From: a virus
Taxonomy: Duplodnaviria; Heunggongvirae; Uroviricota; Caudoviricetes
Strand: one strand, 5' to 3'
Virus record (IMG/VR): IMGVR_UViG_3300012346_000220
Span: 19,826 to 83,825 of that record
DNA length: 64,000 nucleotides
A program made the position numbers and the translations under genes. The notes beneath the pieces were generated by a model that was not told the DNA's origin, did no database searches, and saw nothing but the letters and a program-made list of their open reading frames with translations. Below, in pieces: positions 1 through 64,000 of this stretch (the first letter of the stretch is position 1; each line of letters begins with the position of its first letter).

Positions 1-762
1 GTCAAGAACGAAGGCTCCGCCATCGCTTACGACAACGCGCAGGAAGCCTTCACTGCACGCTACACCCACGAAACCATCGCTTTGGGCTTCTCCATCACGG
101 AAGAAGCTGTGGAAGACAACCTGTACGACAGTCTGTCTGCCCGCTACACCAAGGCTTTGGCTCGCGGTATGGCTTACACCAAGCAAGTTAAAGCTGCTTC
201 CGTGCTGAACACTGGCTTTGCCGGTACAGCTCTGGGCGGTGATGGCGTGTCTCTGTTCGGTAACAACTCCAGCGGTACTCGCGTTGGTCATCCTTTGGTT
301 GGCGGTGGTGTGAACTACAACAGCCCAACTACTGGCGTTGACTTGAACGAGACATCGTTGGAAAACGCTACCATCCAGATCGCTGCTTGGACGGATGAAC
401 GCGGTCTGTTGATCGCTGCCAAGCCAGTCAAGCTGATTATCCCTCCATCACTGATGTTCGTTGCCAAGCGTTTGCTGGACACCGAACTGCGTGTTGGTAC
501 TGCTGACAACGACATCAACGCGTTGAAGCAAATGGGCACGATCTCTGGCGGCTACACCGTCAACAACTTCTTGACCGACAACAACGCTTGGTTCCTGACC
601 ACAGACGTTCCAAACGGCCTGAAGCACTTCGAGCGTACTGCTCTGTCCACTTCGATGGACGGCGACTTTGATACCGGCAACGTCCGTTACAAAGCCCGCG
701 AGCGTTATTCGTTCGGCTGGTCTGACCCATTGGGTATGTGGGGCTCTTCGGGTTCGTCCTGA
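1..762 (+). CDS. Major capsid-like protein, C-terminal portion (5' partial, enters from upstream of window)
   Basis: Reading frame is open from nt 1 and is the same frame as ORF 82..762. A strong tandem hairpin/terminator follows. It sits at the head of the structural block. Identity is inferred from context and composition only. Confidence 0.45.
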   Translation, partial: VKNEGSAIAYDNAQEAFTARYTHETIALGFSITEEAVEDNLYDSLSARYTKALARGMAYTKQVKAASVLNTGFAGTALGGDGVSLFGNNSSGTRVGHPLVGGGVNYNSPTTGVDLNETSLENATIQIAAWTDERGLLIAAKPVKLIIPPSLMFVAKRLLDTELRVGTADNDINALKQMGTISGGYTVNNFLTDNNAWFLTTDVPNGLKHFERTALSTSMDGDFDTGNVRYKARERYSFGWSDPLGMWGSSGSS

Positions 763-812
763 TAGAATCCGCGTGGGCTTAGCCCACGAGGTCGTCTTTC
801 GGCGGCTGACTG

Positions 813-842
813 AAAAAGGGGCCTTGTGCCCCTTTTTCTTTT
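813..842 (+). terminator. Intrinsic terminator after capsid-like gene (preceded by a second hairpin at 772..788)
   Basis: GGGGC-CUUGU-GCCCC stem-loop at 818..832 followed by UUUUUCUUUU. The upstream hairpin is CGTGGGC-TTA-GCCCACG. Confidence 0.7.
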
Positions 843-941
843 GGTGTATATTGCACCAAATCCCGGACTTTCCGGTGTATCTGACGGCTCCGGGCCGACG
901 TCATGCAGACAGATACGCCTTAACTGCATGAAGGAAAAATC

Positions 942-1475
942 ATGGCTCAGACTACTTTTCAAGGCCCAGTACGTTCTTTGGCTGGCTTTATCTCCCAAGG
1001 CCCCGCCACTGTGGTGAATTTGGCCAACGGAACCAACACCGTGACTCTGGATGTCGCCTCGTACGCAGGCAAGACCATCCGCACCAACGATGCTACTTTG
1101 GTCATCACGCTGCCCACCATCAACACCACAGCCAACCCTGTGACTTCTGGCCCCGGCCAAGACCCCAACACTGTGAACAACGTGGGCACAACCTACACTT
1201 TCGTGGTTGAGACTACTGCGTCTGCCTTGTCGATCGTCACTGACGGCACTGACAAGTTTGTGGGCTCCATGCTGATGGTTGACACTGACAGCTCTGGCGC
1301 TGTAACAGCTTTTGCTCCAGCATCGTCCAACGACGTCATCACTTTCAACGGCACGACCACTGGCGGTATCGCTGGTTCGACCGTTACCGTTACTGTGTTG
1401 TCTGCCAACAAGTACATGGTGACTGGCGTGGCTCTGGCCTCTGGCTCTGTTGTCACCCCCTTTGCTGACGCTTAA
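942..1475 (+). CDS. Hypothetical virion protein (Thr/Val/Ser-rich, beta-rich; possible head decoration or fibre)
   Basis: ATG at 942 is preceded by AAGGAAAAATC. Thr/Val/Ser-rich 177-aa ORF immediately downstream of the capsid terminator. Confidence 0.4.
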   Translation: MAQTTFQGPVRSLAGFISQGPATVVNLANGTNTVTLDVASYAGKTIRTNDATLVITLPTINTTANPVTSGPGQDPNTVNNVGTTYTFVVETTASALSIVTDGTDKFVGSMLMVDTDSSGAVTAFAPASSNDVITFNGTTTGGIAGSTVTVTVLSANKYMVTGVALASGSVVTPFADA

Positions 1476-1518
1476 TTGATCTCGGGGGCTTCGGCCCCTG
1501 TTTTAAAGGAGATTAGTT

Positions 1519-2037
1519 ATGACGATGCAGACCGATGTCAAACAAGGACACCTAAACCAAAGTGGTTTTTTTGTTCTTGGCAGAAACCGCGTCAAGGGCA
1601 TTTCGTTCTTCGGCAGCGGCACGGACGCTACTTTGGTGTTGTTCGATACAACTTCCGCTCCGGTAACGGCCAGTGTGACGTACGCACGTTCCGGCACAAC
1701 AGTGACGGTGACAAAAGTGGCGCACGGTTTGGTTACAGGCGATGTTGTTGGCATTCACTTTGACCGCAACACAAGCGTTTCCGCAACAGACGGCAACTAC
1801 ACCATTACCAGAACTGGTGCAGACACCTTCACTCTGACTGACATCAACAGCGGCACGATCACGTCTACTGCGGCTGCGTACGTGAGTGGTGGCGGTCGTT
1901 GGTTGATGACCTACGAAATTGACAGCACGGACACTTTTAGTAACGCGCCGTTTATTCCGGGCGAGGGCGTGCTTGCCTACAGCGGTATTTATGCGTTGAT
2001 GACCAACATTGACTCGACGCAGATTTACTATGGCTAA
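1519..2037 (+). CDS. Hypothetical virion protein
   Basis: 172-aa ORF in the structural block. Composition resembles the preceding gene. Confidence 0.4.
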   Translation: MTMQTDVKQGHLNQSGFFVLGRNRVKGISFFGSGTDATLVLFDTTSAPVTASVTYARSGTTVTVTKVAHGLVTGDVVGIHFDRNTSVSATDGNYTITRTGADTFTLTDINSGTITSTAAAYVSGGGRWLMTYEIDSTDTFSNAPFIPGEGVLAYSGIYALMTNIDSTQIYYG

Positions 2038-2284
2038 GACCGCAGCATGGACACGCAAAGAAGGCAAGTCCGAGAAGGGCGGCTTGAACGCGAAAGGGCG
2101 GGCGTCTTACAACAAGGCGAACCCCGGCAAGCCCGGCCTGAAGGCTCCCCAGCCCGAGGGCGGCAAACGCCGCGACTCTTTCTGCGCCCGTATGGAAGGC
2201 ATGAAGAAGAAGCTGACCAGCGAGAAAACGGCCAAAGACCCGGACTCACGCATCAACAAAAGCCTGCGGGCTTGGAAGTGCTGA
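2030..2284 (+). CDS. Small Lys/Gly-rich basic protein (member 1 of a 5-gene family)
   Basis: Internal ATG chosen at 2030 (MAKTAAW...). K/G/P-rich. Shares a K..GG.T / KPG motif with four neighbouring small ORFs. Confidence 0.4.
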   Translation: MAKTAAWTRKEGKSEKGGLNAKGRASYNKANPGKPGLKAPQPEGGKRRDSFCARMEGMKKKLTSEKTAKDPDSRINKSLRAWKC

Positions 2285-2285
2285 C

Positions 2286-2531
2286 ATGGAAATGATGCTT
2301 TGGAACGCAGCCCTGAGCGCCATTGTGGCGATCATGGGCTTTTTGCTCAAAGGTAAGTTTGACGAGCTGGATCGGCTCAGCATTTTGCTGAACCGCACTC
2401 GTGAAGAAGTTGCTCGTGACCACATTACCCGTGCGGAGTTCCGTGCGGACATGCAGCAGTTGTTGGACAGATTTGATCGCCTTGAGCGCAAGATCGACAA
2501 CCTGCGAGGCAACAATGCCAAGCACGAGTAA
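2286..2531 (+). CDS. Small membrane-anchored coiled-coil protein
   Basis: N-terminal hydrophobic helix (LWNAALSAIVAIMGFLL) followed by a charged helical region. Confidence 0.4.
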   Translation: MEMMLWNAALSAIVAIMGFLLKGKFDELDRLSILLNRTREEVARDHITRAEFRADMQQLLDRFDRLERKIDNLRGNNAKHE

Positions 2532-2862
2532 AAAACAGCACAACTTCATGAACGCCGTGGCGCATAGCCCAGCGTTTGCGAAGAAGGTAGGCGTCCCACA
2601 ATCCGTGGGCAAAGATTTTTCAACTGCGGACAAAAACCGCAAATTCAAAGAAGGTGGTGACACTATGGCAACGAAAATGAACGCAGGCTTTGAAGCAATG
2701 ATGGCCAAGAAAAAAGGTGCCCCTGCCAAGAAAATGGCTCTGGGCGGCGCGACCAAGATGGGCTCTGTCAAGACAGGCGCTCCAAGCCGTGACGGTATTG
2801 CCACCAAAGGCAAGACCAAAGGCACTATGGTCACTATGAAGTCCGGCGGCAAGACCTGCTGA
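2515..2862 (+). CDS. Small Lys-rich basic protein (family member 2)
   Basis: Start taken at the internal ATG at 2515 (MPSTSKK...). Repeated KK.G/KTG motifs. Confidence 0.4.
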   Translation: MPSTSKKQHNFMNAVAHSPAFAKKVGVPQSVGKDFSTADKNRKFKEGGDTMATKMNAGFEAMMAKKKGAPAKKMALGGATKMGSVKTGAPSRDGIATKGKTKGTMVTMKSGGKTC

Positions 2863-2863
2863 C

Positions 2864-3097
2864 ATGATGGCCAGTCGCGGCATGGGGGACATCGCCCCCT
2901 CCAAAATGCCCAAAGGCGTGAAAAAAGCACGCCGGGATGACACCGACTTCACGCAGTACGCTGAAGGCGGCAAGGTGGGGCTCTATGCCAACATCAACGC
3001 CAAGCGTGCTCGTGGGGCCAAGATGCGCAAGCCGGGGCAAAAAGGTGCTCCCACTGCGCAGGCATTCATTGACTCGGCAAAAACCGCAAAGAAGTAA
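2864..3097 (+). CDS. Small Lys/Arg-rich basic protein (family member 3)
   Basis: 77 aa, with a KRARGAKMRKPGQKGAP motif. Confidence 0.4.
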   Translation: MMASRGMGDIAPSKMPKGVKKARRDDTDFTQYAEGGKVGLYANINAKRARGAKMRKPGQKGAPTAQAFIDSAKTAKK

Positions 3098-3100
3098 CCC

Positions 3101-3799
3101 ATGGCAACCTCCGGCACATCCACATTCAACCTCGACTTGACGGAGATCGTTGAGGAGGCGTTTGAGCGCGTGGGCTCCGAGATGCGCACGGGCTACGACC
3201 TGCGTACGGCCCGCCGGTCGTTGAACCTGATGTTTGCTGACTGGGCAAACCGCGGCATCAACATGTGGACGTTCGAGCAGGGCTCGATTGCGCTGGTGGC
3301 AGGCACGGCAACCTACGACCTTCCGGCCGACACGGTGGACCTGCTTGAGCAAGTCATTCGCACCGGTGCGGGCAGCGCGTCGACACAGGCCGACCTGACC
3401 ATCACGCGTATCAGCGTCTCGACCTACGCCACGATCCCCAACAAGCTGCAACAGGCCCGACCCATTCAGGTCTGGATTGAGCGCTTGAACACACCGCGTA
3501 TCACCGTTTGGCCCGTGCCGGACGACAGCCAGCCATACACCTTCGTGTACTGGCGCATGAAGCGCATTCAAGATGCAGGCAACGGCGTCAACACAATGGA
3601 CATGCCTTTCCGGTTTATCCCGTGCATGGTGGCAGGCTTGGCCTATTACTTGGCCCTGAAGGTGCCCGGCGGTGCCGAGCGTCTGCCCGTGTTGAAGCAG
3701 CAGTACGACGAAGCGTGGCAGTTGGCCAGCGATGAGGACCGCGAAAAAGCGTCTGTCCGATTTGTGCCACGTCAGATGTTCATTGGAAGCGGTACGTAA
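3101..3799 (+). CDS. Hypothetical virion protein (possible head-tail adaptor)
   Basis: 232-aa ORF tightly packed in the structural block. No diagnostic motif recognised. Confidence 0.35.
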   Translation: MATSGTSTFNLDLTEIVEEAFERVGSEMRTGYDLRTARRSLNLMFADWANRGINMWTFEQGSIALVAGTATYDLPADTVDLLEQVIRTGAGSASTQADLTITRISVSTYATIPNKLQQARPIQVWIERLNTPRITVWPVPDDSQPYTFVYWRMKRIQDAGNGVNTMDMPFRFIPCMVAGLAYYLALKVPGGAERLPVLKQQYDEAWQLASDEDREKASVRFVPRQMFIGSGT

Positions 3800-4192
3800 A
3801 TGGGAAACCGTTTTGCTTCCGGCAAGAACTCGATCGCCATGTGCGATCGTTGCGGCTTTCAGTTTAAGCTGACCGCGCTGCGCAAGGAAGTGATTAAGAC
3901 CAAGTTGTACAACATCATGGTGTGCGACTCGTGCTGGGACCCCGATCAGCCGCAGTTGCTGCTGGGTATGTATCCGGTGGATGACCCGCAGGCTGTACGC
4001 AACCCGCGTAGAGACACGACGTACATCACAGCAGGTGTCAACCCGGACGGGTACACTACGGGAGGTTCTCGGGATATTCAGTGGGGGTGGGCTCCCGTAG
4101 GGGGGTCTCGGTTCTTTGACAACGAGCTGACGCCAAATAACTTGGCGTTGAACGTGGAAATTGGTACAGTAACAGTACAAATAGGAGTCTGA
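3800..4192 (+). CDS. Zinc-ribbon (CxxC...CxxC) virion-associated protein
   Basis: An N-terminal CDRCG...CDSC four-cysteine motif. Confidence 0.4.
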   Translation: MGNRFASGKNSIAMCDRCGFQFKLTALRKEVIKTKLYNIMVCDSCWDPDQPQLLLGMYPVDDPQAVRNPRRDTTYITAGVNPDGYTTGGSRDIQWGWAPVGGSRFFDNELTPNNLALNVEIGTVTVQIGV

Positions 4193-4193
4193 C

Positions 4194-4376
4194 ATGGACA
4201 AAAAAGATTTGAAGCAGGACAAGAAGATGGTCGCGGGCGCAGTGCACAAGCACGAGAAAGCCATGCACCCCGGCAAGCCGATGACCAAGCTTCGCGCTGG
4301 CGGCAAGACCAACAGCGATATGCTGAAGATGGGTCGCGGATTGGCCAAAGTTGCCAACCAAAAAGCAAAGGGTTAA
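4194..4376 (+). CDS. Small Lys-rich basic protein (family member 4)
   Basis: 60 aa. Motif KLRAGGKTNSDMLKMG resembles members 2 and 3. Confidence 0.4.
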   Translation: MDKKDLKQDKKMVAGAVHKHEKAMHPGKPMTKLRAGGKTNSDMLKMGRGLAKVANQKAKG

Positions 4377-4378
4377 TC

Positions 4379-4582
4379 ATGGCCACGTACCGCTCCCCCA
4401 AACCCGCTGCTACGCAAGCGGTGTTGCCCGACACGGACAACAAGAAGTACATGCGCGACATGAACGTCTCTGTGGGCACAAACCACAGCAACGACTACAA
4501 GCCAACCAAGACTTCGGGTATCAAAATCCGAGGTACTGGCTGTGCCACCAAAGGCGTGATGGCTAGAGGGCCGCTTGCCTGA
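4379..4582 (+). CDS. Small basic protein (family member 5)
   Basis: 67 aa, with a KPTKTSGIKIRGTGCATKG motif. Confidence 0.35.
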   Translation: MATYRSPKPAATQAVLPDTDNKKYMRDMNVSVGTNHSNDYKPTKTSGIKIRGTGCATKGVMARGPLA

Positions 4583-4584
4583 TT

Positions 4585-5274
4585 ATGAGCACGCCTGTTG
4601 CTATCTACAAAATTCAAAATGCCGTTGATGGCAGGATGTACATCGGGCAATCGGTGAATCCTGCACAACGCGCAAAAAGACATTTTTGGAAAAACAACAA
4701 GTGCGTCAAACTAGGTAATGCCCTCCAGCGTCACGGGCACAACGCATTTTCGTTCTCCGTTTTGTACTGGTGTAAAGACAAGGCTGATGCAAACGAAGTT
4801 GAGGCGTTGCTGATAGATTTAGGCGACACACGCGAAAACGGTTACAACATAACTCCCGGCGGTTATGGAACAGGCGCAGGACAAGACAACCCGTTCTTTG
4901 GTAGGCAGCACACCGCAGAAACGAAAGCACAGCTTTCGGAGGGTAAGCGCGGTGTACCGATGCCAGAAAGCGTGCGCCAAAAGATTGCAGCCGCCAACAG
5001 AAACCGTACAATGGCGGAGGCTACCAAAGAAAAACTTCGGGCTCGCCCAAAGTCAGATTTGTGCAGCATGCAGACGGCGAAAGCAAACCGCGCACGGGTT
5101 TGGACGGAGGAGTCCAAGGAAAAACTTGCAGCGCAAAACCGGGGAAAAAAGATGTCGGAAGAAGCGCGTTTGAAGATAGCCGCCGCAAACAAGCGTCGTG
5201 TTTGGTCGGCGGAGTCCCGCGCTAAGCTGTCCGCTTCCAAGAGTAAGGTAGAGCATGAACTACACCCAGCTTAA
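4585..5274 (+). CDS. GIY-YIG homing endonuclease with C-terminal NUMOD3-like repeats
   Basis: IYKI...YIGQS...R..H...NGYN GIY-YIG core. About four repeats of a K..LS/A..R.G helix motif. Inserted between structural genes. Confidence 0.8.
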   Translation: MSTPVAIYKIQNAVDGRMYIGQSVNPAQRAKRHFWKNNKCVKLGNALQRHGHNAFSFSVLYWCKDKADANEVEALLIDLGDTRENGYNITPGGYGTGAGQDNPFFGRQHTAETKAQLSEGKRGVPMPESVRQKIAAANRNRTMAEATKEKLRARPKSDLCSMQTAKANRARVWTEESKEKLAAQNRGKKMSEEARLKIAAANKRRVWSAESRAKLSASKSKVEHELHPA

Positions 5275-5911
5275 AGCGGCGATCATCGCCTACACGGAGA
5301 ATCAGGACACGTCGTTTGAGACGGAGATACCTGTCTTCGTGCAGCAGGCTGAGCAGCGCATTTACAACTCGGTGCAGTTCCCCTCCCTGCGTAAGAACGT
5401 CACAGGCACGACCACGGCAAGTAACAAATACTTGGAGTGCCCACTGGACTTCTTGGCCCCGTATTCTTTGGCGGTGATTGATGCCACGGGCGCGTACGAG
5501 TACTTGCTCAACAAGGACGTGAACTTCATCCGTCAGGCGTACCCCATCCCGACATCGACCGGGTTGCCCAAGTACTACGCGCTGTTTGGCCCACGATCGG
5601 ATAACGAAAATGAACTCACGTTCATCCTTGGCCCAACGCCTGCGGCAGCGTACGGCGTTGAGCTGCACTACTTCTATTACCCTGAGTCAATTGTTGACGC
5701 AGGTACTTCGTGGCTTGGTGACAATTTCGACTCTGTGCTTCTTTATGGTTCGCTGATCGAGGCGTACACGTACATGAAGGGTGAGCAGGACATGCTGACC
5801 TTGTACAACCAGAAGTTCATGGAAGCGCTTGCGTTGGCCAAACGTCTGGGGGATGGTATGGATCGTCAGGATGCCTACCGCTCTGGCCAATTCCGCCAGA
5901 AAGTGACCTGA
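5255..5911 (+). CDS. Hypothetical virion structural protein
   Basis: 218-aa ORF within the structural block. Confidence 0.35.
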   Translation: MNYTQLKAAIIAYTENQDTSFETEIPVFVQQAEQRIYNSVQFPSLRKNVTGTTTASNKYLECPLDFLAPYSLAVIDATGAYEYLLNKDVNFIRQAYPIPTSTGLPKYYALFGPRSDNENELTFILGPTPAAAYGVELHYFYYPESIVDAGTSWLGDNFDSVLLYGSLIEAYTYMKGEQDMLTLYNQKFMEALALAKRLGDGMDRQDAYRSGQFRQKVT

Positions 5912-5912
5912 T

Positions 5913-6359
5913 ATGACCATCGCACAAACCGCAACAACCAGCTTCAAAGTGGAGTTGCCGCAAGGCATTCACAACTTTGGCCCCACATCGCCGGACACGT
6001 TTAAGATTGCGCTGTACACAGCCGCTGCCACGCTGGATGCGTCCACTACGGTGTACACAACCACGGGCGAAACTGCCGGAACGGGCTATACGGCCGGAGG
6101 CAACACGCTGACCATCAGTGTGACCCCTGTTGCAGCAAACAACAGCGCCGGGATGCCTACGTCTTATTGGTCTTTTGCCAACACGTCGTGGACCGGGGCA
6201 TCCTTTACGGCCCGTGGGGCGTTGATTTACAACGCAACCGAAGGCAACAAGTCTGTTGCAGTGTTGGACTTCGGGTCTGACAAAACGGTCAGCGACACCA
6301 CGTTTCAAATTGTTTTCCCAACTCCCGATGCCAACAGCGCAATCGTGCGCATTTCGTAA
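5913..6359 (+). CDS. Hypothetical virion structural protein (beta-rich)
   Basis: 148 aa, Thr/Ala/Ser-rich. Confidence 0.35.
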   Translation: MTIAQTATTSFKVELPQGIHNFGPTSPDTFKIALYTAAATLDASTTVYTTTGETAGTGYTAGGNTLTISVTPVAANNSAGMPTSYWSFANTSWTGASFTARGALIYNATEGNKSVAVLDFGSDKTVSDTTFQIVFPTPDANSAIVRIS

Positions 6360-6368
6360 GGACCCATC

Positions 6369-6932
6369 ATGACTACAGACCGCATCAATGCCGCCGACAA
6401 GGTGGAAGCTGCTTGCAGCTACAACACACAACCTGCTGACCAGATGAGCATTCAAGGCTCGTACCATGCCGTCTGCTACGACGCGCAGGGCAACGTCAAG
6501 TGGGAAGACGACATCAAGAACTTGGTCACAACCGTGGGCAAGAACCTGACGCTGGACACCATTCTTGGCAACTCCGCTGCTGGCGCTGTTGTGATGGGCC
6601 TCAAAGGCACTGGCACAGCCGTGGTAGCCGACACACAGTCTTCTCACGCAAGCTGGTTGGAAGTGGGTTTGGCCAACGCCCCCACATACTCTGGTAACCG
6701 CAAGACCCCAACATTCGGCGCGGCTGCGGCAGGCGTTAAGGCCACATCTTCGGCTTCCACCTTCTCGATCACATCGACGGGCACGGTCGCTGGCTGCTTC
6801 ATCAACATCGGCGGCAGCGCAACAATCGACAACACCACAGGCACACTGTTCTCGGCTGGCGACTTCTCCAGCTCCAAAGCGGTTGTAAACGGTGATTCGA
6901 TTGCTGTCAGCTACTCTGCAACATTGACCTAA
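6369..6932 (+). CDS. Hypothetical virion structural protein
   Basis: 187 aa. Confidence 0.35.
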   Translation: MTTDRINAADKVEAACSYNTQPADQMSIQGSYHAVCYDAQGNVKWEDDIKNLVTTVGKNLTLDTILGNSAAGAVVMGLKGTGTAVVADTQSSHASWLEVGLANAPTYSGNRKTPTFGAAAAGVKATSSASTFSITSTGTVAGCFINIGGSATIDNTTGTLFSAGDFSSSKAVVNGDSIAVSYSATLT

Positions 6933-6934
6933 TC

Positions 6935-7756
6935 ATGGCCGGACGTGCTTGGGGCGTAGGAGCTTGGGGCGCTGGTGGCTGGGGCGGCATTACCGCTTTC
7001 AGCGACAGCGTGGACGAGTCCGTCTCAATCACGGAAGAGCAAACGAGCGCTACAACTTTTGCGCTGTCTGTTACAGAGAACCTTGTAGCCCAAACCGGTT
7101 GGGGCGTTGGCGCGTGGGGCAGCAGTGCTTGGGGCGGATACAACACCATTTCGGACGCGCAGACGGTTGCGCTGACAATGAATGTCGCGGTGTCGGAGAC
7201 GGCCGAGCTTGCAGAAGCGCAGACGGCCTTGACGACGTACACTGCGGCTGTTTCGGATACGGCGGCGCTGACCGAAACACAGGCGATAGAGGCGACGTTT
7301 GCTTTTGTTGTGTCGGAAAGTGCGGCGATCACGGAAGATCAGACGCTTGCTGCTACGTTTGCGTTCAGCGTTAACGAGTCCGTAGCTACCAGCACAGAAG
7401 AGATTGTTGGCACGGCGTTCAACGAAACAGTTGACGACAGCGTAGCGATTAGTGCGGATGAGGCTGCGGCCACGACGTACAACAGTCTGTCGGTGTCTGA
7501 GTCTGCGGAGCTTGCAGCGACACAAGAAGCGGCGGTGGCGTTTGTTGCCTCGATCAACGAGTTGGCAGAGCTGACGGCACAGGAGTTTGCGGGTACGTCG
7601 TACAACGTGAGCAGGCAGGAGACGGCCATAATCACGGAAACACAGACGGGCCGCTTCTTTTGGGAGCCAGTGGATGACACGCAAGACGCTAACTGGCAAA
7701 ATATCACAAATCCGCAATCCGCTGCTTGGACGGCGGTTGCTACTCAGGAGTCATAA
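6935..7756 (+). CDS. Tandem-repeat fibrous virion protein (about 8 x 20-aa S-E-T/S-A...Q-T repeats, N-terminal GWGVGAWG motifs)
   Basis: Repeat units such as VSETAELAEAQTALTTYTAA / VSDTAALTETQAIEATFAFV can be read directly. A WG-rich motif occurs twice at the N-terminus. Confidence 0.45.
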   Translation: MAGRAWGVGAWGAGGWGGITAFSDSVDESVSITEEQTSATTFALSVTENLVAQTGWGVGAWGSSAWGGYNTISDAQTVALTMNVAVSETAELAEAQTALTTYTAAVSDTAALTETQAIEATFAFVVSESAAITEDQTLAATFAFSVNESVATSTEEIVGTAFNETVDDSVAISADEAAATTYNSLSVSESAELAATQEAAVAFVASINELAELTAQEFAGTSYNVSRQETAIITETQTGRFFWEPVDDTQDANWQNITNPQSAAWTAVATQES

Positions 7757-8794
7757 ATGACAACAGGAAATACCACACTGCTCGGACTGGCGCTGCCGGT
7801 TGAAGGCGAACTCGACGGCACATGGGGCGATGTTGTCAACGACTCGATCACCTCGCTGGTGGACTCCGCTGTGGCGGGGACGACAACACTGAGCACAGAC
7901 GCAGACGTCACGCTGACCACCACGGTCCTTGCGGCAAACCAAGCGCGTCAGGCGGTGCTTCTGTGGACGGCCAGTAACGGAGCAACCACACGCAACATCA
8001 CCGCCCCCGCTCAAAGCAAGCCGTACATCGTCATCAACGCGGGCACAGGCTCCGTTGTTCTGCGCGGCGCAGGCCCTACGACGGGCGTGACAGTCGTGTC
8101 TGGCGAGAAATGCTTGGCCGCATGGAACGGCTCGGACTTTGTGAAGATCGCTACCAGCGCCACTGCCACGGGCACAGTTACCGCTGTCTCTGTTGCTTCC
8201 GCCAACGGTTTTGCAGGCTCCAGTTCCGGCGGCGCAACTCCTGCGCTGACGTTGTCTACGTCGATTACCGGCGTTTTGAAGGGTAACGGCACTGCTTTGT
8301 CTGCTGCCACTGCCGGTACAGACTACTTGGCTCCCCCAAGCGGAACGGCGCTGCTCAAAGCAAACTCCGGCGGAGCACTGGCAAACGCCACGGCGGGCAC
8401 AGACTACGTGACGCCAACCGGCGCAGAGACCATGACCAACAAGACCGTTGAGGCGGGCACGTTCACCAACGGGTACACCGAAGAAGTCGCTACTGCCAAC
8501 ACCAGCACGGCCTACACCATTGATTTGGCCAACGGCTCTGTGCAGTACCTAACGCTGACGGGCAACTGCACCTACACCTTCCCAACCCCTGTGGCTGGCA
8601 AGTCGTTCACGCTGATTCAAAAGCAAGACGGCACAGGTGGCCGCACGGTGACTTGGCCTGCGTCTGTTGACTGGCCCGGAGCAACTGCACCAACATTGAC
8701 CAGCACAGCATCAAAAGCGGACAAGTTTGTTTTTACAGCCATCGACGGCTCCAACTGGCTTGGAAGTGTTGCTGGTCAGAATTACACAGTTTGA
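7757..8794 (+). CDS. Tail fibre protein
   Basis: Fibre-like N-terminus MTTGNTTLLGLALP..GELDGTWGD. An internal repeated ATAGTDY(L/V) motif. Thr/Ala/Gly-rich. Confidence 0.6.
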   Translation: MTTGNTTLLGLALPVEGELDGTWGDVVNDSITSLVDSAVAGTTTLSTDADVTLTTTVLAANQARQAVLLWTASNGATTRNITAPAQSKPYIVINAGTGSVVLRGAGPTTGVTVVSGEKCLAAWNGSDFVKIATSATATGTVTAVSVASANGFAGSSSGGATPALTLSTSITGVLKGNGTALSAATAGTDYLAPPSGTALLKANSGGALANATAGTDYVTPTGAETMTNKTVEAGTFTNGYTEEVATANTSTAYTIDLANGSVQYLTLTGNCTYTFPTPVAGKSFTLIQKQDGTGGRTVTWPASVDWPGATAPTLTSTASKADKFVFTAIDGSNWLGSVAGQNYTV

Positions 8795-8802
8795 GGTGAG
8801 CA

Positions 8803-9705
8803 ATGTTTTCATCAAATACAACAGGAGATACTGAAGTGCCAAGAGGTGAATCAACTTATGCAATTCCGGGAACCTTTACATGGGTTTGTCCGGCTGGTGT
8901 GACTTCTGTCAGCGTTGTTTGCGTTGGAGGCGGCGGAGGAAGTGCAAGCGATACATCGAACGTAGCTCCGGGTGGCGGTGGCGGTGGCGGCGCACTTGCT
9001 TACGTAAACAATATTTCGGTTACCCCCGGAACCTCATACAACGTTGTTGTTGGGAAAGGCGGGATTATTGGTCGAGCTAATAGTGTTGGCCAAGCAGGGG
9101 GAGACTCTTATTTTGCGGGCGGAACTGTCTACGCTGGCGGCGGACAGGGCGGAGCGGACTATACCTACCTAGGTGGAGCTGGCGGGGCTGGCGGCACTGT
9201 CTCGGCAGGCTCCGGTGGGGCTGGTGGTCGCGGAGGAAACTCGGACTCGCTGTATGCAGGTGGCGGCGGGGGCGCTGGAGGCTATGCTGGCGCTGGCGGT
9301 CGTGGTGGTGACACTAACGCCAGCTCTGTCGCAGGCTCGGGAGGTGGTGCAAGTGGTGGAGGTGGAGCCACTTCAAGCGGCACGTACAACTACAGCTCTG
9401 GAGGTGGTGGTGGCGTTGGTTTGTTGGGGCAAGGCTCTAGCGGCGCTTCTGCATCCGCAGGTGTCGGCGGAAACGGCGGCTCAGGCGGTGCTAGTGGCAC
9501 TAACGGTGGAGCGTCCACTGGCGGCGCTGGCACTGTGCGGGTTGGCGGCAATCCGGGGTTGTTTGGCGGAGGCGGTGCAACTTCTCTTGCGTCGTCGTCC
9601 GGCACCGTTATTCCTACTTCAACCCCCGGCGCATCCGGCGCAGTTCGTATTGTTTGGCCCGGTGCAACTCGCACATTCCCATCCACTGACGTTGGCACAC
9701 CATAA
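8803..9705 (+). CDS. Glycine-rich tail fibre/appendage protein
   Basis: Long GG.GG low-complexity beta-helix-like tracts. Lies downstream of the tail fibre gene. Confidence 0.5.
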   Translation: MFSSNTTGDTEVPRGESTYAIPGTFTWVCPAGVTSVSVVCVGGGGGSASDTSNVAPGGGGGGGALAYVNNISVTPGTSYNVVVGKGGIIGRANSVGQAGGDSYFAGGTVYAGGGQGGADYTYLGGAGGAGGTVSAGSGGAGGRGGNSDSLYAGGGGGAGGYAGAGGRGGDTNASSVAGSGGGASGGGGATSSGTYNYSSGGGGGVGLLGQGSSGASASAGVGGNGGSGGASGTNGGASTGGAGTVRVGGNPGLFGGGGATSLASSSGTVIPTSTPGASGAVRIVWPGATRTFPSTDVGTP

Positions 9706-9714
9706 GGAAAAATC

Positions 9715-10194
9715 ATGCTTGCAAAAATTGAAAATGGTGTGGTGACACAGTGGCCCTTGGGCGAACACTTCATCCAGACCGCAAACCCAAACACCTCGTT
9801 CTCTTTCCCGCTAAGCGATGAAACCATTGCAGCTTTTGGGTTTGCGAGGTTTGACTACTCCGATCCGGCACCGTATGACGCGGAGTTTCAAGAGCCCCGC
9901 GAGATAACGCCCGTGCTGAACGGTGTTGTGGCAACTCAGGCTTGGGAGATCGTTGAAAAATACAGCGCCGAAGAAAAAGCTGCCTATATTGCTCAACGTG
10001 ACGCTGACCGCTTAACTTCTGAAACTGCTTCTGTCAGGGCGCAGCGTAATGCCAAGCTTTCGGAATCCGACTGGACTCAGGTTGCTGACGCCCCTGTGGA
10101 TCAAGCTGCTTGGGCTACGTACCGCCAAGCGCTGCGCGATGTAACGGGCCAAGCAGGATTCCCTTGGACGATTGACTGGCCGGTGGCTCCCTGA
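9715..10194 (+). CDS. Tail fibre assembly chaperone-like protein
   Basis: 159 aa directly after the fibre genes. Starts MLAKIENGVV... Preceded by AAGGAAAAATC. Confidence 0.4.
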   Translation: MLAKIENGVVTQWPLGEHFIQTANPNTSFSFPLSDETIAAFGFARFDYSDPAPYDAEFQEPREITPVLNGVVATQAWEIVEKYSAEEKAAYIAQRDADRLTSETASVRAQRNAKLSESDWTQVADAPVDQAAWATYRQALRDVTGQAGFPWTIDWPVAP

Positions 10195-10293
10195 CCATGA
10201 GAGATTGGGCCGTTAGCTTTATCGCTGCGGCCCTGCTTATTGGGCTTGTGCTTTGGTGCGTCCGTGTTTTAATCCCGTTGTTCAGGGCGTTGT

Positions 10294-10740
10294 ATGTTGG
10301 TTGAGTTGGCGGCTTGCAACGCCGCATTTTCTGTAATCAAGCAGGCTCTGGCCAACGGCAAGGAGCTATCCGCGCTCGGCTCCAAGGTCTTCGATTACTT
10401 TGACAACAAGTCGAGAATCCAAGAGAAGGCCACCCAAAAAGGTGGCGGCTCAGACCTTGAAGAGTTCATGGCGCTGGAACAACTCCGGCAGCAAGAGGAG
10501 CACCTGCGCGAGTCCATGGTCTACGCGGGCCGCGCAGGCATGTGGGATGACTGGCAAAAGTTCCAAGCTGCCGCTGCGCGTAAGCGCAGAGAGGCCAAAG
10601 AAGCAGCCGCCCGCGCCATCATTAACCGCAAGAAAAGAGCCGAACAGCTTGTTGAGTATTTTGCTATCGGCCTCGCTGGGTTGATTTTGACCGCCCTGAT
10701 TATTTACGGCATCGTGCTGTACGTCAGGTATCTGCGATGA
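10294..10740 (+). CDS. Coiled-coil protein with C-terminal transmembrane helix (lysis-cassette associated)
   Basis: C-terminal hydrophobic helix IGLAGLILTALIIYGIVLYV. Lies upstream of the lysozyme. Confidence 0.35.
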   Translation: MLVELAACNAAFSVIKQALANGKELSALGSKVFDYFDNKSRIQEKATQKGGGSDLEEFMALEQLRQQEEHLRESMVYAGRAGMWDDWQKFQAAAARKRREAKEAAARAIINRKKRAEQLVEYFAIGLAGLILTALIIYGIVLYVRYLR

Positions 10741-11345
10741 GTGAGAAGCCCGCGTCCACAATTGACAAGGTGCTGGCCTATGTGGACAGCCCTTTCAAGC
10801 TGTTTGCCCTCCTTGTGATGGGCATTGTGGCGTTCGTGGGGTATTTCCTGTGGCAGAACCAAGAGTTCATGCGCGACGCCTACCGCGAATCAAAGAAGCT
10901 GCCTGAGATCAACACCAGTCGGGTCGATGAGACTTCGGCCATGCTGTTCAAGAAGACGGGCGCGGCAACGGTGGCGGTGTTCAAAGTCAACCCGCTGTTC
11001 AACAGTCGCGTGCTCTACAAGGCGTACACCAAGGATGGCCGGGATAAGAGCATTGAGGACATCGACGTCGGGCTGTTCAGCCAGAACTCTGGCAACAACA
11101 ACGACGTGATTGCCTTGATGACCAATCAAATCCCATGCAGCGAGTACCGCTACGCCCAGTCCGAGGTTGGCTTGTGGTACATCGAGAAGGGCGTGGGGTA
11201 CACCTGCCGCGTCAGCGTACCGCCGGACAGTCACCGCTTCGTTGGCCAGATCACGGTGGGCTGGCCGCAGCAGCCCGAAAGTCTCGAACAAGTAAAATTC
11301 ATGCTGGAAATTGCCAGCGCCATGCTAACCAAAAGGGGAAATTGA
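10737..11345 (+). CDS. N-terminally membrane-anchored protein (lysis-cassette associated)
   Basis: TM helix LFALLVMGIVAFVGYFLW near the N-terminus. ATGA overlap with the next gene. Confidence 0.35.
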   Translation: MSEKPASTIDKVLAYVDSPFKLFALLVMGIVAFVGYFLWQNQEFMRDAYRESKKLPEINTSRVDETSAMLFKKTGAATVAVFKVNPLFNSRVLYKAYTKDGRDKSIEDIDVGLFSQNSGNNNDVIALMTNQIPCSEYRYAQSEVGLWYIEKGVGYTCRVSVPPDSHRFVGQITVGWPQQPESLEQVKFMLEIASAMLTKRGN

Positions 11346-11848
11346 TGCTCTCACTGTTTTCAACTCTTGGAGGTCTGCTGATCTCCGGTCTGCCGAAGCT
11401 GCTGGAATACTTTCAGAACAAGGCCGACCAGAAACACGAACTGGCGTTGGCTCAAGTTCAGACCGAGCGTGAACTTGCACTGGCTGCTGCTGGTTTTGCA
11501 GCTCAGGCCAAGATCGAGGAAATCCGCACGGAGCAGGTCTCGATGCAGACGGATGCTCAGATGACTGAGGCAGCACTGGCCCATGACGCCAAGGTTCTGG
11601 AGAAAGCTGCCTCTTGGGTGTCCAGCTACGTGGGCACCGTTCGCCCGACAGTGACCTACATCTTCGTGACTGAGCTGGTTGCCATCAATGCCTTCATGGC
11701 GTTTTACCTGTGGCAGCGCCCCGAACTGATCCAGAGTATCGACGATGTGATCCGCTACTCAGACGTCATCTTCAGCTCTGACGAGATGGCCATGCTCGGC
11801 GGTATTATCGGATTCTGGTTTGGCTCTCGCGGCTGGAACAAGAAATGA
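11345..11848 (+). CDS. Putative holin (multi-TM membrane protein)
   Basis: Start at the internal ATG at 11345 (MLSLFSTLGGLLISGL). Further hydrophobic helices near the C-terminus. Immediately precedes the lysozyme. Confidence 0.4.
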   Translation: MLSLFSTLGGLLISGLPKLLEYFQNKADQKHELALAQVQTERELALAAAGFAAQAKIEEIRTEQVSMQTDAQMTEAALAHDAKVLEKAASWVSSYVGTVRPTVTYIFVTELVAINAFMAFYLWQRPELIQSIDDVIRYSDVIFSSDEMAMLGGIIGFWFGSRGWNKK

Positions 11849-12351
11849 AACTGAGCAAAGCTGGCGCAGACCTGATGCACCGCTTTGAGGGGTGCAGGAA
11901 CAAGCCGTACCTGTGCCCGGCTCACATCTGGACGATTGGCTACGGCCACGTCCTGTACCAAGATCAGATTCGCCTGCCAATGGTGCGCGTGGACGGAAAG
12001 CCAGCGCCCATGATTCGCAAAGAAATGCCACTGAAACCGGAGGATGCCCGTGTCTGGAGCAAGTCAGAAATTGAGGAACTATTCGCGGCTGACATCGCAA
12101 ATTTTGAACGTGGTGTTCTTCGACTTGTTCCCGGCTGTGTTGGCCGTCAAGGCAGCTTTGACGCTCTGGTCAGCATATCCTTCAATTTTGGGCTAGGGAA
12201 CCTCCAGCGCAGCACCATCCGCATGAAGGCCAACCGTGGCGACTGGGAAGGCGCAGCAGAGGCATTCAGGGCTTGGACAAAAGGTGGCGGTAAAGTCCTT
12301 CCGGGACTCGTCAAGCGTCGGGAAGCCGAGATTGCGCTGTTCCTGAGTTAA
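11845..12351 (+). CDS. Endolysin, phage lysozyme (GH24/T4-lysozyme-like)
   Basis: N-terminal LMHRFEGCRNKPYLCPAHIWTIGYGHV matches the catalytic E...D...T region of the GH24 family. Confidence 0.75.
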   Translation: MKLSKAGADLMHRFEGCRNKPYLCPAHIWTIGYGHVLYQDQIRLPMVRVDGKPAPMIRKEMPLKPEDARVWSKSEIEELFAADIANFERGVLRLVPGCVGRQGSFDALVSISFNFGLGNLQRSTIRMKANRGDWEGAAEAFRAWTKGGGKVLPGLVKRREAEIALFLS

Positions 12352-12366
12352 TAGGACAATACCCCC

Positions 12367-14463
12367 ATGCCACTACAAAAAATTCTGTTCAAGCCCGGAG
12401 TGAATCGGGAAAATACCCGCTACACCACCGAAGGCGGGTGGTACGACGGCGACAAAATCCGTTTCCGCCAAGGCACGCCCGAAGTTATTGGTGGCTGGCA
12501 GCGCATTTCGGCCAGCACGTTCATTGGTGTGTGCCGCTCTTTATGGAACTGGGTAACGCTGGGGGGCCTCAATCTGGTGGGCGTCGGCACAAACCTGAAG
12601 TTCTACATTGAAAAGGGCGGGGCATACAACGACATCACGCCAATTCGGGCCAGCAGCACAATCAACAACAACCCTTTTACGGCCACCCTCGGCTCCGCTG
12701 TTATTACCGTAACAGACACGGCGCACGGATGTGTGACAGGGGACTTTGTGACTTTTAGCGGGGCGGTCGGTTTGGGTGGCAACATTACTGCCACCGTGCT
12801 CAACCAAGAGTACCAAGTCACCGTTGTCAACAACGACATCTACACCGTAACTGTTGGCGCTACGGCCAACGCCACGGATGTCTCCGGTTCTCCCGGCGGC
12901 GGAGCTTCGGTTGTTGCCGCGTACCAGCTTAACGTCGGCCCGGCCACGTCCATCCCACTTACTGGCTGGGGCGCAGGTGTTTGGGGTGCAGGTGTTTGGG
13001 GTACAGGCGGCACTTCCAACTCGGTGATCCGGTTGTGGAACCAAGTCAACTACGGCGAAGACTTGCTCTTCGGCCCTCGCGGCGGCGGACTCTACTACTG
13101 GGACGCTACCAGTGGCGTGGCGTCTCGGGGCGTACTTCTGCGCGATCTTGGCGGAACTGCCACCATCACCATCGCTTCCCCCGCCGTTGTCACATCCACG
13201 ATTTTGTACAACGAAGGCGCAGGCATTTCGTTCTCGACCACCGGGGCGTTGCCAACGGGCATCACTGCGGGTACTACGTATTTTGTGTACAACACCGTCG
13301 GGTTGACTTTCAATCTTCTCGATGCCGCGGGCAATATCGTTAATACGTCGGGCACACAATCGGGCGCGCAGACGATTACTCCGACCGATATTCCGCTGAT
13401 GCAAAACTTCTTTACTGTGTCGGGTACGTCGCGGTTCATCATCGCCTACGGCGTAAACGACTACGGCAGCGCCGTGCAGGACCCGATGTTGATCCGCTGG
13501 TCGGCACAAGACGACCCCTACAACTGGACGCCTGACGCAACCAACCAAGCGGGGAGCATCCGCCTGTCGCACGGCTCTGAGATCATCACGGCCATCCAGA
13601 CGCGGCAGGAAATCGTGACCTTCACGGACTCAGCGGTGTTCTCGTTGCAGTACCTCGGACCCCCCTCCGTATGGCAGACGCAATTGCTTGGCGACAACAT
13701 CTCCATCATGAGCCCCAACGCAGTTGCACTGGCTTCTGGCGTGGTGTACTGGATGGGCGTGGACAAGTTCTACACGTACGACGGCCGGGTCCAAACACTC
13801 AACTGCGACGTACGCCGCTACGTGTTCAGCAACTTCAACCAGAGCCAGTCGGCGCAGGTGTTCGCGGGGACCAATGAGGGCTTCAACGAGGTTTGGTGGT
13901 TCTACTGTTCCGCAAACAGCACCGTGGTTGACAAGTATGTGATCTACAACTACCTTGAAAAAATCTGGTATTACGGCACGCTGGGCCGCACCGCATGGCT
14001 GGACTCCGGCTTGCGCGACTACCCGCTGGCGGCTACATACACCTACAACTTGGTGAACCATGAGCAGGGAGTTAACGACAACGAGACGGGCACGACCGCA
14101 GCGATTGCCGCTAACATTTCGTCGTCCGAGTTCGACATTCAAGACGGGCACCAGTTCGGGTTTGTTTGGCGTGTGCTGCCAGACTTGACCTTTGAGACCT
14201 CGTCCAACTCACCAACGGCGCAGCTGCCCACAGTCACTATGACGTTGTACGGCTTGTCCAACTCAGGTTCTGGGGTAACCAGCTCCGCTGGGGCACCAGT
14301 GGCCAAGAGTTCTACATACGTCATCACTGAAGAGTTCACGGGGCAGATTTACACCCGCATGCGCGGCCGACAGATGATCTTCAAGATCGAGTCCGACCAG
14401 ATCAACACAACGTGGCAGATCGGCGCTCCGCGAATTGACATCCGCCCGGATGGGAGACGCTGA
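12367..14463 (+). CDS. Large virion protein (W-rich, possible beta-propeller; GWGAGVWGAGVWG motif)
   Basis: 698 aa. Shares a WG-repeat motif with the 6935..7756 protein. Function not resolved (portal or tail component). Confidence 0.4.
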   Translation: MPLQKILFKPGVNRENTRYTTEGGWYDGDKIRFRQGTPEVIGGWQRISASTFIGVCRSLWNWVTLGGLNLVGVGTNLKFYIEKGGAYNDITPIRASSTINNNPFTATLGSAVITVTDTAHGCVTGDFVTFSGAVGLGGNITATVLNQEYQVTVVNNDIYTVTVGATANATDVSGSPGGGASVVAAYQLNVGPATSIPLTGWGAGVWGAGVWGTGGTSNSVIRLWNQVNYGEDLLFGPRGGGLYYWDATSGVASRGVLLRDLGGTATITIASPAVVTSTILYNEGAGISFSTTGALPTGITAGTTYFVYNTVGLTFNLLDAAGNIVNTSGTQSGAQTITPTDIPLMQNFFTVSGTSRFIIAYGVNDYGSAVQDPMLIRWSAQDDPYNWTPDATNQAGSIRLSHGSEIITAIQTRQEIVTFTDSAVFSLQYLGPPSVWQTQLLGDNISIMSPNAVALASGVVYWMGVDKFYTYDGRVQTLNCDVRRYVFSNFNQSQSAQVFAGTNEGFNEVWWFYCSANSTVVDKYVIYNYLEKIWYYGTLGRTAWLDSGLRDYPLAATYTYNLVNHEQGVNDNETGTTAAIAANISSSEFDIQDGHQFGFVWRVLPDLTFETSSNSPTAQLPTVTMTLYGLSNSGSGVTSSAGAPVAKSSTYVITEEFTGQIYTRMRGRQMIFKIESDQINTTWQIGAPRIDIRPDGRR

Positions 14464-14735
14464 TGGCTGAACTTAATGCAACACCCCCCAACCTCCCGCT
14501 GGCTCCGGACCAGTACGAGCGCCGGTATCAGGATCAACTGAACAACATTCTGCGGCTGTTTTTTAACCAGCTCAACAACCCCGGAGATGTGGGCGCAGCT
14601 ACGTTGAACTTGAACCTGAACACGTTGCCGACAGACGCGGACGAAGCTACCCTGAGACTTGGCGACGTTTTTCGAGACACCACCACGGGCGCTACTGCTA
14701 CAAGCCAAGCGCTTCGCATAAAGACTGCCCCGTGA
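14463..14735 (+). CDS. Hypothetical small virion protein
   Basis: 90 aa. ATGA-coupled to the upstream gene. Confidence 0.3.
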   Translation: MAELNATPPNLPLAPDQYERRYQDQLNNILRLFFNQLNNPGDVGAATLNLNLNTLPTDADEATLRLGDVFRDTTTGATATSQALRIKTAP

Positions 14736-14769
14736 TAACATCCACCAACCCTATTTTTAAGAGGCAAAT

Positions 14770-17613
14770 ATGAGCCTTCACGCACTCGCGGGCCACATGT
14801 CCGCCAAAGGCCGTGGTCCCGACTCGATGTTGGTCCACATGTCGCCCCGAGAAGTCGCAAGCCTTCAAGCGCTTGCGGTGAAAAACGGCACGTCGCTGAC
14901 AATCAACCCCGATACCGGGTTGCCTGAAGCACTGAAGCTCAAAGACATTCTGCCTGCTATTGCAGGCGTTGCGCTTGGCCCCGCCGGGTTTGGTTTGATG
15001 TCCGCCGGTATGGCCGGTTTGACCGTTGGCGGTATCACCACGCTGGCTACCGGCAGCTTGTCTCGCGGGCTCATGGCCGGTATGGGTGCGTACGGTGCTT
15101 CCGGTTTGGCCGAAGGCTTGATGGGGGCAGGGGCGGGGGCGGCGCAGGGAGCGGCAATGTCCGAACTCACGCAAGAACAGATTGCCCAACAAATGGCTGA
15201 AAAAGGCTTGAGTCAACAAGGTGTTTTAAACCAAGCCGCTGCGGACGCCACAAGTAAGTATGCCTCCAGCGGTTTTGGCGATCGCCTGACGCAAGGCGCG
15301 TCGGCTGCGATGAATAACCCAAAGGGTTTTGTGGAAGGCATGGGCGGCTACGGCAAACTTGCACAGTCAGGACTTGCAGCAATCTCCCCCATCATGGCGG
15401 ATCAAGGCGTTCAAACAGCAACGCAGCGTCCTAGCACTCCGGCCAACATCCGCCGGTACAGTTTCGATCCGTACGGTGGAAAATACACTTCCCAAGGCCT
15501 GTACCCCGCAGAAAAAGACCAAGGCATGGCCCAAGGCGGCATCGTGGCGTTGGCTGGCGGAGGTTTTACAGACGCCCAAGTTGCCTCGTATATTCAAAAC
15601 AACAATCTCAGCGGGCAAGCACTCAAAGACGCGGGGGATGTATTTGGTTTAAACGCAGATCAGCTGGGCCGCGCCCAAGCATTGCTTACCACTAAAGACC
15701 CGAGCATTCAGGCTGCAACCGACGCGTACAACGCTTCTGTGGCAGGGCGTCCTGATTTGGTAGCACAAAATCTTGGGTACTACAACCCTGCTGCACAAAG
15801 CGGCTCGGGCTGGGAAGACGTGGTTACCAACCGCTACATACAAGATCAGCCAAACGCAGGCTACGCACAGATTAACGCCGCTAGGCAAGGCTCCGGAATA
15901 ACCAACGAAGATTTAGATCGTAGTTTTGACCGGTACGGCTACTCCGATGCGCTTTACAACGTGACCACTTCGCCGGACTGGAAAAATGAGCAGGGGTTGA
16001 CCGGGTTTGCCGGGTTGTCGTCTAACATTAACGCTTATGTAAATAAGGCGAATGAGGTAAACATGACCCCCGCTGAAAAGCGGGCTCGGGCTTACGATGA
16101 CATGCTAAATTCCGGCATGAACATGAAAGATGTTGTTCGCGCTACTGGCAAAACCATTGACGAACTGTTTCCGGACCGTAAGCCCGTTGTGCCAATCGCT
16201 ACTGCAACAGACCTGCCCGGCGGCGTCAGTGGCGGCGGCAATACCTACGTCAACCCTAACGGTACGGTTACAACAGCGCCCGACATTCCCGGCCGACCAG
16301 AAGGCGGCTTCACAGGAATGGGGCAAGTGCGCGATGCGTACACACAGGGCGGCGGTAGTTTGGGGTACGTCAACGCCGCACCTAAAACAATTGACGAGTT
16401 CAACCAACGCTTTAACAAGCAGTCGGGCAGCTCACTGGCGGCGTACGAATACCTCATGGGCAAAGGCGCGTACCCAACCAACTCCAGCACGACTGAGATC
16501 ATGAAGCCGTACAGTGAGTCAGCGCTGGGTATTGCGCCAGCAGAAGGTCGTCCAACACAAAAATACATCTACGACAACAACTCAAAGACATACAGGACAA
16601 ACCCGGCTTTCATTCCTGTCACATACGACAGCGAAGGCAAACGCGTTGTGGGCGTGTCTGACAACCAAGTACTGGATGCGCTTACCAAAAAGGCAAGCGG
16701 AGGGGTGGTAGGGTACGCATTTGGCGGCACTGCGCAAGAATCCGTGGACGAAGCGCAGCAAAAGCTCAATGACTTTTTGATAAAAAACAACGTGTCGCAT
16801 GAGAGGATTGCGGCAGTGTTGGGCATTTCAGTACCCGAGGCCAAAAAGCGCTACCCGCTAACTAGCCCAACTAAAGCGGCTACGTTTGACACAAACCAAA
16901 TCTACGGCGTCGATGGCGGAGGCGGTGGTGCTGGCGGGTTTGGTGCTCCCGGAGGTGTAACCAGCGGTGTAGCCGATTCCAACTCCATGACCGGCGGTGC
17001 ATTTGCGGCAGCTATGGATGCGCTTGGCTTGTCGCAAGACCCTAGTAGTGTGGGCGTAGTTTCCATGGGCGAGACTGGGTTTGCCGCTGATGCTGCCGCT
17101 GCCGCTGCTGCCGCCGATAACGGTCAAGCCGCAGAAGGGGGGAACACTGCCGCCGGTGTCGCCGCTGGTGCTGCTGATGCTGCTGGTTCCGGTGCTGGTA
17201 CAGGTGATAGCGGTGGCGGTATTGGTGCCGGAGACGGTGGGGGCGGTATTGGTGCTGGTGAAGGCTTGGCCAGAGGTGGTCTCGGCGGTCTCGGCGCTTT
17301 GGCACGCGGCGGTGCAACCTCCCAGTACAACCTTGGCGGCTACTCTGATGGCGGTCGTTTGCTACGCGGTCCCGGTGATGGCGTGTCTGATAGCATCCCT
17401 GCGACAATCGGTAACCGTCAGCCTGCACGCCTTGCTGATGGCGAGTTTGTAGTCCCCGCCCGCATCGTGTCTGAGCTGGGTAACGGCTCGACTGAAGCAG
17501 GCGCACGCAAGCTATACGCCATGATGGACCGTGTCCAAAAAGCCCGTGGTAAAACCACTGGCAAAGGCCGCGTTGCTGCCAACACACGTTCTGACAAACA
17601 CCTTCCCGCATAA
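14770..17613 (+). CDS. Large internal virion protein with Gly/Ala low-complexity C-terminal half
   Basis: 947 aa. Poly-Gly/Ala tracts (GGGGAGGFGAPGG..., AAADAAAAAAAAD). No enzymatic motif recognised. Confidence 0.45.
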   Translation: MSLHALAGHMSAKGRGPDSMLVHMSPREVASLQALAVKNGTSLTINPDTGLPEALKLKDILPAIAGVALGPAGFGLMSAGMAGLTVGGITTLATGSLSRGLMAGMGAYGASGLAEGLMGAGAGAAQGAAMSELTQEQIAQQMAEKGLSQQGVLNQAAADATSKYASSGFGDRLTQGASAAMNNPKGFVEGMGGYGKLAQSGLAAISPIMADQGVQTATQRPSTPANIRRYSFDPYGGKYTSQGLYPAEKDQGMAQGGIVALAGGGFTDAQVASYIQNNNLSGQALKDAGDVFGLNADQLGRAQALLTTKDPSIQAATDAYNASVAGRPDLVAQNLGYYNPAAQSGSGWEDVVTNRYIQDQPNAGYAQINAARQGSGITNEDLDRSFDRYGYSDALYNVTTSPDWKNEQGLTGFAGLSSNINAYVNKANEVNMTPAEKRARAYDDMLNSGMNMKDVVRATGKTIDELFPDRKPVVPIATATDLPGGVSGGGNTYVNPNGTVTTAPDIPGRPEGGFTGMGQVRDAYTQGGGSLGYVNAAPKTIDEFNQRFNKQSGSSLAAYEYLMGKGAYPTNSSTTEIMKPYSESALGIAPAEGRPTQKYIYDNNSKTYRTNPAFIPVTYDSEGKRVVGVSDNQVLDALTKKASGGVVGYAFGGTAQESVDEAQQKLNDFLIKNNVSHERIAAVLGISVPEAKKRYPLTSPTKAATFDTNQIYGVDGGGGGAGGFGAPGGVTSGVADSNSMTGGAFAAAMDALGLSQDPSSVGVVSMGETGFAADAAAAAAAADNGQAAEGGNTAAGVAAGAADAAGSGAGTGDSGGGIGAGDGGGGIGAGEGLARGGLGGLGALARGGATSQYNLGGYSDGGRLLRGPGDGVSDSIPATIGNRQPARLADGEFVVPARIVSELGNGSTEAGARKLYAMMDRVQKARGKTTGKGRVAANTRSDKHLPA

Positions 17614-17624
17614 GGAGCCACGAC

Positions 17625-18650
17625 ATGGCTGATCCAATCCAACAAAATGTATCGCAAACGTCGATCCCAGACTACGCTAAACCGTACGTCGAAACCCTGT
17701 TGGGGCAAACGCAGGCGTTGACAGACCTTGAGTACAACCCCTACATGCAGTACATGGGGGAGCGGCAAGCGCAGTTCACCCCGTTGCAGCAGCAGTCGTA
17801 CGAAAACGCTGCGTTGATGCAGACGGCGCCTCAGTTGGCGGACGCCACTGCACTGGCCGGGCAGGCGGGCTTGGGCGCACTGAATGCCAGCTTTACGTAC
17901 AACCCATACCAAGCGCAGTCGTTTACCGACAGCGGCAAAGCCGCCAGCTACATGTCGCCGTACATGCAGAACGTCGTGGATGTTCAGTCGCAGCAGGCGC
18001 GTCGTCAAGCTGACATCGCTGCGCAGACGCAGCAAGCCCAAGCCGCCCGTTCGGGTGCGTTTGGTGGCGCACGTGACTACATCTCCCGCTCTCAGGGAAA
18101 CGCAGAACTCCAGCGCAATCTGGCCAATATCCAAGCCACGGGTTCGCAGAACGCGTACCAGCAAGGCATGCAGCAGTTCAACGCCGAACAAGGCGCAAAC
18201 CAAGCAGCGGCCAACCTCAACGCACAGCAAGGCCAGTTTGGTGCAGGTCTGGGTCTGCAAGGTTTGCAAACAGCGCTCACCAGCGCCAACACCTTGGGCA
18301 ACTTAGGTAACCAGCAGTACACCCAGAACATGGGCGCTACCACTCTGCAAAACCAGTTCGGTGCTCAGCAGCAACAGCAGACGCAGAACATCTTGAACAA
18401 TCAGTACCAAGACTATCTGAACGCACAGAACTACCCATACAAGCAGTTGGGCTTTATGTCCGACATGCTGCGCGGCTTGCCGCTGACTCAACAGTCTTCG
18501 ACAATCTATCAGGCGGCACCCTCAACGGGTGCGCAGCTCATCGGCGCAGGCACTGCACTGGCCGGTGCGTCCAAACTGTTTGCAAAAGGCGGCGCTGTGA
18601 ACTCTCGACCAGCAGGTCTGGCCGACTTGGCTCTTTCTCGGATGGCGTAA
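17625..18650 (+). CDS. Gln/Asn/Ala-rich virion protein
   Basis: 341 aa, strongly Q/N/A/G-biased. Confidence 0.4.
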   Translation: MADPIQQNVSQTSIPDYAKPYVETLLGQTQALTDLEYNPYMQYMGERQAQFTPLQQQSYENAALMQTAPQLADATALAGQAGLGALNASFTYNPYQAQSFTDSGKAASYMSPYMQNVVDVQSQQARRQADIAAQTQQAQAARSGAFGGARDYISRSQGNAELQRNLANIQATGSQNAYQQGMQQFNAEQGANQAAANLNAQQGQFGAGLGLQGLQTALTSANTLGNLGNQQYTQNMGATTLQNQFGAQQQQQTQNILNNQYQDYLNAQNYPYKQLGFMSDMLRGLPLTQQSSTIYQAAPSTGAQLIGAGTALAGASKLFAKGGAVNSRPAGLADLALSRMA

Positions 18651-18659
18651 GGATAAATC

Positions 18660-20237
18660 ATGGCAATCGACCAACGCGACGTCAGCTCTACCCTGCGGTT
18701 CATGGATGACCGCGCATTGCAGCAGTACGCTGCAATGCACAAGAACGACCCCTACATCTTCCCACTGGCTTTCCAAGAAAGCCAGAACCGTCAGAAGCTG
18801 CGCATGCAACAACAAGCGCAAGCAGGTGCGCAGCCCCAGCCAAAAGTAGCCGACCAAGCGTTGGCCCAGATGGCTCCCCCACAGCCGCAACCAGTGCCAG
18901 AAGCACAAGGTATTGGCGCTTTGGCCGCTCCCAATATGCAGCAGATGGCTGATGGCGGTATTGCCGGGTATGACGACGATGCCAATTTTGCTGCACGCAG
19001 CGAGCCCGTTGTGATGATGGCTGACGGCGGTGTTGCCCGCTACAACGGAGCGCAGGGGTCTGCTGTTAACCCAGAACTGGCCAGTTTGATGGATGCCCGT
19101 CAACGCTACATTCTTGCAGGCTCAGACACGTCAGGCATCGACCAAGCAATCTCTACGTTGCAAGCACAGATGGCTGCGCCCCAGTCACAAGCCAGCTATT
19201 CCAACGAAGGCCGAAACGCTCCGACGCCTGCCCCGCAAGCCAGTTACTCTAATGAAGGCCGTCGCGTTGCCGCGCCTGCTGTATCAAGTGTAAAAACGGA
19301 CGGAGCCGCGCCCAGTGCCGATACTGGTCGCCGCCCTCCTACAGATGTGAGCGCTTCCGCAAAGCTACCAAGCATGTCGGACCTGACTGCACTGCGTCAG
19401 CAAATCTCGGACAAGCAAGACTACAAAGACCCCGCAGCTTCTGGCCTGTTGGAGCTGGAAGCACGCGAGCGTGCAAACGCTGCCGCTGAAAAACAAGCCA
19501 TCGTAAGCGATGCCGAGAAGTTCAAAGACGCCTACAAGGGGCGTGAAGGACGACTGGCCGAGCGTGAGGCAGACATCGGCAAACAGAAAGACCAGAACAC
19601 AGGGCTTGCTCTTCTCAACGCAGGTCTGGCCATCATGTCCACTCCGGGCGGTTTGGCTACGGCCATCGGTAAGGGTGCACAGGTAGGCACGGCGCAGTTT
19701 GCCGCTGGTCTGGACAAGATTCGTTCCGCTCAAGAGCGTTTGGGTGAAGCCCGCGATAAGCTGGACGACATGAAGCTCAACCGCGAAGAGAACACTGCCA
19801 AGGAAATCCGTGCAGCCGAGCGTAACTACCGCGACGTGGCGGTCAATGCGCAGAAGCGCACGATTGACGGCATCCGTATGGCGGCTGACGTCAACGAGAA
19901 ACGTGCTTCGGACATCTACAGCAAGACTGTGGACATGACCAAAACGATGTACGAGCAGGGCGAAGCAAACAAGCGTTCTGCGGCCGGAAACCGGAACAAC
20001 CAACTGGAAATGCTGCAAGCCTTGCAAGCGGACCCTAAGTTGATGGCAACCTACCGCACAATGCAGGGCAAGAACGAAGACGTGATGGGTCAGTACAACG
20101 ACTACTTGAAAGCCAACCCTGCGCTGGCCCTTGACCCCAAGCAAGCCTTCACGCAGTTCTTGATGACCAAGTCGGCATTCCAACAACTGGGCACCCCCAC
20201 GGTAACGGATACGCCGACAGGAAAAGTGCGTAACTAA
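18660..20237 (+). CDS. Hypothetical virion protein (Q/A/P-rich N-terminal half, repeated MADGG motif)
   Basis: 525 aa. Confidence 0.4.
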   Translation: MAIDQRDVSSTLRFMDDRALQQYAAMHKNDPYIFPLAFQESQNRQKLRMQQQAQAGAQPQPKVADQALAQMAPPQPQPVPEAQGIGALAAPNMQQMADGGIAGYDDDANFAARSEPVVMMADGGVARYNGAQGSAVNPELASLMDARQRYILAGSDTSGIDQAISTLQAQMAAPQSQASYSNEGRNAPTPAPQASYSNEGRRVAAPAVSSVKTDGAAPSADTGRRPPTDVSASAKLPSMSDLTALRQQISDKQDYKDPAASGLLELEARERANAAAEKQAIVSDAEKFKDAYKGREGRLAEREADIGKQKDQNTGLALLNAGLAIMSTPGGLATAIGKGAQVGTAQFAAGLDKIRSAQERLGEARDKLDDMKLNREENTAKEIRAAERNYRDVAVNAQKRTIDGIRMAADVNEKRASDIYSKTVDMTKTMYEQGEANKRSAAGNRNNQLEMLQALQADPKLMATYRTMQGKNEDVMGQYNDYLKANPALALDPKQAFTQFLMTKSAFQQLGTPTVTDTPTGKVRN

Positions 20238-20310
20238 AACGCCCGCCTTGTCGTAAAATCTACGGTACGCGCCCACCGTTAAGGGCGCACCACAATTCGG
20301 AATACTTGCC

Positions 20311-23300
20311 ATGGCCAAATACCTGACCCTACCTGACGGTTCTTCGTTTCAGATGAAGGAGGGGCAGACTCCCGCCGCAGCCATGCAAGAAGCGGTACAG
20401 CGCTTCCCCGAAGCGTTTGGTTTTGGCGAAGACAAACCAACGCAAGACACCACTGGTTTCAAAGCTGCCGCAGCCGCAGGCTTTGAGCGCCTCAAAGGCG
20501 AGACGGCGCTGACTGCCGGTAAGTTGGGCCTGATGGACACCGCAAAAGCGGAGCAGTACCAGAAGGAAAAAGAAGCCGCAGCGCAAGCCCGCTTCACGCC
20601 CACAGAAGACGGCTGGACCGAATCTCCTCTCCAGAAACTGAAAGAAACTGCTGGCGGCTCTTTGCCGTACATGCTGGCTCCTGTTGCAGCAGGCGCTGCT
20701 GCTTTGGCCGCTCCAGTATCCGCCCCGGTTGCTGCGGGCTTGGGTTTGGTAGGCGCAGGACTGGCGTCCACCGGGCAGTTCACGGGCTCCAACTTGGCCC
20801 GTCAGATGGACACCGGCAAGTCTCTTGAACAGACAAGTCTGGGCTCTGCCGTAGGCGCAGCCGTTCCTCAAGCGCTGATCGACACCGCTGCCATGGCCCT
20901 GCTGCCCGGCGTGGGCAAACTGTTCGGTTCTGTGGGCTCCAAGCTGACAACCGAGCAAGCCAAAGCGATTGCTTCCCAGACTCTGGGCAGAACAGTTGCC
21001 GACTACGCAGCCAAGACAGGTACGGCCATGGGCCGTGAGGGCGTTACCGAAGCCGCGCAACAACTGCTGGAGCGCGTACAGGCAGGTCTTGCCATCGCAG
21101 ACCCTGAAGCCCGCAAAGAGTACATCGACAGCTTCATCGGCGGAGCCGCCCTTGCAGGCGTAGGCGCACCAGTTGGCCGCGCCATTGAACGCAGCGGCGC
21201 AAAGTCTCAAGCAGCGGAAGCGGATCGTGCCGATCAAGCCAAAGCAGCAGCCGAGGCCGAAGCTGCCAAGAATCAGCCAGACGCCCTGCGCCAGCTAAGC
21301 AGCGATTTCAGCGCAGCGGATCAACAGCTTCAAGCCATCAACGCCAAGCTGGCAGAGATCAAACCCGGTAAGGGCGCGACAGCCGAGCAAAAGCAAGCGT
21401 ATGAAGCGCTTAAAGCGGAGCGTGCTGAGCTGCTGACCACCTACAAACCACTGCGCCAAGAGTACGCGAAGCGCAAGAGCGCTATCGACCAGTTGGACGC
21501 AGACCGCCAGACAGCTTTGGAAGTCGAAACTGCGGCCGGGCAAGAAGCTGCCAAGGAAGCTGTGCCTGCCGAAGAGCCCCAGCTCGACGTGCAAAAGCTC
21601 ATGTTGGAGCAAGACACACTGCGCAACCAGATTGCAGGCATTGAGGAACAGTTGGCCCAAGCTGCGCCAGAACAGTTTGACGCATTGAATGCCCAGCGCC
21701 AAGACTTGCAGCGCCGCATTGATGCCCGAGCTACGCTGATTGAAGAGCGTGGCGGTTCTCCGTTGGCGCGAGCGGAGTTTGAGCAAGCCACATCCGCCAA
21801 GATGCAGGCGATCGACACTCGTCTGGACAAGCTCAACGCCACCTACACCGCCGCACTTAGCAATAAAGACTACGACGCTGCGGCAAAAGCCAAGGACGAG
21901 TTGCTGACCCTGCGCCAAGAGCGTAACGACCTGACTACCAAAACAGCGCAGCAGATGCAGGCGCTGCAAGAGAAGCAGGCAGGGCTGGCGCAGCGCGGCC
22001 AGACACGTGACTTGTTTACGGAAGCTCCGGCTGCACCCACCGCCGCTGCGGACGAGCAGCTCAAGCAGCAGACACTGGAAGAAGAAAAACAACGTGCGTT
22101 GTACGGCCCGGAGTCAAAGAAGGCGTCGGCCGAGCAAGCGTTTGGCGAAACCGAAATCGGTCCTCGCGGTCAGTTGGAGCCCCTCACCCAGATGACGGAG
22201 CCGACTGCGCAGACCGGTATCAAGCCAAAGCAGTTGGCGCTGGTGGAGGAGACAACCGAGAAAGTATCCGCTGCACAAACAGCACTGGAAGACGCCGCCA
22301 AGACCAAAGACACGCAAGCAATTTACGCTGCCGCCGATGCACTCAACCAAGCCAAGAGCGAAGGCTCCCGTGCGCAAGATGAAGTGGGTCGTGGAATGTT
22401 CCGCCCCGTTGTGTTGGATTTGTTCAGCCCCGCCAACATCATCAACACGGCGATTCAAAGCGGCGACACCAAGCTCATCAACGACATCGCAACCCATGCC
22501 GATACTACGGCGCTGCGCACATCGTTGGATGAGAAGCTGAGCGAACGGGAAAGACTCGCCCGGTTGCTGGACACTCGCTTGGACTTGGGCGGTGAAGAGA
22601 AGGCCGCAACAGGCGAGAAGCTGAAGAGCGTCAAGCGCGAACGCGCTGATCTGTTCTCACAACTCTACGACGCCCGGCAGCAGGCGCTGTTTAAGAACGG
22701 CACGTACCCCGACCGTGAATTGCAGGCACTGTACGACCAAGGCGGTCCTGCCGCAGTTGAGTACGAGCGCGTCATGCAGGACGTTGAGGAACTATCCAAA
22801 AAGGTCACGACCAAGCAAGGCAACGCCAAGAAGTCTTTGTATGAACAGCTCGTTGACTTAGCTGCGCAGCACAGCGCACTTGTGGCGCAGATGGAGTCCG
22901 GTGTTGCTACACCAAACCTGCGCGAGAAGACGGCCGCACTGCAAGCCAAGACCGGCAAGGGTAAAACCCCGGCCGAGCGTCAGATGGACGCCGCCGAGAA
23001 GTACCAGCTTCAGCGCAAGATGGATGCGCTGGTCAACAAGTACAAAATGGTTGAGGGTCAGGTTGCCCCCATTCGTGACCAGATCACGAAGTTGTACAGC
23101 AGCTTGTACAAGACTACTCCGCTTGAGAAAGCCAGCACGATTGCTGAACGAAAAGAAAACGAGTCCGATGCGCAAGCCCGTGGCCCAAAGGCAGTCTCGC
23201 GCACAGCCAAGACTGCCGCACGTATTGCCAAGGGTGACGTGCGCAAAGAAGCCGAGACCTCCCAGAAGCTGCGCGATCTGGCGCGTGACTTGGGCATGGA

Positions 23301-26300
23301 AGAAGCCGAGTACAAAAAACTCAACGACAACTTGACGAAGCGGTTTGCTGCGTTGAAAGAGAAGTATGGCAAGTTTGACCCTGCGGTGACTTCTTTTCAG
23401 ATCAACATGGTCGACCAGTTGAACGAGAAGGCAATTGCGCTGGGCAAGGCCACGCCGGAGTACAAGGCAACGCTGAAAGAGCAGGTCGAGTACTTCAAAG
23501 AAGTGCTGCCAACCGCAGGCAAACAAACGCTTTCTACCAAGCGCACCGGCCAAGTCACGCGCAAGCAGAATGCTGCGCCAAGCCGTCTGGTGTCCTCCTC
23601 GCCTGAGAGCCGCGCACAGACTGACATTGAAGACCGGGCCGTGCGCATCAAGCGCGGCTCACTCAAGGACTTCCAAGAAGCGCTGGACTCCGAGAAGTAC
23701 GGCACTGCCTACCGTTTTAAAGAAGGCGAAGCCGACACCGTGGTTGATGCTGCGGAAGCCCAGAAGATGGTGGACGGCCTTGACCTGCCAGCCAACGTCA
23801 AGTTTGTGTACGCCCCCACATCGCGGCAAGTACCCGTGCGCTTGCTCAAATTGATGGCCAACGACGGCGTCGATGTTGTGGATGGCATGGTGCGCGGCGC
23901 AGTGTTCCCTGACGGCACGGTGTTGGTTATCGGTGACCAGCACGCCAACGTCAAAGACTTGGAAGAGACGATTGCCCACGAGCTGATCGGCCACTACGGT
24001 GTGGACACCATCATCGGGCTTGAGCGCCTGAATGCTTTTGCCAAGAAGACCGACGTGATTGAACTGGCTGAGCAGCTTGGCGGTAAAGCCTTGGTTGCGG
24101 ACGTCATGAACACCGTGCGGGCCAATGCCGACATGGGCCGCAGTGAAGAAGTGCAAAAGCTGCAAGCTCTGCGCGAGATCATTGCGCACACTGAAGAGGC
24201 CCGCATCACGGAAGCCTTCAAACAGAAAGCCGGTCGTTGGCTCAAGGAGCTGGTCGGTATGGTTCGCGCAGGTCTGCGCAGCATGGGGTTCAAGAGCTTG
24301 CCCGAGCTGTCTACGTCTGACGTGTTCTACATGCTCAAGCAGTCGCGCAAAGCGTTTGCCAACAAGACTATCGGGCCTTACAAAGCAGTCGATGGCGGCG
24401 TTGCTTTCCGTGTGCGCAACCAGCCACAGCCCTACAAAACTGTCGGCGGTCAGCCCAGCGCAGTCAACAACTTCTTGGGCAACGTGATGGGCCTTGCAGG
24501 CCGCGTGCAGTTCATCGACCAGTACGCAGCTTTGGATGCCGCTACTAAGAAGGGTTTGAGCGCCGGAGTCATCAGCAGCTTAGAAGCCACAAACGTCAAC
24601 TACCTGCTGCGCTTTGGCCAGCAGCGCAGCCAGTTTGCTGGCCAGTTCCTGACCAACGGCCCCGTCAAGGCGGAGATTACGCGCAAGGACGGCGGCACTG
24701 AGACGCTGTACCGCAGCACCAAAGGCACGTCCATGCTGGATGTGGCAGCTGCTTTGAACAAGGCCAAGATCGGAAATGACACCGAGCAAGAAGCCATGTT
24801 CACGCTGTACATGGCGGGCAAACGTGCCGCGCAAGTGGGCTGGGACAAACTGAACGTCACGAACGCCGCTGAGTCCAAGGCCGAATACAACGACGTGATG
24901 GCGCGTCTGGATGCCAACCCGCAGGCCAAGCAAGCGTTTGAGGACGCAGCCAAGCTGTACAAAGAGTACAACGCAGGCTTGATGGACTTCCTCGTCGATA
25001 CGGGCGCACTGCCCGCCAAGAAAGCTGCTGAACTGAAGGCCATCGACTACGTGCCGTTCTACCGCATCAACGCCAACGGCGAAGTGCAACTGATGGTGGA
25101 CAAAGAGCGCCCTGTGCGCATCGCCAACATCAAGGATCAGCCGCAGCTCAAGGAGCTGGTCGGCGGCAATGACGCCATCATGCCGATCTTCACCAGTTCG
25201 GCGCAGAACACGTTCATGATTGCTGGCATGGGCTTGCGCAACCAAGCGGTGAAGGAGACCTCCTTCATGCTGCAAAAGCTCGGCATCGCCAGCCGCGTAG
25301 CGTCCGGCAAAGGCCCACAAGGCGACAACGTCGTGCGCTTCTTCAAGAACGGTGAGCCGTACTACGCACTGATCGACACTGACGCTTACGGCGTGCCAGC
25401 AGAACTCATCGTGCGCGGCATGGATGGTATCAAGACCACGCTGCCTGCGGTCATCAAACTGCTCGGCATTCCGGCCAACATCTTGCGCTCATTCGTTGTG
25501 CGCAACCCCACCTACGCCGTGCGTCAGATCATCCGCGATCCGCTGAACGCTTGGATGACAACCGGCACTGACGCCGTGCCTGTGCTCTCGTCCATGAAAG
25601 AGCTGGCCAGCATGGTCGCTGGGCGCAGTGACGCTGAGAAGAAGCTCATGGAGACAGGCGCGATCAGCAGCAACGTCTACAGCGGCGATGAGCAAGACAT
25701 GGCCAAGTTCTTGAAGGACTTGTCGGCCGGTAAGACGGGCTGGGACAAAGCGCTGTCTGCGCTGGACACATTCGCCCTCCAAGGCGATGCGGCTACCCGC
25801 GCCGTGATCTACAAGGACTCGCTGGCCAAGGGCATGACGGAGCAGGAAGCTCTGCTGCGCACACTGGAGTCGATGAACTTCAGCCGCCGCGGTGTGTCCC
25901 CCAGCATGCAGGCGCTGTCCACCCTCATCCCGTTCTTCAACGCACAGGTACAGGGTCTGGACGTGATCTATCGCGCCATGAAAGGCGACATGCCTTTCAG
26001 CCAGCAACTCGACATCCGGGGCAAGATGGTGCGCCGTGGTTTGATGCTGGCCGCAGGCACGATTGCCTACGCCGCCATGATGGAGGACGATGAGGCATAC
26101 CAACGCGCCAAACCTGAAGAGCGCCTTGCCAACTGGTTCGTGTACTTGCCCGGTGTTGACGAGCCTGTGCGTGTACCAATCCCGTTTGAAATGGGCTTCT
26201 TGTTCAAGGCGCTGCCTGAAGCGGTGTACGCCATGGCCATGCAAGACGGCAAAGCTGACGCTGCACTGAGTGGATTGTCCAAGCTGGCTATGCAGACTGT

Positions 26301-26964
26301 GCCTTTGACCCTGCCGCAAGCGGTCAAGCCGATCACTGAGGCGATACTGGGCAAGTCGTTCTACAGCGGCGACATCGAATCTACACGCGAGAAAGACGTG
26401 TTGGCCACTGAGCGCTACCGAGACTCCACCACGGAGTTGGCCAAGACGATTGGCGCAGTAACTGGAAAAGCGGGCGTCAGCCCGATCATGCTGGACTACT
26501 TGATGCGCGGGTATACCGGCGGTCTGGGGATTGCGCTTGTGCAGCTCGCCAACCCGTTGCTGGCTTCCAGCGATAAGGCAGAAGTCGCACAGCCAACAAC
26601 CAAGATCAGCAAGCAACCTTTCATCGGCGGGCTGTTCCAACCTGTTGAGGGCCGGGGTACGTTGGACGAAGCCTACGACCGCATGAAAGAAATTCAGCAG
26701 GTCAAGGGCACGTTCAACGACATGGTTGCCAAAGGCCAGAGAGCAGAAGCTATGGCGTTTGCACAGGAGTACTCTGACAAACTGTCGGCGGCTTCGATCT
26801 CCGGCAGCGTGCAAAAGCAGTTGGGCGAGTTGGCCAAGCTGGAGCGCCAGATCAAGAGCAGCCCAAGCCTGACCACTGAGCAGAAAGATGCGCGTCTGGC
26901 GCAGCTCGACAAGCTCAAGACAGCGACAGCCCGGCAGTTCCTTGGCGTGACCGCTCAGCGATAA
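20311..26964 (+). CDS. Giant virion-module protein (2217 aa): coiled-coil-rich N-terminal ~1000 aa, central zincin-like HExxH (IAHELIGHYG) region, large C-terminal domain of unknown function
   Basis: Single uninterrupted ORF. The HELIGH motif at about aa 1215 is read directly. The N-terminal half is a long, charged, heptad-like low-complexity region. Last gene of the structural block. Confidence 0.6.
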   Translation: MAKYLTLPDGSSFQMKEGQTPAAAMQEAVQRFPEAFGFGEDKPTQDTTGFKAAAAAGFERLKGETALTAGKLGLMDTAKAEQYQKEKEAAAQARFTPTEDGWTESPLQKLKETAGGSLPYMLAPVAAGAAALAAPVSAPVAAGLGLVGAGLASTGQFTGSNLARQMDTGKSLEQTSLGSAVGAAVPQALIDTAAMALLPGVGKLFGSVGSKLTTEQAKAIASQTLGRTVADYAAKTGTAMGREGVTEAAQQLLERVQAGLAIADPEARKEYIDSFIGGAALAGVGAPVGRAIERSGAKSQAAEADRADQAKAAAEAEAAKNQPDALRQLSSDFSAADQQLQAINAKLAEIKPGKGATAEQKQAYEALKAERAELLTTYKPLRQEYAKRKSAIDQLDADRQTALEVETAAGQEAAKEAVPAEEPQLDVQKLMLEQDTLRNQIAGIEEQLAQAAPEQFDALNAQRQDLQRRIDARATLIEERGGSPLARAEFEQATSAKMQAIDTRLDKLNATYTAALSNKDYDAAAKAKDELLTLRQERNDLTTKTAQQMQALQEKQAGLAQRGQTRDLFTEAPAAPTAAADEQLKQQTLEEEKQRALYGPESKKASAEQAFGETEIGPRGQLEPLTQMTEPTAQTGIKPKQLALVEETTEKVSAAQTALEDAAKTKDTQAIYAAADALNQAKSEGSRAQDEVGRGMFRPVVLDLFSPANIINTAIQSGDTKLINDIATHADTTALRTSLDEKLSERERLARLLDTRLDLGGEEKAATGEKLKSVKRERADLFSQLYDARQQALFKNGTYPDRELQALYDQGGPAAVEYERVMQDVEELSKKVTTKQGNAKKSLYEQLVDLAAQHSALVAQMESGVATPNLREKTAALQAKTGKGKTPAERQMDAAEKYQLQRKMDALVNKYKMVEGQVAPIRDQITKLYSSLYKTTPLEKASTIAERKENESDAQARGPKAVSRTAKTAARIAKGDVRKEAETSQKLRDLARDLGMEEAEYKKLNDNLTKRFAALKEKYGKFDPAVTSFQINMVDQLNEKAIALGKATPEYKATLKEQVEYFKEVLPTAGKQTLSTKRTGQVTRKQNAAPSRLVSSSPESRAQTDIEDRAVRIKRGSLKDFQEALDSEKYGTAYRFKEGEADTVVDAAEAQKMVDGLDLPANVKFVYAPTSRQVPVRLLKLMANDGVDVVDGMVRGAVFPDGTVLVIGDQHANVKDLEETIAHELIGHYGVDTIIGLERLNAFAKKTDVIELAEQLGGKALVADVMNTVRANADMGRSEEVQKLQALREIIAHTEEARITEAFKQKAGRWLKELVGMVRAGLRSMGFKSLPELSTSDVFYMLKQSRKAFANKTIGPYKAVDGGVAFRVRNQPQPYKTVGGQPSAVNNFLGNVMGLAGRVQFIDQYAALDAATKKGLSAGVISSLEATNVNYLLRFGQQRSQFAGQFLTNGPVKAEITRKDGGTETLYRSTKGTSMLDVAAALNKAKIGNDTEQEAMFTLYMAGKRAAQVGWDKLNVTNAAESKAEYNDVMARLDANPQAKQAFEDAAKLYKEYNAGLMDFLVDTGALPAKKAAELKAIDYVPFYRINANGEVQLMVDKERPVRIANIKDQPQLKELVGGNDAIMPIFTSSAQNTFMIAGMGLRNQAVKETSFMLQKLGIASRVASGKGPQGDNVVRFFKNGEPYYALIDTDAYGVPAELIVRGMDGIKTTLPAVIKLLGIPANILRSFVVRNPTYAVRQIIRDPLNAWMTTGTDAVPVLSSMKELASMVAGRSDAEKKLMETGAISSNVYSGDEQDMAKFLKDLSAGKTGWDKALSALDTFALQGDAATRAVIYKDSLAKGMTEQEALLRTLESMNFSRRGVSPSMQALSTLIPFFNAQVQGLDVIYRAMKGDMPFSQQLDIRGKMVRRGLMLAAGTIAYAAMMEDDEAYQRAKPEERLANWFVYLPGVDEPVRVPIPFEMGFLFKALPEAVYAMAMQDGKADAALSGLSKLAMQTVPLTLPQAVKPITEAILGKSFYSGDIESTREKDVLATERYRDSTTELAKTIGAVTGKAGVSPIMLDYLMRGYTGGLGIALVQLANPLLASSDKAEVAQPTTKISKQPFIGGLFQPVEGRGTLDEAYDRMKEIQQVKGTFNDMVAKGQRAEAMAFAQEYSDKLSAASISGSVQKQLGELAKLERQIKSSPSLTTEQKDARLAQLDKLKTATARQFLGVTAQR

Positions 26965-27074
26965 AACCACACCCCGCTCAGTCCCTTGTGGACGGCGGGG
27001 TAGGCTTTAGCGTCAAAGATGCGGCATCGTAGCGCTTCACTGAGACCTAGCTTGCGCACTTTCTCGGAGTTGAG

Positions 27075-27096
27075 GCAGGGGACGAAAAACCCCTGC
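27075..27096. terminator. Convergent-operon boundary hairpin (GCAGGGG-N8-CCCCTGC); a second hairpin lies at about 26973..27001
   Basis: GC-rich inverted repeats between the stop of the giant gene (26964) and the stop of the primase-helicase (27103). No strong U-run on either strand. Confidence 0.4.
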
Positions 27097-27102
27097 CCCC
27101 GC

Positions 27103-30090
27103 TCAACCCGCACCCAAGGGAATGCTCTGGAGTACTGAGTCATCGAGTGTGCTCATGTTCGCGCTCAGGCGCAGTGTTGCCACACGCATCGGAGGTCCGT
27201 CCGTCTTGGCCAGCATGTCCTTCTTGGGGACTTGCTGCACGATGAACGACTGCGCAATGTCCTGTTTGAACGTGGCGTAGCTGAAGCTCATGTTGGAGCA
27301 GTACGCACGCAGCAGGCGCTCCTCGATGTAGAAGTCGATGTAACCCGGATTGACGCCATGCTCGACCCGGCCCATGATCTCTTGCCGTGTGGTGGTCTTG
27401 CCCACACTCGTGCCGTCACCGAACATCGCAGCAGGGCCAGCCTTCTCGCCGTACTTGACGATGACGAACTTGCCTTGGAACTCTTGCGTGAACGCGTTGA
27501 GCACATCTTCTGCTGTGCGCTTGCCGCCCTTGATAGCTTGACGCTGGTGGTCGATCTGGCGACGGTAGGATTCGATGATCTCCTGCAAGGGGATGTTGAC
27601 GATACCTGCGTGCTTGTCGCTCAAAAGCAAACCTGCCGCAACGATTGCGCCCACACCCGCCATCCAGTACCGCTCGTCGTTGGGGGCCTTGTACTCGGTG
27701 TACATGCGGCGCACACACTCAGGCACCAGTTCACGCAACATGCTGGCGTTGTCCACCAGATACTGCGCCAAGATTTCGCCTGCTACAGCGAAGTTGAACG
27801 GCAGCGTCTTGATGATCTCGATCTCCTCTTGGGACCACTCCAACTTCACGTCCATGTTGAACTCGATCATGCGGCGCAGCTCACCCTCGGAGGAGTGCTT
27901 GCGCTCACCTGTCATGTAGTCAACGGCAGGGCGGTTGGAGGACATCAGCGCCAGCGTGGCCCATGTTGACAGGTTCAGCCGTTCTTTGTTGGTGCCCGAC
28001 TCCATACGCTCTTTGCCGCGACCTTCGCTCATACTGAACAAGAAAGCAGGGAACCACTCGAAGTCCTTGCGGTTGTTGGTTGTGATCTCGTCCGTGATGA
28101 GCGGCAAGCTGCGCAGGTGGCCAAGGCGTTGCTGCATGGCAACAGGCGATGTGCCCGAGCCTGTGCGGTAGTGGATGGGATGGCCCCAGATGGATGCTGC
28201 TGCGTCCAGTGACAACGACTTACCAGTGCCTGACTCAGTGGACGCTACGTGGACTGTCATGCCCAGCAGGCCCGTGAACTTCATCAAGGGGGCGGCAGCA
28301 CCGGCCAGCACAACGGCCAACTGATCCCACATCTTGCGCCGCACCATCATGTTGATGACGTTTCTCCACGCATCGAGTGTGCCCGTGGGCTTGGTGCTGT
28401 TCACAATGTTTTGCAGCTCCGTCATCGGAACCATGACGGGCTGGCGATTGGCGCTGTACACGCGGCTTGCAAACACAAACGTACCGTCGTCTTGCCAGCC
28501 GTAGCTTGGCGGCATGTTGATCGGGGACCGTTCCACGCTGATCTTCTCAACGCTGGCGCGGACGTAGTCGTAGAAGTTCTTGTCGTTGCCGGAGCCAAAT
28601 GCTGCCATGACGTTCTGGTTGGCCAAGTGCTTGATCGTCTCGTCCTTGCTGGCCAGACATTTCTGCGGCACCAGTACGTTGTGAAGTTGCTTGTTCTTGA
28701 TGACGCAGAAGTGCACTTCGTGACTACCGTTGTTGTTCAGCACGTCCACCGGGAAAATAGTGTTGGAGCAAAGCAACAGTTGCTTCGTCACCTTGTGACC
28801 GTCCGTGTCTTCCTCGATGCGCTCCAAGAACACGCCGCCCCTTGCGCCAAAGGCATAACCCCGTGGTGGCTCAGGCTGGGCAATCAGTACCGTGTCGGCC
28901 TCAGTATCGGCATCGGGCGCTGCACTGCTTTCAACCTCGACCATAGTCTCGTCAGTGGTCACGGCCATCTCTCGGCCCCACAGCAGTGGGTTGGTGATCT
29001 TGCCCCAGTGGGAGCAGCCACGGCACACGCCGGGATTCATGTCGTCCATCGCTGCGCATGAGTACGGGCCTTTGATCTCGGCCAGCTTCTGGTGCATGCG
29101 CTCGTGCGGGTATGGGTGCAGGTCGCTCAGCCATTCCGAAGCCTTCGTACCGTCTGCGCAGACCTTGGCCCAACTGAGTACCCCTCGCCAGATCGGCTCC
29201 ATGCCGTCATCGCTTGCGTTCTCCACGTAGTTCTGGAGCTGGGCGCAGCCTGAGCCTTGCTTTGTTTTGACCAGAATTTTTTTGAACAACGTCACGCTGT
29301 TTTGCGCAAGCGCAGTCAACATGGTCGGAGGGTTGACACCCGTCGGCCTCTGCCCCGGCAGGGCCAGCGTGGAGCTGGAGGGCATCTTCACAAACTCTGG
29401 ACCGAACCCCTCGGCCGTCATGATGGCCTCGATGTCGTCCACAGCAAAGCGGTCGCCCTCGGAGAGACTGCGCACACGCGTAGCTGCGCGTACAGCCTTG
29501 CCGTTCTTGATCCCGGTGTTGATGGTGTCAGGCACACGCAAGACGCGGGAAGCATCGCCTGTGACAGCGGTGTCGATGGCCAGCCCGTGCTTTAAGCACA
29601 GCTCTTTGAAGCGCTTGGCAAAGGCGTACCACTCGTCCTTGAACAGCATAGTGTCCAGCGGCCAGTAGGCGTGAATGCCCCCGCCGGAGTGAACCATCCA
29701 AGGATCGCCCAGCGCAGCCAGCCCTGTGTCTTCGCAGAACTTCTGCAACGCCTGCGCCGCAGCTTTGGCGCTGGGGTATGACTTGTCCTTGATGACCAGC
29801 TCACCCTCTTTGTCTGGCACAGGGATGTCTTTGGGGTGGTTGCAGTCAAGGTCCACGGCCAGCACTTGGCTGGCGTGCATGTTGTCCTTGGTGCGGTCTT
29901 TGTCCGTGCCGAACGTGCCGAGTGCGAAGTACGTGTCGTACCCAGCTTGCGCCCACTTCTCAATGGTGGGCATGAGTTCCTCAAGTGTTTGTCCGAAGAC
30001 GTGTTGTTTCTTCTTCGAGAGTTCTACCGCGCAGTAATAGCCATTACCCGGAGACGGCAAAACCGCCGCCATCAAATCGAGCGGAGTCAT
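27103..30090 (-). CDS. Bifunctional primase-polymerase (AEP/prim-pol) / SF3 (D5-like) helicase
   Basis: N-terminal prim-pol-like region (DLD...HSGGGIHAYW). Downstream Walker A GTGKSLSLDAAASIWG, typical of SF3 helicases. Confidence 0.75.
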   Translation of the reverse strand: MTPLDLMAAVLPSPGNGYYCAVELSKKKQHVFGQTLEELMPTIEKWAQAGYDTYFALGTFGTDKDRTKDNMHASQVLAVDLDCNHPKDIPVPDKEGELVIKDKSYPSAKAAAQALQKFCEDTGLAALGDPWMVHSGGGIHAYWPLDTMLFKDEWYAFAKRFKELCLKHGLAIDTAVTGDASRVLRVPDTINTGIKNGKAVRAATRVRSLSEGDRFAVDDIEAIMTAEGFGPEFVKMPSSSTLALPGQRPTGVNPPTMLTALAQNSVTLFKKILVKTKQGSGCAQLQNYVENASDDGMEPIWRGVLSWAKVCADGTKASEWLSDLHPYPHERMHQKLAEIKGPYSCAAMDDMNPGVCRGCSHWGKITNPLLWGREMAVTTDETMVEVESSAAPDADTEADTVLIAQPEPPRGYAFGARGGVFLERIEEDTDGHKVTKQLLLCSNTIFPVDVLNNNGSHEVHFCVIKNKQLHNVLVPQKCLASKDETIKHLANQNVMAAFGSGNDKNFYDYVRASVEKISVERSPINMPPSYGWQDDGTFVFASRVYSANRQPVMVPMTELQNIVNSTKPTGTLDAWRNVINMMVRRKMWDQLAVVLAGAAAPLMKFTGLLGMTVHVASTESGTGKSLSLDAAASIWGHPIHYRTGSGTSPVAMQQRLGHLRSLPLITDEITTNNRKDFEWFPAFLFSMSEGRGKERMESGTNKERLNLSTWATLALMSSNRPAVDYMTGERKHSSEGELRRMIEFNMDVKLEWSQEEIEIIKTLPFNFAVAGEILAQYLVDNASMLRELVPECVRRMYTEYKAPNDERYWMAGVGAIVAAGLLLSDKHAGIVNIPLQEIIESYRRQIDHQRQAIKGGKRTAEDVLNAFTQEFQGKFVIVKYGEKAGPAAMFGDGTSVGKTTTRQEIMGRVEHGVNPGYIDFYIEERLLRAYCSNMSFSYATFKQDIAQSFIVQQVPKKDMLAKTDGPPMRVATLRLSANMSTLDDSVLQSIPLGAG

Positions 30091-30232
30091 GGGGGTCCTT
30101 CGGGAACGGTTTACTTGAGGTCGTCTTCGGTGGTGTCCAGCAGCTTAGTGAAGCGCTCGTACAGCTCTTTCACGAAGTCAACGGACACGTTGTAGTTCTG
30201 CATGTAGATGTGGTGCAGCAACTCTTCGTCGG

Positions 30233-30511
30233 TCAGGGCTTGAGGTTGTACTCGTGACATATTCTTCTCCATGCCTCGTCAGCGTTCTGCGAGGATTGCA
30301 TAATTGTTAAAAGGGTTTCCACGCGATGACGGTACGCGACAAAGACTTCTGATCCGTTGAACCAGTTGTAGACGGTCTGTCGTGTGACGCCGAGGGCGTA
30401 GGCTATTTTCGTGACGGGGAAATCCAGATGGATAGCCCAACGCCCAAGCTGGTTGCCCAGAGACTTGGGAGTCTTCATCACGTCATCAATGATTTTTTGT
30501 GAGTAGGCCAT
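30233..30511 (-). CDS. XRE-family HTH transcriptional regulator
   Basis: Start chosen at the internal ATG at 30511 (MAYSQKII...). An HTH is recognisable (TKIAYALGVTRQTVYNWFNG). A GC hairpin with a TTCG loop lies immediately 5' of the start. Confidence 0.5.
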   Translation of the reverse strand: MAYSQKIIDDVMKTPKSLGNQLGRWAIHLDFPVTKIAYALGVTRQTVYNWFNGSEVFVAYRHRVETLLTIMQSSQNADEAWRRICHEYNLKP

Positions 30512-30537
30512 GGTAGTAGGGGCCGAAGCCCCTTTGG

Positions 30538-31341
30538 TTATTTGATGTGCACGAACGGTGTGACCTGTCCGGGCATCGTGGTCGGCAGCTTGCCGTCCCA
30601 CTTCTCGATGGCCTTCAGCTCCACATACTCTTTGCCGCCTTGCGATGTGATGGCAGCAGCACGCATACGGATTGCGTCAGCGTCACCCTGCGCTTCGACG
30701 CGCTTGCGATCCGCTTCCGCTTTGGCCAGCTCAACTTCCTTTTGCTTTGCGGCGATCTGGAAGTTGCGGTTTGCGGACTCCTTGATGGATGCCTCCAGTG
30801 CAGGGTCAGTCACCAAGTTGCGCACGTTGGCGCTGCGCACGAAGAACCAGCCCTTACCAGCGCTCTCGTCCAAGTCCTTTTGCAGGGCTTCAACGACCTT
30901 GGCGGCGATGGCTACGCGCTCGGTGTGCACTGTCTCGGAGCTGTAAACAGACACTGCGTTGTAGATGGCCTCGCGGGCTTGGCGGCTGACGTAGCTGTTA
31001 CCGACACGCACACCCTCTTCGCCTTTGAGTTCCACCATGTCACCGGGCCAGCGGGTCATGATGTCCGCAGCTTTGCTCGGGTCGATCTGGTAGTAGATGT
31101 CCACGTCCAAGTCGGTCAAGGTAATCTTGTCCTTGGTCTGCGGCTTCATGTCGTTCATCTGAAGCAGCAGCTCTTTGGCCGACACTTCTGTGACGCGCTT
31201 GAACAGCGTGAAGTAGACGCCTGGCGCCATGGTTTCTTTTTTGACTTGGCCCATGGTGGACTCGACGCCGATGTTGCCGGTGTCGATCTGAGTGCAAGCA
31301 GACAGTGCTGCGGCTGCGATGATGGTGATAATTTTTTTCAT
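30538..31341 (-). CDS. SPFH/band-7 (HflC/prohibitin-like) domain lipoprotein
   Basis: Start at the internal ATG at 31341. Signal peptide with lipobox (MKKIITIIAAAALSAC). The core, a coiled coil and a C-terminal region match SPFH-family architecture. Confidence 0.7.
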   Translation of the reverse strand: MKKIITIIAAAALSACTQIDTGNIGVESTMGQVKKETMAPGVYFTLFKRVTEVSAKELLLQMNDMKPQTKDKITLTDLDVDIYYQIDPSKAADIMTRWPGDMVELKGEEGVRVGNSYVSRQAREAIYNAVSVYSSETVHTERVAIAAKVVEALQKDLDESAGKGWFFVRSANVRNLVTDPALEASIKESANRNFQIAAKQKEVELAKAEADRKRVEAQGDADAIRMRAAAITSQGGKEYVELKAIEKWDGKLPTTMPGQVTPFVHIK

Positions 31342-31348
31342 GTGTCTC

Positions 31349-31540
31349 TCAAAGAATGTTGATTGATCCGTTATGCGCGGCGAAGAACAAACCAGCCCAT
31401 AGGCCGAGCCAGATTGCAATGATTGTTGCCGCGTGGCGAAGTACAAAGTCTTTTATGAAGAACTTTGCCCGTGGTGGTGTGTAGTGCCAGCCGAAGTAAC
31501 CAGCGACCAGCAGTACCAACAAAAGGATTACGTGCTTCAC
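31349..31540 (-). CDS. Small two-helix membrane protein upstream of the SPFH gene
   Basis: 63 aa with two hydrophobic helices (ILLLVLLVAGYFGW, IIAIWLGLWAGLFFAA). Confidence 0.5.
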   Translation of the reverse strand: MKHVILLLVLLVAGYFGWHYTPPRAKFFIKDFVLRHAATIIAIWLGLWAGLFFAAHNGSINIL

Positions 31541-31827
31541 TTCTCAACCTTTGTTGGGAACAGTTGCGACAGCACGCTCTCGTACTGCGTCTTGCGGCGC
31601 TCAAGCAGCGCTACCTTGTCCAGCTTGTCCAGCAGGTTGGGGAAGTTGATGTCTTCTTTGGAGCACTGCTCTTGGATGTCAGCTTCCAAGCGGACCAGCT
31701 CGTCGTCCAGCTTGGCCATCTCCAGCTCGGCTTGGCTCTTCATCTTCCGAGCACGGATGGGGGCCAGCGACTCGGCCAGTTTTTCTTTGGACAATCCAAT
31801 AATTTCTGCGAATGGTTTCAATGTCAT
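31537..31827 (-). CDS. Coiled-coil protein
   Basis: 96 aa, highly charged and helical. ATGA-coupled. Confidence 0.4.
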   Translation of the reverse strand: MTLKPFAEIIGLSKEKLAESLAPIRARKMKSQAELEMAKLDDELVRLEADIQEQCSKEDINFPNLLDKLDKVALLERRKTQYESVLSQLFPTKVEK

Positions 31828-32105
31828 GCTACTTCTCCAGTTAATAAAAGTTTGGTGTCTGCATTGCTGAGAAAGCTCAGCGGGGTTACTTCTTTCTTGA
31901 CGGTCTTTGGCGCTTCGTTGAAGCCAAGAAATGCAGGGTCGGATACCCTGTAGTTCATTTGCTCAACGTGCATCAGCTCACGCTCCACGCGCCACAACTT
32001 TTCTTCGTAGTAACGCGCTTCGTCGCTGCTGCGAGAGGAGCGTATTGCTTGCCTCAAGTAGTCTCGCTCGTGGTGTATGGAGCTCATTGAGTTCATGATT
32101 GCCAT
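31824..32105 (-). CDS. Hypothetical protein
   Basis: 93 aa. Confidence 0.35.
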   Translation of the reverse strand: MAIMNSMSSIHHERDYLRQAIRSSRSSDEARYYEEKLWRVERELMHVEQMNYRVSDPAFLGFNEAPKTVKKEVTPLSFLSNADTKLLLTGEVA

Positions 32106-32217
32106 GTGCTTCTCCTTGTAGGTGGGGGTACTCGCTGCGTCTGCTGGGGCTGCACCGCATGAACTGAATCACTTGGCTGAGCGTTATCCAGCAGCATCCG
32201 CTTTCCCCCCGGTTCAA

Positions 32218-33198
32218 TTACTCGTCGTCCCAATCGGACACGATGTCAGCCAGCTTGGACTTCTTGGCAGGCACGGCACCACCTTTGGCGGTCTCCTTGC
32301 GCACTTCGGGTTCGTCCGTCTCGGCTTCTTCCACTGGCTTGGCTTTGGCCTTGGCAGCTTTCGGTGCCGGTGCTGGAGCCTCGTCTTCTTCCTCTTCAGC
32401 CGCAGGCGCTGGTGCTGCCTTAGCAACGGCCTTGGGCGCAGCGCCGCCGATGTTCATCGGTGCAGCTTTCACGCCGTCAGCTTGCGCCACGGTCAGGGTC
32501 ACAGCCTTCTTGGCATCGTCAGACTCGCCTTGCGACACAGCGATCGGGTACTCGTCGTCTGTCAACCAGCGCGTAGGCGCGAAGAACAGCTTGGGAGACT
32601 CGGCCTTGGTGTCGAACTTCATGCGCGTGACGATCTGCTCGGGGTTAACCGGAGGTGTCTGCGCTGCCAAGAAGCGGGCGTAGGCTTGCAGGGGACGCTT
32701 GTCGCCTTCTTCCTTACCGAAGATGCTGGTAGCTGGGAGTGTCAGTTGCAACACATCGCCTTCTGGATTGTCGGCCAGCACAACAGCAAGGCGCTGTTGG
32801 AAGCGGCAGGCACGGCTATTACCGTTACCGGAACCGGCTTCGTTCTGTGGGCAACCCATGCAGGTGGCGTGTTGAGGGGCCGTCAGGCTTGCGTCGGGCT
32901 TCTCGCCGTCGTTGCTCCAGCACTCAGGACGCACAATCGCCTCGGCGTTGTAAGCGCCAGCGTAGAAGATGCGGCTGACTTTGGGGGCAGCGCGAACAAT
33001 GATGACGTCAAGGTGACGGTCGTCGATGCTGGTGATCTCCTTGCCGCCTGCCACCAGACGGAACACGCCGCCCTTGATGGAGATGCGCTTGGTAGATACG
33101 CCAGAACCGCCGGTCAGGGCCTTGGCTGTGTCAGACAACTCGTTGTTACGAGCAAATGCGGGGACGTTGGACGAATTGAAAAGCGTAATGTTGCTCAT
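32218..33198 (-). CDS. Putative ssDNA-binding protein (DUF2815-like) with long Ala/Pro/Lys-rich linker and acidic C-terminal tail (..SDWDDE)
   Basis: Domain resemblance is from memory. The acidic C-terminal tail and the Cys cluster (C..C...CMGCP) can be read directly. Position between the helicases is typical of phage replication modules. Confidence 0.5.
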   Translation of the reverse strand: MSNITLFNSSNVPAFARNNELSDTAKALTGGSGVSTKRISIKGGVFRLVAGGKEITSIDDRHLDVIIVRAAPKVSRIFYAGAYNAEAIVRPECWSNDGEKPDASLTAPQHATCMGCPQNEAGSGNGNSRACRFQQRLAVVLADNPEGDVLQLTLPATSIFGKEEGDKRPLQAYARFLAAQTPPVNPEQIVTRMKFDTKAESPKLFFAPTRWLTDDEYPIAVSQGESDDAKKAVTLTVAQADGVKAAPMNIGGAAPKAVAKAAPAPAAEEEEDEAPAPAPKAAKAKAKPVEEAETDEPEVRKETAKGGAVPAKKSKLADIVSDWDDE

Positions 33199-33205
33199 GA
33201 TTGCG

Positions 33206-33622
33206 TTACTTTCTTGCTTTGGTTACACGAATGTCGAACTCAGTGACTGAGTTCAGCCCCGGCGGCAGAACACCGGGGTTCTCTTCCAGAAACTGCGCCA
33301 TGTTGGTTTGGGCGATGCGCTTCTCCAACAGGTCTACGACTTGATGCTCAAGCACGAATGCTTTGAACGAGTCCCAGTCCTGTGTGTTGTAGCGCGTCTT
33401 CTTCATCAACGACACGGTTCCCGTGGAGGTCTGGACCGATGTCAGGCCGAGGGCCTTCATCTGGTCTTTAATGGCGAGGCGCACCTGCGTGCGGGTCTCG
33501 TCCAGCTCAGCGAGCTGGCGATCAAGGACTTCCATCTTGGCCTTGATCTTTGTGTGAATGGCGACCAGCTTGTCGAGCGGAATTGCTTCGACTTCCGGTG
33601 CTTCTTCGATGTCTTCGGTCAT
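33206..33622 (-). CDS. Hypothetical protein
   Basis: 138 aa. Acidic N-terminus. Confidence 0.35.
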   Translation of the reverse strand: MTEDIEEAPEVEAIPLDKLVAIHTKIKAKMEVLDRQLAELDETRTQVRLAIKDQMKALGLTSVQTSTGTVSLMKKTRYNTQDWDSFKAFVLEHQVVDLLEKRIAQTNMAQFLEENPGVLPPGLNSVTEFDIRVTKARK

Positions 33623-33690
33623 TGCTTTCTCCTATATTTTTGTCAAGCGTTGGACAGTTTACATGGATTTTTTCTGGGTGCAACCCCCTT

Positions 33691-35250
33691 TCAAGAATTT
33701 ATTTCGAGGGTGAACATCTCGGTCAGAAGTGAGCTATCGCTCACTTTCGCTGCGAGGGCCTTGAACATCTTGGCCTCCACGGGGGAGCTTTGGATGTGGA
33801 AGACTGTCACCTTGTCGGCGTTCTGGCCCTTGCGGTCGGCACGGGCAATACACTGGATGTACTGCTCAACGCTCATCAAGGGGCCGTAGAACACCACGGT
33901 GTCAGCGGCAGTCAACGTAATGCCGTGCGCTGTAGCAGCAGGCTGCATGACCAGCACCCTTGGGTCGGGGTCGGTCTGGAAGCGGTGGATGATGTCGCCT
34001 CGTTTGTTGGCTGATACACCGCCGTGGATGCACTCGTTGGTGATGCCCTTGGATGTCAGGTGGCGCTGGATGGTCTCGATGCTGGCGCGGAACAACGCGA
34101 AGACGATGACCTTGCGGTTTGTCTCCTCCAGAATCTCCTCCAACACGCCAAGCCTTGGGCCAGCGTCGAACTCCACCACCTCTTTGGTGTCGGTCAGCGC
34201 AGCACCCGCAGATACCTGAAGCAGCTTGCTCAGCATAGCAGCGGCATTGACCGCAGTGATGACCTCTCCAGCAGCTTGGACCAGCATCTGATCCTTGAGC
34301 ATGTTGTAGTACTTGGCCTGCTGCGGAGTCAGCGGAACCTCGCGGGTCAGCGTCATCACTGGCGGCAAGTCAAGGCACTGGTCTTTGGAGAACCGGATCG
34401 CTGGTTGCAGCGCATTGAACACACGGTCACGCGCATCGGGTTTGGGTGCCCACTTGTACAGCGTGATCTTGTTCATCACCGAGTCGCGCCATCCTGTGTA
34501 GAACAGCGGCACGTTGTCAGGGTTGACCAGCTTGGCCAGCCCGTACGCATCAGCAGGCGACTGCGATGCTGGTGTGCCCGTCATCATCCACAGGTGTGTC
34601 TTCGGTCCGATGATGGACTTGAGCGTCTTCCATCGCTTGGTGGTCACTGTCTTGTAGGCGTTGGCCTCGTCAACAATCACCAGATCAAAGCGCCCGTCAT
34701 TGACGATCTCCTCGGCAATCAGGTTCAGTCCATCGTAGTTGCAGATCACGAACTCGTAGTCCTGCTGAATCATCTCGATGCGGCGTGACGACTTGCTGTG
34801 ATGCGCCACGATGGCCGAGCGGTGGATGATGCTGTTGTTCAGATCACTGAGCCATGCTGAGTGCATGATCGACAGTGGGCACAGTATCAACACACGCCGC
34901 ACAAAGCCTAGCTTCATCAAGTAGTCAGCGGCCCATAGCGATGCAAGCGTCTTGCCTGTGCCGGGATCGTTGAAACAAAACGCCCGCTTGTGCATCGTGA
35001 GAAATGCCGCAGTGTCCACTTGGTGAGCCATCGGTTTGTAGCGCCCCGGCCAGTCATAGCGCCGTGTGATCGGTGACTGGATGTCCTTCACGCCGAGGTT
35101 CTTCAGAACACGCGCTTCGTCCAAGCCCCAGTACACCGCAACATCGAAGCCGCCATCATCACGCTCGATGACTTTGTGCTTGGGGATGATCTTGTACTTC
35201 TCTGGGTTGCGTGTTCTGAAGACGATGGCCTTGTCGTCAATGATGTCCAA
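33691..35250 (-). CDS. SNF2-family (DEAD/DEAH-box) helicase
   Basis: Motif I NDPGTGKT, motif II VIVDEANAYK, and a C-terminal helicase domain (ALFRASIETIQRHL...VLVMQPAATAHGITL). Confidence 0.75.
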   Translation of the reverse strand: MDIIDDKAIVFRTRNPEKYKIIPKHKVIERDDGGFDVAVYWGLDEARVLKNLGVKDIQSPITRRYDWPGRYKPMAHQVDTAAFLTMHKRAFCFNDPGTGKTLASLWAADYLMKLGFVRRVLILCPLSIMHSAWLSDLNNSIIHRSAIVAHHSKSSRRIEMIQQDYEFVICNYDGLNLIAEEIVNDGRFDLVIVDEANAYKTVTTKRWKTLKSIIGPKTHLWMMTGTPASQSPADAYGLAKLVNPDNVPLFYTGWRDSVMNKITLYKWAPKPDARDRVFNALQPAIRFSKDQCLDLPPVMTLTREVPLTPQQAKYYNMLKDQMLVQAAGEVITAVNAAAMLSKLLQVSAGAALTDTKEVVEFDAGPRLGVLEEILEETNRKVIVFALFRASIETIQRHLTSKGITNECIHGGVSANKRGDIIHRFQTDPDPRVLVMQPAATAHGITLTAADTVVFYGPLMSVEQYIQCIARADRKGQNADKVTVFHIQSSPVEAKMFKALAAKVSDSSLLTEMFTLEINS

Positions 35251-35704
35251 AATACACCTCCTTCGCCATTAGGTACACCAGATGCGCCTCTTCAGGGCTG
35301 TTGAATATTCCAAGGTGTTGCTTGGCTTTGTGGGGAGGTGCTATTTGCGCAACCCAGCGGCCGCCTCGAAAGCTGTGTACTCCGGCCCAACCGCTCTTGT
35401 TGTTTCGGTTTGCCCCCGCTCTGTTGTGGGCATTGATGCGGCGCGTTACAACCCGCAAGTTGATCCACCTGTTATCCGCACGGTTGCAGTTCATATGGTC
35501 AACGTCTCGCGTGGGCAGGCTACCGGTTACATACAGCATAGCCAGTCGGTGTGCTTGGTACTGTTTACCTTGCACGACTATTTTTATGTAGCCGGTACTT
35601 GACAGCGTACCCGCACGCCGGTGTTTGTGCGTGCCGGTATTCCAACGGAACTCCCCTGTCAGCGGGTCGTACCGCAGCAGCCGTTTTAGTGTTTGCTGGT
35701 CCAT
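35237..35704 (-). CDS. HNH homing endonuclease
   Basis: YDPLTGEFRW...AHRLA...VDHMNCNRADNRWINLRVVT, a classic HNH architecture. Confidence 0.7.
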   Translation of the reverse strand: MDQQTLKRLLRYDPLTGEFRWNTGTHKHRRAGTLSSTGYIKIVVQGKQYQAHRLAMLYVTGSLPTRDVDHMNCNRADNRWINLRVVTRRINAHNRAGANRNNKSGWAGVHSFRGGRWVAQIAPPHKAKQHLGIFNSPEEAHLVYLMAKEVYFGHH

Positions 35705-35719
35705 TACTTCTCCGTGTGG

Positions 35720-35953
35720 TTATTTGTTGTCGCCTTGATTGGCTTTCTTGGAGCGCAATCTAAGGTTGCCCGGCGTTGACTTACCGCCAGCCCGCAAGGG
35801 CTTGACGTGGTCGATGTCTTTTCCTGCACGGTCGATACCTTTCTTGTCGTATGCACGCCGCGCACGTTGGCGCTCATGCTGGTCTGAGTCTGGGCCGGAC
35901 TTGCCGGTCTCCAGATCGCGCTTGTATTCCTTCTTGTAGTCTCTCGTTGCCAT
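35720..35953 (-). CDS. Small HNH endonuclease
   Basis: Start taken at the internal ATG at 35953. DIDHVKPLRAGG...NLRLRSKKANQ HNH motif. Abuts the stop of the Cas4-like gene. Confidence 0.6.
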   Translation of the reverse strand: MATRDYKKEYKRDLETGKSGPDSDQHERQRARRAYDKKGIDRAGKDIDHVKPLRAGGKSTPGNLRLRSKKANQGDNK

Positions 35954-35954
35954 A

Positions 35955-36650
35955 TCAATCTCTCTTTCGGTTGTGTTCACACGTCTTGACGACGCACCAT
36001 CCACACAGAGGTGTGGGCTTGGGGTTCCATACCCCGGTCTCATGCGCCTTTTCAATGCGGGCGACGCGTGTCCGGTAATCCCACCAGTACTCCTCGGCTT
36101 CACCGCGCAAGAAGCTGGCCTTAACCAAGTCGTTCTTGACCACGAACAGCAGACCACCGCTGACTTTGCGGATGTGCGGGAAGTGCACGAACACCATCAG
36201 CGCCATCAGCCGAAGCTGCTCCCGATCCGGGTACTTGTTGTTGCCCGTTTTATAGTCCACCACGCGAGCTGTCAAGTTCTCATCGTCGATGATGAGCAAG
36301 TCGGCAATGCCGCGCACCCACACATCTTTGTCCATGAACCCGCAAGGGCGCAGATCGGCTGTCACGCCCATCTCGTGCTCACACAGCTTGCGGCCGGGCT
36401 TGGCCTTGAGCGCATCGAGCATGTCCTTGACGAACTCAAACTGAGGCGGCAGGGGCTTGTCGTCCTTGATGTAGAACTCCGCTGCTGAGTGCAGCTCCTT
36501 GCCGTACCGGATGGCTTCTGTTTCTGGGAAGGGGTACTGCTTCAGAACCTTCACCTCGTGATAGCGCCGGGGACAGCCCTCGTAGTCCTTGAGCGCTGAG
36601 TGTGACCATTTAACTGTCATTGTGCTGCCTTTGTGTTTTGTTGAATCCAT
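35955..36650 (-). CDS. Cas4-like PD-(D/E)XK nuclease with C-terminal Cys cluster
   Basis: D..EhK-type core (IADLLIIDDENLTARVVDYKTG) and C-terminal CGWCVVKTCEH, the Fe-S-type cysteines of the Cas4/DUF2800 family. Confidence 0.65.
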   Translation of the reverse strand: MDSTKHKGSTMTVKWSHSALKDYEGCPRRYHEVKVLKQYPFPETEAIRYGKELHSAAEFYIKDDKPLPPQFEFVKDMLDALKAKPGRKLCEHEMGVTADLRPCGFMDKDVWVRGIADLLIIDDENLTARVVDYKTGNNKYPDREQLRLMALMVFVHFPHIRKVSGGLLFVVKNDLVKASFLRGEAEEYWWDYRTRVARIEKAHETGVWNPKPTPLCGWCVVKTCEHNRKRD

Positions 36651-36799
36651 TGAAGATGCTCGCCCAGTTCGGTGTACTCCTCGATGGGTATTACCCGTGT
36701 TGAGAACTGCATCTTCTCATCCATCTGCATGACCAGCACGCCAGTGCCGTAGAGCAAGGCGTGTTGCATCATCTTGTCGAAGTCGTCTTCTGGCTCCAT
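36617..36799 (-). CDS. Hypothetical small protein
   Basis: 60 aa. Confidence 0.3.
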   Translation of the reverse strand: MEPEDDFDKMMQHALLYGTGVLVMQMDEKMQFSTRVIPIEEYTELGEHLQWIQQNTKAAQ

Positions 36800-37107
36800 C
36801 AGAACCTCGCTGATTGAATTGCTTTGTTGAGTTTGCTGCTGAACTCTTCGACGAAGTTCTCGTCGTTGTTCAGGTCAGGGCGGTCCATGCTTTCAAGTAT
36901 GGCGTGAGTCAGCTCATGCCAGAACGTCTCTTGCAGTGCGGATAGTTTGAGCGGTATGCCGTGGTACGACTTACGCGCCAAGGTGATGGTGCGCTTGGCG
37001 TAGTGCACCTCCCCCATGTACAGACGCTCACGCATCGACTCAGCGATGTCCACGCTGTACCAGTTCTCACCCACCTTGATCTTCTTGGGTAGTGTCAGTT
37101 GCTTCAC
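36799..37107 (-). CDS. Small zincin-like HExxH protein (ImmA/IrrE- or SprT-like motif WHELTHAILE)
   Basis: GTG start at 37107 with a strong SD (AGGAG, 7-nt spacer). The HExxH motif is read directly. Confidence 0.45.
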   Translation of the reverse strand: MKQLTLPKKIKVGENWYSVDIAESMRERLYMGEVHYAKRTITLARKSYHGIPLKLSALQETFWHELTHAILESMDRPDLNNDENFVEEFSSKLNKAIQSARF

Positions 37108-37232
37108 TTGCTTTCTCCTTAGTTAAAACTTGACGCAGTGTCCACCGTGCGTCAACACGGTCCGCAAACCATCGAAACAGTTTGCGGCAGTCATCTTGCA
37201 GCAGGTATGGTGGCCACCCCGTCTTTTTCATA

Positions 37233-39224
37233 TCACCCCTTTGCCAATCCATAACGGCGGTGTGCACCGACCTCTGAGTTCAGCGGTATGCCGGGCATGT
37301 ACTTGGGCGGCGCAATCATCTGCTCCAGCACCCAATCCTTGGCGTACTCGACCTCATCGTCAGGCACAACACAGAGCAATTCATCATGCACTGTGCCTAC
37401 CACGGGGTACTTCTTGTCCACCCGTAGCATGCCGTCTGTCATCACCACACGCGCAGTTCCCTGCACAATGTTGTTCGTTATCTTCCCAGCGTACAGCTTG
37501 GTCGGCTTAACGCCTGCTTCCCCGTACACCCAATTGCGTTGCTTTGTTTCTTTATCGACTTCGTTACGTAAGTTCGGATACTTGAGGGTCATGCCCGAGG
37601 GCAAGACGATCTCTTCTTTTCTGAACGTGACGCATTTATACACCACCTCTTCGCCGCCGTAAAGCGACTTCTCCATCAGCTTGCTGCACATATCCCAGAA
37701 GCTGACCACGGGGTGCGCTGTGCTGCGGTAGATGTCGATGATCTTCTTGGCCGCTACGCAGTGGATCAGCAGCTCACGCTCTGTGCAGGTGTGGGGAATC
37801 TCCCGGAGCTTCTTAACATTCTCTTCCCACCCAACGAAGCGGTCGATGTAGGCGGCATCCACACCGAGCTTCTTTGCAAACGCTTTGTCGTAGCGTACGG
37901 GAGGAGCGCCAAGGAATCCAACGAGAAGCTGGGCAGCGAAAGACGCCCAGCCAAGCCCGTACCCGCAGCCGAGTAGCGCAGACTTTGCAGACTGGCGCAG
38001 GTCTGGATGGCTTTCTTTTGAAAGGCCGGGTATGTTGAACATCTGAGCGCCGAAAGCTGCGTAAGCGTCACTGCCAGACCGGAAGATGTCGAGCATATCT
38101 TCGTAATCCGCAAACCACGCAAGTACTCGCGGTTCAATTTGCGAAAGGTCCCCGACAACAAGCTGGTTCCCCAGCGGTGCCATGATTGCTTTGCGTAGGA
38201 ACGAACCTCGCTTGAGGTTTTGCATGTTGATGGCGCTTCCCTTGGCAGCAGTCCAACGACCCGTCGCCGCGCCGTAGTAGCTAAGCGGGACCGGGAGCGG
38301 ACCCCTGCCCGATATATCAAGGAAGCGCTGTGCCCGTGTACGCTCGGTCGTTGACTTAACGCGAAGGCGAGCTTCACAAAGAAGGGCAACGTCTTCACGT
38401 TCACCGTTGAGCAGCGCTTGAAAAAGCGCGTCATTCTTTGCAAAAGCAAACGCCTCCTTCCCTGTGGTCTTGCTGACTTTCGTAGGGGGAGTGACGCCCA
38501 TGAGACTGAGGACTTCCGCAAACTTTGGGTTCGACGCAAGTGCAGTCTCCTCGATGCCGAGTTTCTTAAGTAAGCCTTCACGCTTTTCTCCTTCTTCTGA
38601 TAGCGCCTTGATGAGCATCTCCCTGTCCAGCTCAAGGCAGGCGTTTGTGTACATGCGCAGAGTCATGTCAACGAGGCGCAGCTCTTTGGCTGGATACCCT
38701 TTGATTAGCCGCAAGAAAATCTGCTCACACAGCCATGTGTCGTGGCAGCAGTAGTCGGCAAGGATGGCCTCAACATCCGCAGGCAGCTCGTCCAGAATGT
38801 TCTCGGACGGAGACAGCCCATCGCCCTTGGGCGGCAGGTTAAACAGCGCAGCCAGCTTGGCCAGACTATTGCCCACCTCAACACCGCGCAGTGCACGGCC
38901 CATCGACAGTGTGTCGAAGATGAACGCAGGCCGAGCGTTGTAGTGCCAGCTCATGATGGACACATCGAACAGTGCGTTCTGTGCAACCACCGCAGTGCGG
39001 CTCCAGTCAATGTTGGCGAAGAACTTCGGCAGGTCCTTGCGTGTTACCCATACTGCGGGTTCAGCGCTGTCCAGATACTTCCACGATAGGCCCCATGCTT
39101 TGAAGCGCGGGTCGCGTACGTACTCCTCGTTGGTCTGTGTTGAGAACCCGAGCCGGACGTGCGGGGCACGGCCCCATGCTGTCTCGAAGTCCAGCACGAT
39201 GATGCTGTCGTATGGTGCGCTCAT
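37233..39224 (-). CDS. Family A DNA polymerase with N-terminal 3'-5' exonuclease domain
   Basis: Exo I (LDFETAW). Pol motifs incl. (R..K....YG) and VHDELLCVVPDDE (motif C). Confidence 0.85.
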   Translation of the reverse strand: MSAPYDSIIVLDFETAWGRAPHVRLGFSTQTNEEYVRDPRFKAWGLSWKYLDSAEPAVWVTRKDLPKFFANIDWSRTAVVAQNALFDVSIMSWHYNARPAFIFDTLSMGRALRGVEVGNSLAKLAALFNLPPKGDGLSPSENILDELPADVEAILADYCCHDTWLCEQIFLRLIKGYPAKELRLVDMTLRMYTNACLELDREMLIKALSEEGEKREGLLKKLGIEETALASNPKFAEVLSLMGVTPPTKVSKTTGKEAFAFAKNDALFQALLNGEREDVALLCEARLRVKSTTERTRAQRFLDISGRGPLPVPLSYYGAATGRWTAAKGSAINMQNLKRGSFLRKAIMAPLGNQLVVGDLSQIEPRVLAWFADYEDMLDIFRSGSDAYAAFGAQMFNIPGLSKESHPDLRQSAKSALLGCGYGLGWASFAAQLLVGFLGAPPVRYDKAFAKKLGVDAAYIDRFVGWEENVKKLREIPHTCTERELLIHCVAAKKIIDIYRSTAHPVVSFWDMCSKLMEKSLYGGEEVVYKCVTFRKEEIVLPSGMTLKYPNLRNEVDKETKQRNWVYGEAGVKPTKLYAGKITNNIVQGTARVVMTDGMLRVDKKYPVVGTVHDELLCVVPDDEVEYAKDWVLEQMIAPPKYMPGIPLNSEVGAHRRYGLAKG

Positions 39225-39382
39225 TCTTCGTCCTCCTCATCCATGTGGTCTTGAATCAATTGCATCTTGGCCAACTCAAAGCAGCCAATCACTGTGGTGA
39301 GCATCAGCGTTTCGTCGTACTTGTGCACGACTTCAAGTAGCTCGTCTACCAACGCTTGCGTCAGGTTTCCTGAATAGCTCAA
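39221..39382 (-). CDS. Small acidic helical protein (paralog of 42275..42442), translationally coupled to DNA polymerase
   Basis: TTG start overlaps the upstream stop (TTGA). Its own stop overlaps the polymerase ATG (ATGA). 53 aa, ending in an acidic tail (DHMDEEDEE). Confidence 0.4.
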   Translation of the reverse strand: MSYSGNLTQALVDELLEVVHKYDETLMLTTVIGCFELAKMQLIQDHMDEEDEE

Positions 39383-39663
39383 TTGAATAACTCCTTGGGT
39401 GGTGCATCGCGCAGCACCATTGCTTGCGCCAGCTCGTTTGCTTTACCGACCATGTCAGCCAGCTCCATGTCATCAGCGCCAACGCAGAACGTCAGCAATG
39501 ACTCTCCAGTATCGACCAGCACAACTGCCTTGTTGGGCAAGTCGGGGTCGTAGCACTTGGCCAGCATCAGTATCAGCTTGCCGAAGTGATCGCGCAGGCC
39601 CGTGTCGCTGTTGCTCAGGTTCTCTATCGTGGCGTCCCACGTCTCTTGTGTCAGCTTATCCAT
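39379..39663 (-). CDS. Hypothetical protein
   Basis: 94 aa. Confidence 0.35.
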   Translation of the reverse strand: MDKLTQETWDATIENLSNSDTGLRDHFGKLILMLAKCYDPDLPNKAVVLVDTGESLLTFCVGADDMELADMVGKANELAQAMVLRDAPPKELFN

Positions 39664-39947
39664 GCTTGCAACTCCTGTTCTAGTTCTTCCAAATTATCCT
39701 CACGGACCACAACCGCGAACCCGTATGCGGCTTTGATTGCCTGAAGCTCGCGCTCCTGTAGCGCCGTGGTCTTGCCCTTACCGGCCTTGCACTCGATAGC
39801 GATGAAGCGGCCTTGGTAGCAGCCGATGATGTCGGGGATACCCGAGCGCCCAAGCCCCATGCCCGGAGGCATGAAGTGGTAGATGTCCAAGCGGTCCAGT
39901 ACCTTGCGCACCGCGTTCTTAACTTTCTTCTCTGGTGTATCAGCCAT
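39651..39947 (-). CDS. VRR-NUC domain nuclease
   Basis: Start at ATG 39947 with an AGGAG SD. GIPDIIG...IAIECKAGKGK...Q, a VRR-NUC PD-(D/E)XK motif. Confidence 0.6.
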   Translation of the reverse strand: MADTPEKKVKNAVRKVLDRLDIYHFMPPGMGLGRSGIPDIIGCYQGRFIAIECKAGKGKTTALQERELQAIKAAYGFAVVVREDNLEELEQELQAWIS

Positions 39948-40191
39948 TGCTGTCTCCTGCGGGTTCGTACGTTGCTTCAAAGATGTCAGGCTTGCAGGGG
40001 TAGTGCTCGCCCTTCACGCCAGTGATGATCCAGTCGCCGGGTGTGACAATGTGACCGCCTTCCAGCGTGTGAACCCACCCGTATGCAACGCTTTCACTAC
40101 CCCTTGGCATGATTGTTACCTTTGGGTGATCGCCGTGCTTGAACCACTGGGTCGCCTCAATGACCACGGGCTTCTTTTTAAACTTTGCCAT
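39940..40191 (-). CDS. Hypothetical protein
   Basis: 83 aa. Confidence 0.35.
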   Translation of the reverse strand: MAKFKKKPVVIEATQWFKHGDHPKVTIMPRGSESVAYGWVHTLEGGHIVTPGDWIITGVKGEHYPCKPDIFEATYEPAGDSNG

Positions 40192-40441
40192 TTTGAATCT
40201 CCGCGAGTTTTACTGCGTAGTGCCGCGCCTTGTTGGCGTCGTCACTGTCCTTCTTGCCTTGGCGCATGGCGTACTTGATGACGTTGCCTTTGAGGAAGCC
40301 CACGAACTCGTCGTGCGTGAGCACCGCCTCCATCACAGCCCAAGGCTGGATGCCCATGTCTTTGTAGTGCTGGCCTCCAACTTGCAGGTCGTCTGCTGTG
40401 GTTCCGTTGAATCTCCGTGTGTCGTCGTCTCGAATGGTCAT
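40178..40441 (-). CDS. Hypothetical protein (DUF3310-like)
   Basis: 87 aa. The QVGGQHYK...IQPW motif resembles that family (from memory). Confidence 0.35.
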   Translation of the reverse strand: MTIRDDDTRRFNGTTADDLQVGGQHYKDMGIQPWAVMEAVLTHDEFVGFLKGNVIKYAMRQGKKDSDDANKARHYAVKLAEIQNGKV

Positions 40442-40692
40442 GATTTCCTCTTTCGTTTAGCGTCTGGTCTTGGGCAATTTGCTGGGGGTACAACCACGCA
40501 CCATACGGCGCTTGGCATTCCGGTTCCACCGTAGTGTGTCCACCTGTCGATGTATGCGTCAGGCATTGTGAGCAGTATCTTGCGGATGTTGTTTGGCTCT
40601 CGGTCTAAGGTGTTGGCAATCGTGCCGACATCCATCCCGTCAGGGTTGCCCCTGAGCAGTGTACGAACTGACTGCGTTGTAAAGGTTCTCAT
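40438..40692 (-). CDS. Small HTH DNA-binding protein (paralog A)
   Basis: 84 aa. Similar to 41458..41760 (PDxYVDRW, C-terminal CP.P.). Confidence 0.45.
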   Translation of the reverse strand: MRTFTTQSVRTLLRGNPDGMDVGTIANTLDREPNNIRKILLTMPDAYIDRWTHYGGTGMPSAVWCVVVPPANCPRPDAKRKRKS

Positions 40693-41168
40693 GGGGCTAC
40701 CCCCACAATCGCTCGGGCCTTGCGCAAGCGGATTTCTTCCTCAACGATAAACAAGGCTTTCTCCAGCTCTCCCACGGTGCAGGCATCCAGTTGCGTGTCG
40801 TGCAAGTCCATCACCAGTTTCACCGCGGACATCTCTGGCCCCGTGAACAGGAACGAACCCTTCTCAACACCGCGCCTACCCATTGTGTAGATAGCGTCCT
40901 GCGCAGCCCTGATCTCCTCGGCCCAATCCCGCCCAAGAGCATCACGCACGCGGATCAGTGCCTCACTCATGTTGACTGCTGAGATAAGCACATCCAGCTC
41001 GGCCTTGGTGCTTTGCCCCTTGAGTACTGCGTCGAGTGCCTCACGGTTCTTGAGCTTCAGCCCCACGCCCGCACCGGGCAGCGTGCCTACCTTCTTTATG
41101 GTTGACTGCACCCACGCCATGTTGTCAAGGCGTATGCCTTTTGGTTTGTAATTGCTTCGCTTTCTCAT
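40689..41168 (-). CDS. Hypothetical protein
   Basis: 159 aa. Basic N-terminus. Confidence 0.35.
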   Translation of the reverse strand: MRKRSNYKPKGIRLDNMAWVQSTIKKVGTLPGAGVGLKLKNREALDAVLKGQSTKAELDVLISAVNMSEALIRVRDALGRDWAEEIRAAQDAIYTMGRRGVEKGSFLFTGPEMSAVKLVMDLHDTQLDACTVGELEKALFIVEEEIRLRKARAIVGVAP

Positions 41169-41461
41169 AGTTCGTGCTTGTTTGGGGATGGTTTCACGTT
41201 GGGCTTGGCGCGGCTGAATATGCCGAACTGCTTGTATGCGATCAGTGCCAATTCTTTTTCCTTGGTTGCTCGGCCGAGGTTTGCAATCGAGCCAGTCATC
41301 TTACCTTCCTTGCGTTGGTCTTCCACAACGGCGGATGCCAGCTGTGATGTCGTCAGCCCTGACTCTCCCTTGGCACGGAACGCAATGTCCTGCAAGAAGA
41401 TACTAGGCCGGGGGTTGCTTGCCCAATGGAAGGGCGAGTCAGGGTGGCATTTACAGTTCAT
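41165..41461 (-). CDS. Hypothetical protein
   Basis: Start taken at the internal ATG at 41461, which forms an ATGA overlap with the upstream gene. Confidence 0.35.
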   Translation of the reverse strand: MNCKCHPDSPFHWASNPRPSIFLQDIAFRAKGESGLTTSQLASAVVEDQRKEGKMTGSIANLGRATKEKELALIAYKQFGIFSRAKPNVKPSPNKHEL

Positions 41462-41760
41462 GCTGTTACTCCTTCTGTGATGACCCACTGGGTCTTTGGT
41501 TTCTTGTTGTGCACGCCCCACTTGACGCGGTCTTTGGGATGCGGGCAGTCGTCTGGGACATAGGCGGCAACCCACACCTTCTCGAACTGACCACGCTTAC
41601 CCATGCGCCAGCGATCAACGTAGGTATCAGGCATGACGCGCAGTGAAGCGCGGATGTTGGCGACGTGAATACCCGTGGCCTCTGCAATCTCCTTGGGCGT
41701 CATGCCGCCGGGTTTTGTGCGCAGCACTGTGCGGATTTTCTTTTGCCGTACGGGGGTCAT
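41458..41760 (-). CDS. Small HTH DNA-binding protein (paralog B)
   Basis: Start at ATG 41760 (MTPVRQKK...). HTH MTPKEIAEATGIHVANIRASL. Confidence 0.45.
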   Translation of the reverse strand: MTPVRQKKIRTVLRTKPGGMTPKEIAEATGIHVANIRASLRVMPDTYVDRWRMGKRGQFEKVWVAAYVPDDCPHPKDRVKWGVHNKKPKTQWVITEGVTA

Positions 41761-41873
41761 AAGACGCTCCAAATATATTCAAGAATACTAATCACGCCCA
41801 CCACAGTGGCAACGCTCATAACGACTGAGGCCAGCAGTGCGGCGATCAGGATTTTTCTCTCGTTGGGTGTCAT
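41757..41873 (-). CDS. 38-aa single-TM peptide (not in ORF track)
   Basis: ATG..TGA ORF MTPNERKILIAALLASVVMSVATVVGVISILEYIWSVL, ATGA-coupled on both sides. Confidence 0.3.
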   Translation of the reverse strand: MTPNERKILIAALLASVVMSVATVVGVISILEYIWSVL

Positions 41874-42079
41874 GTGTCCTCCCACTTCTGCGTGATGCTG
41901 CACCAGTACACGCCCTTTGTCTCGGCAAGGACGTGGCCGCGAACAATGTCATCCACCTGTCCACCAAGGCGGTAGTAGCCGCTCTCTCGGACGTTGAACA
42001 GCGTCTCGCCCGGTGCAAGCTCGACAGTGATGCGCCGACCACGCTTCAGGGTCGCTATTTCGTCTTTGATGATTTTCAT
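41870..42079 (-). CDS. Hypothetical protein
   Basis: 69 aa. Confidence 0.35.
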   Translation of the reverse strand: MKIIKDEIATLKRGRRITVELAPGETLFNVRESGYYRLGGQVDDIVRGHVLAETKGVYWCSITQKWEDT

Positions 42080-42285
42080 GCTTGCTTCTCCTTTTGTTTG
42101 GCTTCGTATCTGTCGGCCCAGTCGTTTAACTCAGGTATCGTGTACCAAGCCCTCGGCTCTTGCATAATGTCTTGAACCCGCTGCTCGTAGGGCTTCGGTC
42201 CAGTCTCTATGCCACAGCGCGTGCACTTCAGTGCCCCCGTGCTGCCGTCGGTGAATTCCCATTTGTGTTTGCATTCAGTCGTCAT
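42076..42285 (-). CDS. Small zinc-ribbon protein
   Basis: CKHKW...CTRCG, a four-Cys ribbon. Confidence 0.4.
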   Translation of the reverse strand: MTTECKHKWEFTDGSTGALKCTRCGIETGPKPYEQRVQDIMQEPRAWYTIPELNDWADRYEAKQKEKQA

Positions 42286-42442
42286 CTTCAGCAGCCTCCA
42301 GCGATTCGTTAATCAGTTGTTGCTTTACAAGCTCCAGCACACCAACCACGGTTGACATATACAAGGCAGTGTCGTAGTGGTGGATGACCTCAAGCAGCTC
42401 GTCCACCAACCCTTGAGCCAGTGCTCCTTGGTTTAAGTTCAT
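42275..42442 (-). CDS. Small acidic helical protein (paralog of 39221..39382)
   Basis: Start at the internal ATG at 42442 with an AAGGAG SD. Shares LVDELLEV(I/V)H.YD and an acidic C-terminus with the other copy. Confidence 0.4.
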   Translation of the reverse strand: MNLNQGALAQGLVDELLEVIHHYDTALYMSTVVGVLELVKQQLINESLEAAEDDD

Positions 42443-42699
42443 CGTCCTCTCCTTGCAACCCATCCGGTAGGTTCATCGTCGCCGGTCTGAAGCTTGGCGT
42501 ACTCCTCCACAGCTCGGTCCTTGTCTTCAAAGCAGAAGCGCTTGCCCCAGCCATTCAGATCAAGGTCGATGTAGATGGCGCGTGTGAACATCAAGTCACC
42601 AATGCCGATGATGGTTCCGTCTCGCAGGTACGCCACAACTTGGTAGCTGCCTCCACCAAGCTCTTTGATGCGCCTGAGCAGCTCTTCGTCAAGCGCCAT
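42439..42699 (-). CDS. Hypothetical protein (86 aa)
   Basis: ATG 42699 to TGA 42439. ATGA overlap with the downstream gene. The ORF-track entry 42439..43221 is an over-extended version. Confidence 0.4.
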   Translation of the reverse strand: MALDEELLRRIKELGGGSYQVVAYLRDGTIIGIGDLMFTRAIYIDLDLNGWGKRFCFEDKDRAVEEYAKLQTGDDEPTGWVARRGR

Positions 42700-42713
42700 G
42701 TCATTCACACTTC

Positions 42714-42950
42714 TCATAGCCCCAGCCCCGTCAATGCTGCTTGCAGACCAGCCAGGCCGCCGACACGTTGGCCGTCGATGAATATCTGGGGCATCTGACG
42801 GGCTTCGGGGTGCATCTTCAGCATCAGGTTGAATTCGATGTCGTCGACTTCTTGATGGAGCTCGGAGTAGGCGAGGCGCTTGCTGGCCAGCAGGTTCTTG
42901 GCTGCCACGCAGTTGGGGCAGTTGGCCTTGGTGTAGATTGTGATATTCAT
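42714..42950 (-). CDS. Glutaredoxin-like (NrdH/Grx) protein
   Basis: Start ATG 42950 with an AAGGAG SD. CPNC active-site motif in MNITIYTKANCPNCVAAK. Confidence 0.7.
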   Translation of the reverse strand: MNITIYTKANCPNCVAAKNLLASKRLAYSELHQEVDDIEFNLMLKMHPEARQMPQIFIDGQRVGGLAGLQAALTGLGL

Positions 42951-43392
42951 GTGTTCTTCTCCTTCTGTGTGAACAAGTCGTTGGTTGTCCGGGCCATGTT
43001 CCATCCTGCCTTGAAGGCGTCATTGACTTCAAAGCCCACTTCTTTTTCGTAGTCGGCAACGGTGGGCCAAGCGTAGTCAATCCCCACCCATTGCCGCTGT
43101 GCTGCGGGTGGGGTGGTGTAGACAGGCACTGTGTGTTTTGCGGCGTACCCCTGCTCAAGCCGTGTTGGCCCGGCTTGCATCTTTCGCTTCCACGACTCGG
43201 TGATGACGTTGCAATAGTCATCTCCTTCTGGGTCTAGCCACGCCACAGGCTCCTGCACAGGTGCTGCAAGGGCTTTAAGTCCTGCCTCTACAAGTTCAGT
43301 GCGCTCGGCTTGCAGTGCTGGCGTGTGGAAAGTTGCCACAGCCAACAGCATCAACATGCGCTCCAACCTCTCGCGTTCAATTTCTATGCTCA
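42947..43392 (-). CDS. Hypothetical protein, paralog 1 (contains YTTPPAAQRQ encoded by the 31-bp repeat)
   Basis: Start ATG 43392 with an AAGGAG SD. High-GC copy. Confidence 0.45.
43091..43121. repeat. 31-bp exact direct repeat, copy 1 (TTGCCGCTGTGCTGCGGGTGGGGTGGTGTAG); copy 2 at 43739..43769
   Basis: Identical 31-mers read directly. They are embedded in otherwise diverged paralogous genes that flank the local GC drop. Confidence 0.9.
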
Positions 43393-43402
43393 TGGTGTTC
43401 TC

Positions 43403-43574
43403 CTTATTCATCATAAAGTGCAAAAACAACTCCGGAGGCCAAAAAGATACCCGAGAACGCAACAAACGCACGCCCAGCCACTCCCCATGTAGCCGTATTG
43501 AAATCAGCATTTACAAACGCACCTGCTAAATACATAAGCACAAGAGTGCCTAAAAATCCAATGATGCTTTTCAT
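43403..43574 (-). CDS. 56-aa two-TM membrane protein (not in ORF track)
   Basis: ATG 43574 with an AAGGAG SD. Reads MKSIIGFLGTLVLMYLAGAFVNADFNTATWGVAGRAFVAFSGIFLASGVVFALYDE. Confidence 0.35.
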
Positions 43575-43996
43575 GTGTTTTTCTCCTTGAGTTTGGCTTC
43601 GATGGCATAAGCAAACGCTTGCAGGTCTGCGTTTGTGATTTCGTGTTGAGGTAATCCGCTTGTTTCATCGCAAGCGTAAATTTCTTCGGTTGTCAGCCCA
43701 ACCCACGCACTCCTTCGATCCTTCGGATCTGGTGCTGCTTGCCGCTGTGCTGCGGGTGGGGTGGTGTAGTAAGCGGTTGGCAACTCGTTGTTGGGGCCTC
43801 CGGGTGCCCAAGGCGTGTAGCAAATGTTTACGCAACACTGTTCTTTATCCATGAAGCCGTGAAACGCTGGCTCCTGCATAGGTGCTGCAAGTGCTTGCTC
43901 CAGCTTGTCAATTGTGATCTGTTGCGCTCGTACAAGTGCAATTATTCGCTGAACTTCTGTTTTTAAGTATTCAGCTTCATTGGTGTGGATGTTCAT
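43571..43996 (-). CDS. Hypothetical protein, paralog 2 (contains YTTPPAAQRQ; low-GC copy)
   Basis: ATG 43996 with an AAGGAG SD. Shares the 31-bp identical core with 42947..43392. Confidence 0.45.
   Translation of the reverse strand: MNIHTNEAEYLKTEVQRIIALVRAQQITIDKLEQALAAPMQEPAFHGFMDKEQCCVNICYTPWAPGGPNNELPTAYYTTPPAAQRQAAPDPKDRRSAWVGLTTEEIYACDETSGLPQHEITNADLQAFAYAIEAKLKEKNT
43739..43769. repeat. 31-bp exact direct repeat, copy 2
   Basis: Same 31-mer as 43091..43121. Confidence 0.9.
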
Positions 43997-44043
43997 GTTT
44001 TCTCCTTAAAACTTTATTTTGCTTGCCTAACCTTACTTTTTGC

Positions 44044-44715
44044 TTACGCCTCTCGCTTTAATCGCCTTGTTTCTGCGTTGTAGTGCTTGGCAATTTCAAT
44101 CAAGCCTTCATGGGTGTACGGCACTTCGCCTTTGTGCGTTGTTTTTGGTGTCAAAAGTGCCTCCTCTACCGTCATTCCGCTTGCAATCCTACGAACAATT
44201 GTGGTGTTAGACAAATAGCCACCAGTCACGCGACTCCATTCGTTTGCAGTCAAAGTCAGGCCATCAAACTCAATTGCATAATTCCCCTTTATTGTGTGCA
44301 ATTCTGGGTAGTTCCTTCGTGTATTACACACTCGGCATAACGGGCGCAAATTGTCGGGGATGTTGTTTTGAGGGTTGTTGTCTTTGTGGTCAATGTGTAC
44401 CGTTTCCCATGTCTCTGGTTTTCCGCATAACTCGCACGAATGAAGCGAGTAGCCAATTCGGTCAAACACTACTTTGCGATGCTCTGAAACATACCCTTGT
44501 GTGTCAGCAAGTGGATGGCTTGGCAAATACAGGCGCTGATAACCACGCCCAGGCATGGTGACTCGTTCTTGTCTACTGTAACCAAGCTCCTGTTTTTTTA
44601 TGGTCAACTTTGTGTCAGTTGTACCGTTTCTCATAACCCTAAAATAGTGCTTTTGGCAAAGGCAAGCGGCTTTGTACCTTACCTGCCCATCACAGTTTTC
44701 AACTTTGCATTGCAT
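44044..44715 (-). CDS. HNH endonuclease with N-terminal Cys-rich region
   Basis: HIDHKDNNPQNNIPDNLRPLCRVCN HNH motif. Start taken at ATG 44715. Confidence 0.7.
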   Translation of the reverse strand: MQCKVENCDGQVRYKAACLCQKHYFRVMRNGTTDTKLTIKKQELGYSRQERVTMPGRGYQRLYLPSHPLADTQGYVSEHRKVVFDRIGYSLHSCELCGKPETWETVHIDHKDNNPQNNIPDNLRPLCRVCNTRRNYPELHTIKGNYAIEFDGLTLTANEWSRVTGGYLSNTTIVRRIASGMTVEEALLTPKTTHKGEVPYTHEGLIEIAKHYNAETRRLKREA

Positions 44716-44847
44716 TTCAATTCCCCAAAAGAAAACCCCCCGTGACACAGAGGATCAAGCTCCATGTGACAGGGGGTAGGCCGGGGAAGGCTTTTGTGTA
44801 TCTGCGCCTTGATCTCGCAACACAAAAACCCTCTTGCCGCAATTATA

Positions 44848-45405
44848 TCATTCTCTTGCTTTGTTTAAGCGTTTAGCTTCTGAGTTGTAATAACGTGCGA
44901 TTTCGACTAAGCCTTCTTTTGTGTATTTCCTTACCGTTTGGTCTGATTCAACGCGCTCTAATGCGTTTAGCCCTATACGCTCAATAAGTCCTTTACGGTA
45001 TTCAACGTGATTTCCAGCCAAAAATTGGTTGCAATGTTTACAACTTGCGTGACAATTTTCTTCAACAAACCTCATGTGAGGCGCACTTCCAACGCTTCGA
45101 TAATGTGACGCATCCGTCTGGTTTGACTCTGTGCTTGGTGGCTTTCCACAGCTTATGCAAGGCTTATCAGCATCCCTTGCCCTTACAAACGCATTAAACG
45201 CCGTTTGAGCGACTTTTACCAACTGAGGCTTAGTCCTCATGGCATCTAGCTTTTCTCGGGTCTTCTTGCGTTCTTCTTGGGCTTCCTTGGCTTTCTTTTT
45301 TTCTGTTGCTTGCCGTGATACTTCAAGGGCGCATAGGGGGGAGCAAACTTTCTGGAGTGGTCTGACAGGGGCGAACTCTGCCTTGCAAAATTTGCACTTT
45401 TTCAT
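44848..45405 (-). CDS. NinG/Rap-like recombination-associated protein (Cys-rich zinc-binding)
   Basis: CKFCKAEF...CSPLC and CISCG...CHASCKHCN clusters typical of the lambda NinG family. ATGA-coupled to the methyltransferase. Confidence 0.5.
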   Translation of the reverse strand: MKKCKFCKAEFAPVRPLQKVCSPLCALEVSRQATEKKKAKEAQEERKKTREKLDAMRTKPQLVKVAQTAFNAFVRARDADKPCISCGKPPSTESNQTDASHYRSVGSAPHMRFVEENCHASCKHCNQFLAGNHVEYRKGLIERIGLNALERVESDQTVRKYTKEGLVEIARYYNSEAKRLNKARE

Positions 45406-46151
45406 GCTGTCAACACTTTCCATGCTGTTGCTGCCACTGAAGGAATTTGTCCATTTCCAATGGCTCCAAGCGCGTCCATCCTCTGGGCCATATCATCAAT
45501 TCCTCTGAAAGTTCTGGAAAGTACTTCATCGGAATATCGCTCTCGAAATAGACGTAAGTTATCTTCTCGGTTGGCGCTGACTTTCCAAGGGAAATTCGTT
45601 TTAACCTTGAATTCTTGATCCACTTTTCTTTTCCGTGTTGCACTCCGTCCGATTTTGTTGGAGTCGGCCAGAATCCATACTCTGTCGCGTTTCGTGTTAA
45701 TTCCAATGGAGTCACCTCCCAACACTCCCCATCGCGCATCAAACCCCATTTCGGCCAGGTCTCCAAGCACTCGTCCAAGTCCTCTAGAAATGAGCATTGG
45801 TGAGTTTTCCACAAGGACGTGTTTGGGTTGTACTTCACGAATGATCCTTGCCATGTGGCCCCACATTCCTGATCGTTCCCCGTCAATTCCGGCTCCTTTT
45901 CCGGCAACTGAGATGTCCTGGCATGGAAACCCGCCCGAAACAACGTCAACAATTCCTCTCCACGGTCTTCCGTCAAAGGTTTGAACGTCATCCCAAATCG
46001 GGAAAGGCGGGAGAAGTCCGTCATTTTGTCGGGCGCACAATACGCTTGCTGGATAGGGTTCCCATTCAACGGCGCAGACTGTTCGCCATCCGAGAAGTTT
46101 TCCCCCAAGTATTCCTCCACCAGCGCCTGCGAATAAAGCCAACTCATTCAT
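45402..46151 (-). CDS. Compact DNA cytosine-5 methyltransferase
   Basis: Motif I LFAGAGGG, motif IV GGFPCQDIS, motif VI ENSP, motif VIII TKRDRVWILA, motif X-like GNGQIP. Strong SD. Confidence 0.8.
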   Translation of the reverse strand: MNELALFAGAGGGILGGKLLGWRTVCAVEWEPYPASVLCARQNDGLLPPFPIWDDVQTFDGRPWRGIVDVVSGGFPCQDISVAGKGAGIDGERSGMWGHMARIIREVQPKHVLVENSPMLISRGLGRVLGDLAEMGFDARWGVLGGDSIGINTKRDRVWILADSNKIGRSATRKRKVDQEFKVKTNFPWKVSANREDNLRLFRERYSDEVLSRTFRGIDDMAQRMDALGAIGNGQIPSVAATAWKVLTA

Positions 46152-46199
46152 ATCTCTCCTTAGAAAACTTCATTTTGCGGTTGTTTTCTGACTTGATTC

Positions 46200-46529
46200 T
46201 TACCGCATCGTCCGATCTTGGTTTCTGTTGTTCGCCTGTTCCGAGCGCCAAACCTCGACTCTCGCTTGTGCCATTGTCATCTCCCACTTTAGCTTTTCCT
46301 CTACCTCTATCGCGGCTTTTAAACCGTCTAGAAGCGCCAAATACTCGTCATGGCTATATGCGTATTGCTCACGGGCGTTTACCGTCTTCTCGGTGCTTTG
46401 GTTCATCAACAAAGCCTTTTTGGATTTTCTGAATTCTTCCAAATAGATCCGGTTAGCCTTGGCTTGGGCAAACTTACCCGCATTGGCAATTACGTAATCT
46501 ATCGCCTTGTTTGGGTCGTTCACGCCCAT
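46200..46529 (-). CDS. Hypothetical protein
   Basis: 109 aa. Confidence 0.35.
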   Translation of the reverse strand: MGVNDPNKAIDYVIANAGKFAQAKANRIYLEEFRKSKKALLMNQSTEKTVNAREQYAYSHDEYLALLDGLKAAIEVEEKLKWEMTMAQARVEVWRSEQANNRNQDRTMR

Positions 46530-46924
46530 AGTCTTCCACCGACAAACTTAGTCTTAGGCTCAAAAACAGGTTCGTTCTTTGCCTTCAATCTTTTTTGATA
46601 GGCCGCACTTCTCTCTGCCATTGTTTTTCTTTTGGGCTTCTCAGCATCAACACCCCCGCCAAGGCTGTAAATCGGGCGTTGGCTGCGTCCTAATTCATCT
46701 TTGTCCCAATCGCATATGTGCACCACGTTAGCATCTTTAAGGGTCTTCATTAGTCCCTGTAAGGTGTCGTAGTGCATGCCAGTTGCTTCTACCAGTTGGT
46801 ATTTGGTCATTGGGGCAGTCAACAGTGCCTTCAGAAACAAAGTGATGTTGGAGTGCTTACGGATTGAGTTGATCTTTCGGCCTTTTTTGCTTCCAGGGGT
46901 GAAGTTAGTCATTTGATTTGCCAC
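46520..46924 (-). CDS. Winged-helix DNA-binding protein
   Basis: Core MTKYQLVEATGMHYDTLQGLMKTLKDANVV. Confidence 0.45.
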   Translation of the reverse strand: MANQMTNFTPGSKKGRKINSIRKHSNITLFLKALLTAPMTKYQLVEATGMHYDTLQGLMKTLKDANVVHICDWDKDELGRSQRPIYSLGGGVDAEKPKRKTMAERSAAYQKRLKAKNEPVFEPKTKFVGGRLWA

Positions 46925-47102
46925 CTTTCTCTTGTTCTTTCAATAACTTGATGCGCTCTGCCACAGCTACACCAAGTCCTTTGTAGTACCCGGATTCGTG
47001 CTGTTCCAACTCGCGAGTCCATCTCCGCATCTCGTCTATCCATGCTGGCATCATGGCAAATCTTGCTATGTGGCTCACCATGTGTTCTAAGTGATTGTTC
47101 AT
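46905..47102 (-). CDS. Hypothetical protein
   Basis: 65 aa. Confidence 0.3.
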   Translation of the reverse strand: MNNHLEHMVSHIARFAMMPAWIDEMRRWTRELEQHESGYYKGLGVAVAERIKLLKEQEKGGKSND

Positions 47103-47126
47103 TCATGTTATTTTGTTGGTTGTTGC

Positions 47127-47495
47127 TTACGATTGGCTGACACCTTTGAAATAAAGGCGACTTGTTGATTTGACTTTGTTGTATGGGTCATCTTTTGGGC
47201 TTGGATAGCTACTGGCCGCCACAATTGAAGCACCTGAAGAAATGCACTTCTCATACAAATGATCGGCCCTGTCTTGGTTGTAGCTTTCAATCATCACCGT
47301 CATGCCAACAACAAAACGCAAATCAATATCTGAAATCTTGTCTTTGTGTACCGTGATTCGTGGCAACTCTCCCCATTTCAGCCAATCTGTATCAAATTCA
47401 AAGTCGTACAGACAAACGCTTGCAGGTTTAATTCCCTGCCTTCTAAGGTCTATCAATTCTTTTGCGCCTTTCATTGATACACCCCATGCGGCCAT
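47127..47495 (-). CDS. Hypothetical protein
   Basis: 122 aa. Confidence 0.35.
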   Translation of the reverse strand: MAAWGVSMKGAKELIDLRRQGIKPASVCLYDFEFDTDWLKWGELPRITVHKDKISDIDLRFVVGMTVMIESYNQDRADHLYEKCISSGASIVAASSYPSPKDDPYNKVKSTSRLYFKGVSQS

Positions 47496-48466
47496 GCTTT
47501 GTAATACTCCATCAATTCGGCTGACTTATGGCCCTTCAACTGTGTCGATGCTTTGTCAAAGTAAAGACCAATTGTTTGCTCTCCGCTCTTTGACCCGCTG
47601 TAATGGCGTTGTTTAATGCACCGGATAAAGCTGTCTGGTTCATCTCGCTTTTCAGCCATATCACCTTTGACTTCGACTTCCATCTCTTTCAGTTTGTTTC
47701 GCCAAACAACAAAAGCAGAATCAGCAATGTCTGTGATTGACGATGATCCCTTGATGTCGCTTTTGTCTGGTGTCGCGCCTGACTTTTCCAACTTCTTTGT
47801 GTGGTGGACAAGGTGAACATGGCAACCCGTGTCTTTAGCAATGTCAAAAATGCTTGAAACAAAGTCCTTTTCGCCGTTGTAGTTGTCCGTGCCACTCACC
47901 ACCTTTTGCAGGTTGTCAATGATGAAATGCTGCACTCCAAAAGTGTCAATGCTGTATCTCATAGCACCCAAAACAGAGTTTGCAGTCACATCGCCCAATT
48001 TGTGAAACAACCACATATTTTTTGAAAAACCAATCATCTCCTCTGCTGTTTCGTCCAACAAATCAATTTCGGCATTGGTCAGCTGAATATCCTCGTCTCC
48101 AAAGCAAACATGGCTGTAAAGTCTCAGCATCCTAGAAAACGTCTCTCCGGCGGTCATTTCCAACGATGCAAGGCACAGTTTTTGTTGTTGTCCAAGAAGG
48201 GAAAGAATAACTTGCATCAACACCAAAGTCTTTCCGCTACTGTTCTCACCAGCCCAGATCGTCAACTCACCAGGCCGAAAGTTGAACAAAGACCGAGTTT
48301 TCTCCCAAGGCAAGTAAATTCTGTTTGATGTGTCCTTGTTTCGGTATGAGTCTTTAAGTGTTTGCAAAAACTCAGAGGAATGAACAATCGTTTGTTTGTG
48401 TTCCGTCTCTTTAAGGTAGGCAGCAAAGTCAATGTCGTCAGGTAGATAGTTCATTTTCAAATCCAA
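47471..48466 (-). CDS. DnaB-like replicative helicase (RecA-fold C-terminal domain)
   Basis: Walker A GENSSGKT, Walker B-like HFIIDNLQ, and a HVHLVHHTKK segment. Confidence 0.6.
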   Translation of the reverse strand: MDLKMNYLPDDIDFAAYLKETEHKQTIVHSSEFLQTLKDSYRNKDTSNRIYLPWEKTRSLFNFRPGELTIWAGENSSGKTLVLMQVILSLLGQQQKLCLASLEMTAGETFSRMLRLYSHVCFGDEDIQLTNAEIDLLDETAEEMIGFSKNMWLFHKLGDVTANSVLGAMRYSIDTFGVQHFIIDNLQKVVSGTDNYNGEKDFVSSIFDIAKDTGCHVHLVHHTKKLEKSGATPDKSDIKGSSSITDIADSAFVVWRNKLKEMEVEVKGDMAEKRDEPDSFIRCIKQRHYSGSKSGEQTIGLYFDKASTQLKGHKSAELMEYYKAWPHGVYQ

Positions 48467-49092
48467 GTTTGTTGTGTTTGTTTTTCAGGAATTGCCAATT
48501 GGTCTTTCCATCTTTCACCGTTAAGCCAAGTTGCAGGGTTTGGGATGTATTGACCATCATCCTTAAGCCAAGAAGACTGTTTGCTTTGTTTTTCAATTGC
48601 ATCAAGCATTACCTGCAAAAGATCAGAATCAACTTTTCTTTTTTGAAATGCACGCATTGCAGCGTCTTTGCCAACCTTTTTTGGATATGCCTTCCAGAAA
48701 ATCTCAAAAAAATACATCTTTTGTTTTTCTGTCTCTTCCTCTTCTCTCCTCTTCTCTGGGATAGCATCTGTGTGCATGTTGCTAGCATCTGCTGGCGTGT
48801 TGCTAGCATGAATAAAAAAGCCCTTATCAATCAAAGACTTACGCCCAATCTGAATGTCCTTCAAAGAAAATCGAAGCCTAAACGTTAATTCCTCATCGCT
48901 CGCATCAAACTCCCCGCCATTGCCCTTACTTTCGCTTGCTAGCAACCAAAGTAAAGGAGCTAGCGCCTTGCTAGCAATTGGCAATGCAGCAAAAGCTCGG
49001 TCATTTAGCATGTCGCGGTGCAGCTTAATCCATGGTGGGCAACGATCTTTGTAATGTTGAAAAGCGCCCCAGTTTTTTGGTTTTAAGATCAT
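48457..49092 (-). CDS. Replication initiator / replisome organiser (N-terminal phage replisome-organiser-like domain)
   Basis: N-terminus WGAFQHYKDRCPPWIKLHRDMLNDRAFAALPIASKALAPLLWLLASE. Sits next to the helicase. Confidence 0.55.
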   Translation of the reverse strand: MILKPKNWGAFQHYKDRCPPWIKLHRDMLNDRAFAALPIASKALAPLLWLLASESKGNGGEFDASDEELTFRLRFSLKDIQIGRKSLIDKGFFIHASNTPADASNMHTDAIPEKRREEEETEKQKMYFFEIFWKAYPKKVGKDAAMRAFQKRKVDSDLLQVMLDAIEKQSKQSSWLKDDGQYIPNPATWLNGERWKDQLAIPEKQTQQTWI

Positions 49093-49274
49093 TGGAATCT
49101 TGCCTTTTCAATAGCCATGTAAGCATTAAACTCAACAGAGTCAAATCCGTATTTCATGGCAACTTCGCATGAACCACAAATAGAAATACTTGATTCAACG
49201 TCTCCTTCTTTAAGACGTTTTTTGATTTCTTTAATTGCCGCATACAGCAAAGAAATTTTTTCGTGTGATTGCAT
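49089..49274 (-). CDS. Hypothetical small protein
   Basis: Start at ATG 49274. A possible 39-aa micro-ORF lies upstream at 49276..49395. Confidence 0.3.
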   Translation of the reverse strand: MQSHEKISLLYAAIKEIKKRLKEGDVESSISICGSCEVAMKYGFDSVEFNAYMAIEKARFQ

Positions 49275-49404
49275 CTCATACCCCCAATCGTTTAGCAATA
49301 GCCTTCAATGCGGCCTCAATCTGTTCTGGTGTTGCATCAGGGTGCAAGTGCAACCAAGTTGACTTTTCGCTCTCGTAGCGTTGTTGCTTATCCATATCAA
49401 AACT

Positions 49405-49455
49405 CCAAAAGAAAAACCCCTGAAGGCCGGTAGTACAAGTACCAACTTTCAGGGG
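49405..49455 (-). terminator. Intrinsic terminator on minus strand
   Basis: Minus-strand RNA forms CCCCUGAA...UUCAGGGG followed by UUUUUCUUUU. Lies about 75 nt after the stop of 49529..49726. Confidence 0.6.
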
Positions 49456-49528
49456 TTCGCCGTGGGTAACGGCTTAGATGTATCAGCGTCTTGTACACGC
49501 CACATCTAAACCGTCAGCCCGTATTTTA

Positions 49529-49726
49529 TCAAACTTTTGGAGGTTGTCCAAAATATATTTTTTGACCATCAGGCCGTGTGCGCTTTGTAACCGTCCATCC
49601 GTGTGTGTATTGCATCCTTGAAATACTCGAATGGGGACTTGTAGTTGGTAAAGCACGGGCAACTTCAGCAGCCGTTACGCCATGTTTGCGCTTGAGTAGG
49701 ATAGCTAGTTTGTCAGAGTTGGTCAT
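49529..49726 (-). CDS. Small basic putative DNA-binding protein
   Basis: 65 aa. LAILLKRKHGVTAAEVARAL, an HTH-like segment. Confidence 0.4.
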   Translation of the reverse strand: MTNSDKLAILLKRKHGVTAAEVARALPTTSPHSSISRMQYTHGWTVTKRTRPDGQKIYFGQPPKV

Positions 49727-49980
49727 TTTGCGCTCCTTGCTTGGATCATTGCATCTGCCATCTTGTAAGCATCTTCGGCAGTCCGTTGTTCATATCTGTT
49801 TACCCCAATAAGGCCAACGTATTTATCGGAGCTAAGAATTGCTTGCATCGCCTTGGCTGCAAAGTAGTCTCGCAGGGTCATGCCGTGAAAATGAATTTTG
49901 TCTAAATCGCCAACTACAGGCATGGCTGCCCCACCTGTTTTTACATCACTCATCTCTATCTCCTTGGTTAAAAGTTTCAT
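49723..49980 (-). CDS. Hypothetical protein (first gene of the minus-strand early operon)
   Basis: 85 aa. ATGA overlap with the next gene. Confidence 0.4.
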   Translation of the reverse strand: MKLLTKEIEMSDVKTGGAAMPVVGDLDKIHFHGMTLRDYFAAKAMQAILSSDKYVGLIGVNRYEQRTAEDAYKMADAMIQARSAK

Positions 49981-50296
49981 TGTGAGGATGTTTCCTTACT
50001 TTACGCTGACAGCGTTTATATGCAAGTTAGGAAAGTTAGCGCAATTCGATAACTTTGTGTATTAGGGTTTGTCTGGATAAAAAATATCTTGTCTGTCAGT
50101 TTCGCGTAAGTTTCAGCCCTCAGAATTGAGGCCATACACAGCGATAAGCAGTTGCTGTTAAGCGAGTCAAAGGAACCTAGGCCGGAGACTAATTAACCTG
50201 CTTATCGGTGTGTATACACCCCGCTAGTCTGACTCCTTGACAAGCGGTTTCCCCAGGTCATGTGATCTGGGGTTTTTTAAGGACAAAGGAAAAATC
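49981..50296. promoter_or_regulatory. Divergent early control region: direct repeats AAGTTAG x2 and TTGTCTG x2, 10-bp inverted repeat (50142..50151 / 50198..50207), perfect palindrome GTGTATACAC (50210..50219), TTGACA at 50236
   Basis: 316-bp AT-richer ORF-free gap between divergently oriented gene blocks. Elements read directly. Confidence 0.55.
50251..50278 (+). terminator. Intrinsic terminator/attenuator hairpin 19 nt upstream of first + strand start codon
   Basis: CCCCAGGUCA-UG-UGAUCUGGGG (9-10 bp stem incl. one G.U) followed by UUUUUU, then AAGGA SD and ATG 50297. Confidence 0.6.
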
Positions 50297-50551
50297 ATGT
50301 ACTCAGATCAAAACAAAGCTGCTGACAAATACGACTTCTATTTGTTGGTCAACATGGGTGGCGAAGTGGACTGTGACTGCCATTTCAACATTGAGTCAGA
50401 CGGTGAAGGCTCTTGGAATGTCTCAGAATTTGAGCTGTTCTTTCTTGGCGAAAACGTGACTCGCATGGTTTGCTCTGAAGCAGTTGAAGAACAAATCTAC
50501 GATCAGGCAAACGAAGTTGAAGCAGCAATCCGTGAACAATTGGAGCGATGA
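50297..50551 (+). CDS. Hypothetical acidic protein (Cys-containing)
   Basis: ATG 50297 preceded by AAGGAAAAATC. The ORF-track start at 50237 is a TTG. Confidence 0.45.
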   Translation: MYSDQNKAADKYDFYLLVNMGGEVDCDCHFNIESDGEGSWNVSEFELFFLGENVTRMVCSEAVEEQIYDQANEVEAAIREQLER

Positions 50552-50646
50552 AATGAGTAACGATTGGAAAAACAGAATTTTGGACTGCTTGTTGGCTACG
50601 GCCATCGGCATTGGTTTGGCTGCTGTTATTGTTTACGGGTGGTGAT

Positions 50647-50856
50647 ATGAAAACAACGATTGAAATGGCCCGTGAGGCTGGCTTAGAGGGAATGACAGGA
50701 CATCCCGCACTTCAACGCCTTGTTGCCATTGTCCGTGCTGACGAACGTGCAAAACGACACCTTCCAGACGTACTAACCCAAGAATACGGTGACAGTGCTG
50801 ACTATGTAGAAGGCTGGAATGAATGCCGTGAAGTTATGGCGGGGATGATGAAATGA
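50647..50856 (+). CDS. Hypothetical protein (VRADER paralog 1)
   Basis: ATG 50647. A 30-aa TM micro-ORF lies at 50553..50645 just upstream. Confidence 0.4.
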   Translation: MKTTIEMAREAGLEGMTGHPALQRLVAIVRADERAKRHLPDVLTQEYGDSADYVEGWNECREVMAGMMK

Positions 50857-51080
50857 GAGACACGATAGATATGGCCTGTGAGTCAGATTTGCTGACCCAC
50901 ATCCCGTTCCGTAGCGACACCGAGGTTTCGGTTGCTCTCAAAGCCTTTGAAGCCCTTGTTCGTGCTGATGAGCGAAGCGTAGAGCGTGAGGCGTTGCTTG
51001 AGATTGTTTACAGCTACTGCAACAATCTTTCATGGAACGATGACTTTCAAGAAGACATCCGAGCAAGGGGGAACACATGA
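50853..51080 (+). CDS. Hypothetical protein (VRADER paralog 2)
   Basis: Shares AL..(L/F)VA(I/L)VRADER with the previous gene. Confidence 0.4.
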   Translation: MRDTIDMACESDLLTHIPFRSDTEVSVALKAFEALVRADERSVEREALLEIVYSYCNNLSWNDDFQEDIRARGNT

Positions 51081-51225
51081 TAGTTGTCTACCGCCTCTAC
51101 CGTTTCAAGCGCCGCTGTGGTTTGCCTCGCATCCATGCGCTAAAACAAGCAATTCAAGCAGCTTTGCGCCCGTAAGCGCCTAGTAAGCTTCAAAGAACAA
51201 AATACAGCTTTCAACAGGAGAAATC

Positions 51226-51801
51226 ATGCAAGTTTACAAAGCAATCAACGCTGTCCAGGCTGAGTTATCAGTCCAAGGCATTGCCAAAAATCAACGTAAC
51301 GGCCAAGGCGCTGGCTACAACTTTCGAGGAATTGATGACGTTTTGAACGCTCTTTCTCCTTTGCTGTCTAAGCACGGTCTTTGCATTTTGCCCCGTGTCT
51401 TGGCCCGTGAGTGCGTTGAGCGTCAATCTAAGAACGGTGGTGCATTGTTCTACATCACAGTAGAAGTCGAGTTTGATTTTGTATCGTCCGAGGATGGCAC
51501 AAAACACACCGTCAAGACGTTTGGCGAGGCAATGGATAGCGGCGATAAGGCAACCAACAAAGCCATGTCAGCGGCTTATAAATATGCTTGCTTTCAGGCG
51601 TTCAGCATTCCAACCGAAGCCAAAGAAGACGCTGATTATCAGACACACGAAGTCAAGCCAACACTGACAAACGCCCGTTTTGCCCAAGCTGTCGAACGTA
51701 TCAAAGAGGGAAAGTACACCACGGACAAGCTGCGCGAAACTTTCTCTTTGACTCAAGAACAAGAAGACGCATTGGTTGGAGCAATTGCAAATGCTGAATA
51801 A
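51226..51801 (+). CDS. ERF-family single-strand annealing protein
   Basis: AKNQRNGQGAGYNFRGIDDVLNALSPLLSKHGL and KAMSAAYKYACFQAFSIP resemble the ERF superfamily core. Confidence 0.55.
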   Translation: MQVYKAINAVQAELSVQGIAKNQRNGQGAGYNFRGIDDVLNALSPLLSKHGLCILPRVLARECVERQSKNGGALFYITVEVEFDFVSSEDGTKHTVKTFGEAMDSGDKATNKAMSAAYKYACFQAFSIPTEAKEDADYQTHEVKPTLTNARFAQAVERIKEGKYTTDKLRETFSLTQEQEDALVGAIANAE

Positions 51802-52432
51802 ACCACTGCTTTTCCGTGCGTCCAGCTTGGGCGACATCATGACCGACCCAAAAGGCAAAGACGAGGTTTTGTCTGTCGGTGCTAAGACCGCCATTACAAA
51901 GATGGCTAAAGAGGCTGTTTACGGCTTTGACGAGCGCGTTTCATCCAAGTACATGACCAAAGGCATTGAGGTTGAAGATCAGTCAATTTCCTTGCTCAAC
52001 TCTGTTTTGTTCACCGACTATTCCAAAAACACAGAGCGCAAAACAAATGATTGGGTAACAGGCGAGTGCGACATTTTTACAGGGTCAAAGATCATCGACA
52101 TTAAATCGTCTTGGTCGTTGTCCACGTTTCCCGTGTTGTCAGAACAGGGCGAGGATAAGGGCTATATGTGGCAACTCGCCGCCTATATGATGCTTTGGGA
52201 TGTTGACCATTCCCAGATCGCTTATTGCCTTGTTTCCACGCCTGAAAATCTGATTGGCTATGAAGATCCACAGCTTCATAATGTTGACCACATTAACCCA
52301 GAATTACGGGTTACGCTGGTGAGTTACGAACGCGACAAGGCCAAAGAATCCAAGATCAAAGAAAAGACTGAAGCCGCTCGTGACTACTACAAACAAGTAA
52401 TTGAACGAATTGCAAACGAACACACTTTCTAG
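51791..52432 (+). CDS. PD-(D/E)XK recombination exonuclease
   Basis: GECDIF...IIDIKSS...YMWQLAAYM has a D...(D/E)xK arrangement. Overlaps the end of the ERF gene. Confidence 0.5.
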   Translation: MLNKPLLFRASSLGDIMTDPKGKDEVLSVGAKTAITKMAKEAVYGFDERVSSKYMTKGIEVEDQSISLLNSVLFTDYSKNTERKTNDWVTGECDIFTGSKIIDIKSSWSLSTFPVLSEQGEDKGYMWQLAAYMMLWDVDHSQIAYCLVSTPENLIGYEDPQLHNVDHINPELRVTLVSYERDKAKESKIKEKTEAARDYYKQVIERIANEHTF

Positions 52433-52486
52433 TAAGAACCGTGTAAGCAAACACCAATAAACTCAAGTTTTAACCAAGGAACCAAA

Positions 52487-52780
52487 ATGGCCCACAAAAC
52501 CCACGATCTCGCTGTCAAAGTTGGCAGCTACACAAACCAACAAGGCGAAACCAAAGGACGTTATCAGAATGTCGGTGCGTTGATGCAAGGCGACAACGGC
52601 CAGTTCATCATGCTTGCCAAATGGTTCAATCCAGCAGGTGTGACAGATGACCGAGGCGGCGAATCAATCCTGATTTCAGTGTTTGAGCCGAAAGAAAAGG
52701 GCGAAGCACCACGCCAAGCAAGGCCACAGCGCCAAGCCTCAGCATCCAGCGGATTCGATGACATGGAAGCGCCCTTCTAA
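52487..52780 (+). CDS. Small SSB-like protein with acidic C-terminal tail (..GFDDMEAPF)
   Basis: The C-terminal tail resembles the SSB-Ct interaction motif. The body is short (97 aa). Confidence 0.35.
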   Translation: MAHKTHDLAVKVGSYTNQQGETKGRYQNVGALMQGDNGQFIMLAKWFNPAGVTDDRGGESILISVFEPKEKGEAPRQARPQRQASASSGFDDMEAPF

Positions 52781-52782
52781 CC

Positions 52783-53133
52783 ATGAAACTCACAACACCA
52801 ACTAGCGGCCCAGGTTCACAAATGGGCACTAAATCCCGCGCAATTCTTGAATGCTTGCGAAAAAACGGTAAGTTAAACCGCCTTGACCTTGAAATGAAAC
52901 TCAATATCGGGCCTTTGAATACCACAATCAACCGAATGTATCAATTGGGCTATGTCAAGAATCCAATTGGTATTGCAGGGATGTACGAAATCACTCAGGC
53001 AGGACGTGTTGCACTAGGTGAAGCACTTGAGATTAAATCGGCAGGTGTGGAACGTATTTGCAACGGTTCTAGCCGTGAGATCTACATTCCTGGCATCCAT
53101 TCTGTCGCCCGAGTAGGAATTGCACGGGTATGA
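52783..53133 (+). CDS. Winged-helix transcriptional regulator
   Basis: AILECLRKNGKLNRLDLEMKLNIGPLNTTINRMYQLGYV. Confidence 0.45.
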   Translation: MKLTTPTSGPGSQMGTKSRAILECLRKNGKLNRLDLEMKLNIGPLNTTINRMYQLGYVKNPIGIAGMYEITQAGRVALGEALEIKSAGVERICNGSSREIYIPGIHSVARVGIARV

Positions 53134-53227
53134 ACGCACTTAAAGTCATTGCATACGGCTTGTTGACTTCATTTTTAGGATTGTTGTTGATTTGCTTTAT
53201 CTCTTACACAGTACACTGGATTGCATC

Positions 53228-53413
53228 ATGACTACAGACGAAAAAGAAGCAATCGCCGCTGAAAAGGTCATTCACTCTGCCTACCATCATGTGATGAGTT
53301 ATGCAAAGAATGAAGACATTGAAGCCGCTACCATTGCGCTATTATGGGCAGCATTCGAAACTGAAGCTAAACGATTCGGTTTATCGGATTGGCGCGGATT
53401 AAAATTGAATTGA
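53228..53413 (+). CDS. Hypothetical small protein
   Basis: ATG 53228. ATGA overlap with the next gene. Confidence 0.3.
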   Translation: MTTDEKEAIAAEKVIHSAYHHVMSYAKNEDIEAATIALLWAAFETEAKRFGLSDWRGLKLN

Positions 53414-53664
53414 TGGTTAAGCAAGGTGACGCATGGCCCATAGCCATGAAAGTCGTGCAGGACTGGGGATTCTCGGTTGCCATCAACGGGTCTAAACGGC
53501 TGCTTGTCGGCCTAGTCGGACTCATAGGCGATGTAAAGCGTTTGGAGCCTATGCCAAAGCTGGATTTCGTAACCAGCACTATCACGCATGAGCCTTTTTG
53601 CGGAGCAACCAAGCATTGCAGGGGTGCAATGATGCAAACGGGTTCAGCCGTGATGGTCGCTTAG
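53413..53664 (+). CDS. Hypothetical small protein
   Basis: 83 aa. Confidence 0.3.
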   Translation: MVKQGDAWPIAMKVVQDWGFSVAINGSKRLLVGLVGLIGDVKRLEPMPKLDFVTSTITHEPFCGATKHCRGAMMQTGSAVMVA

Positions 53665-53760
53665 GTCTTAGCCGCCTAGGTATTCTTTAACTTCCCTGTG
53701 TAGTCACGGGGCAGGCGTGAAACTTTGCAAACAACAAGCCCTGCTGTATGGGCAAGGCCA

Positions 53761-54132
53761 TCAACCTAATTCGTAATGCGGGCCATCGTAAAAGCTCTTG
53801 AAGTCACCACCCCAACGGATGTCGATTTCCAGCTCTTTTGCGGCCTGTTTAACGAACGGAGCAAGGTGATCGTATGCAGCCTTGTCCCATGTCACTTTCC
53901 CGTCTTTAAGCGCCCATAGATCAACTGCATGGCCCGTTAGGTGCTTAGAGTTGAGAGTCTTGCTCTTACCCTCTGCAAACAGCTTGGCCTGGCGCTCTTT
54001 GGTGCGTAGACCCTCGCCCACAGTAAAGTCTGTGTCGGTCAATTCAATTGCACGTTTGACCACTTTAACGAGGTCTTCATGTACGCCTTCAAGGGTTTTA
54101 AGCGACTTTGCGCCAAGAACAAATTTAGTCAT
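53761..54132 (-). CDS. Endolysin, peptidase M15 (L-Ala-D-Glu / D-Ala-D-Ala carboxypeptidase-like)
   Basis: SKHLTGHAVDL (the S.H..G.A.D zinc-binding motif) plus a downstream W.GD... motif. Confidence 0.75.
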   Translation of the reverse strand: MTKFVLGAKSLKTLEGVHEDLVKVVKRAIELTDTDFTVGEGLRTKERQAKLFAEGKSKTLNSKHLTGHAVDLWALKDGKVTWDKAAYDHLAPFVKQAAKELEIDIRWGGDFKSFYDGPHYELG

Positions 54133-54605
54133 TTCAAACCCTTAATCATGGCGTCTGTCTTGTCTTTACTCGATTTGCTAGAACCGAAAAAGAACTGCAA
54201 GATCGTGGCAACAATCGTCCCCAAAAGAAAACCCAAAATCGTATCGGCAAAGCGAACCGAAGTTTCAGGAATGGTCAGGAACGTGATTGCACAAATGTAG
54301 ACCACGGCAAAGATCGACCAAAACGCCGCCAAGTAATAGATAAACCGTTTGCTGAAAACGTCATCCTGCGCCAATGCAATCTCTTGCATGTGCCGTGCAC
54401 CATCACGGTCTTTTTGCTCTAACTCAGCCCATTTGAATTCATGCTCACGAAGGGCAGACAAGTCCTCTACAGGCATTTCAGGTTTTAGCTCAATGCCCGT
54501 TTTCTCGCTCACATAGTCAACACCTTTATCCACCACCACCTGGGCAAGTTTGGGTAGATTATTTGTCACCAGTGTGCTGATTATTCCCGCTAGAAGTGGA
54601 GCCAT
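54129..54605 (-). CDS. Membrane lysis protein (holin/spanin-class) with two C-terminal TM helices
   Basis: GAGG SD. Helices YYLAAFWSIFAVVYICAITFL and ILGFLLGTIVATILQFFFG. Confidence 0.45.
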   Translation of the reverse strand: MAPLLAGIISTLVTNNLPKLAQVVVDKGVDYVSEKTGIELKPEMPVEDLSALREHEFKWAELEQKDRDGARHMQEIALAQDDVFSKRFIYYLAAFWSIFAVVYICAITFLTIPETSVRFADTILGFLLGTIVATILQFFFGSSKSSKDKTDAMIKGLK

Positions 54606-54792
54606 GATTGACCTCTATCTTGATGTTAAACACGCCGATTGTGGTTAGGATCAGTTGACCAACCCACTTTACAAACTCAACTTTCGCAGTCGCTCCACCT
54701 ATACCATCCGCATCTTTTACCTCATCGGGTAAATCTACCGGAGTGGCACAGGCAGTAACCAAACAACAAATGATAATTAGACGCTTGACCAA
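54559..54792 (-). CDS. Small lipoprotein (o-spanin-like), overlapping start of downstream lysis gene
   Basis: TTG start. Lipobox LVTAC after a hydrophobic signal. Its 3' end overlaps the 54129..54605 gene in another frame. Confidence 0.4.
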   Translation of the reverse strand: MVKRLIIICCLVTACATPVDLPDEVKDADGIGGATAKVEFVKWVGQLILTTIGVFNIKIEVNHGSTSSGNNQHTGDK

Positions 54793-55085
54793 GGTGTGCC
54801 AGAAGCCTTTTTAGGGGCTTTCTGTTCAGCAATGTTTGTAGCCAATGAAGCATCTACAGCAGCAACACCTTCAGTGCCCAATGAAGCCTTGACCCACTCA
54901 ATAACCTTTGCTTCGGTCAATGAGTCGTAGGGGATGAGGTTCATACCATCGGTCTTTGTAAAACTGACAGTTGAATAAGTAGAGGCTGAATGTTCACCGT
55001 CTACTTGACTCGCGGTAAAATGCACAAAGAAAATAAATTTATCGGCTGTGTTGTAGTCGGTTTGAGTGATTTTCCAATTAGCCAT
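54777..55085 (-). CDS. Hypothetical protein in lysis cassette
   Basis: Start ATG 55085 with an AAGGA SD. Confidence 0.35.
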   Translation of the reverse strand: MANWKITQTDYNTADKFIFFVHFTASQVDGEHSASTYSTVSFTKTDGMNLIPYDSLTEAKVIEWVKASLGTEGVAAVDASLATNIAEQKAPKKASGTPWSSV

Positions 55086-55093
55086 GTTCATCC

Positions 55094-55348
55094 TTAAAAG
55101 TGAGAGCAATAAAACCCGAGAGCGCCACCAGCCGAAGTGACCAGAGCATCCCATACGTCAGGAGTGTGATTTTCTTTGTTCAAAGCGTCATAGAGTTCTT
55201 TCAAGAACCCTGCAATTACCGATAAAGCAAAGGCGTACTGAGGGCCAGTGAACGGCAAGAACACAGCGAACAGAATGGCCCCGGCAATAAAGTGTGCAAC
55301 TTTATCCGCTGAAATGTTGTTTAACCTTTTTAAGGTTTGCTCAATCAT
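55094..55348 (-). CDS. Holin-like small membrane protein
   Basis: 84 aa with 2-3 hydrophobic helices (HFIAGAILFAVFLPF, AFALSVIAGFL). Confidence 0.45.
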   Translation of the reverse strand: MIEQTLKRLNNISADKVAHFIAGAILFAVFLPFTGPQYAFALSVIAGFLKELYDALNKENHTPDVWDALVTSAGGALGFYCSHF

Positions 55349-55416
55349 AAATACGGCCCTCGTCGCGGTTCAGTTGTTTTGTGAGTTCAGCAATCATGGT
55401 GTGGCTTTCGCATCGG

Positions 55417-57582
55417 TTATGTCACAACAGCCGCATCCCAGCCGACACCCGTAAGTGAAAGCCAGTTTGTGCAGTTGGCCGTGCCGCCAGAAACCTCATT
55501 GACCTTCACATCTCCGTCAGTGCCAATCGTCACTGGAATTGCAATCTGCCCAGAACCTCCACGCCCTTGAGCAAGGCATCGTTTTACCTCTGAAGGCCAT
55601 GCCCACTGTGGCAACGTGCAAAGAATGTTGCTGGTGCCAGGTAAAACTAAGCCCTTCAAGTTGACCCGCCCCCCGGATAGGTCAACGCCAAAAATGTCGT
55701 TGCCACTAATCTGCGTCCAGCCGTTCTTTAATGCAGGGGCCAATCCGCCGTTTGTGGATGTGTAAGTTGGCTTGGAACTCCCAGCCTGGTCGCGCCAAAG
55801 CGATCCAAGTAGCAGCTTTGGAGTTCCAGTAATTCTGAACACACCATTGGTTACGTTTTGCGCTTTGAGGCAGGCGATATTTAAGTAAGCCTGACTTCCT
55901 ACCTCAATGGCAACGTCGCTCATGTTCACAGCTTCAACATTGCCCAACATCGTCTGACTAACGCCGTAAACCGAATTAACAACACCCTTAGCGTGATTGC
56001 GAAGCACGACGTTGGCACATTGAAATCGATCAACACGCAGCGTCCCACCAAGATTCAAGTTAATGCCTATGTTGGTGCCGCCAGTTACGCCATAACCATC
56101 CGTTTTGATAGAGCCAATCTGCACGTCAGAAAGGCTGAAACTACCAGCAACACCGACGCCAATCTGATAGCCGTATGCCTCAACAGAACCGATTTGAATT
56201 CGGTCAATAACATTGCCATCTGGGTTAAACTGCAAGCCATGCCCAGTAGTGGCAATAGCATGAGGTGACCAGCCAGATGGCCCAGATGCGTCAACAAAGA
56301 TTTTGCCTATTTGAATATCCACAGCCTGTGCTGTTGCTTGTGCGTCAGACTTGATGATTACGCCTTCACCGGCATTGCAAAAAGAAGTGAACTGTTCTGC
56401 TCGAACATTCTTGCATTTAATGACGATGCCGTGAGTACCATAGCAACCTAACATTTCGCCGGTGCAGACCACCCCCGAATATCCCTCACCAACGATCATT
56501 GCGTGCGTCAATGCGGACGGCGACATACAAAGACCAGCAATGTTGTGCAGCCGCACACCGTAGCGAATCTGCGCCGCCGCCTTGGCCACGTTGTCAGGAT
56601 AAGTACAAAGCAGGCCCTCCCCGGACAATCCGGGTGATGCGGCGCCACCGAAATAGGTGTTCATCACCGTGTGGCCGCTATCAACACCCAAGTCGCGGAA
56701 CTCGATGTTGTTGGCGTAGGCAATGATCTGCCCTTGGACGACAGTGCCGCCTTCCAGCTTTTTACAGTCGTTGGAAAGCTGGGGCATCTTCTCGCCAACA
56801 TATGACACATTGGCTTTTGAAAAATACACGGCATTCGCCGGGACACCAAATCCATATACGTGGTTGTTTGGCTTGTAGGTTCGGTTTGCCAACTTCACAA
56901 TGCCTCCTGTTGAAGGCAGCGCATTTGTCGCGTAGTTCAGACTGTTCTGAACGTCACCCCACCAATCTGGGCGAACCGGCAAACCGTTGGCAATCGTGAC
57001 TTGGCTCGTTGCCGAGAACATCTGGTTCAGCGTGTCAACAATAGGCGCGGTAATTGTTGTTGGCGTACCGATGTGCATCACCCCCGGAATCAACAAAGAA
57101 ACCTTTGCGGCCACGGCGGCTGCATTGGCGTTAAAAAGAGCAGTTGCATCGTTGGTGACACCATCAAGCGTTGCCCCAAAATCTTGGACGCTTACGCTCT
57201 CACGCATCTTATCCTGCGCCGTGCGATCAACCGCGCCAGTGCCTGCTTGCTGAAAGCCAACAAGTGCAGCGCCTTTTCCATTTATCGTGCTTGCAAGATC
57301 TGCTCTCAAATCCAAAGCATCAACACTTGCCCACTTTCCCGCTGCAAGGTCTGTCGCAAATGTTCCGGCTGTGTGACCAATCACACATACATAAGCCTCA
57401 CCGCTTTCAAGAATGTAATCACGGGGTTCGTATTGAGTGCCTGTTGTCCAATTGCCTCGGTTTTGCATCAATGAGGCAATGTCTTGGAATCGCTCATTGA
57501 TCTTAATGAAAGCGTCTCGCAGCTTGTCGCCTTGCCCATCATCGGGGGCAGTGGATACGTAAACTGGTGTTTGAATTGTCAT
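55417..57582 (-). CDS. Tail fibre / tailspike protein (beta-helix-like)
   Basis: 721 aa, Gly/Asn/Thr-rich with repeated G..G..N segments. Lies downstream of the host-specificity gene. Confidence 0.55.
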   Translation of the reverse strand: MTIQTPVYVSTAPDDGQGDKLRDAFIKINERFQDIASLMQNRGNWTTGTQYEPRDYILESGEAYVCVIGHTAGTFATDLAAGKWASVDALDLRADLASTINGKGAALVGFQQAGTGAVDRTAQDKMRESVSVQDFGATLDGVTNDATALFNANAAAVAAKVSLLIPGVMHIGTPTTITAPIVDTLNQMFSATSQVTIANGLPVRPDWWGDVQNSLNYATNALPSTGGIVKLANRTYKPNNHVYGFGVPANAVYFSKANVSYVGEKMPQLSNDCKKLEGGTVVQGQIIAYANNIEFRDLGVDSGHTVMNTYFGGAASPGLSGEGLLCTYPDNVAKAAAQIRYGVRLHNIAGLCMSPSALTHAMIVGEGYSGVVCTGEMLGCYGTHGIVIKCKNVRAEQFTSFCNAGEGVIIKSDAQATAQAVDIQIGKIFVDASGPSGWSPHAIATTGHGLQFNPDGNVIDRIQIGSVEAYGYQIGVGVAGSFSLSDVQIGSIKTDGYGVTGGTNIGINLNLGGTLRVDRFQCANVVLRNHAKGVVNSVYGVSQTMLGNVEAVNMSDVAIEVGSQAYLNIACLKAQNVTNGVFRITGTPKLLLGSLWRDQAGSSKPTYTSTNGGLAPALKNGWTQISGNDIFGVDLSGGRVNLKGLVLPGTSNILCTLPQWAWPSEVKRCLAQGRGGSGQIAIPVTIGTDGDVKVNEVSGGTANCTNWLSLTGVGWDAAVVT

Positions 57583-59618
57583 GATGCTGTACCTGCGTAT
57601 GTTTTTGCCGAAGTGTTGCCTGATCTATCGAGAGACTGCACCCAATAGTGTCGAGTGCCTGTGACCGTGTTTGTTGTTTGGTATTGAGTTGCCGGAATAC
57701 CAAAGACAGTGGTTAGCTGTGTGGATGTTGTCGAATCGTTCACAGTATTAACCCAAACAATAGACCTGAGAATATCAAGATCGGTCGGAGTTGTCCATGT
57801 AATTGTATGGGTTCCTGTTCCCGTTACCGATAGGTTTGTTGGTGGGCCTGGGGGTGTTGTATCGCCTGAAACTGTGGTGTTCAAAAATTCAGCCCACTCA
57901 CCAGCAGAATCATCCTCTGCAATAACCCTGACTATTACGTCATATGCAACGTTGATTGGGATGTTTGCTTGTTGCCATTTTGGAGTCGTAGTAATTGCAC
58001 TTTGATAATCAGTAAGTGATGATTCTTTCCACTGGACTTCGTAATGCTTAATTTGTGCAAAAACTGTAGCATCCCATGTCGCTGATAAAGCAGGAACAAA
58101 ATCAGGAAACTCAGCATCCCCAATATTTATTGGAAATCCAGAAACAACCAAATCATCCACGGCTTGAGGGAAGCGGTTAAAGTTTGGCCGTATTACTTCA
58201 GTCGGGATTGTTTCGTCCGCTGTTGACCATGCAAAATCACTTGCCAAATGAGGAACAAGCGACATATCAATGCCGCCCTCATCGGAAAAGTTGTATTGCG
58301 TAATCAAATAAGTGCCAGTCGCACCGACTTCAGGCAGGTCAATGGTTACGGTGTCGTACAGTCTCCACTGGAATACCGAGTAATTACATTGCAAAACCAG
58401 AGGAACCGATGAACGTGATTGGTTCATTGCCAGCCGTGCAAGCCTCTGAGCCTGAGCGCCAATGGTCACGCCGGGGAAGTCTAGGGATTGGACAATCTCA
58501 CCCGCTTCATCAATGACCGCCTGAGCCAATTGGATTTGTGGAATCTCGCTAGTCTGCCAATCTTGTTTGGGTTCGCGGTAGGTAGCACGAACCGTGTTTA
58601 TCAGTTGCTGTCTGCCAGGGTGCGTCCTGAATGTTGGATCACCTCGCAGATGTTCTTTGTTGATCGTTCCTGTTGGCGCTCTCCATGCACCAGCGTAAAA
58701 ACGATACTTGCCACCGCTGAAAATCAACTTACCTCCGCAAGCCTTTTCGACTTGTTCAACCAAGTTGGCAGGGTTTGCGCTTGTCTCCAAAGCCCCGTTG
58801 AAGGTGTAACGGCGAACCTTGTTTGGCACTCCGTTGACTTCGTTAAGAGGGTCAAGGCTGTCTAAGATTTCATCACAGATTGAAGCCGCTGCCGAAAAGG
58901 TGTCAAAGTCAATCCACTCATCAGGCGCTGCATAACCGTACTCTGAACGAATCAGGTCAAGCATGATAAGGGCAGGGTTTGCGCTGTACTGAGTCGTGTT
59001 GGTGCGTGGGTCAAATAGCTTTCGACCCTTGACTTTAAAGACAGGAAAAACCAAACCTCGGGGGAAGGCGTTTCGATCCCATTTGAATTTTGTGATGGCA
59101 TAAGCAACACCAGTGCCTATCTCATTTTCAGTCCACTCGCCATTTGATGCGTCAATCAAATCAGTGTCAGCGGTTTGGCCTGGGCCTCCTAGCTTGGCAG
59201 TCAGTGTCAACAAACCGTCAAATTTTGCATCAGTGCTGAGTTCATCGGCCAACCAAAAGACAGGATCAACAGATTCAATCGGGCCTTCACCCAGATAAAC
59301 AGCAAGCCAAACATATTCCCCGTCTTCGGATTGTGCTGGATACACCAACACGCCGCCTAATTTGGACTCGCCATAAATCAAACGCCGTGCAGCGGCTGAC
59401 TGTCTAACCGTTGTATTAAGCCGCCTTGTCTCAATTGCACCACCAGCACCGCCTGCCCCGTCTGACAATGCTTTTGTACCAACAGCGGTAACAACCCCTG
59501 CAACGACCGCACCAATTACAGCCGAACCCACCGCACCCGCAAACAAAGTAAATGCGGCATATTCAGCAGCAGCAGCGCCAGCGTATGCGGCTGCACCAGC
59601 AATAGCGAGTTGAGGCAT
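57579..59618 (-). CDS. Host-specificity / central tail protein (J-like, short form) with FN3-like C-terminal region
   Basis: N-terminal hydrophobic A/G-rich segment and a conserved tail-protein core. C-terminal PPGPPTNLSVTGTGTHTITWT, an FN3-like repeat. Confidence 0.55.
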   Translation of the reverse strand: MPQLAIAGAAAYAGAAAAEYAAFTLFAGAVGSAVIGAVVAGVVTAVGTKALSDGAGGAGGAIETRRLNTTVRQSAAARRLIYGESKLGGVLVYPAQSEDGEYVWLAVYLGEGPIESVDPVFWLADELSTDAKFDGLLTLTAKLGGPGQTADTDLIDASNGEWTENEIGTGVAYAITKFKWDRNAFPRGLVFPVFKVKGRKLFDPRTNTTQYSANPALIMLDLIRSEYGYAAPDEWIDFDTFSAAASICDEILDSLDPLNEVNGVPNKVRRYTFNGALETSANPANLVEQVEKACGGKLIFSGGKYRFYAGAWRAPTGTINKEHLRGDPTFRTHPGRQQLINTVRATYREPKQDWQTSEIPQIQLAQAVIDEAGEIVQSLDFPGVTIGAQAQRLARLAMNQSRSSVPLVLQCNYSVFQWRLYDTVTIDLPEVGATGTYLITQYNFSDEGGIDMSLVPHLASDFAWSTADETIPTEVIRPNFNRFPQAVDDLVVSGFPINIGDAEFPDFVPALSATWDATVFAQIKHYEVQWKESSLTDYQSAITTTPKWQQANIPINVAYDVIVRVIAEDDSAGEWAEFLNTTVSGDTTPPGPPTNLSVTGTGTHTITWTTPTDLDILRSIVWVNTVNDSTTSTQLTTVFGIPATQYQTTNTVTGTRHYWVQSLDRSGNTSAKTYAGTAS

Positions 59619-60007
59619 TACCTAACCCCCCAAACTGAAATCCAGTCTTCTTTCGGGACTACCCAAAGACCTAAATTTGTGGGCATATGTGCGCCTAGCC
59701 CCGTAAAAATTGCGAGAGCGTTTTGGAATACACCGGGATGTTTGACCAAGATCACATCTCCGCGCATTGGATACGGTTGCTCAGATAATCCAGCATTGCC
59801 AAGCGCATCAATCAACCCTCCCATGTCTCGCAAAACCCGGATGGCTTCGCGCTCTGTTTTGTAAGGCGTGATTTTAACCTCTAGGCCGTGCAAAGACCTA
59901 ACCGCATCAGCAGCAAATTGGCAACAGTCAAAAGACCCATATTCAAAGGGTTTATCTTTCCATTTGCTCAAAAGGGCTTCGATCTTTTCATCCATCACTT
60001 GCCCCAT
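59618..60007 (-). CDS. Tail-associated NlpC/P60 cell-wall peptidase
   Basis: Catalytic Cys context FEYGSFDCCQFAADAV. Confidence 0.65.
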   Translation of the reverse strand: MGQVMDEKIEALLSKWKDKPFEYGSFDCCQFAADAVRSLHGLEVKITPYKTEREAIRVLRDMGGLIDALGNAGLSEQPYPMRGDVILVKHPGVFQNALAIFTGLGAHMPTNLGLWVVPKEDWISVWGVR

Positions 60008-60543
60008 GTCAGCGTCTGGTTTTCCATTGCGCTCACGTATTTGAAAAACCCGTCTGTCGGGTGTCTCGCTCTGTGGTCAGCATCGGTGCATCGCCTAATT
60101 CGTGGGCGCTCCCAATCCACTTGAATGCCTTCGCAGGTAACGCGAACAAACGTATTTGAACCCGCGCTAACGTCTTGAGTGTCCATGCGTCCGACAGTGA
60201 TTATTTCCGTACCAATCACTCGGTATTGGTTATCGCAAAACCCCAAACGAACCGTGACCATTCGGCCTTGGACGGGTTGACCTCTAAGGTATTCAGCCCA
60301 ATTGCCTGGGATGCCGGAAAGGTCAACCGTGAAACCGTAAGAGCGATTTTCAGAGCCTTCTTCCAATCCTGAAATCGTGCCCATTGCCCCGGCTGCGTAA
60401 TAGGTTTCCCCGTCTATCGTTACGTTACGGTCAAGCGAACAAAGCCGAACAGGGCCATCAAGGTAGTCCATCTCCACCGCCATGAATGGTCGGACAACAG
60501 CATCAGCCGAAGCTGCAATAAGGGCAGCACTCGCTGGCCTCAT
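59995..60543 (-). CDS. Distal tail protein (DUF2163 / BR0599-like, GTA g13-like)
   Basis: Gene order TMP - 250 aa - 182 aa - NlpC/P60 - host specificity matches the GTA-type tail module. Family assignment is from memory. Confidence 0.45.
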   Translation of the reverse strand: MRPASAALIAASADAVVRPFMAVEMDYLDGPVRLCSLDRNVTIDGETYYAAGAMGTISGLEEGSENRSYGFTVDLSGIPGNWAEYLRGQPVQGRMVTVRLGFCDNQYRVIGTEIITVGRMDTQDVSAGSNTFVRVTCEGIQVDWERPRIRRCTDADHRARHPTDGFFKYVSAMENQTLTWGK

Positions 60544-61292
60544 ACCGTCACCTCAAGCGGGAATGTTTGCATCGCGGCAATGGTGAACGAACCCTTGTTC
60601 ATAGCTTTCCTGACCGCGCCTTGTCCATCATCAACAAGTTTAAAAATGCCCGATGGCGAATGAACGTGCATGGCCGTGCTCGATATTGGCAAGTAGCGCA
60701 TTGGGGGTTCTACGGTCAAAGTAGTGGCCCCCGATGTGTTGGTCATTTCGGTGACGATGTGAAGGTGTCTCCATCCTGTTGGATCGTCCCATGAAATGTA
60801 AGAGCCAATCTCTAACGGGTATCTCCGGCTGTTCAGGAAAAGGAACCCATTGATCGTCACGTTGTCAGGGCTTGATGTGACTGTGAAAACCGTTTCCATT
60901 TGGATCTCGGTTGTATCGGCTGTGATCTCGGTGGTGTCCGCTGAAAACTTTGTCGTGTCAACCGTAAAAGGCAGGATGGTCACACGCTCAGGCTGCAAGA
61001 CATCAGGGGGCGCATAACGGCAGCAATAAGCCGGGAAAATGAACCGACCAGCCTGGCCCCTTAGCTTTGCAACAAACGCTCTGAATTCGCCTAGTTTCTT
61101 TCCGTCAATTGGCGGGTAGCTTGCTTGGACATCAAACAAAGCACCAGCCATATCAACAGTCTGGGTATTGCGCGTAAAGGGACTAGAGAAAGTCGATGTA
61201 TTTGCCAATAGGTGAAACGTCTGATCTACCGACTTTAAACCAGTAGGCCATTTTTCAATCGGCAAACCTCTTGCGGTAAAAGTAGTCATCAA
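60540..61292 (-). CDS. Distal tail protein (DUF2460-like, GTA g12-like)
   Basis: Position immediately after the tape measure. ATGA-coupled. Confidence 0.4.
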   Translation of the reverse strand: MMTTFTARGLPIEKWPTGLKSVDQTFHLLANTSTFSSPFTRNTQTVDMAGALFDVQASYPPIDGKKLGEFRAFVAKLRGQAGRFIFPAYCCRYAPPDVLQPERVTILPFTVDTTKFSADTTEITADTTEIQMETVFTVTSSPDNVTINGFLFLNSRRYPLEIGSYISWDDPTGWRHLHIVTEMTNTSGATTLTVEPPMRYLPISSTAMHVHSPSGIFKLVDDGQGAVRKAMNKGSFTIAAMQTFPLEVTV

Positions 61293-63247
61293 GCCCTCCC
61301 CACCGCACGGGCGAACGAACCGCCCCGGTTTGCTTTTGCCTGCACTTCGGCAAGCGTTTCGGCTTTAGTTTGTCGCATGGCTTGCATGATCCTTTGTTCA
61401 ACCCCTGCATCAGCGCCTCGGGCATCGATGCTGATCGTTTGATTGATTGTCGCACCGCCTGAGTTTGGTGTGATGCTTCCATTGCTCATAGGTGTAAAGA
61501 GTTCAGGGCCGCGCTCGCCTACCATGTAAGACCTACCCCCCATCACATCGCCGCCGATAGCTTTGCCACCGCTAAAAATGTTTGAGAAACCAGAGCCGAT
61601 AGCATTTGCCAAAGGCTCAGTAACAGCACGGCGCACAATGATTCGCAAAATGTCTTGCTCCAAACCTTTCAGGACTTCGCTAAAACCTTTTCCTCCAACA
61701 ATGGCATCCTCAAAGGCAGAGCTAAAAGACAAGCCCAATTCATCAGCAAAGTTCTTGCCTTTTTCAACTTCCTCTTTAACCTCTTTGAGTGCCTCGCCTG
61801 TCAATCCAAGGGCTTTGGATGATGCTTGTTCGTATTCATCCCAAGACAAACGGCCAGCCTCAACAGCTTCAAACAGTTTATTGATTTCAGCCGTTTGAGC
61901 CGCCGCCTTGCCTTCAAGTGTTGATTCTTTGACAGTCTTAATCCAACGGTCGTATTCTTCACGTGCCTTTTGTATGGCTTCGTTTTCTGCCTCGACTGCC
62001 AAGCCACCTTGGATAGATGCTTCGCGCTTGAGTTGCAAAAGTTCTTCTTGTAGTTTCTTTTCTGCCCTAAGTTCTTCGTCACGCTCTTTTTGCAAAATCC
62101 TTGCACGATCTTTGGCCGCTTTCTCAGCCGCTGCTATGTCTTTGGCGTTTTGAGTGCTTGCAAGTCTTGGCCCTAATGTTGGAGCAATTGCATTTGATCC
62201 ACTTGCATCGTTAGCGGCCCCTTTAAGGGCAGCACTTGTTTTTGCGGCATCTGCTTGAAGCCTTGAGTATTGATCTCGTAAAGTTTTAACACGATCAGAA
62301 GCACCAGCCACCCCGCGATCAGCAAGGTTTTGGAATGTTTCTATTTGCTTTACTGTTAATGCAATGGCGTTGGCATTTGCTTTTGCTTGTTTTTCAAGCT
62401 CGCCAATTTCATCAACACCCAGCGTCCTTGCTATGGCTGCGCCAAAAGTAATTAGTGCCGCCTCAGCAAATCCAACATCAGCCGCAACTTTTAAAAAATA
62501 AGTCGATGTGTTTGCAAGGGATTCAATAAGAGGGCCACCAAGCTCTCTTGCTATGGCAGATGATGCCAATCCAAGTCTATCCAAATTTACCGATAACTCT
62601 TTGGCCTTGGCAATAGCTTCTTTATCCATGACAAAACCAAGGCGCTCGGCCTCGTCTGCCATCTTTGCAAAACCTTCGCCATTTTTGTTGAGCAAAGGAA
62701 GCAAGGCCGTTGCATCGCTTGCAATAGCCTCCATGAAAAAGACCATCTCGTTTTGTGAGACGTTTGCTTTTTCAAGGCTTGACACGTAAAGCTGCAAAGC
62801 ATCTTTGCCGCTTAGGTTCCTGAACTGCTCAGCCGTCACCCCAACTTTTGCGGCAATATTTTCAAAGAAATCAGCTAAAGGGCCACCGCCAGTTTGAAGG
62901 AAGTCGCCTACCTTATCTTGCACATCCTTGAAAATGTCCGCAAGCTTTTCGGTTGATATTCCTAGGCTTGTTGCTGCATATCCATAAGCCTGCAACTCCT
63001 CAGCACCAACCCCGGCAATTTTGCTTAGATTGTCAATCTCTTTTGCATAATCGGCTGTAGCTTTAATGCTGCTTACAAACAAAGCACCAATACCAATTGA
63101 ACCAATCGCCGTTGCTGCTTGCTGGAATTGCTTGGTTAGTCTGTCAGCGGTTTTCTTTGCTTCATACTCAGACTTTGTGAGTCCGCGCATATATTCAGCG
63201 GCATCCAAGCCAAGCGATACGGTTAAAGCTCCTAAGTTATTCGCCAT
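61289..63247 (-). CDS. Tail tape measure protein
   Basis: 652 aa, long alpha-helical A/K/E-rich with a Gly-rich C-terminal segment. Flanked by the chaperone pair and the distal tail genes. Confidence 0.75.
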   Translation of the reverse strand: MANNLGALTVSLGLDAAEYMRGLTKSEYEAKKTADRLTKQFQQAATAIGSIGIGALFVSSIKATADYAKEIDNLSKIAGVGAEELQAYGYAATSLGISTEKLADIFKDVQDKVGDFLQTGGGPLADFFENIAAKVGVTAEQFRNLSGKDALQLYVSSLEKANVSQNEMVFFMEAIASDATALLPLLNKNGEGFAKMADEAERLGFVMDKEAIAKAKELSVNLDRLGLASSAIARELGGPLIESLANTSTYFLKVAADVGFAEAALITFGAAIARTLGVDEIGELEKQAKANANAIALTVKQIETFQNLADRGVAGASDRVKTLRDQYSRLQADAAKTSAALKGAANDASGSNAIAPTLGPRLASTQNAKDIAAAEKAAKDRARILQKERDEELRAEKKLQEELLQLKREASIQGGLAVEAENEAIQKAREEYDRWIKTVKESTLEGKAAAQTAEINKLFEAVEAGRLSWDEYEQASSKALGLTGEALKEVKEEVEKGKNFADELGLSFSSAFEDAIVGGKGFSEVLKGLEQDILRIIVRRAVTEPLANAIGSGFSNIFSGGKAIGGDVMGGRSYMVGERGPELFTPMSNGSITPNSGGATINQTISIDARGADAGVEQRIMQAMRQTKAETLAEVQAKANRGGSFARAVGRA

Positions 63248-63536
63248 CGCCGCCTCGCTTGTTTATCGGGTTGAAACCAAAATACTCTGCCACTTCTTCA
63301 CCACTAATTTCTTCCTCCTCGACATAATCTAATAGGTAGTCTGCCAGCTTTGCATTTTTTGCACCGCCCATGTATGCGTCCATGTACATACACAAACGGG
63401 CAAGCATAATCTCAAGCCTTCGCTGAGGTAGCAAACGGCGCTGCGAGTAGAGGTGCATCATGTGCAAATCTGCCTCGGGCATTTCCGCCGCTAACTCATT
63501 TGGTAATTTCCCAAATTCAAAAGACAGGTCGATCAA
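63237..63536 (-). CDS. Tail assembly chaperone frameshift extension (T-like ORF; expressed by -1 frameshift from 63554..63871)
   Basis: The -1 frame read from the slippery site is continuous into this ORF (KKRLTGRQEFLIDLSFEFGKL...). The ORF-track 'M' is a TTG. Confidence 0.55.
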   Translation of the reverse strand: MIDLSFEFGKLPNELAAEMPEADLHMMHLYSQRRLLPQRRLEIMLARLCMYMDAYMGGAKNAKLADYLLDYVEEEEISGEEVAEYFGFNPINKRGGDGE

Positions 63537-63553
63537 GAATTCTTGCCGACCTG

Positions 63554-63871
63554 TCAGTCGTTTTTTGGATCACCTGCTTTTTCAATAGCTGCACGAATGG
63601 CGGTCAATTGCGCCCACGGTTGGGATGCAATCAATTCCACATCAGCCGTGCTGCCAGGGTCAAGCAAACGAACGCCATCAGCATCACACAAAGCACGGGC
63701 AATGCCTCGGGCAATGCTTCGCTTGTCGTCTGTGTTTTTGCCAATCTGTTCTTCAATCTCGGCAACTGTTGGGGGTCGGACATAGACCTTGCCCCATACA
63801 GGGACATCAACTGCGGTTGGCTTAATGGCCGCTGTTTGGGCCATCAGTTTGAGTAGTTTTGACTTGTCCAT
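63554..63871 (-). CDS. Tail assembly chaperone (G-like)
   Basis: Start ATG 63871 overlaps the stop of an upstream gene (TGATG). Ends with CCA AAA AAC GAC TGA. Confidence 0.5.
   Translation of the reverse strand: MDKSKLLKLMAQTAAIKPTAVDVPVWGKVYVRPPTVAEIEEQIGKNTDDKRSIARGIARALCDADGVRLLDPGSTADVELIASQPWAQLTAIRAAIEKAGDPKND
63560..63566 (-). other. Programmed -1 ribosomal frameshift slippery heptamer A_AAA_AAC
   Basis: In-frame CC[A AAA AAC] three codons before the stop. Shifting -1 gives a continuous frame into 63237..63536. Confidence 0.6.
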
Positions 63872-64000
63872 CAGACCGCCAAATCTACGCGCTCGACTGT
63901 ACGGCGGATCGTTGCAGAGCCAGTCCACACACCGCCCGCTGTCGATGCGTTGCCGATCTGAGTGACCACACCAACATCATGGATCACGCCGCCGCTATTT
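63871..64000 (-). CDS. 3' end of an upstream tail gene (partial; likely major tail protein or similar) entering from beyond the window
   Basis: Open frame from the window edge ending at TGA 63873..63871. Confidence 0.3.
   Translation of the reverse strand, partial: NSGGVIHDVGVVTQIGNASTAGGVWTGSATIRRTVERVDLAV

Follow-up and report, generated by a model that had tools for sequence, protein, structure and literature searches.

The repeat-bearing genes and their surroundings

The window (the whole 64,000-nt stretch of phage DNA that we analyzed) contains two exact copies of the 31-mer TTGCCGCTGTGCTGCGGGTGGGGTGGTGTAG (+ strand), where 0 copies are expected by chance (100 shuffles); no additional copy was found in the window at ≤3 mismatches. 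The copies lie in two minus-strand ORFs, gene A and gene B (Table 1), and in both they are translated in the identical frame as YTTPPAAQRQ, as the first-pass annotation had stated. That annotation called the two genes diverged paralogs. Their proteins are just 35% identical across 79 aa of alignment. The genes are not simply diverged paralogs; they are rather different assortments of unrelated modules with three common seams, designated S0, S1, and S2. Both genes carry the exact 31-mer core of S1, followed in gene A by WVGI and in gene B by a 33-nt insertion and then the WVGL half of the seam. S0, which lies upstream of S1, has 0 mismatches to GCACCTGTGCAGGAGCCTGTGGCG in gene A and is present in gene B as the variant AAPMQEP. 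The S2 seam of gene B is mismatched at 1 of 24 nt, while gene A retains the tail AAGGAGAAGAACACATGA alone. Each of the two genes is a three-module mosaic.

Table 1. Positions of genes, modules, seams, and the base-composition step in the window
Feature	Position	Strand	Basis or remark
Glutaredoxin gene, first gene of the PolA-type arm past gene A	42714..42950	-	PF00462, E 6.9e-11
Gene A, 148 aa	42947..43393	-	ORF; M1-S0-M2-S1-WVGI-M3-S2-like tail
Gene A S2-like tail with RBS and ATGA	42947-42964	-	module layout
Gene A M3	42950-43078	-	also in P0125/P0128/P0131/P0139
Gene A WVGI	43079-43090	-	module layout
Gene A S1 core, last base of V91 then Y92-Q101 (YTTPPAAQRQ)	43091..43121	-	exact match; at joint
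Gene A M2	43122-43237	-	also in P0123/P0126/P0127
Gene A S0	43238-43267	-	core GCACCTGTGCAGGAGCCTGTGGCG (APVQEPVA) 43241..43264
Gene A M1	43268-43393	-	also in P0122/P0136/P0138/P0201
Visible GC step (0.43 to 0.55)	43394-43403		GC profile; not the phylogenetic joint
Predicted membrane ORF, 56 aa, between genes B and A	43404..43574	-	GC 0.43, lambdoid-arm composition
Gene B, 141 aa	43571..43996	-	coiled-coil M1, S0 variant, Cys-containing M2, S1, insertion, two-helix M3, S2
Gene B S2, GCCATCGAAGCCAAACTCAAGGAGAAAAACACATGA	43571-43606	-	module layout
Gene B second half of S1, WVGLTTEE	43682-43705	-	after insertion
Gene B 33-nt insertion, AAPDPKDRRSA	43706-43738	-	variant also in L024
Gene B S1 core, Y77-Q86	43739..43769	-	exact match
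Gene B S0 variant, AAPMQEP	43868-43888	-	alignment
HNH endonuclease gene, immediately upstream of gene B	44044..44748	-	PF01844
Erf-family single-strand-annealing recombinase gene, candidate seam enzyme	51226..51801	+	PF04404, E 1.5e-24; lambdoid arm
Exonuclease gene, after Erf	51776-52432		lambdoid arm

The alignments show that each module of gene B is common to a different set of proteins. An AlphaFold2 model of its product (pTM 0.37) has a helix at residues 3 to 36, strands at 45 to 76, and helices at 103 to 113 and 122 to 139, and the pLDDT is <50 only at the S1 peptide (residues 82 to 89), between the folded modules. The S1 copy of gene B lies 648 bp upstream of that of gene A, within what we call the lambdoid arm, and gene B is an ordinary member of the seam family. 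The start of the membrane ORF, which belongs to no Pfam or PHROG family, overlaps the gene B stop codon (ATGA). On the other side of gene B, the HNH endonuclease gene is an insertion when compared with the lambdoid relatives L224, L216, L221, and L222, in which NinG directly precedes sequence matching 44119 to 43993.

The abrupt GC drop reported by the first-pass annotation is real and sustained in the computed profile: GC content is ~0.55 to 0.60 over 1 to 43.3 kb and ~0.42 to 0.50 over 43.4 to 64 kb, with a change from ~0.57 to 0.46 near 43.4 kb. The placement of the low-GC copy exactly at this step is not borne out, because the step coincides with neither 31-mer. It sits where the membrane ORF (GC 0.43) gives way to the start of gene A, with a GC content of 0.55.

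Conservation of the seams

The 31-mer is the core of S1, a seam of ~60 nt that encodes (P)L-YTTPPAAQRQ-WVGLTDEE. We found S1 in at least 90 viral contigs and 45 metagenome contigs. The exact 31-mer is present in 35 IMG/VR contigs, 1 Rhodoferax MAG contig, and 45 metagenome contigs, and a codon-degenerate scan for S1 identified 78 IMG/VR loci. Two copies in one locus are uncommon (2 of 119 long loci). The S1-bearing genomes span a GC content of 0.40 to 0.64, with the same seam throughout. The peptide YTTPPAAQRQWVGLTDEE is highly conserved, and every copy is in frame within an intact ORF; the + strand of the seam is G-rich (GGGTGGGGTGGTG). In collections of cultured phages and plasmid-type sequences, the seam matches one metagenome-assembled record only, and the region as a whole has no close relative there, the only match being a C5-methyltransferase. 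A literature search on the seam peptide motifs found nothing relevant.

Among 83 dereplicated loci, the major-allele frequency of S1 is 0.8 to 1.0 from about position -5 to +57 and ~0.36 in either flank. In the viral contigs of the codon-degenerate scan, S1 codons are fixed at 81 to 100%, whereas the flanking parts of these genes use the same codons at 13 to 56% (e.g., CCC, 96% versus 13%; CGG, 81% versus 13%; GGG, 89% versus 19%; ACG, 86% versus 17%). Codon use is back to background by codons +17 and +18, and conservation ends within 1 to 2 codons. Codon bias is therefore rejected as the source of seam identity, and the view that identity at synonymous sites is a DNA-level effect holds up. 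The proposal that the two copies were made identical by recent gene conversion between them is dismissed, because the same sequence is common to well over 100 contigs from many samples. A second S1 haplotype with three linked synonymous changes (CGC CAG .. GTC) is found at ~13 of 73 loci.

S1 is one of at least three seams that are conserved at the DNA level. They lie in genes for small early proteins of modular build, which form a large and unannotated family in uncultured freshwater phages. S0 encodes APVQEPVAW, with a codon share of 0.86 to 1.00 in 68 unique contexts chosen without regard to S0. S2 consists of AIEAKLKEKNT with its stop codon plus the RBS and overlapping start codon (ATG) of the following gene. 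Its conservation extends as far as the ATGA, immediately beyond which the sequences diverge. The 15 to 35 residues that separate S1 from S2 are either saturated with changes or exchanged outright, while both seams keep their codons. No Pfam or PHROG profile matched the seam proteins, and fold searches of BFVD and PDB suggested no function. We considered the Ead/Ea22-like proteins of lambdoid phages and rejected them, since there is no Pfam or PHROG match to them and the only fold match, to an Ead/Ea22-like protein of an Erwinia phage, is not significant (E = 1.3).

The joint in gene A and the assortment of modules

The three modules of gene A have different relatives, and each is found again beside other partners (Table 1). 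M1 matches L224, in which the matching sequence follows NinG (lambdoid). M2 matches L246 and L247, in which it follows NinB in the lambdoid nin region, and this homology runs from 43256 to 43086; at S0, homology to L224 stops at 43239 and homology to L246 begins at 43256. M3 is 100% identical to the early region of the PolA-type phages L243 and L244 from 43078 to 42946, upstream of the glutaredoxin gene. The ATG of the glutaredoxin gene falls within the S2-like tail of gene A, and its homologues are in the PolA-type relatives L142, L153, L180, and L243. The switch between the two phage types thus falls at 43086 to 43078, the edge of the 31-mer of gene A, and this copy of S1 marks the place where two unrelated phage genomes meet, a lambdoid arm and a PolA-type arm.

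The mosaic joint suggested by the first-pass annotation is confirmed insofar as the 31-mer of gene A is located at it, but the joint is ~300 bp away from the GC step. M1 and M2 of gene A are GC-rich (0.55 to 0.56) despite being of the lambdoid type. A widespread motif unrelated to this junction had been named as an argument against a mosaic joint. The 31-mer is indeed widespread, but rather than being unrelated to junctions it is tied to junctions in general, which strengthens the mosaic-joint reading. Exact and codon-degenerate scans of viral and metagenome contigs found no second instance of the M2-S1-M3 combination of gene A or of the junction between the membrane ORF and gene A.

The segments between seams assort independently. 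Related pairs of loci share the left segment only (12 pairs), the middle segment only (10 pairs), the downstream segment only (10 pairs), or all three (8 pairs), and identity turns on or off at the seam edges (L044/L045, L003/L005, and L028/L029). All seam sequences are from metagenome assemblies, in which shared repeats can yield chimeric contigs, and several contigs end exactly at a seam (L099, L121, L010, L092, and L133), which indicates that assembly graphs branch there. The combinations flanking the seams nonetheless appear not to be only an artefact, because identical module combinations are found in different samples (L044/L066, L061/L070, L016/L030, L059/L076, and L071/L073) and P0131 and P0123 turn up again in contigs built by different assemblers.

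Probable exchange at seams, alternative explanations, and known systems

We think it probable that the seams combine the code for a flexible linker with a short homology for phage recombinases and thereby permit in-frame shuffling of modules. Each protein of the family would be a string of small, independently folding modules, in which S0 and S1 would encode Pro/Ala-rich flexible linkers together with the first residues of the next module, and S2 a C-terminal helix plus the RBS and start codon of the following gene. Seam identity over ~24 to 60 nt in otherwise unrelated genes and genomes would provide homology sufficient for crossover by phage annealing recombinases and RecA. Such a crossover would always be in frame and between folding units, so that modules and downstream genes could be swapped as cassettes within and between lineages. 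Two direct copies of S1 that are 648 bp apart, as in this window, could release a circle by excision and leave behind a chimera that is still in frame.

From these comparative patterns we infer that crossover occurs at the seams and that the recombinase involved would be of the annealing type or RecA. The minimal pairing segments published for Redbeta (23 to 27 bp) and RecA (31 to 34 bp) (PMC3945230) are attained by the seam lengths. The lambdoid arm has adjacent Erf and exonuclease genes, which match phrog_155 and phrog_5715, and ERF is also found in the relative L245; the PolA-type arm has a PD-(D/E)XK nuclease and an Hjc-like resolvase. The identity of the seams is likely kept by repeated copying and homogenisation via recombination or by selection to stay exchangeable. 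A stronger form of this reading, which we consider rather unlikely, is that evolution has turned the seams into a recombination code under active maintenance, comparable to splice sites in exon-style module shuffling, and that they are kept identical across unrelated lineages since they let phages rapidly reassort a common pool of small early-protein modules. Under such a code, the modules would possibly be counter-defence or host-takeover effectors, and a dedicated phage factor might recognize or nick the seams.

It is also quite possible that the joint in gene A is an assembly artefact, in which the assembler threaded together two co-occurring phages, one PolA-type (~62 kb) and one lambdoid (~37 kb), through the S1 that each carries in a gene, or that it is a replicative cointegrate; the seam family would then be real, but the "mosaic operon" would not be a viable phage. 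The replication module and the tail-gene set are each present twice in the window, in different types, and the size of the source contig (99,355 bp) is close to 62.5 kb plus 37 kb. The PolA-type relatives are ~61 to 63 kb, with a GC content of 0.51 to 0.59 and no step for 10 kb upstream of PolA, and the lambdoid relatives are 31 to 40 kb. The joint is within a 31- to 36-nt stretch that is identical in many co-occurring phages, other contigs stop at the seam, and the junction sequences of this joint are unique to the source contig. However, the usual metagenome assemblers have final k-mers longer than the shared exact stretch of ~36 nt, and a read is much longer than this stretch, so the reads should resolve it; moreover, other recombinants at seams occur again in further samples. 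Neither flanking gene is broken or out of frame, but a chimera joined at an in-frame k-mer common to both sources would be just as intact.

Two further explanations concern the seam family rather than the joint. One, which we regard as improbable, is that the seam is a functional nucleic acid element and that recombination is a side effect. Such an element might be a structured RNA, the target of a small RNA, a Chi-like signal, or a site bound or cut by a phage protein, for example the neighboring HNH endonuclease. Synonymous fixation far beyond codon bias, the G-rich + strand, the HNH gene inserted beside gene B, and the second haplotype with its linked changes are all consistent with this. 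However, no Rfam 15 covariance model matched 42000 to 45000 on either strand at E ≤1, the folding predicted for each strand does not exceed that of shuffles (z, -0.2 to -1.25), and the three linked changes are off the paired positions of the predicted fold; we therefore reject an RNA element as the main explanation, and the RNA constraint suggested in the first-pass annotation finds no support. Adjacency of the HNH gene is inconsistent, since the four lambdoid relatives named above are without it, and on these grounds it was also set aside as a candidate seam-cutting agent. Three unrelated seam sequences behave alike, which is easier to reconcile with a general role as homology than with a single specific site. 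The other explanation, ordinary purifying selection on the peptide in a young C-terminal domain whose common ancestry is too recent for synonymous change, we judge to be very improbable. The high conservation of the peptide and the intact reading frames of all copies would agree with it. In contrast, the residues between S1 and S2 belong to the same small domain and are saturated or replaced, conservation stops within 1 to 2 codons, the seam is unchanged across the full GC range and at least two unrelated phage types, and strong peptide-level constraint is not expected of a Pro/Ala-rich disordered linker.

Considered as sites of module exchange, the seams seem to be a further form of an arrangement that is already known from the gp38 motifs and PeSL cassettes of T4-type phages. 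In gp38 adhesins, glycine-rich motifs (GRMs) separate hypervariable segments (Tetart et al. 1998, as cited in Trojet et al. 2011, PMC3157838), which is a similar alternation of short conserved intragenic motifs with variable segments. GRMs are thought to be the structural core of a single domain in a host-range virion protein, whereas the seams encode flexible linkers and module edges, and the seam modules are unrelated folds in small early proteins. The seams are, moreover, common to unrelated phage lineages of very different GC content, and their synonymous fixation has been measured here. The seam proteins are not themselves gp38 adhesins: there is no Pfam or PHROG match, the seams are Pro/Ala/Gln-rich rather than Gly-rich, and the genes are in early and nin regions. 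The resemblance lies in mechanism only.

In the hyperplastic regions of T4-type phages, small early genes that are not essential are flanked by PeSL (promoter-early stem-loop) cassettes, mobile regulatory units whose conserved sequence is ~100 bp long (Arbiol et al. 2010, PMC2839356). They are preferred recombination sites, which shuffle the flanked genes along with their expression signals, and direct repeats of them can excise mini-circles (PMC2839356). S2, which brings along the RBS and start codon of the gene that follows, works like a PeSL. A PeSL is an intergenic unit made up of a sigma-70-type early promoter and a terminator stem-loop behind it, whereas S0 and S1 are coding sequences within ORFs and swap protein modules rather than whole genes. 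We rejected identity with PeSL on the grounds of this location and the lack of a notable stem-loop (z, -0.2 to -1.25); no promoter or terminator role is implied for S0 and S1. Phage mosaicism has been attributed to Rad52-like phage recombinases (Redbeta, Erf, Sak, and RecT) and their relaxed homologous recombination (De Paepe et al. 2014, PMC3945230), and small intragenic sequences of ~100 bp are often exchanged (PMC3945230). Exchange at short identity and the Erf-family gene in the window are in keeping with this. Relaxed recombination is opportunistic and uses any homology, whereas here well over 100 contigs use the same three seams as dedicated joints, with identity kept at synonymous positions.

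Polymorphic toxins have demarcation motifs (VENN in CdiA and PxxxxDPxGL in Rhs), in which a short motif bounds an exchanged variable end. These proteins have a long conserved N-terminal body, one variable toxin tip, and an immunity gene; in the seam family both sides of the seam vary, and no toxin/immunity pair is evident. A diversity-generating retroelement target (VR/TR pair) was also rejected, since the copies are identical over 31 nt alone, with unrelated flanks and no adenine-specific pattern; no reverse transcriptase was found among the scanned window proteins (a subset of ORFs).

Phage genomes are mosaic, and it is debated how far this arises from homologous exchange at short conserved sequences and how far from random illegitimate joining followed by selection. 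Conserved boundary sequences between phage modules are reportedly an idea of the Botstein type. The seams provide an unusually clean natural case, with three coding seams and synonymous identity in well over 100 contigs at GC contents of 0.40 to 0.64. Since they encode flexible linkers, each exchange would yield an in-frame protein still able to fold, and seam exchange would amount to domain shuffling without introns. They also offer a testable system for asking how much identity phage recombinases need in nature and why the seams have resisted drift. Homologous recombination alone leaves this resistance to synonymous drift unexplained, and the seams may conceivably serve some unrecognised purpose as DNA, for instance as sites that a protein binds or cleaves. 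In practice, metagenome assemblies break at these shared repeats and may be joined wrongly there, as the two-phage contig described here may illustrate.

Conservation of a 31-bp repeat as DNA

Exact search finds the 31-mer TTGCCGCTGTGCTGCGGGTGGGGTGGTGTAG twice in the window, once in gene A and once in gene B, just where the first-pass annotation had reported an identical direct repeat inside two genes; near-copies are absent from the window, and no matches are expected by chance. In gene sense, both copies read C-TAC-ACC-ACC-CCA-CCC-GCA-GCA-CAG-CGG-CAA and encode YTTPPAAQRQ. The annotation had also called the two genes diverged paralogs, which fits only three near-identical patches of their DNA (ALAAPxQEP, the 31-mer, and the last 18 nt, AAGGAGAAnAACACATGA). 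The remainder is unalignable, the proteins are 35% identical over 79 residues only, and genes A and B are different three-module mosaics, as comparison with database relatives shows.

Features of the window
Feature	Position	Strand	Description
PolA-type arm	1 to ~43.08 kb		GC 0.57
HNH_3 gene	35237-35704	-	PF13392
Early gene	40689-41168	-	159 aa
Gene A	42947-43393	-	148 aa, carries 31-mer copy
31-mer, gene A copy	43091-43121
Lambdoid arm	43.09-64 kb		GC 0.46
Membrane ORF	43404-43574		56 aa, between genes A and B
Gene B	43571-43996	-	141 aa, carries 31-mer copy
31-mer, gene B copy	43739-43769
HNH endonuclease gene	44044-44748	-	between NinG and gene B
Overlapping ORFs	45402-46151, 45410-46147	-	~245-249 aa
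Erf gene	51226-51801	+

The search of related genomes that the annotation had proposed shows the 31-mer to be widespread, with exact matches in 35 IMG/VR viral contigs, 1 Rhodoferax MAG contig, and 45 metagenome contigs, some of which duplicate IMG/VR contigs. In gene sense, the left flanks of the matches differ from the first upstream base, while to the right a further ~24 nt outside the query, TGGGTTGGGCTGACGGATGAGGAG (WVGLTDEE), is mostly identical before the sequences diverge. Among 83 dereplicated loci, the major allele has a frequency of 0.8 to 1.0 between about positions -5 and +57, counted from the 31-mer start, and ~0.36 in both flanks. We call this conserved sequence S1. When its peptide TTPPAAQRQWVG was sought with all third codon positions free, which avoids the bias of an exact-string search, 78 loci were returned, with the same codons in nearly all of them.

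Codon shares in the S1 core and in variable parts (flanks) of the same ORFs
Codon	Core	Flanks
ACC	96-97%	35%
CCA	97%	29%
CCC	96%	13%
GCA	99-100%	40%
CGG	81%	13%
GTT	88%	29%
GGG	89%	19%
CTG	92%	28%
ACG	86%	17%

The preservation of identity at synonymous positions, already remarked on from the two copies alone, thus holds across the core codons (81 to 100%, versus flank shares of 13 to 40%), and background values are reached again at codons +17 and +18 (0.63 versus 0.56 and 0.41 versus 0.44). S1 is conserved at the DNA level: codon usage in the flanks of the same ORFs refutes codon bias as the cause of its identity, and peptide-level selection alone is likewise ruled out. A structured-RNA constraint is not supported. 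The same S1 occurs in loci of 0.40 to 0.64 GC, beside both PolA-type and lambdoid-type marker genes. A second S1 haplotype is present in ~13 of 73 loci (e.g., L044, L045, and L066), in which CGG CAA TGG GTT becomes CGC CAG TGG GTC; these three linked synonymous differences, at +27, +30, and +36, define two discrete alleles rather than scattered variation.

Modular proteins and exchange at the seams

S1 lies in frame within an ORF at 92 of 92 occurrences. These ORFs have a variable N-terminal part of 16 to 290 aa, S1, a variable stretch of 25 to 35 aa, and usually the ending ...ARAIEAKLKEKNT*. Two further seams, as we term such DNA-conserved sequences, are present. S2, the 3' end of the ORF (GCCATCGAAGCCAAACTCAAGGAGAAGAACACATGA), is likewise conserved as DNA and contains the ribosome-binding site and ATG of the next gene, the latter overlapping the stop codon as ATGA, beyond which the sequence is unrelated from locus to locus. 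S0 (GCA CCT GTG CAG GAG CCT GTG GCG [TGG], coding APVQEPVA[W]) has codon shares of 0.86 to 1.00 in 68 unique contexts, among loci never selected for S0. The order is M1-S0-M2-S1-M3-S2, where M1 to M3 are protein modules. Gene A carries M1 MSIEIERERLERMLMLLAVATFHTPALQAERTELVEAGLK, M2 LDPEGDDYCNVITESWKRKMQAGPTRLE..KHTVPV, and M3 DYAWPTVADYEKEVGFEVNDAFKAGWNMARTTNDLFTQKEKNT; in gene B, M1 is a coiled coil, M2 contains Cys, and M3 consists of two helices; and each module is found again in other proteins with different partners. In the AlphaFold2 model of gene B, a long helix (residues 3 to 36) and a small β unit (45 to 76) are followed by a linker-like stretch with pLDDT <50 at residues 82 to 89, the S1 peptide, and then by two helices (103 to 113 and 122 to 139); the pTM of only 0.37 is as would be expected of modules on flexible tethers. 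Pfam and PHROGs hold no family for the seam-bearing proteins, their named database relatives are all "hypothetical," fold searches returned only uncharacterized proteins of uncultured phages, and a literature search on the seam motifs found nothing. We conclude that they are a new, unannotated protein family. The closest PolA-type relative, L136:1-10000 (IMGVR_UViG_3300036944_000366), has a dense cluster of seam-bearing genes in its early region, with 5 S0, 2 S1, and 3 S2 within ~3 kb.

Segments bounded by seams assort independently. When the 200 nt left of S1, the S1-S2 segment, and the 200 nt past the stop codon were compared between loci, 12 pairs were related in the left segment only, 10 in the middle only, 10 downstream only, 8 in all three, and 3 in two of three, so that relatedness in a single segment is far commoner than in two. 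The boundaries are sharp in ungapped pairwise displays: L044 and L045 become identical at the base where S1 begins and stay so up to the ATGA of S2, L028 and L029 are identical from S0 through all of S1, the sequence beyond is unrelated in each case, and L003/L005 switch in the manner of L044/L045. Because assemblers can be misled by shared repeats, we checked reproducibility across samples. The same three-segment combinations occur in different samples (L044/L066, L061/L070, L016/L030, L059/L076, L071/L073, L050/L080, L085/L090, and L013/L034), and the P0131 and P0123 genes are found again in contigs from different assemblers. Therefore, judging from these sequence comparisons, at least part of the module shuffling at seams is real.

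As stretches of homology, the seams would be long enough to reach or exceed the minimal efficient pairing segment for phage annealing recombinases and RecA (Redbeta, 23 to 27 bp; RecA, 31 to 34 bp [PMC3945230]), and the Erf protein of the lambdoid arm is a candidate recombinase. With flexible linkers encoded by S0 and S1 and the translation signals of the next gene held in S2, each exchange would yield an in-frame, expressible product. The two direct S1 copies of the window share one reading frame. A crossover between them is predicted to remove 648 bp and to fuse M1 and M2 of gene B with M3 of gene A in an uninterrupted chimeric ORF, a deletion analogous to PeSL mini-circle formation (PMC2839356). 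Homogenization through frequent exchange, selection to stay exchangeable, and an unrecognized DNA-level function are candidate reasons for the seams' resistance to drift. The closest precedents are the gp38 adhesins of T4-type phages, in which crossovers in small conserved glycine-rich motifs swap hypervariable segments (PMC3157838), the PeSL cassettes of early-gene shuffling in T4-type phages (PMC2839356), and the relaxed homologous recombination of Rad52-like recombinases (PMC3945230). The seam system is like these in its working but is a member of none of them. Its seams are linker-coding and Pro/Ala-rich and are common to unrelated phage types over a wide GC range, and the codon shares given above measure their fixation at synonymous sites.

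The joint between two phage arms

The window consists of parts of two different phages. The PolA-type arm encodes structural genes on the plus strand, including one for a 2217-aa protein, and a primase-helicase, helicase, PD-(D/E)XK nuclease, PolA, and Hjc-like nuclease on the minus strand; its relatives are IMG/VR contigs of ~61 to 63 kb, the closest being L136 (~91 to 92% identity over 27 to 40 kb). The lambdoid arm, whose relatives include L224, L222, and L216, encodes a replication initiator, DnaB-type helicase, C5-methyltransferase, NinG, and the HNH protein on the minus strand, Erf and an exonuclease on the plus strand, and then, again on the minus strand, the tape measure, distal tail protein, J-like fiber, and tail spike. 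About 43 kb of the window is PolA-type phage sequence (relatives, ~62 kb), and about 21 kb is lambdoid (relatives, 31 to 40 kb).

The arms meet inside gene A. In the lambdoid L224, the gene directly after NinG has an N terminus homologous to gene A M1 (43406->43239, 81% identity), and this homology stops in S0. L246 and L247 have a lambdoid nin region (RusA, NinB, and a methylase with 88% identity to that of the window) and then a gene matching 43256->43086 at 89.5%, a stretch that takes in S0, M2, and S1 to its end. L243 and L244 have a PolA-type early region (glutaredoxin, DUF3310, and Hjc-like) with a gene 100% identical to 43078->42946, which is M3 and S2 of gene A, and M3 is likewise linked to PolA-arm genes in L245. 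The limits of the L246/L247 and L243/L244 matches therefore place the switch from lambdoid to PolA-type sequence at 43086-43078, which by this comparison is the downstream edge of the gene A 31-mer.

The abrupt GC drop already noted is real in the computed profile, with GC of ~0.55 to 0.60 up to 43.3 kb and ~0.42 to 0.50 from 43.4 kb to the window end; at fine scale, the membrane ORF has a GC of 0.43 and the start of gene A one of 0.55, and the change sits between the two. Early operons of PolA-type relatives have 0.51 to 0.59 GC and no step across the full 10 kb retrieved upstream of PolA. The first-pass annotation had suggested a mosaic joint at this step and at the low-GC repeat copy. A joint does exist, at the gene A copy, but the relatively high GC of M1 and M2 (0.55 to 0.56) is the sole reason that the step lies ~300 bp upstream of it, and the copy in gene B is an ordinary S1 within a lambdoid-arm gene.

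We consider a natural recombinant and an assembly artefact or nonviable cointegrate about equally likely as the origin of the joint. Two replication modules and two tail-gene sets in one window, a PolA-type operon cut short compared with all its relatives, and junction sequences found in the source contig alone favor the artefact or cointegrate. The source contig (P0001 and P0121), at 99,355 bp, has the length of ~62.5 kb and 37 kb added together, and the size range of lambdoid relatives is 31 to 40 kb; this sum suggests a cointegrate or a figure-eight path of the assembly graph through the shared seam, and contigs elsewhere end exactly at a seam. However, the shared exact stretch is only ~36 nt, and, from how assemblers work, typical final k-mers and reads are longer than this; in addition, seam recombination has been shown to be real at other loci of the family, which favors a natural recombinant. 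Whether the joint is natural or an artefact, the 31-mer is the point of exchange.

Metagenome contigs with an end exactly at S1 include L099 (3594-3624 of 3624), L121 (5120-5150 of 5150 retrieved), L010 (8122-8152 of 8155), L092 (10-40), and L133 (1209-1239 of 1241). Such ends are expected if assembly graphs branch at a shared repeat and are a caution for phage binning and chimera detection in freshwater viromes.

HNH genes and other genes of the arms

The HNH endonuclease gene beside gene B is absent from L224 (10470-10610), L216, L221, and L222, in which NinG is followed directly by the match to 44119->43993. The C terminus of the HNH protein, THEGLIEIAKHYNAETRRLKREA, is a near-duplicate of that of NinG (EGLVEIARYYNSEAKRLNKARE in the window and EGLQEIAKHYNAETRRLKREM in L224). 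On this sequence evidence, the gene looks like a free-standing homing-endonuclease insertion that may have rebuilt the end of its target gene. In the PolA-type arm, the HNH_3 gene stands between the genes for the PD-(D/E)XK nuclease and the helicase, and an HNH_3 gene likewise adjoins the helicase in L245.

Homologs of the 159-aa PolA-arm early gene occur in L029, L071, L073, and L086, which also have lambdoid-type DnaB-like or O-like genes; therefore, the PolA-type and lambdoid types share a wider early-gene pool than the seam family. The two overlapping ORFs of the lambdoid arm coincide over nearly their whole length, each in its own frame. The C5 cytosine methyltransferase (FAGxGG, PCQ, and ENV motifs) is one of them and is 85 to 90% identical to genes of other freshwater phage contigs; the other frame is open from end to end.

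Follow-up and report, generated by a model that had tools for sequence, protein, structure and literature searches.

In the 64,000-nucleotide window (the whole stretch of viral DNA analysed here), the 316-bp divergent intergenic region of a lambdoid-like phage at 49981-50296 carries a previously uncatalogued structured RNA of ~155 nt that ends in a terminator. It belongs to a new family of structured RNAs, in which a portable cassette brings its own terminator and has an apical domain that occurs as different alleles. The structure is solid, and the function is inferred. The RNA structure is under selection, given its covariation across 11 sequence variants. Furthermore, the selected object is an RNA read from the + strand, since only the + strand reading contains G.U pairs, including an invariant one in the terminator, and since the + strand folds more stably than the - strand, by 1-10.7 kcal/mol, in all nine variants tested (z of -3.1 to -7.2). 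The function that we favour, with a probability of about 0.45, is a dual output, in which the released structured RNA would itself be functional while the operon that follows it would be throttled.

Structure and conservation of the cassette RNA

Folding gives three units shared by all variants: a long irregular hairpin, a short hairpin and the terminator. Compared with shuffled sequences, the folding z-score is -4.15 for 50100-50296 and -6.4 for a 149-nt core. The long hairpin (50134-50215, + strand) is made of a basal stem, P1, which pairs 50134-50151 with 50198-50215, and of an apical domain at 50152-50197, which is allele W in the window. P1 consists of 7 bp, a conserved G.G mismatch (50141/50208) and a further 10 bp. 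The 10-bp inverted repeat described in the sequence-only reading is hence present but its length was understated, as the arms are really 18 nt long and 94% complementary, with that one mismatch. On the 3' side of P1, alignments and folds place a single-stranded linker, ACACCCC, at 50216-50222. Its CACCCC is invariant in 11 of 11 copies and the last two C (50221-50222) also start the stem of hairpin 3 (50221-50247, + strand), which pairs 50221-50225 with 50243-50247 and 50227-50229 with 50239-50241 around the loop UGACUCCUU at 50230-50238. This loop is C/U-rich and keeps an anti-Shine-Dalgarno-like CCU(U) motif in every variant. Upstream of P1, hairpin 1 (50118-50131, + strand, CCUCA-GAAU-UGAGG from folds and sequences) is lineage-specific: it is replaced in L090 by GGGC-UUCG-GCCC, and no hairpin is found there in L094, in L096 or in leaders that are empty of the cassette. 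Two additional pairings were rejected. A long-range helix joining the 5' UCUUGUCUGUC to the SD region was predicted in the first three sequences but is not conserved in L094 and L096, and a kissing contact of the W apical GUCAAAGGA with the hairpin-3 loop, although compatible with the window, shows no covariation in L094.

The intrinsic terminator lies at 50251-50278 (+ strand), with a stem of 9-10 bp, an AUGU loop and a U6 tail. The stem 50251-50259/50264-50272 has 9 pairs, 6 of them G-C, and T6 follows at 50273-50278. The hairpin alone reaches -16 kcal/mol with ensemble pair probabilities of 0.98-1.0. It thus shows the features of an intrinsic (Rho-independent) terminator, a G+C-rich hairpin with a U-run immediately after it on the transcribed strand, and termination activity is predicted. 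The T-run is separated from the ATG at 50297-50299 by 18 nt holding two SD-like AAGGA motifs, SD1 (50279-50283) and SD2 (50286-50290), so that the translation initiation region spans 50279-50299 on the + strand. SD1 belongs to the cassette and SD2 is common to the empty leaders. A scan over 3 kb found 4 terminator-like sites against 3.8 expected from shuffles, hence no excess, and since the count is no higher than in shuffles the significance of the terminator rests on its conservation and covariation. Indeed, it is kept in all 11 copies with its stem (helix 4) 100% paired; four of the nine pairs have changed on both sides, independently in L101 and L111, the G.U pair being invariant. Moreover, the hairpin with its flanks is identical in 9 of 11 variants despite diverged P1 and hairpin 3. 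The terminator hairpin followed by an SD, as claimed from the sequence alone, is therefore confirmed.

Covariation was assessed on 11 distinct sequences (the window, L099, L090, L030, L082, L094, L101, L096, L104, L098 and L111), reached via the downstream 84-aa protein, via DNA patterns and via homologues of the 84-aa protein in a large assembly collection. A covariance model, R1, was built from five copies and all 11 were aligned to it. In this alignment, A11, whose fitting to the structure inflates the covariation figures somewhat, 96.9% of cells are standard pairs, 19 of 34 pairs have changed on both sides, and the covariation score is 0.339 against 0.117 in shuffles, with 0 of 500 shuffles reaching the observed value. 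An unfitted MAFFT/RNAalifold run already gives 15 covarying pairs. When the partners were slid by 1-3 columns as a control, pairing fell to 36-43% with 0-4 covarying pairs. P1 (helix 1) contributes most of the changes, 12 of its 17 pairs having changed on both sides with 97% of cells paired, and hairpin 3 (helices 2 and 3) contributes three such pairs. Folding and covariation, which had been named as checks, and conservation of the hairpin in relatives thus uphold the earlier claim of a structured + strand RNA ending in a terminator right before the first gene of the ERF/exonuclease operon. P1, the hairpin-3 stems and the SD region have diverged by compensatory or free changes, and the (near-)invariant segments are 22 nt of apical allele W, the CACCCC linker and the terminator hairpin with its flanks. 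Such conservation of sequence beyond structure argues for a working RNA product and not for a bare stop signal.

The palindrome GTGTATACAC (50210-50219), which had been proposed as a repressor operator, is present and unique in the window, but the operator role did not hold. With one mismatch allowed, chance alone predicts 0.82 matches, and a match turns up in 60 of 100 shuffles; in relatives keeping the rest of the structure the palindrome is replaced by GGTGGTGTCACC or GGTGGTAACACC. It is a by-product of the junction between the linker and the 3' arm of the long stem. The more general view of a DNA-level site, be it an operator palindrome, an origin or a recombination hairpin, could draw on the inverted repeats and the 10-bp palindrome within a divergent control region. 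We consider it very improbable, the palindrome being neither conserved nor above chance, the G.U pairs giving the element a strand asymmetry, the + strand fold being always the more stable, and the cassette occurring also between genes, far from any promoter.

The apical domain exists as three unrelated alleles, W of 46 nt, L of 46 nt (L030 and L082) and a third of 45 nt (L101). The 22-nt segment GCGAGTCAAAGGAACCTAGGCC is invariant in all eight W-allele copies, which are carried on three diverged scaffolds. Counted over the whole replaced stretch, upper stem included, L and W agree in 22 of 60 aligned columns, which is chance level. In L101 the replacement is confined to the apical ~27 nt. The differing allele breakpoints leave the hairpin continuous. 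Between the window and L030 the apical domains differ while the flanks are ~96% identical and the downstream protein is 99% identical, and given these near-identical neighbours the apical change is a replacement and not drift. It is conceivable, albeit doubtful, that the conserved stem, linker and terminator act as a scaffold displaying an exchangeable 45-46-nt specificity module that is swapped between near-identical phages. If so, this would be a new kind of phage regulatory or anti-defence RNA, the target of which (host factor, defence system or competing phage) would be set by the allele and, together with a second RNA family found on the - strand (see below), it would point to an RNA-centred control programme in an uncharacterised lambdoid-like phage group.

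Genomic setting and portability

On the leftward side of the intergenic region, the - strand genes encode an 85-aa protein, a 65-aa winged-helix protein, a RepO-like initiator, a DnaB-like helicase, a methyltransferase and NinG. Rightward, the + strand genes lead from small ORFs to ERF, exonuclease and a winged-helix protein and are contiguous from 50297 to ~53664, forming the ERF/exonuclease operon. The first gene after the cassette (50297-50551, + strand) encodes an 84-aa acidic protein with no family and 29 homologues. A conserved block at 51089-51225, before ERF, was rejected as a further RNA for the most part, as up to 51175 it is mostly a conserved 32-aa Arg-rich ORF, with ~50 nt more to the ERF start codon. 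No tRNA was found in the region. The cassette sequence is 100% identical in the Logan contig L089 (35,354 bp), and the phage carrying it probably occupies the right part of the window only, because L089 ends at about window position 43914, where the G+C content drops from ~57% to ~46%.

The candidate -10 region of the rightward early promoter, together with the right copy of an operator-like motif, spans 50078-50110 on the + strand, with AAAAAT at 50080-50085, TATCTT at 50085-50090 and CTGTCAG-TTTCG-CGTAAG at 50093-50110. The A-rich -10-like block is conserved in position, with an upstream TG in several relatives (TGAAAAAAT, TGCAAAAT). A sigma-70 consensus scan of the + strand at this candidate promoter gave no match; the promoter is weak by consensus and the start site uncertain, transcription putatively starting at ~50090-50098. 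The left operator-like copy (49995-50012) is an inverted repeat that reads CTGTCAG-CGTAA-AGTAAG on the - strand; located 2 nt downstream of a -10-like TATAAA (50020-50015, - strand), it is part of the divergent promoter region, outside the RNA core. A pattern search for the inverted pair CTGTCAG-N5-CGTAAG gave 0 and 1 mismatch for the two copies, and equivalent TGTMAG-N5-CGTMAG pairs border the intergenic region in relatives with the core and in relatives without it. As judged from sequence, this pair (49995-50012/50093-50110) is a better operator candidate than the palindrome. Inside the cassette, a promoter scan and the comparison of variants revealed no conserved promoter. TTGACA at 50237-50242 was rejected as an internal promoter, its -10 partner TGTGAT being without A at position 2 and the hexamer not being conserved.

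The insertable core of ~154 nt (50134-50287, + strand) was defined against sister leaders in which it is absent. These run ...GAATTGAGGCT-CAACAACT-GGAGAAATCATG and share the promoter-proximal part and the final GGAGAAATCATG, without the ~154 nt between. Five distinct empty leaders were found (L092/93, L105, L106/109, L107/108 and L110), and they end ...CAACAACTGGAGAAATCATG. Because sister phages have the same leader without ~154-155 nt, the core is, on sequence comparison, a discrete indel, that is an insertable cassette, and it is dispensable. The window holds one copy only. Three contexts are observed: directly after the early promoter region (window, L030, L094, L096 and others), after an inserted HNH endonuclease gene (L082), and between two + strand genes behind the small hairpin GGGC-UUCG-GCCC (L090). 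Across the copies at least four unrelated small genes follow the cassette (the 84-aa gene and at least three others), with the same junction at SD-ATG, and the cassette always abuts the ribosome-binding site of the next gene. The sequence-only reading had missed this portability with its absence from sisters, the position that is not always promoter-proximal, and the unrelated apical alleles.

Searches for other members returned little. BLAST of the region against 50,697 phage records, in near and distant modes, gave no match. Two-anchor and single-anchor DNA patterns, run on viral, metagenome and genome collections, gave L082 and L083 as the only true matches; one of the patterns tried was badly spaced and uninformative, and two metagenome matches to GGTGTGTATACACCCCGC were rejected as unrelated palindromes. 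A genome contig search yielded distant matches only (Curvibacter, Providencia, Flavobacterium), with no host assigned. Among 80 loci found via the exonuclease and the 85-aa protein, neither the cassette nor an analogous leader terminator was seen. Hence the cassette is not general to this neighbourhood, since relatives chosen by their flanking genes are without a terminator at that position.

Possible functions of the released RNA and of the terminator

Given the 18-nt gap before the ATG, which is too short to hold a promoter, the lack of a conserved internal promoter and the contiguity of the + strand genes, the operon must be transcribed through the terminator. According to the dual-output reading, transcription initiated at the rightward early promoter, or coming in from an upstream gene as in L082 and L090, would mostly stop at 50273-50279 and release a stable structured RNA of ~180-190 nt counted from the promoter, or ~150 nt for the core. 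In L082 and L090 the upstream mRNA would end with the 3' end of the cassette. The ERF/exonuclease operon would then be expressed only by read-through polymerases, and the invariant apical domain, the linker and the C/U-rich loop would be the working surfaces of the released RNA. The terminated short RNA is the most likely product predicted here, and a functional role for it is favoured because short segments are conserved in sequence and because the unit is portable and dispensable. Should a discrete transcript be made, its 3' end signal, its invariant unpaired CACCCC and its CCU(U) loop may suit a trans-acting base-pairing sRNA, and the 3' part of the cassette (hairpin, UUU, terminator hairpin, U6) resembles Hfq-binding sRNA 3' modules in its layout. 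Dual output of this kind has a precedent in Stx phages, where the PR' transcript is terminated constitutively and serves as the regulatory sRNA StxS (PMC7547250).

Several observations speak against a dual output. No trans target was found in the search of the window and the phage, the cassette is dispensable in sister phages, and the promoter is weak by consensus with an inferred start site. The abutment on the SD and the complementarity of the hairpin-3 loop to the SD fit a purely cis-acting device equally well. Moreover, two other promoter-hairpin-terminator units, before replication and late genes, favour an antitermination programme that would yield the short RNA as a mere side product. 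Regarding targets, the apical allele of the window has no exact complementarity of at least 12 nt in the window outside the cassette, and its best duplex against the phage's 20 kb (-39.7 kcal/mol) is within the range of shuffle minima (-34 to -43 kcal/mol). As far as exact matches and duplex energies show, the RNA is not an antisense regulator of its own phage.

With a dual output there would be no RNA switch inside the cassette, and regulation of read-through would have to come from a trans factor. The conditional attenuator put forward in the sequence-only reading is not borne out in the form of alternative RNA folding: the 5' arm of the terminator is unpaired in the nascent RNA, there is no competitor, and the hairpin forms with a probability of ~1. 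A classical attenuator or riboswitch, in which a ligand, a tRNA or a ribosome would shift the leader between terminator and antiterminator folds, would suit the leader position and the high degree of structure. It is nevertheless the least credible of the functions considered, as neither terminator arm has an alternative pairing in the ensemble of both alleles, no leader peptide and no ORF of at least 20 aa with a plausible start is found inside the cassette, no Rfam family matches at gathering or E-value thresholds, and the likeliest aptamer domain is swapped for unrelated sequence in L030/L082 and L101.

The main rival of the dual output is a factor-dependent antitermination gate and nothing more, in which the terminator, analogous to lambda tL1/tR1 (or tR'), would hold back the delayed-early recombination genes, the upstream hairpins would be a nut-like antiterminator site or a cis-acting put-like RNA, and the short RNA would be a by-product. 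The lambdoid layout, with RepO-like, DnaB-like and NinG genes leftward and ERF and exonuclease rightward, is consistent with such a gate, as are an operon with no other promoter and a terminator hairpin whose sequence is invariant beyond structural need, as expected for a site recognised by a protein. Further weight comes from a second RNA family, encoded on the - strand and made of an extended -10 promoter, a 19-bp covarying hairpin, a long terminator hairpin with U-run, an SD and an ATG. It is present twice in the window, at 49387-49544 (- strand) before the replication genes and at 44710-44856 (- strand) between NinG and the HNH/late genes, like lambda PR'-tR', and it was detected in another 10 distinct phage contigs, the 15 loci retrieved including some that overlap within one phage. 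Operons punctuated by terminators are thus the rule in this phage group, which strengthens the case for antitermination. However, no N, Q or other antiterminator family (Pfam, PHROG) was found among the 30 proteins encoded at 43571-63247, many of which are orphans, part of the 35-kb phage lying outside the window. No boxA (CGCTCTTA-like) could be read in the sequence, and hairpin 1 lacks conservation. None of the genes tracks the cassette specifically; the 32-aa Arg-rich ORF was rejected as a cassette-specific partner, as it is found also in phages without the cassette. In addition, sister phages run the same operon without any terminator, and the unrelated apical alleles beside identical neighbours (window and L030) are hard to square with one cognate RNA-binding protein. 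On balance, we hold the gate alone to be unlikely, even if it comes nearest to the favoured reading. If it were correct, it would point to an unrecognised antiterminator in a phage group where homology finds none.

A cis-acting element of translation or processing was also considered, in which the long hairpin would be an RNase III-type site and the hairpin-3 loop would pair with the next SD, setting mRNA stability and translation in the read-through transcripts. The lambda N leader has an RNase III hairpin that separates nutL from the N ribosome-binding site. This idea agrees with the 18-position stem, which compensatory changes maintain and which has a conserved mismatch inside it, and with the constant abutment of the cassette on the SD. 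Furthermore, 5-7 nt of the C/U-rich loop are complementary to SD1 or SD2 in all variants, and by our reading of the sequences one G-to-U change in the loop (L094 compared with L101) is matched by U-to-A in SD2. On the other hand, any anti-SD-like loop matches any SD, so that the complementarity is weak evidence, and L090/L091 have a mutated SD1 but no corresponding change in the loop. Such an element would also leave the strong terminator and the invariant apical domain unexplained. We regard it as quite improbable, well behind the antitermination gate.

Comparison with known phage and bacterial RNAs

In the tests that were possible for Rfam families, nut, c4/CI and ToxI, the cassette qualified for none of them. 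Rfam 15 gave no gathering-level match in the whole window, and the best matches by E-value in 49700-50600 scored 19-21 bits against thresholds of ~50 and were driven by the terminator. With respect to a type III toxin-antitoxin (ToxI-like) element, no tandem repeats are present and the downstream genes are small, mutually unrelated and without family.

By analogy, the operationally closest systems would be the promoter-proximal terminated transcripts of lambdoid phages (6S/StxS) and the early-operon leader RNAs (nut, put). Like lambda PR'-6S RNA-tR' and the StxS of Stx phages (PMC7547250), the leader has a strong terminator within ~200 nt after a promoter, directly ahead of an operon, and is predicted to give a discrete short RNA and an operon that needs read-through; in Stx phages, the short RNA has a regulatory role of its own. 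In contrast to 6S/StxS, the cassette precedes the recombination (ERF/exonuclease) operon and not late genes, covarying helices give its RNA a high degree of structure, no Q-like gene was recognised among the 30 proteins, and it is insertable, absent from sisters and also located between genes.

The HK022 put RNA (PMC9378689) resembles the cassette in being a structured phage stem-loop RNA just after an early promoter, upstream of terminators, in an early operon. It is a cis-acting processive antiterminator of ~70 nt with two long stem-loops and an RNA triplex, includes no terminator, and gives factor-independent read-through (PMC9378689). The cassette differs by its one long hairpin with an exchangeable tip, its short hairpin and its own terminator, and the two were compared by architecture, with no sequence relation detected. 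In the lambda N-nut/N leader, recombination genes of an early, leftward-type operon also lie behind a terminator and a small then a large hairpin precede the first ribosome-binding site; unlike it, the cassette leader is without a boxA consensus, its small hairpin is not conserved, and no arginine-rich N homologue was identified.

Hfq-type sRNAs such as the Betaproteobacteria toxic sRNA (RF02278) share with the cassette a 3' hairpin, a U-rich spacer, a terminator and a poly-U, along with C-rich segments that are conserved and unpaired, CACCCC and CUCCUU in the cassette. RF02278 is the best of the weak Rfam matches, with a CM score of 20.8 bits against a gathering threshold of 50, so that the cassette is not a member. 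It is also much longer, with a large 5' hairpin, and no target was identified in the search of the phage and the window. The P4 CI and P1-P7 c4 immunity RNAs are likewise leader-derived phage RNAs with a segment that differs between related phages (specificity alleles). The cassette departs from them by having no Rfam C4 match and no complementary target boxes in the same operon or phage, and the downstream gene is 99% identical between two alleles, hence no covarying target is found there.

Phage leader and terminator RNAs are a small set, to which the cassette brings a further family of structured RNA that is well supported, with strong covariation and no Rfam match, and its compact unit of ~155 nt is suited to termination and read-through assays. 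Should the short RNA be functional, it would be a new phage sRNA with swappable specificity. Compared with the systems above, two traits are unusual: the cassette is insertable and carries its own terminator up to the next ribosome-binding site, and its hairpin tip is exchanged between unrelated alleles. Terminated phage leaders are an already familiar kind, and it is the modularity that sets this one apart.

Candidate operators and the wHTH protein

In the divergent promoter region, the 18-nt motif CTGTCAG-N5-CGTAAG is found as an inverted pair at window positions 49995-50012 and 50093-50110, each copy lying 2 nt 3' of a -10-like hexamer, with one copy for each of the divergent promoters. Equivalent TGTMAG-N5-CGTMAG pairs are observed in relatives both with and without the cassette, the structured RNA that precedes the ERF/exonuclease operon. 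Judged from sequence, this inverted pair is a better operator candidate than the 10-bp palindrome at 50210-50219, which the sequence-only reading had proposed as a repressor operator. A weaker copy of the motif is also seen at 47126-47143.

The 65-aa winged-helix (wHTH) protein displays 82-100% identity to that of the window in the cassette-bearing phages L030, L082, L094/95, L099 and L101, and only 44-50% in those without cassette (L092, L105, L106, L107 and L110). This correlation could reflect either linkage or functional coupling. The gene is absent within 1 kb in two phage loci that carry the cassette, L102 and L103.

Small ORFs, HNH genes and a possible left border

Two small ORFs are found on the + strand of the rightward operon. 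The first, a conserved 30-aa hydrophobic peptide ORF (MSNDWKNRILDCLLATAIGIGLAAVIVYGW, 50554-50645), lies directly 3' of the 84-aa gene and is found in most relatives. The second, an unannotated 32-aa arginine-rich ORF (MIVVYRLYRFKRRCGLPRIHALKQAIQAALRP, 51077-51175), begins in an ATGA that also holds the stop codon of the gene before it, with ERF just downstream; it is kept in all related phages examined at 48-100% identity, and showed no PHROG match.

The insertion point of free-standing HNH endonuclease genes within the early region varies among relatives: one is seen at 3607-4076 in L082, where it separates the cassette from the early promoter, and others at 3103-3594 in L092, at 2706-3185 in L110 and, on the - strand, at 44044-44715 in the window. 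Given its proximity to the latter gene, the end of a 35,354-bp Logan contig carrying the phage of interest, at window ~43914, is possibly a cos end. G+C falls from ~57% over 1-43000 to ~46% over 44000-64000, with the shift at about 42000-46000. The window's left 44 kb may belong to another phage or result from an assembly join. The putative junction at ~43914 is spanned by an ORF (43571-43996).

A second structured RNA family

A second structured RNA family, unrelated to the cassette, is present on the - strand in two window copies, copy 1 (49387-49544) being 3' of the 65-aa wHTH gene and 5' of the replication genes, and copy 2 (44710-44856) between NinG and the HNH/late genes. It is also found in L002 (4969-5118), L005 (4476-4621), L010 (two copies, 4651-4790 and 11483-11619), L041 (1335-1486), L092 (1718-1870) and L094 (755-896), as well as in L105, L107, L110 and L030/L083. 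Its layout begins with a promoter, followed by a 19-bp hairpin in which an AUA bulge is conserved and then by a second, long hairpin that resembles a terminator and has a U-run; the next gene's SD and ATG come directly after. The promoters are of the strong or extended -10 type, namely TGGACA-16-TGATAAAAT for copy 1 (49550-49523, - strand) and TGATATAAT for copy 2 (~44849-44841, - strand). Covariation is observed at 14 of 36 pairs, and the family has no match in Rfam. The position of copy 2, with NinG on one side and the HNH/late genes on the other, resembles that of lambda PR'-6S-tR'.
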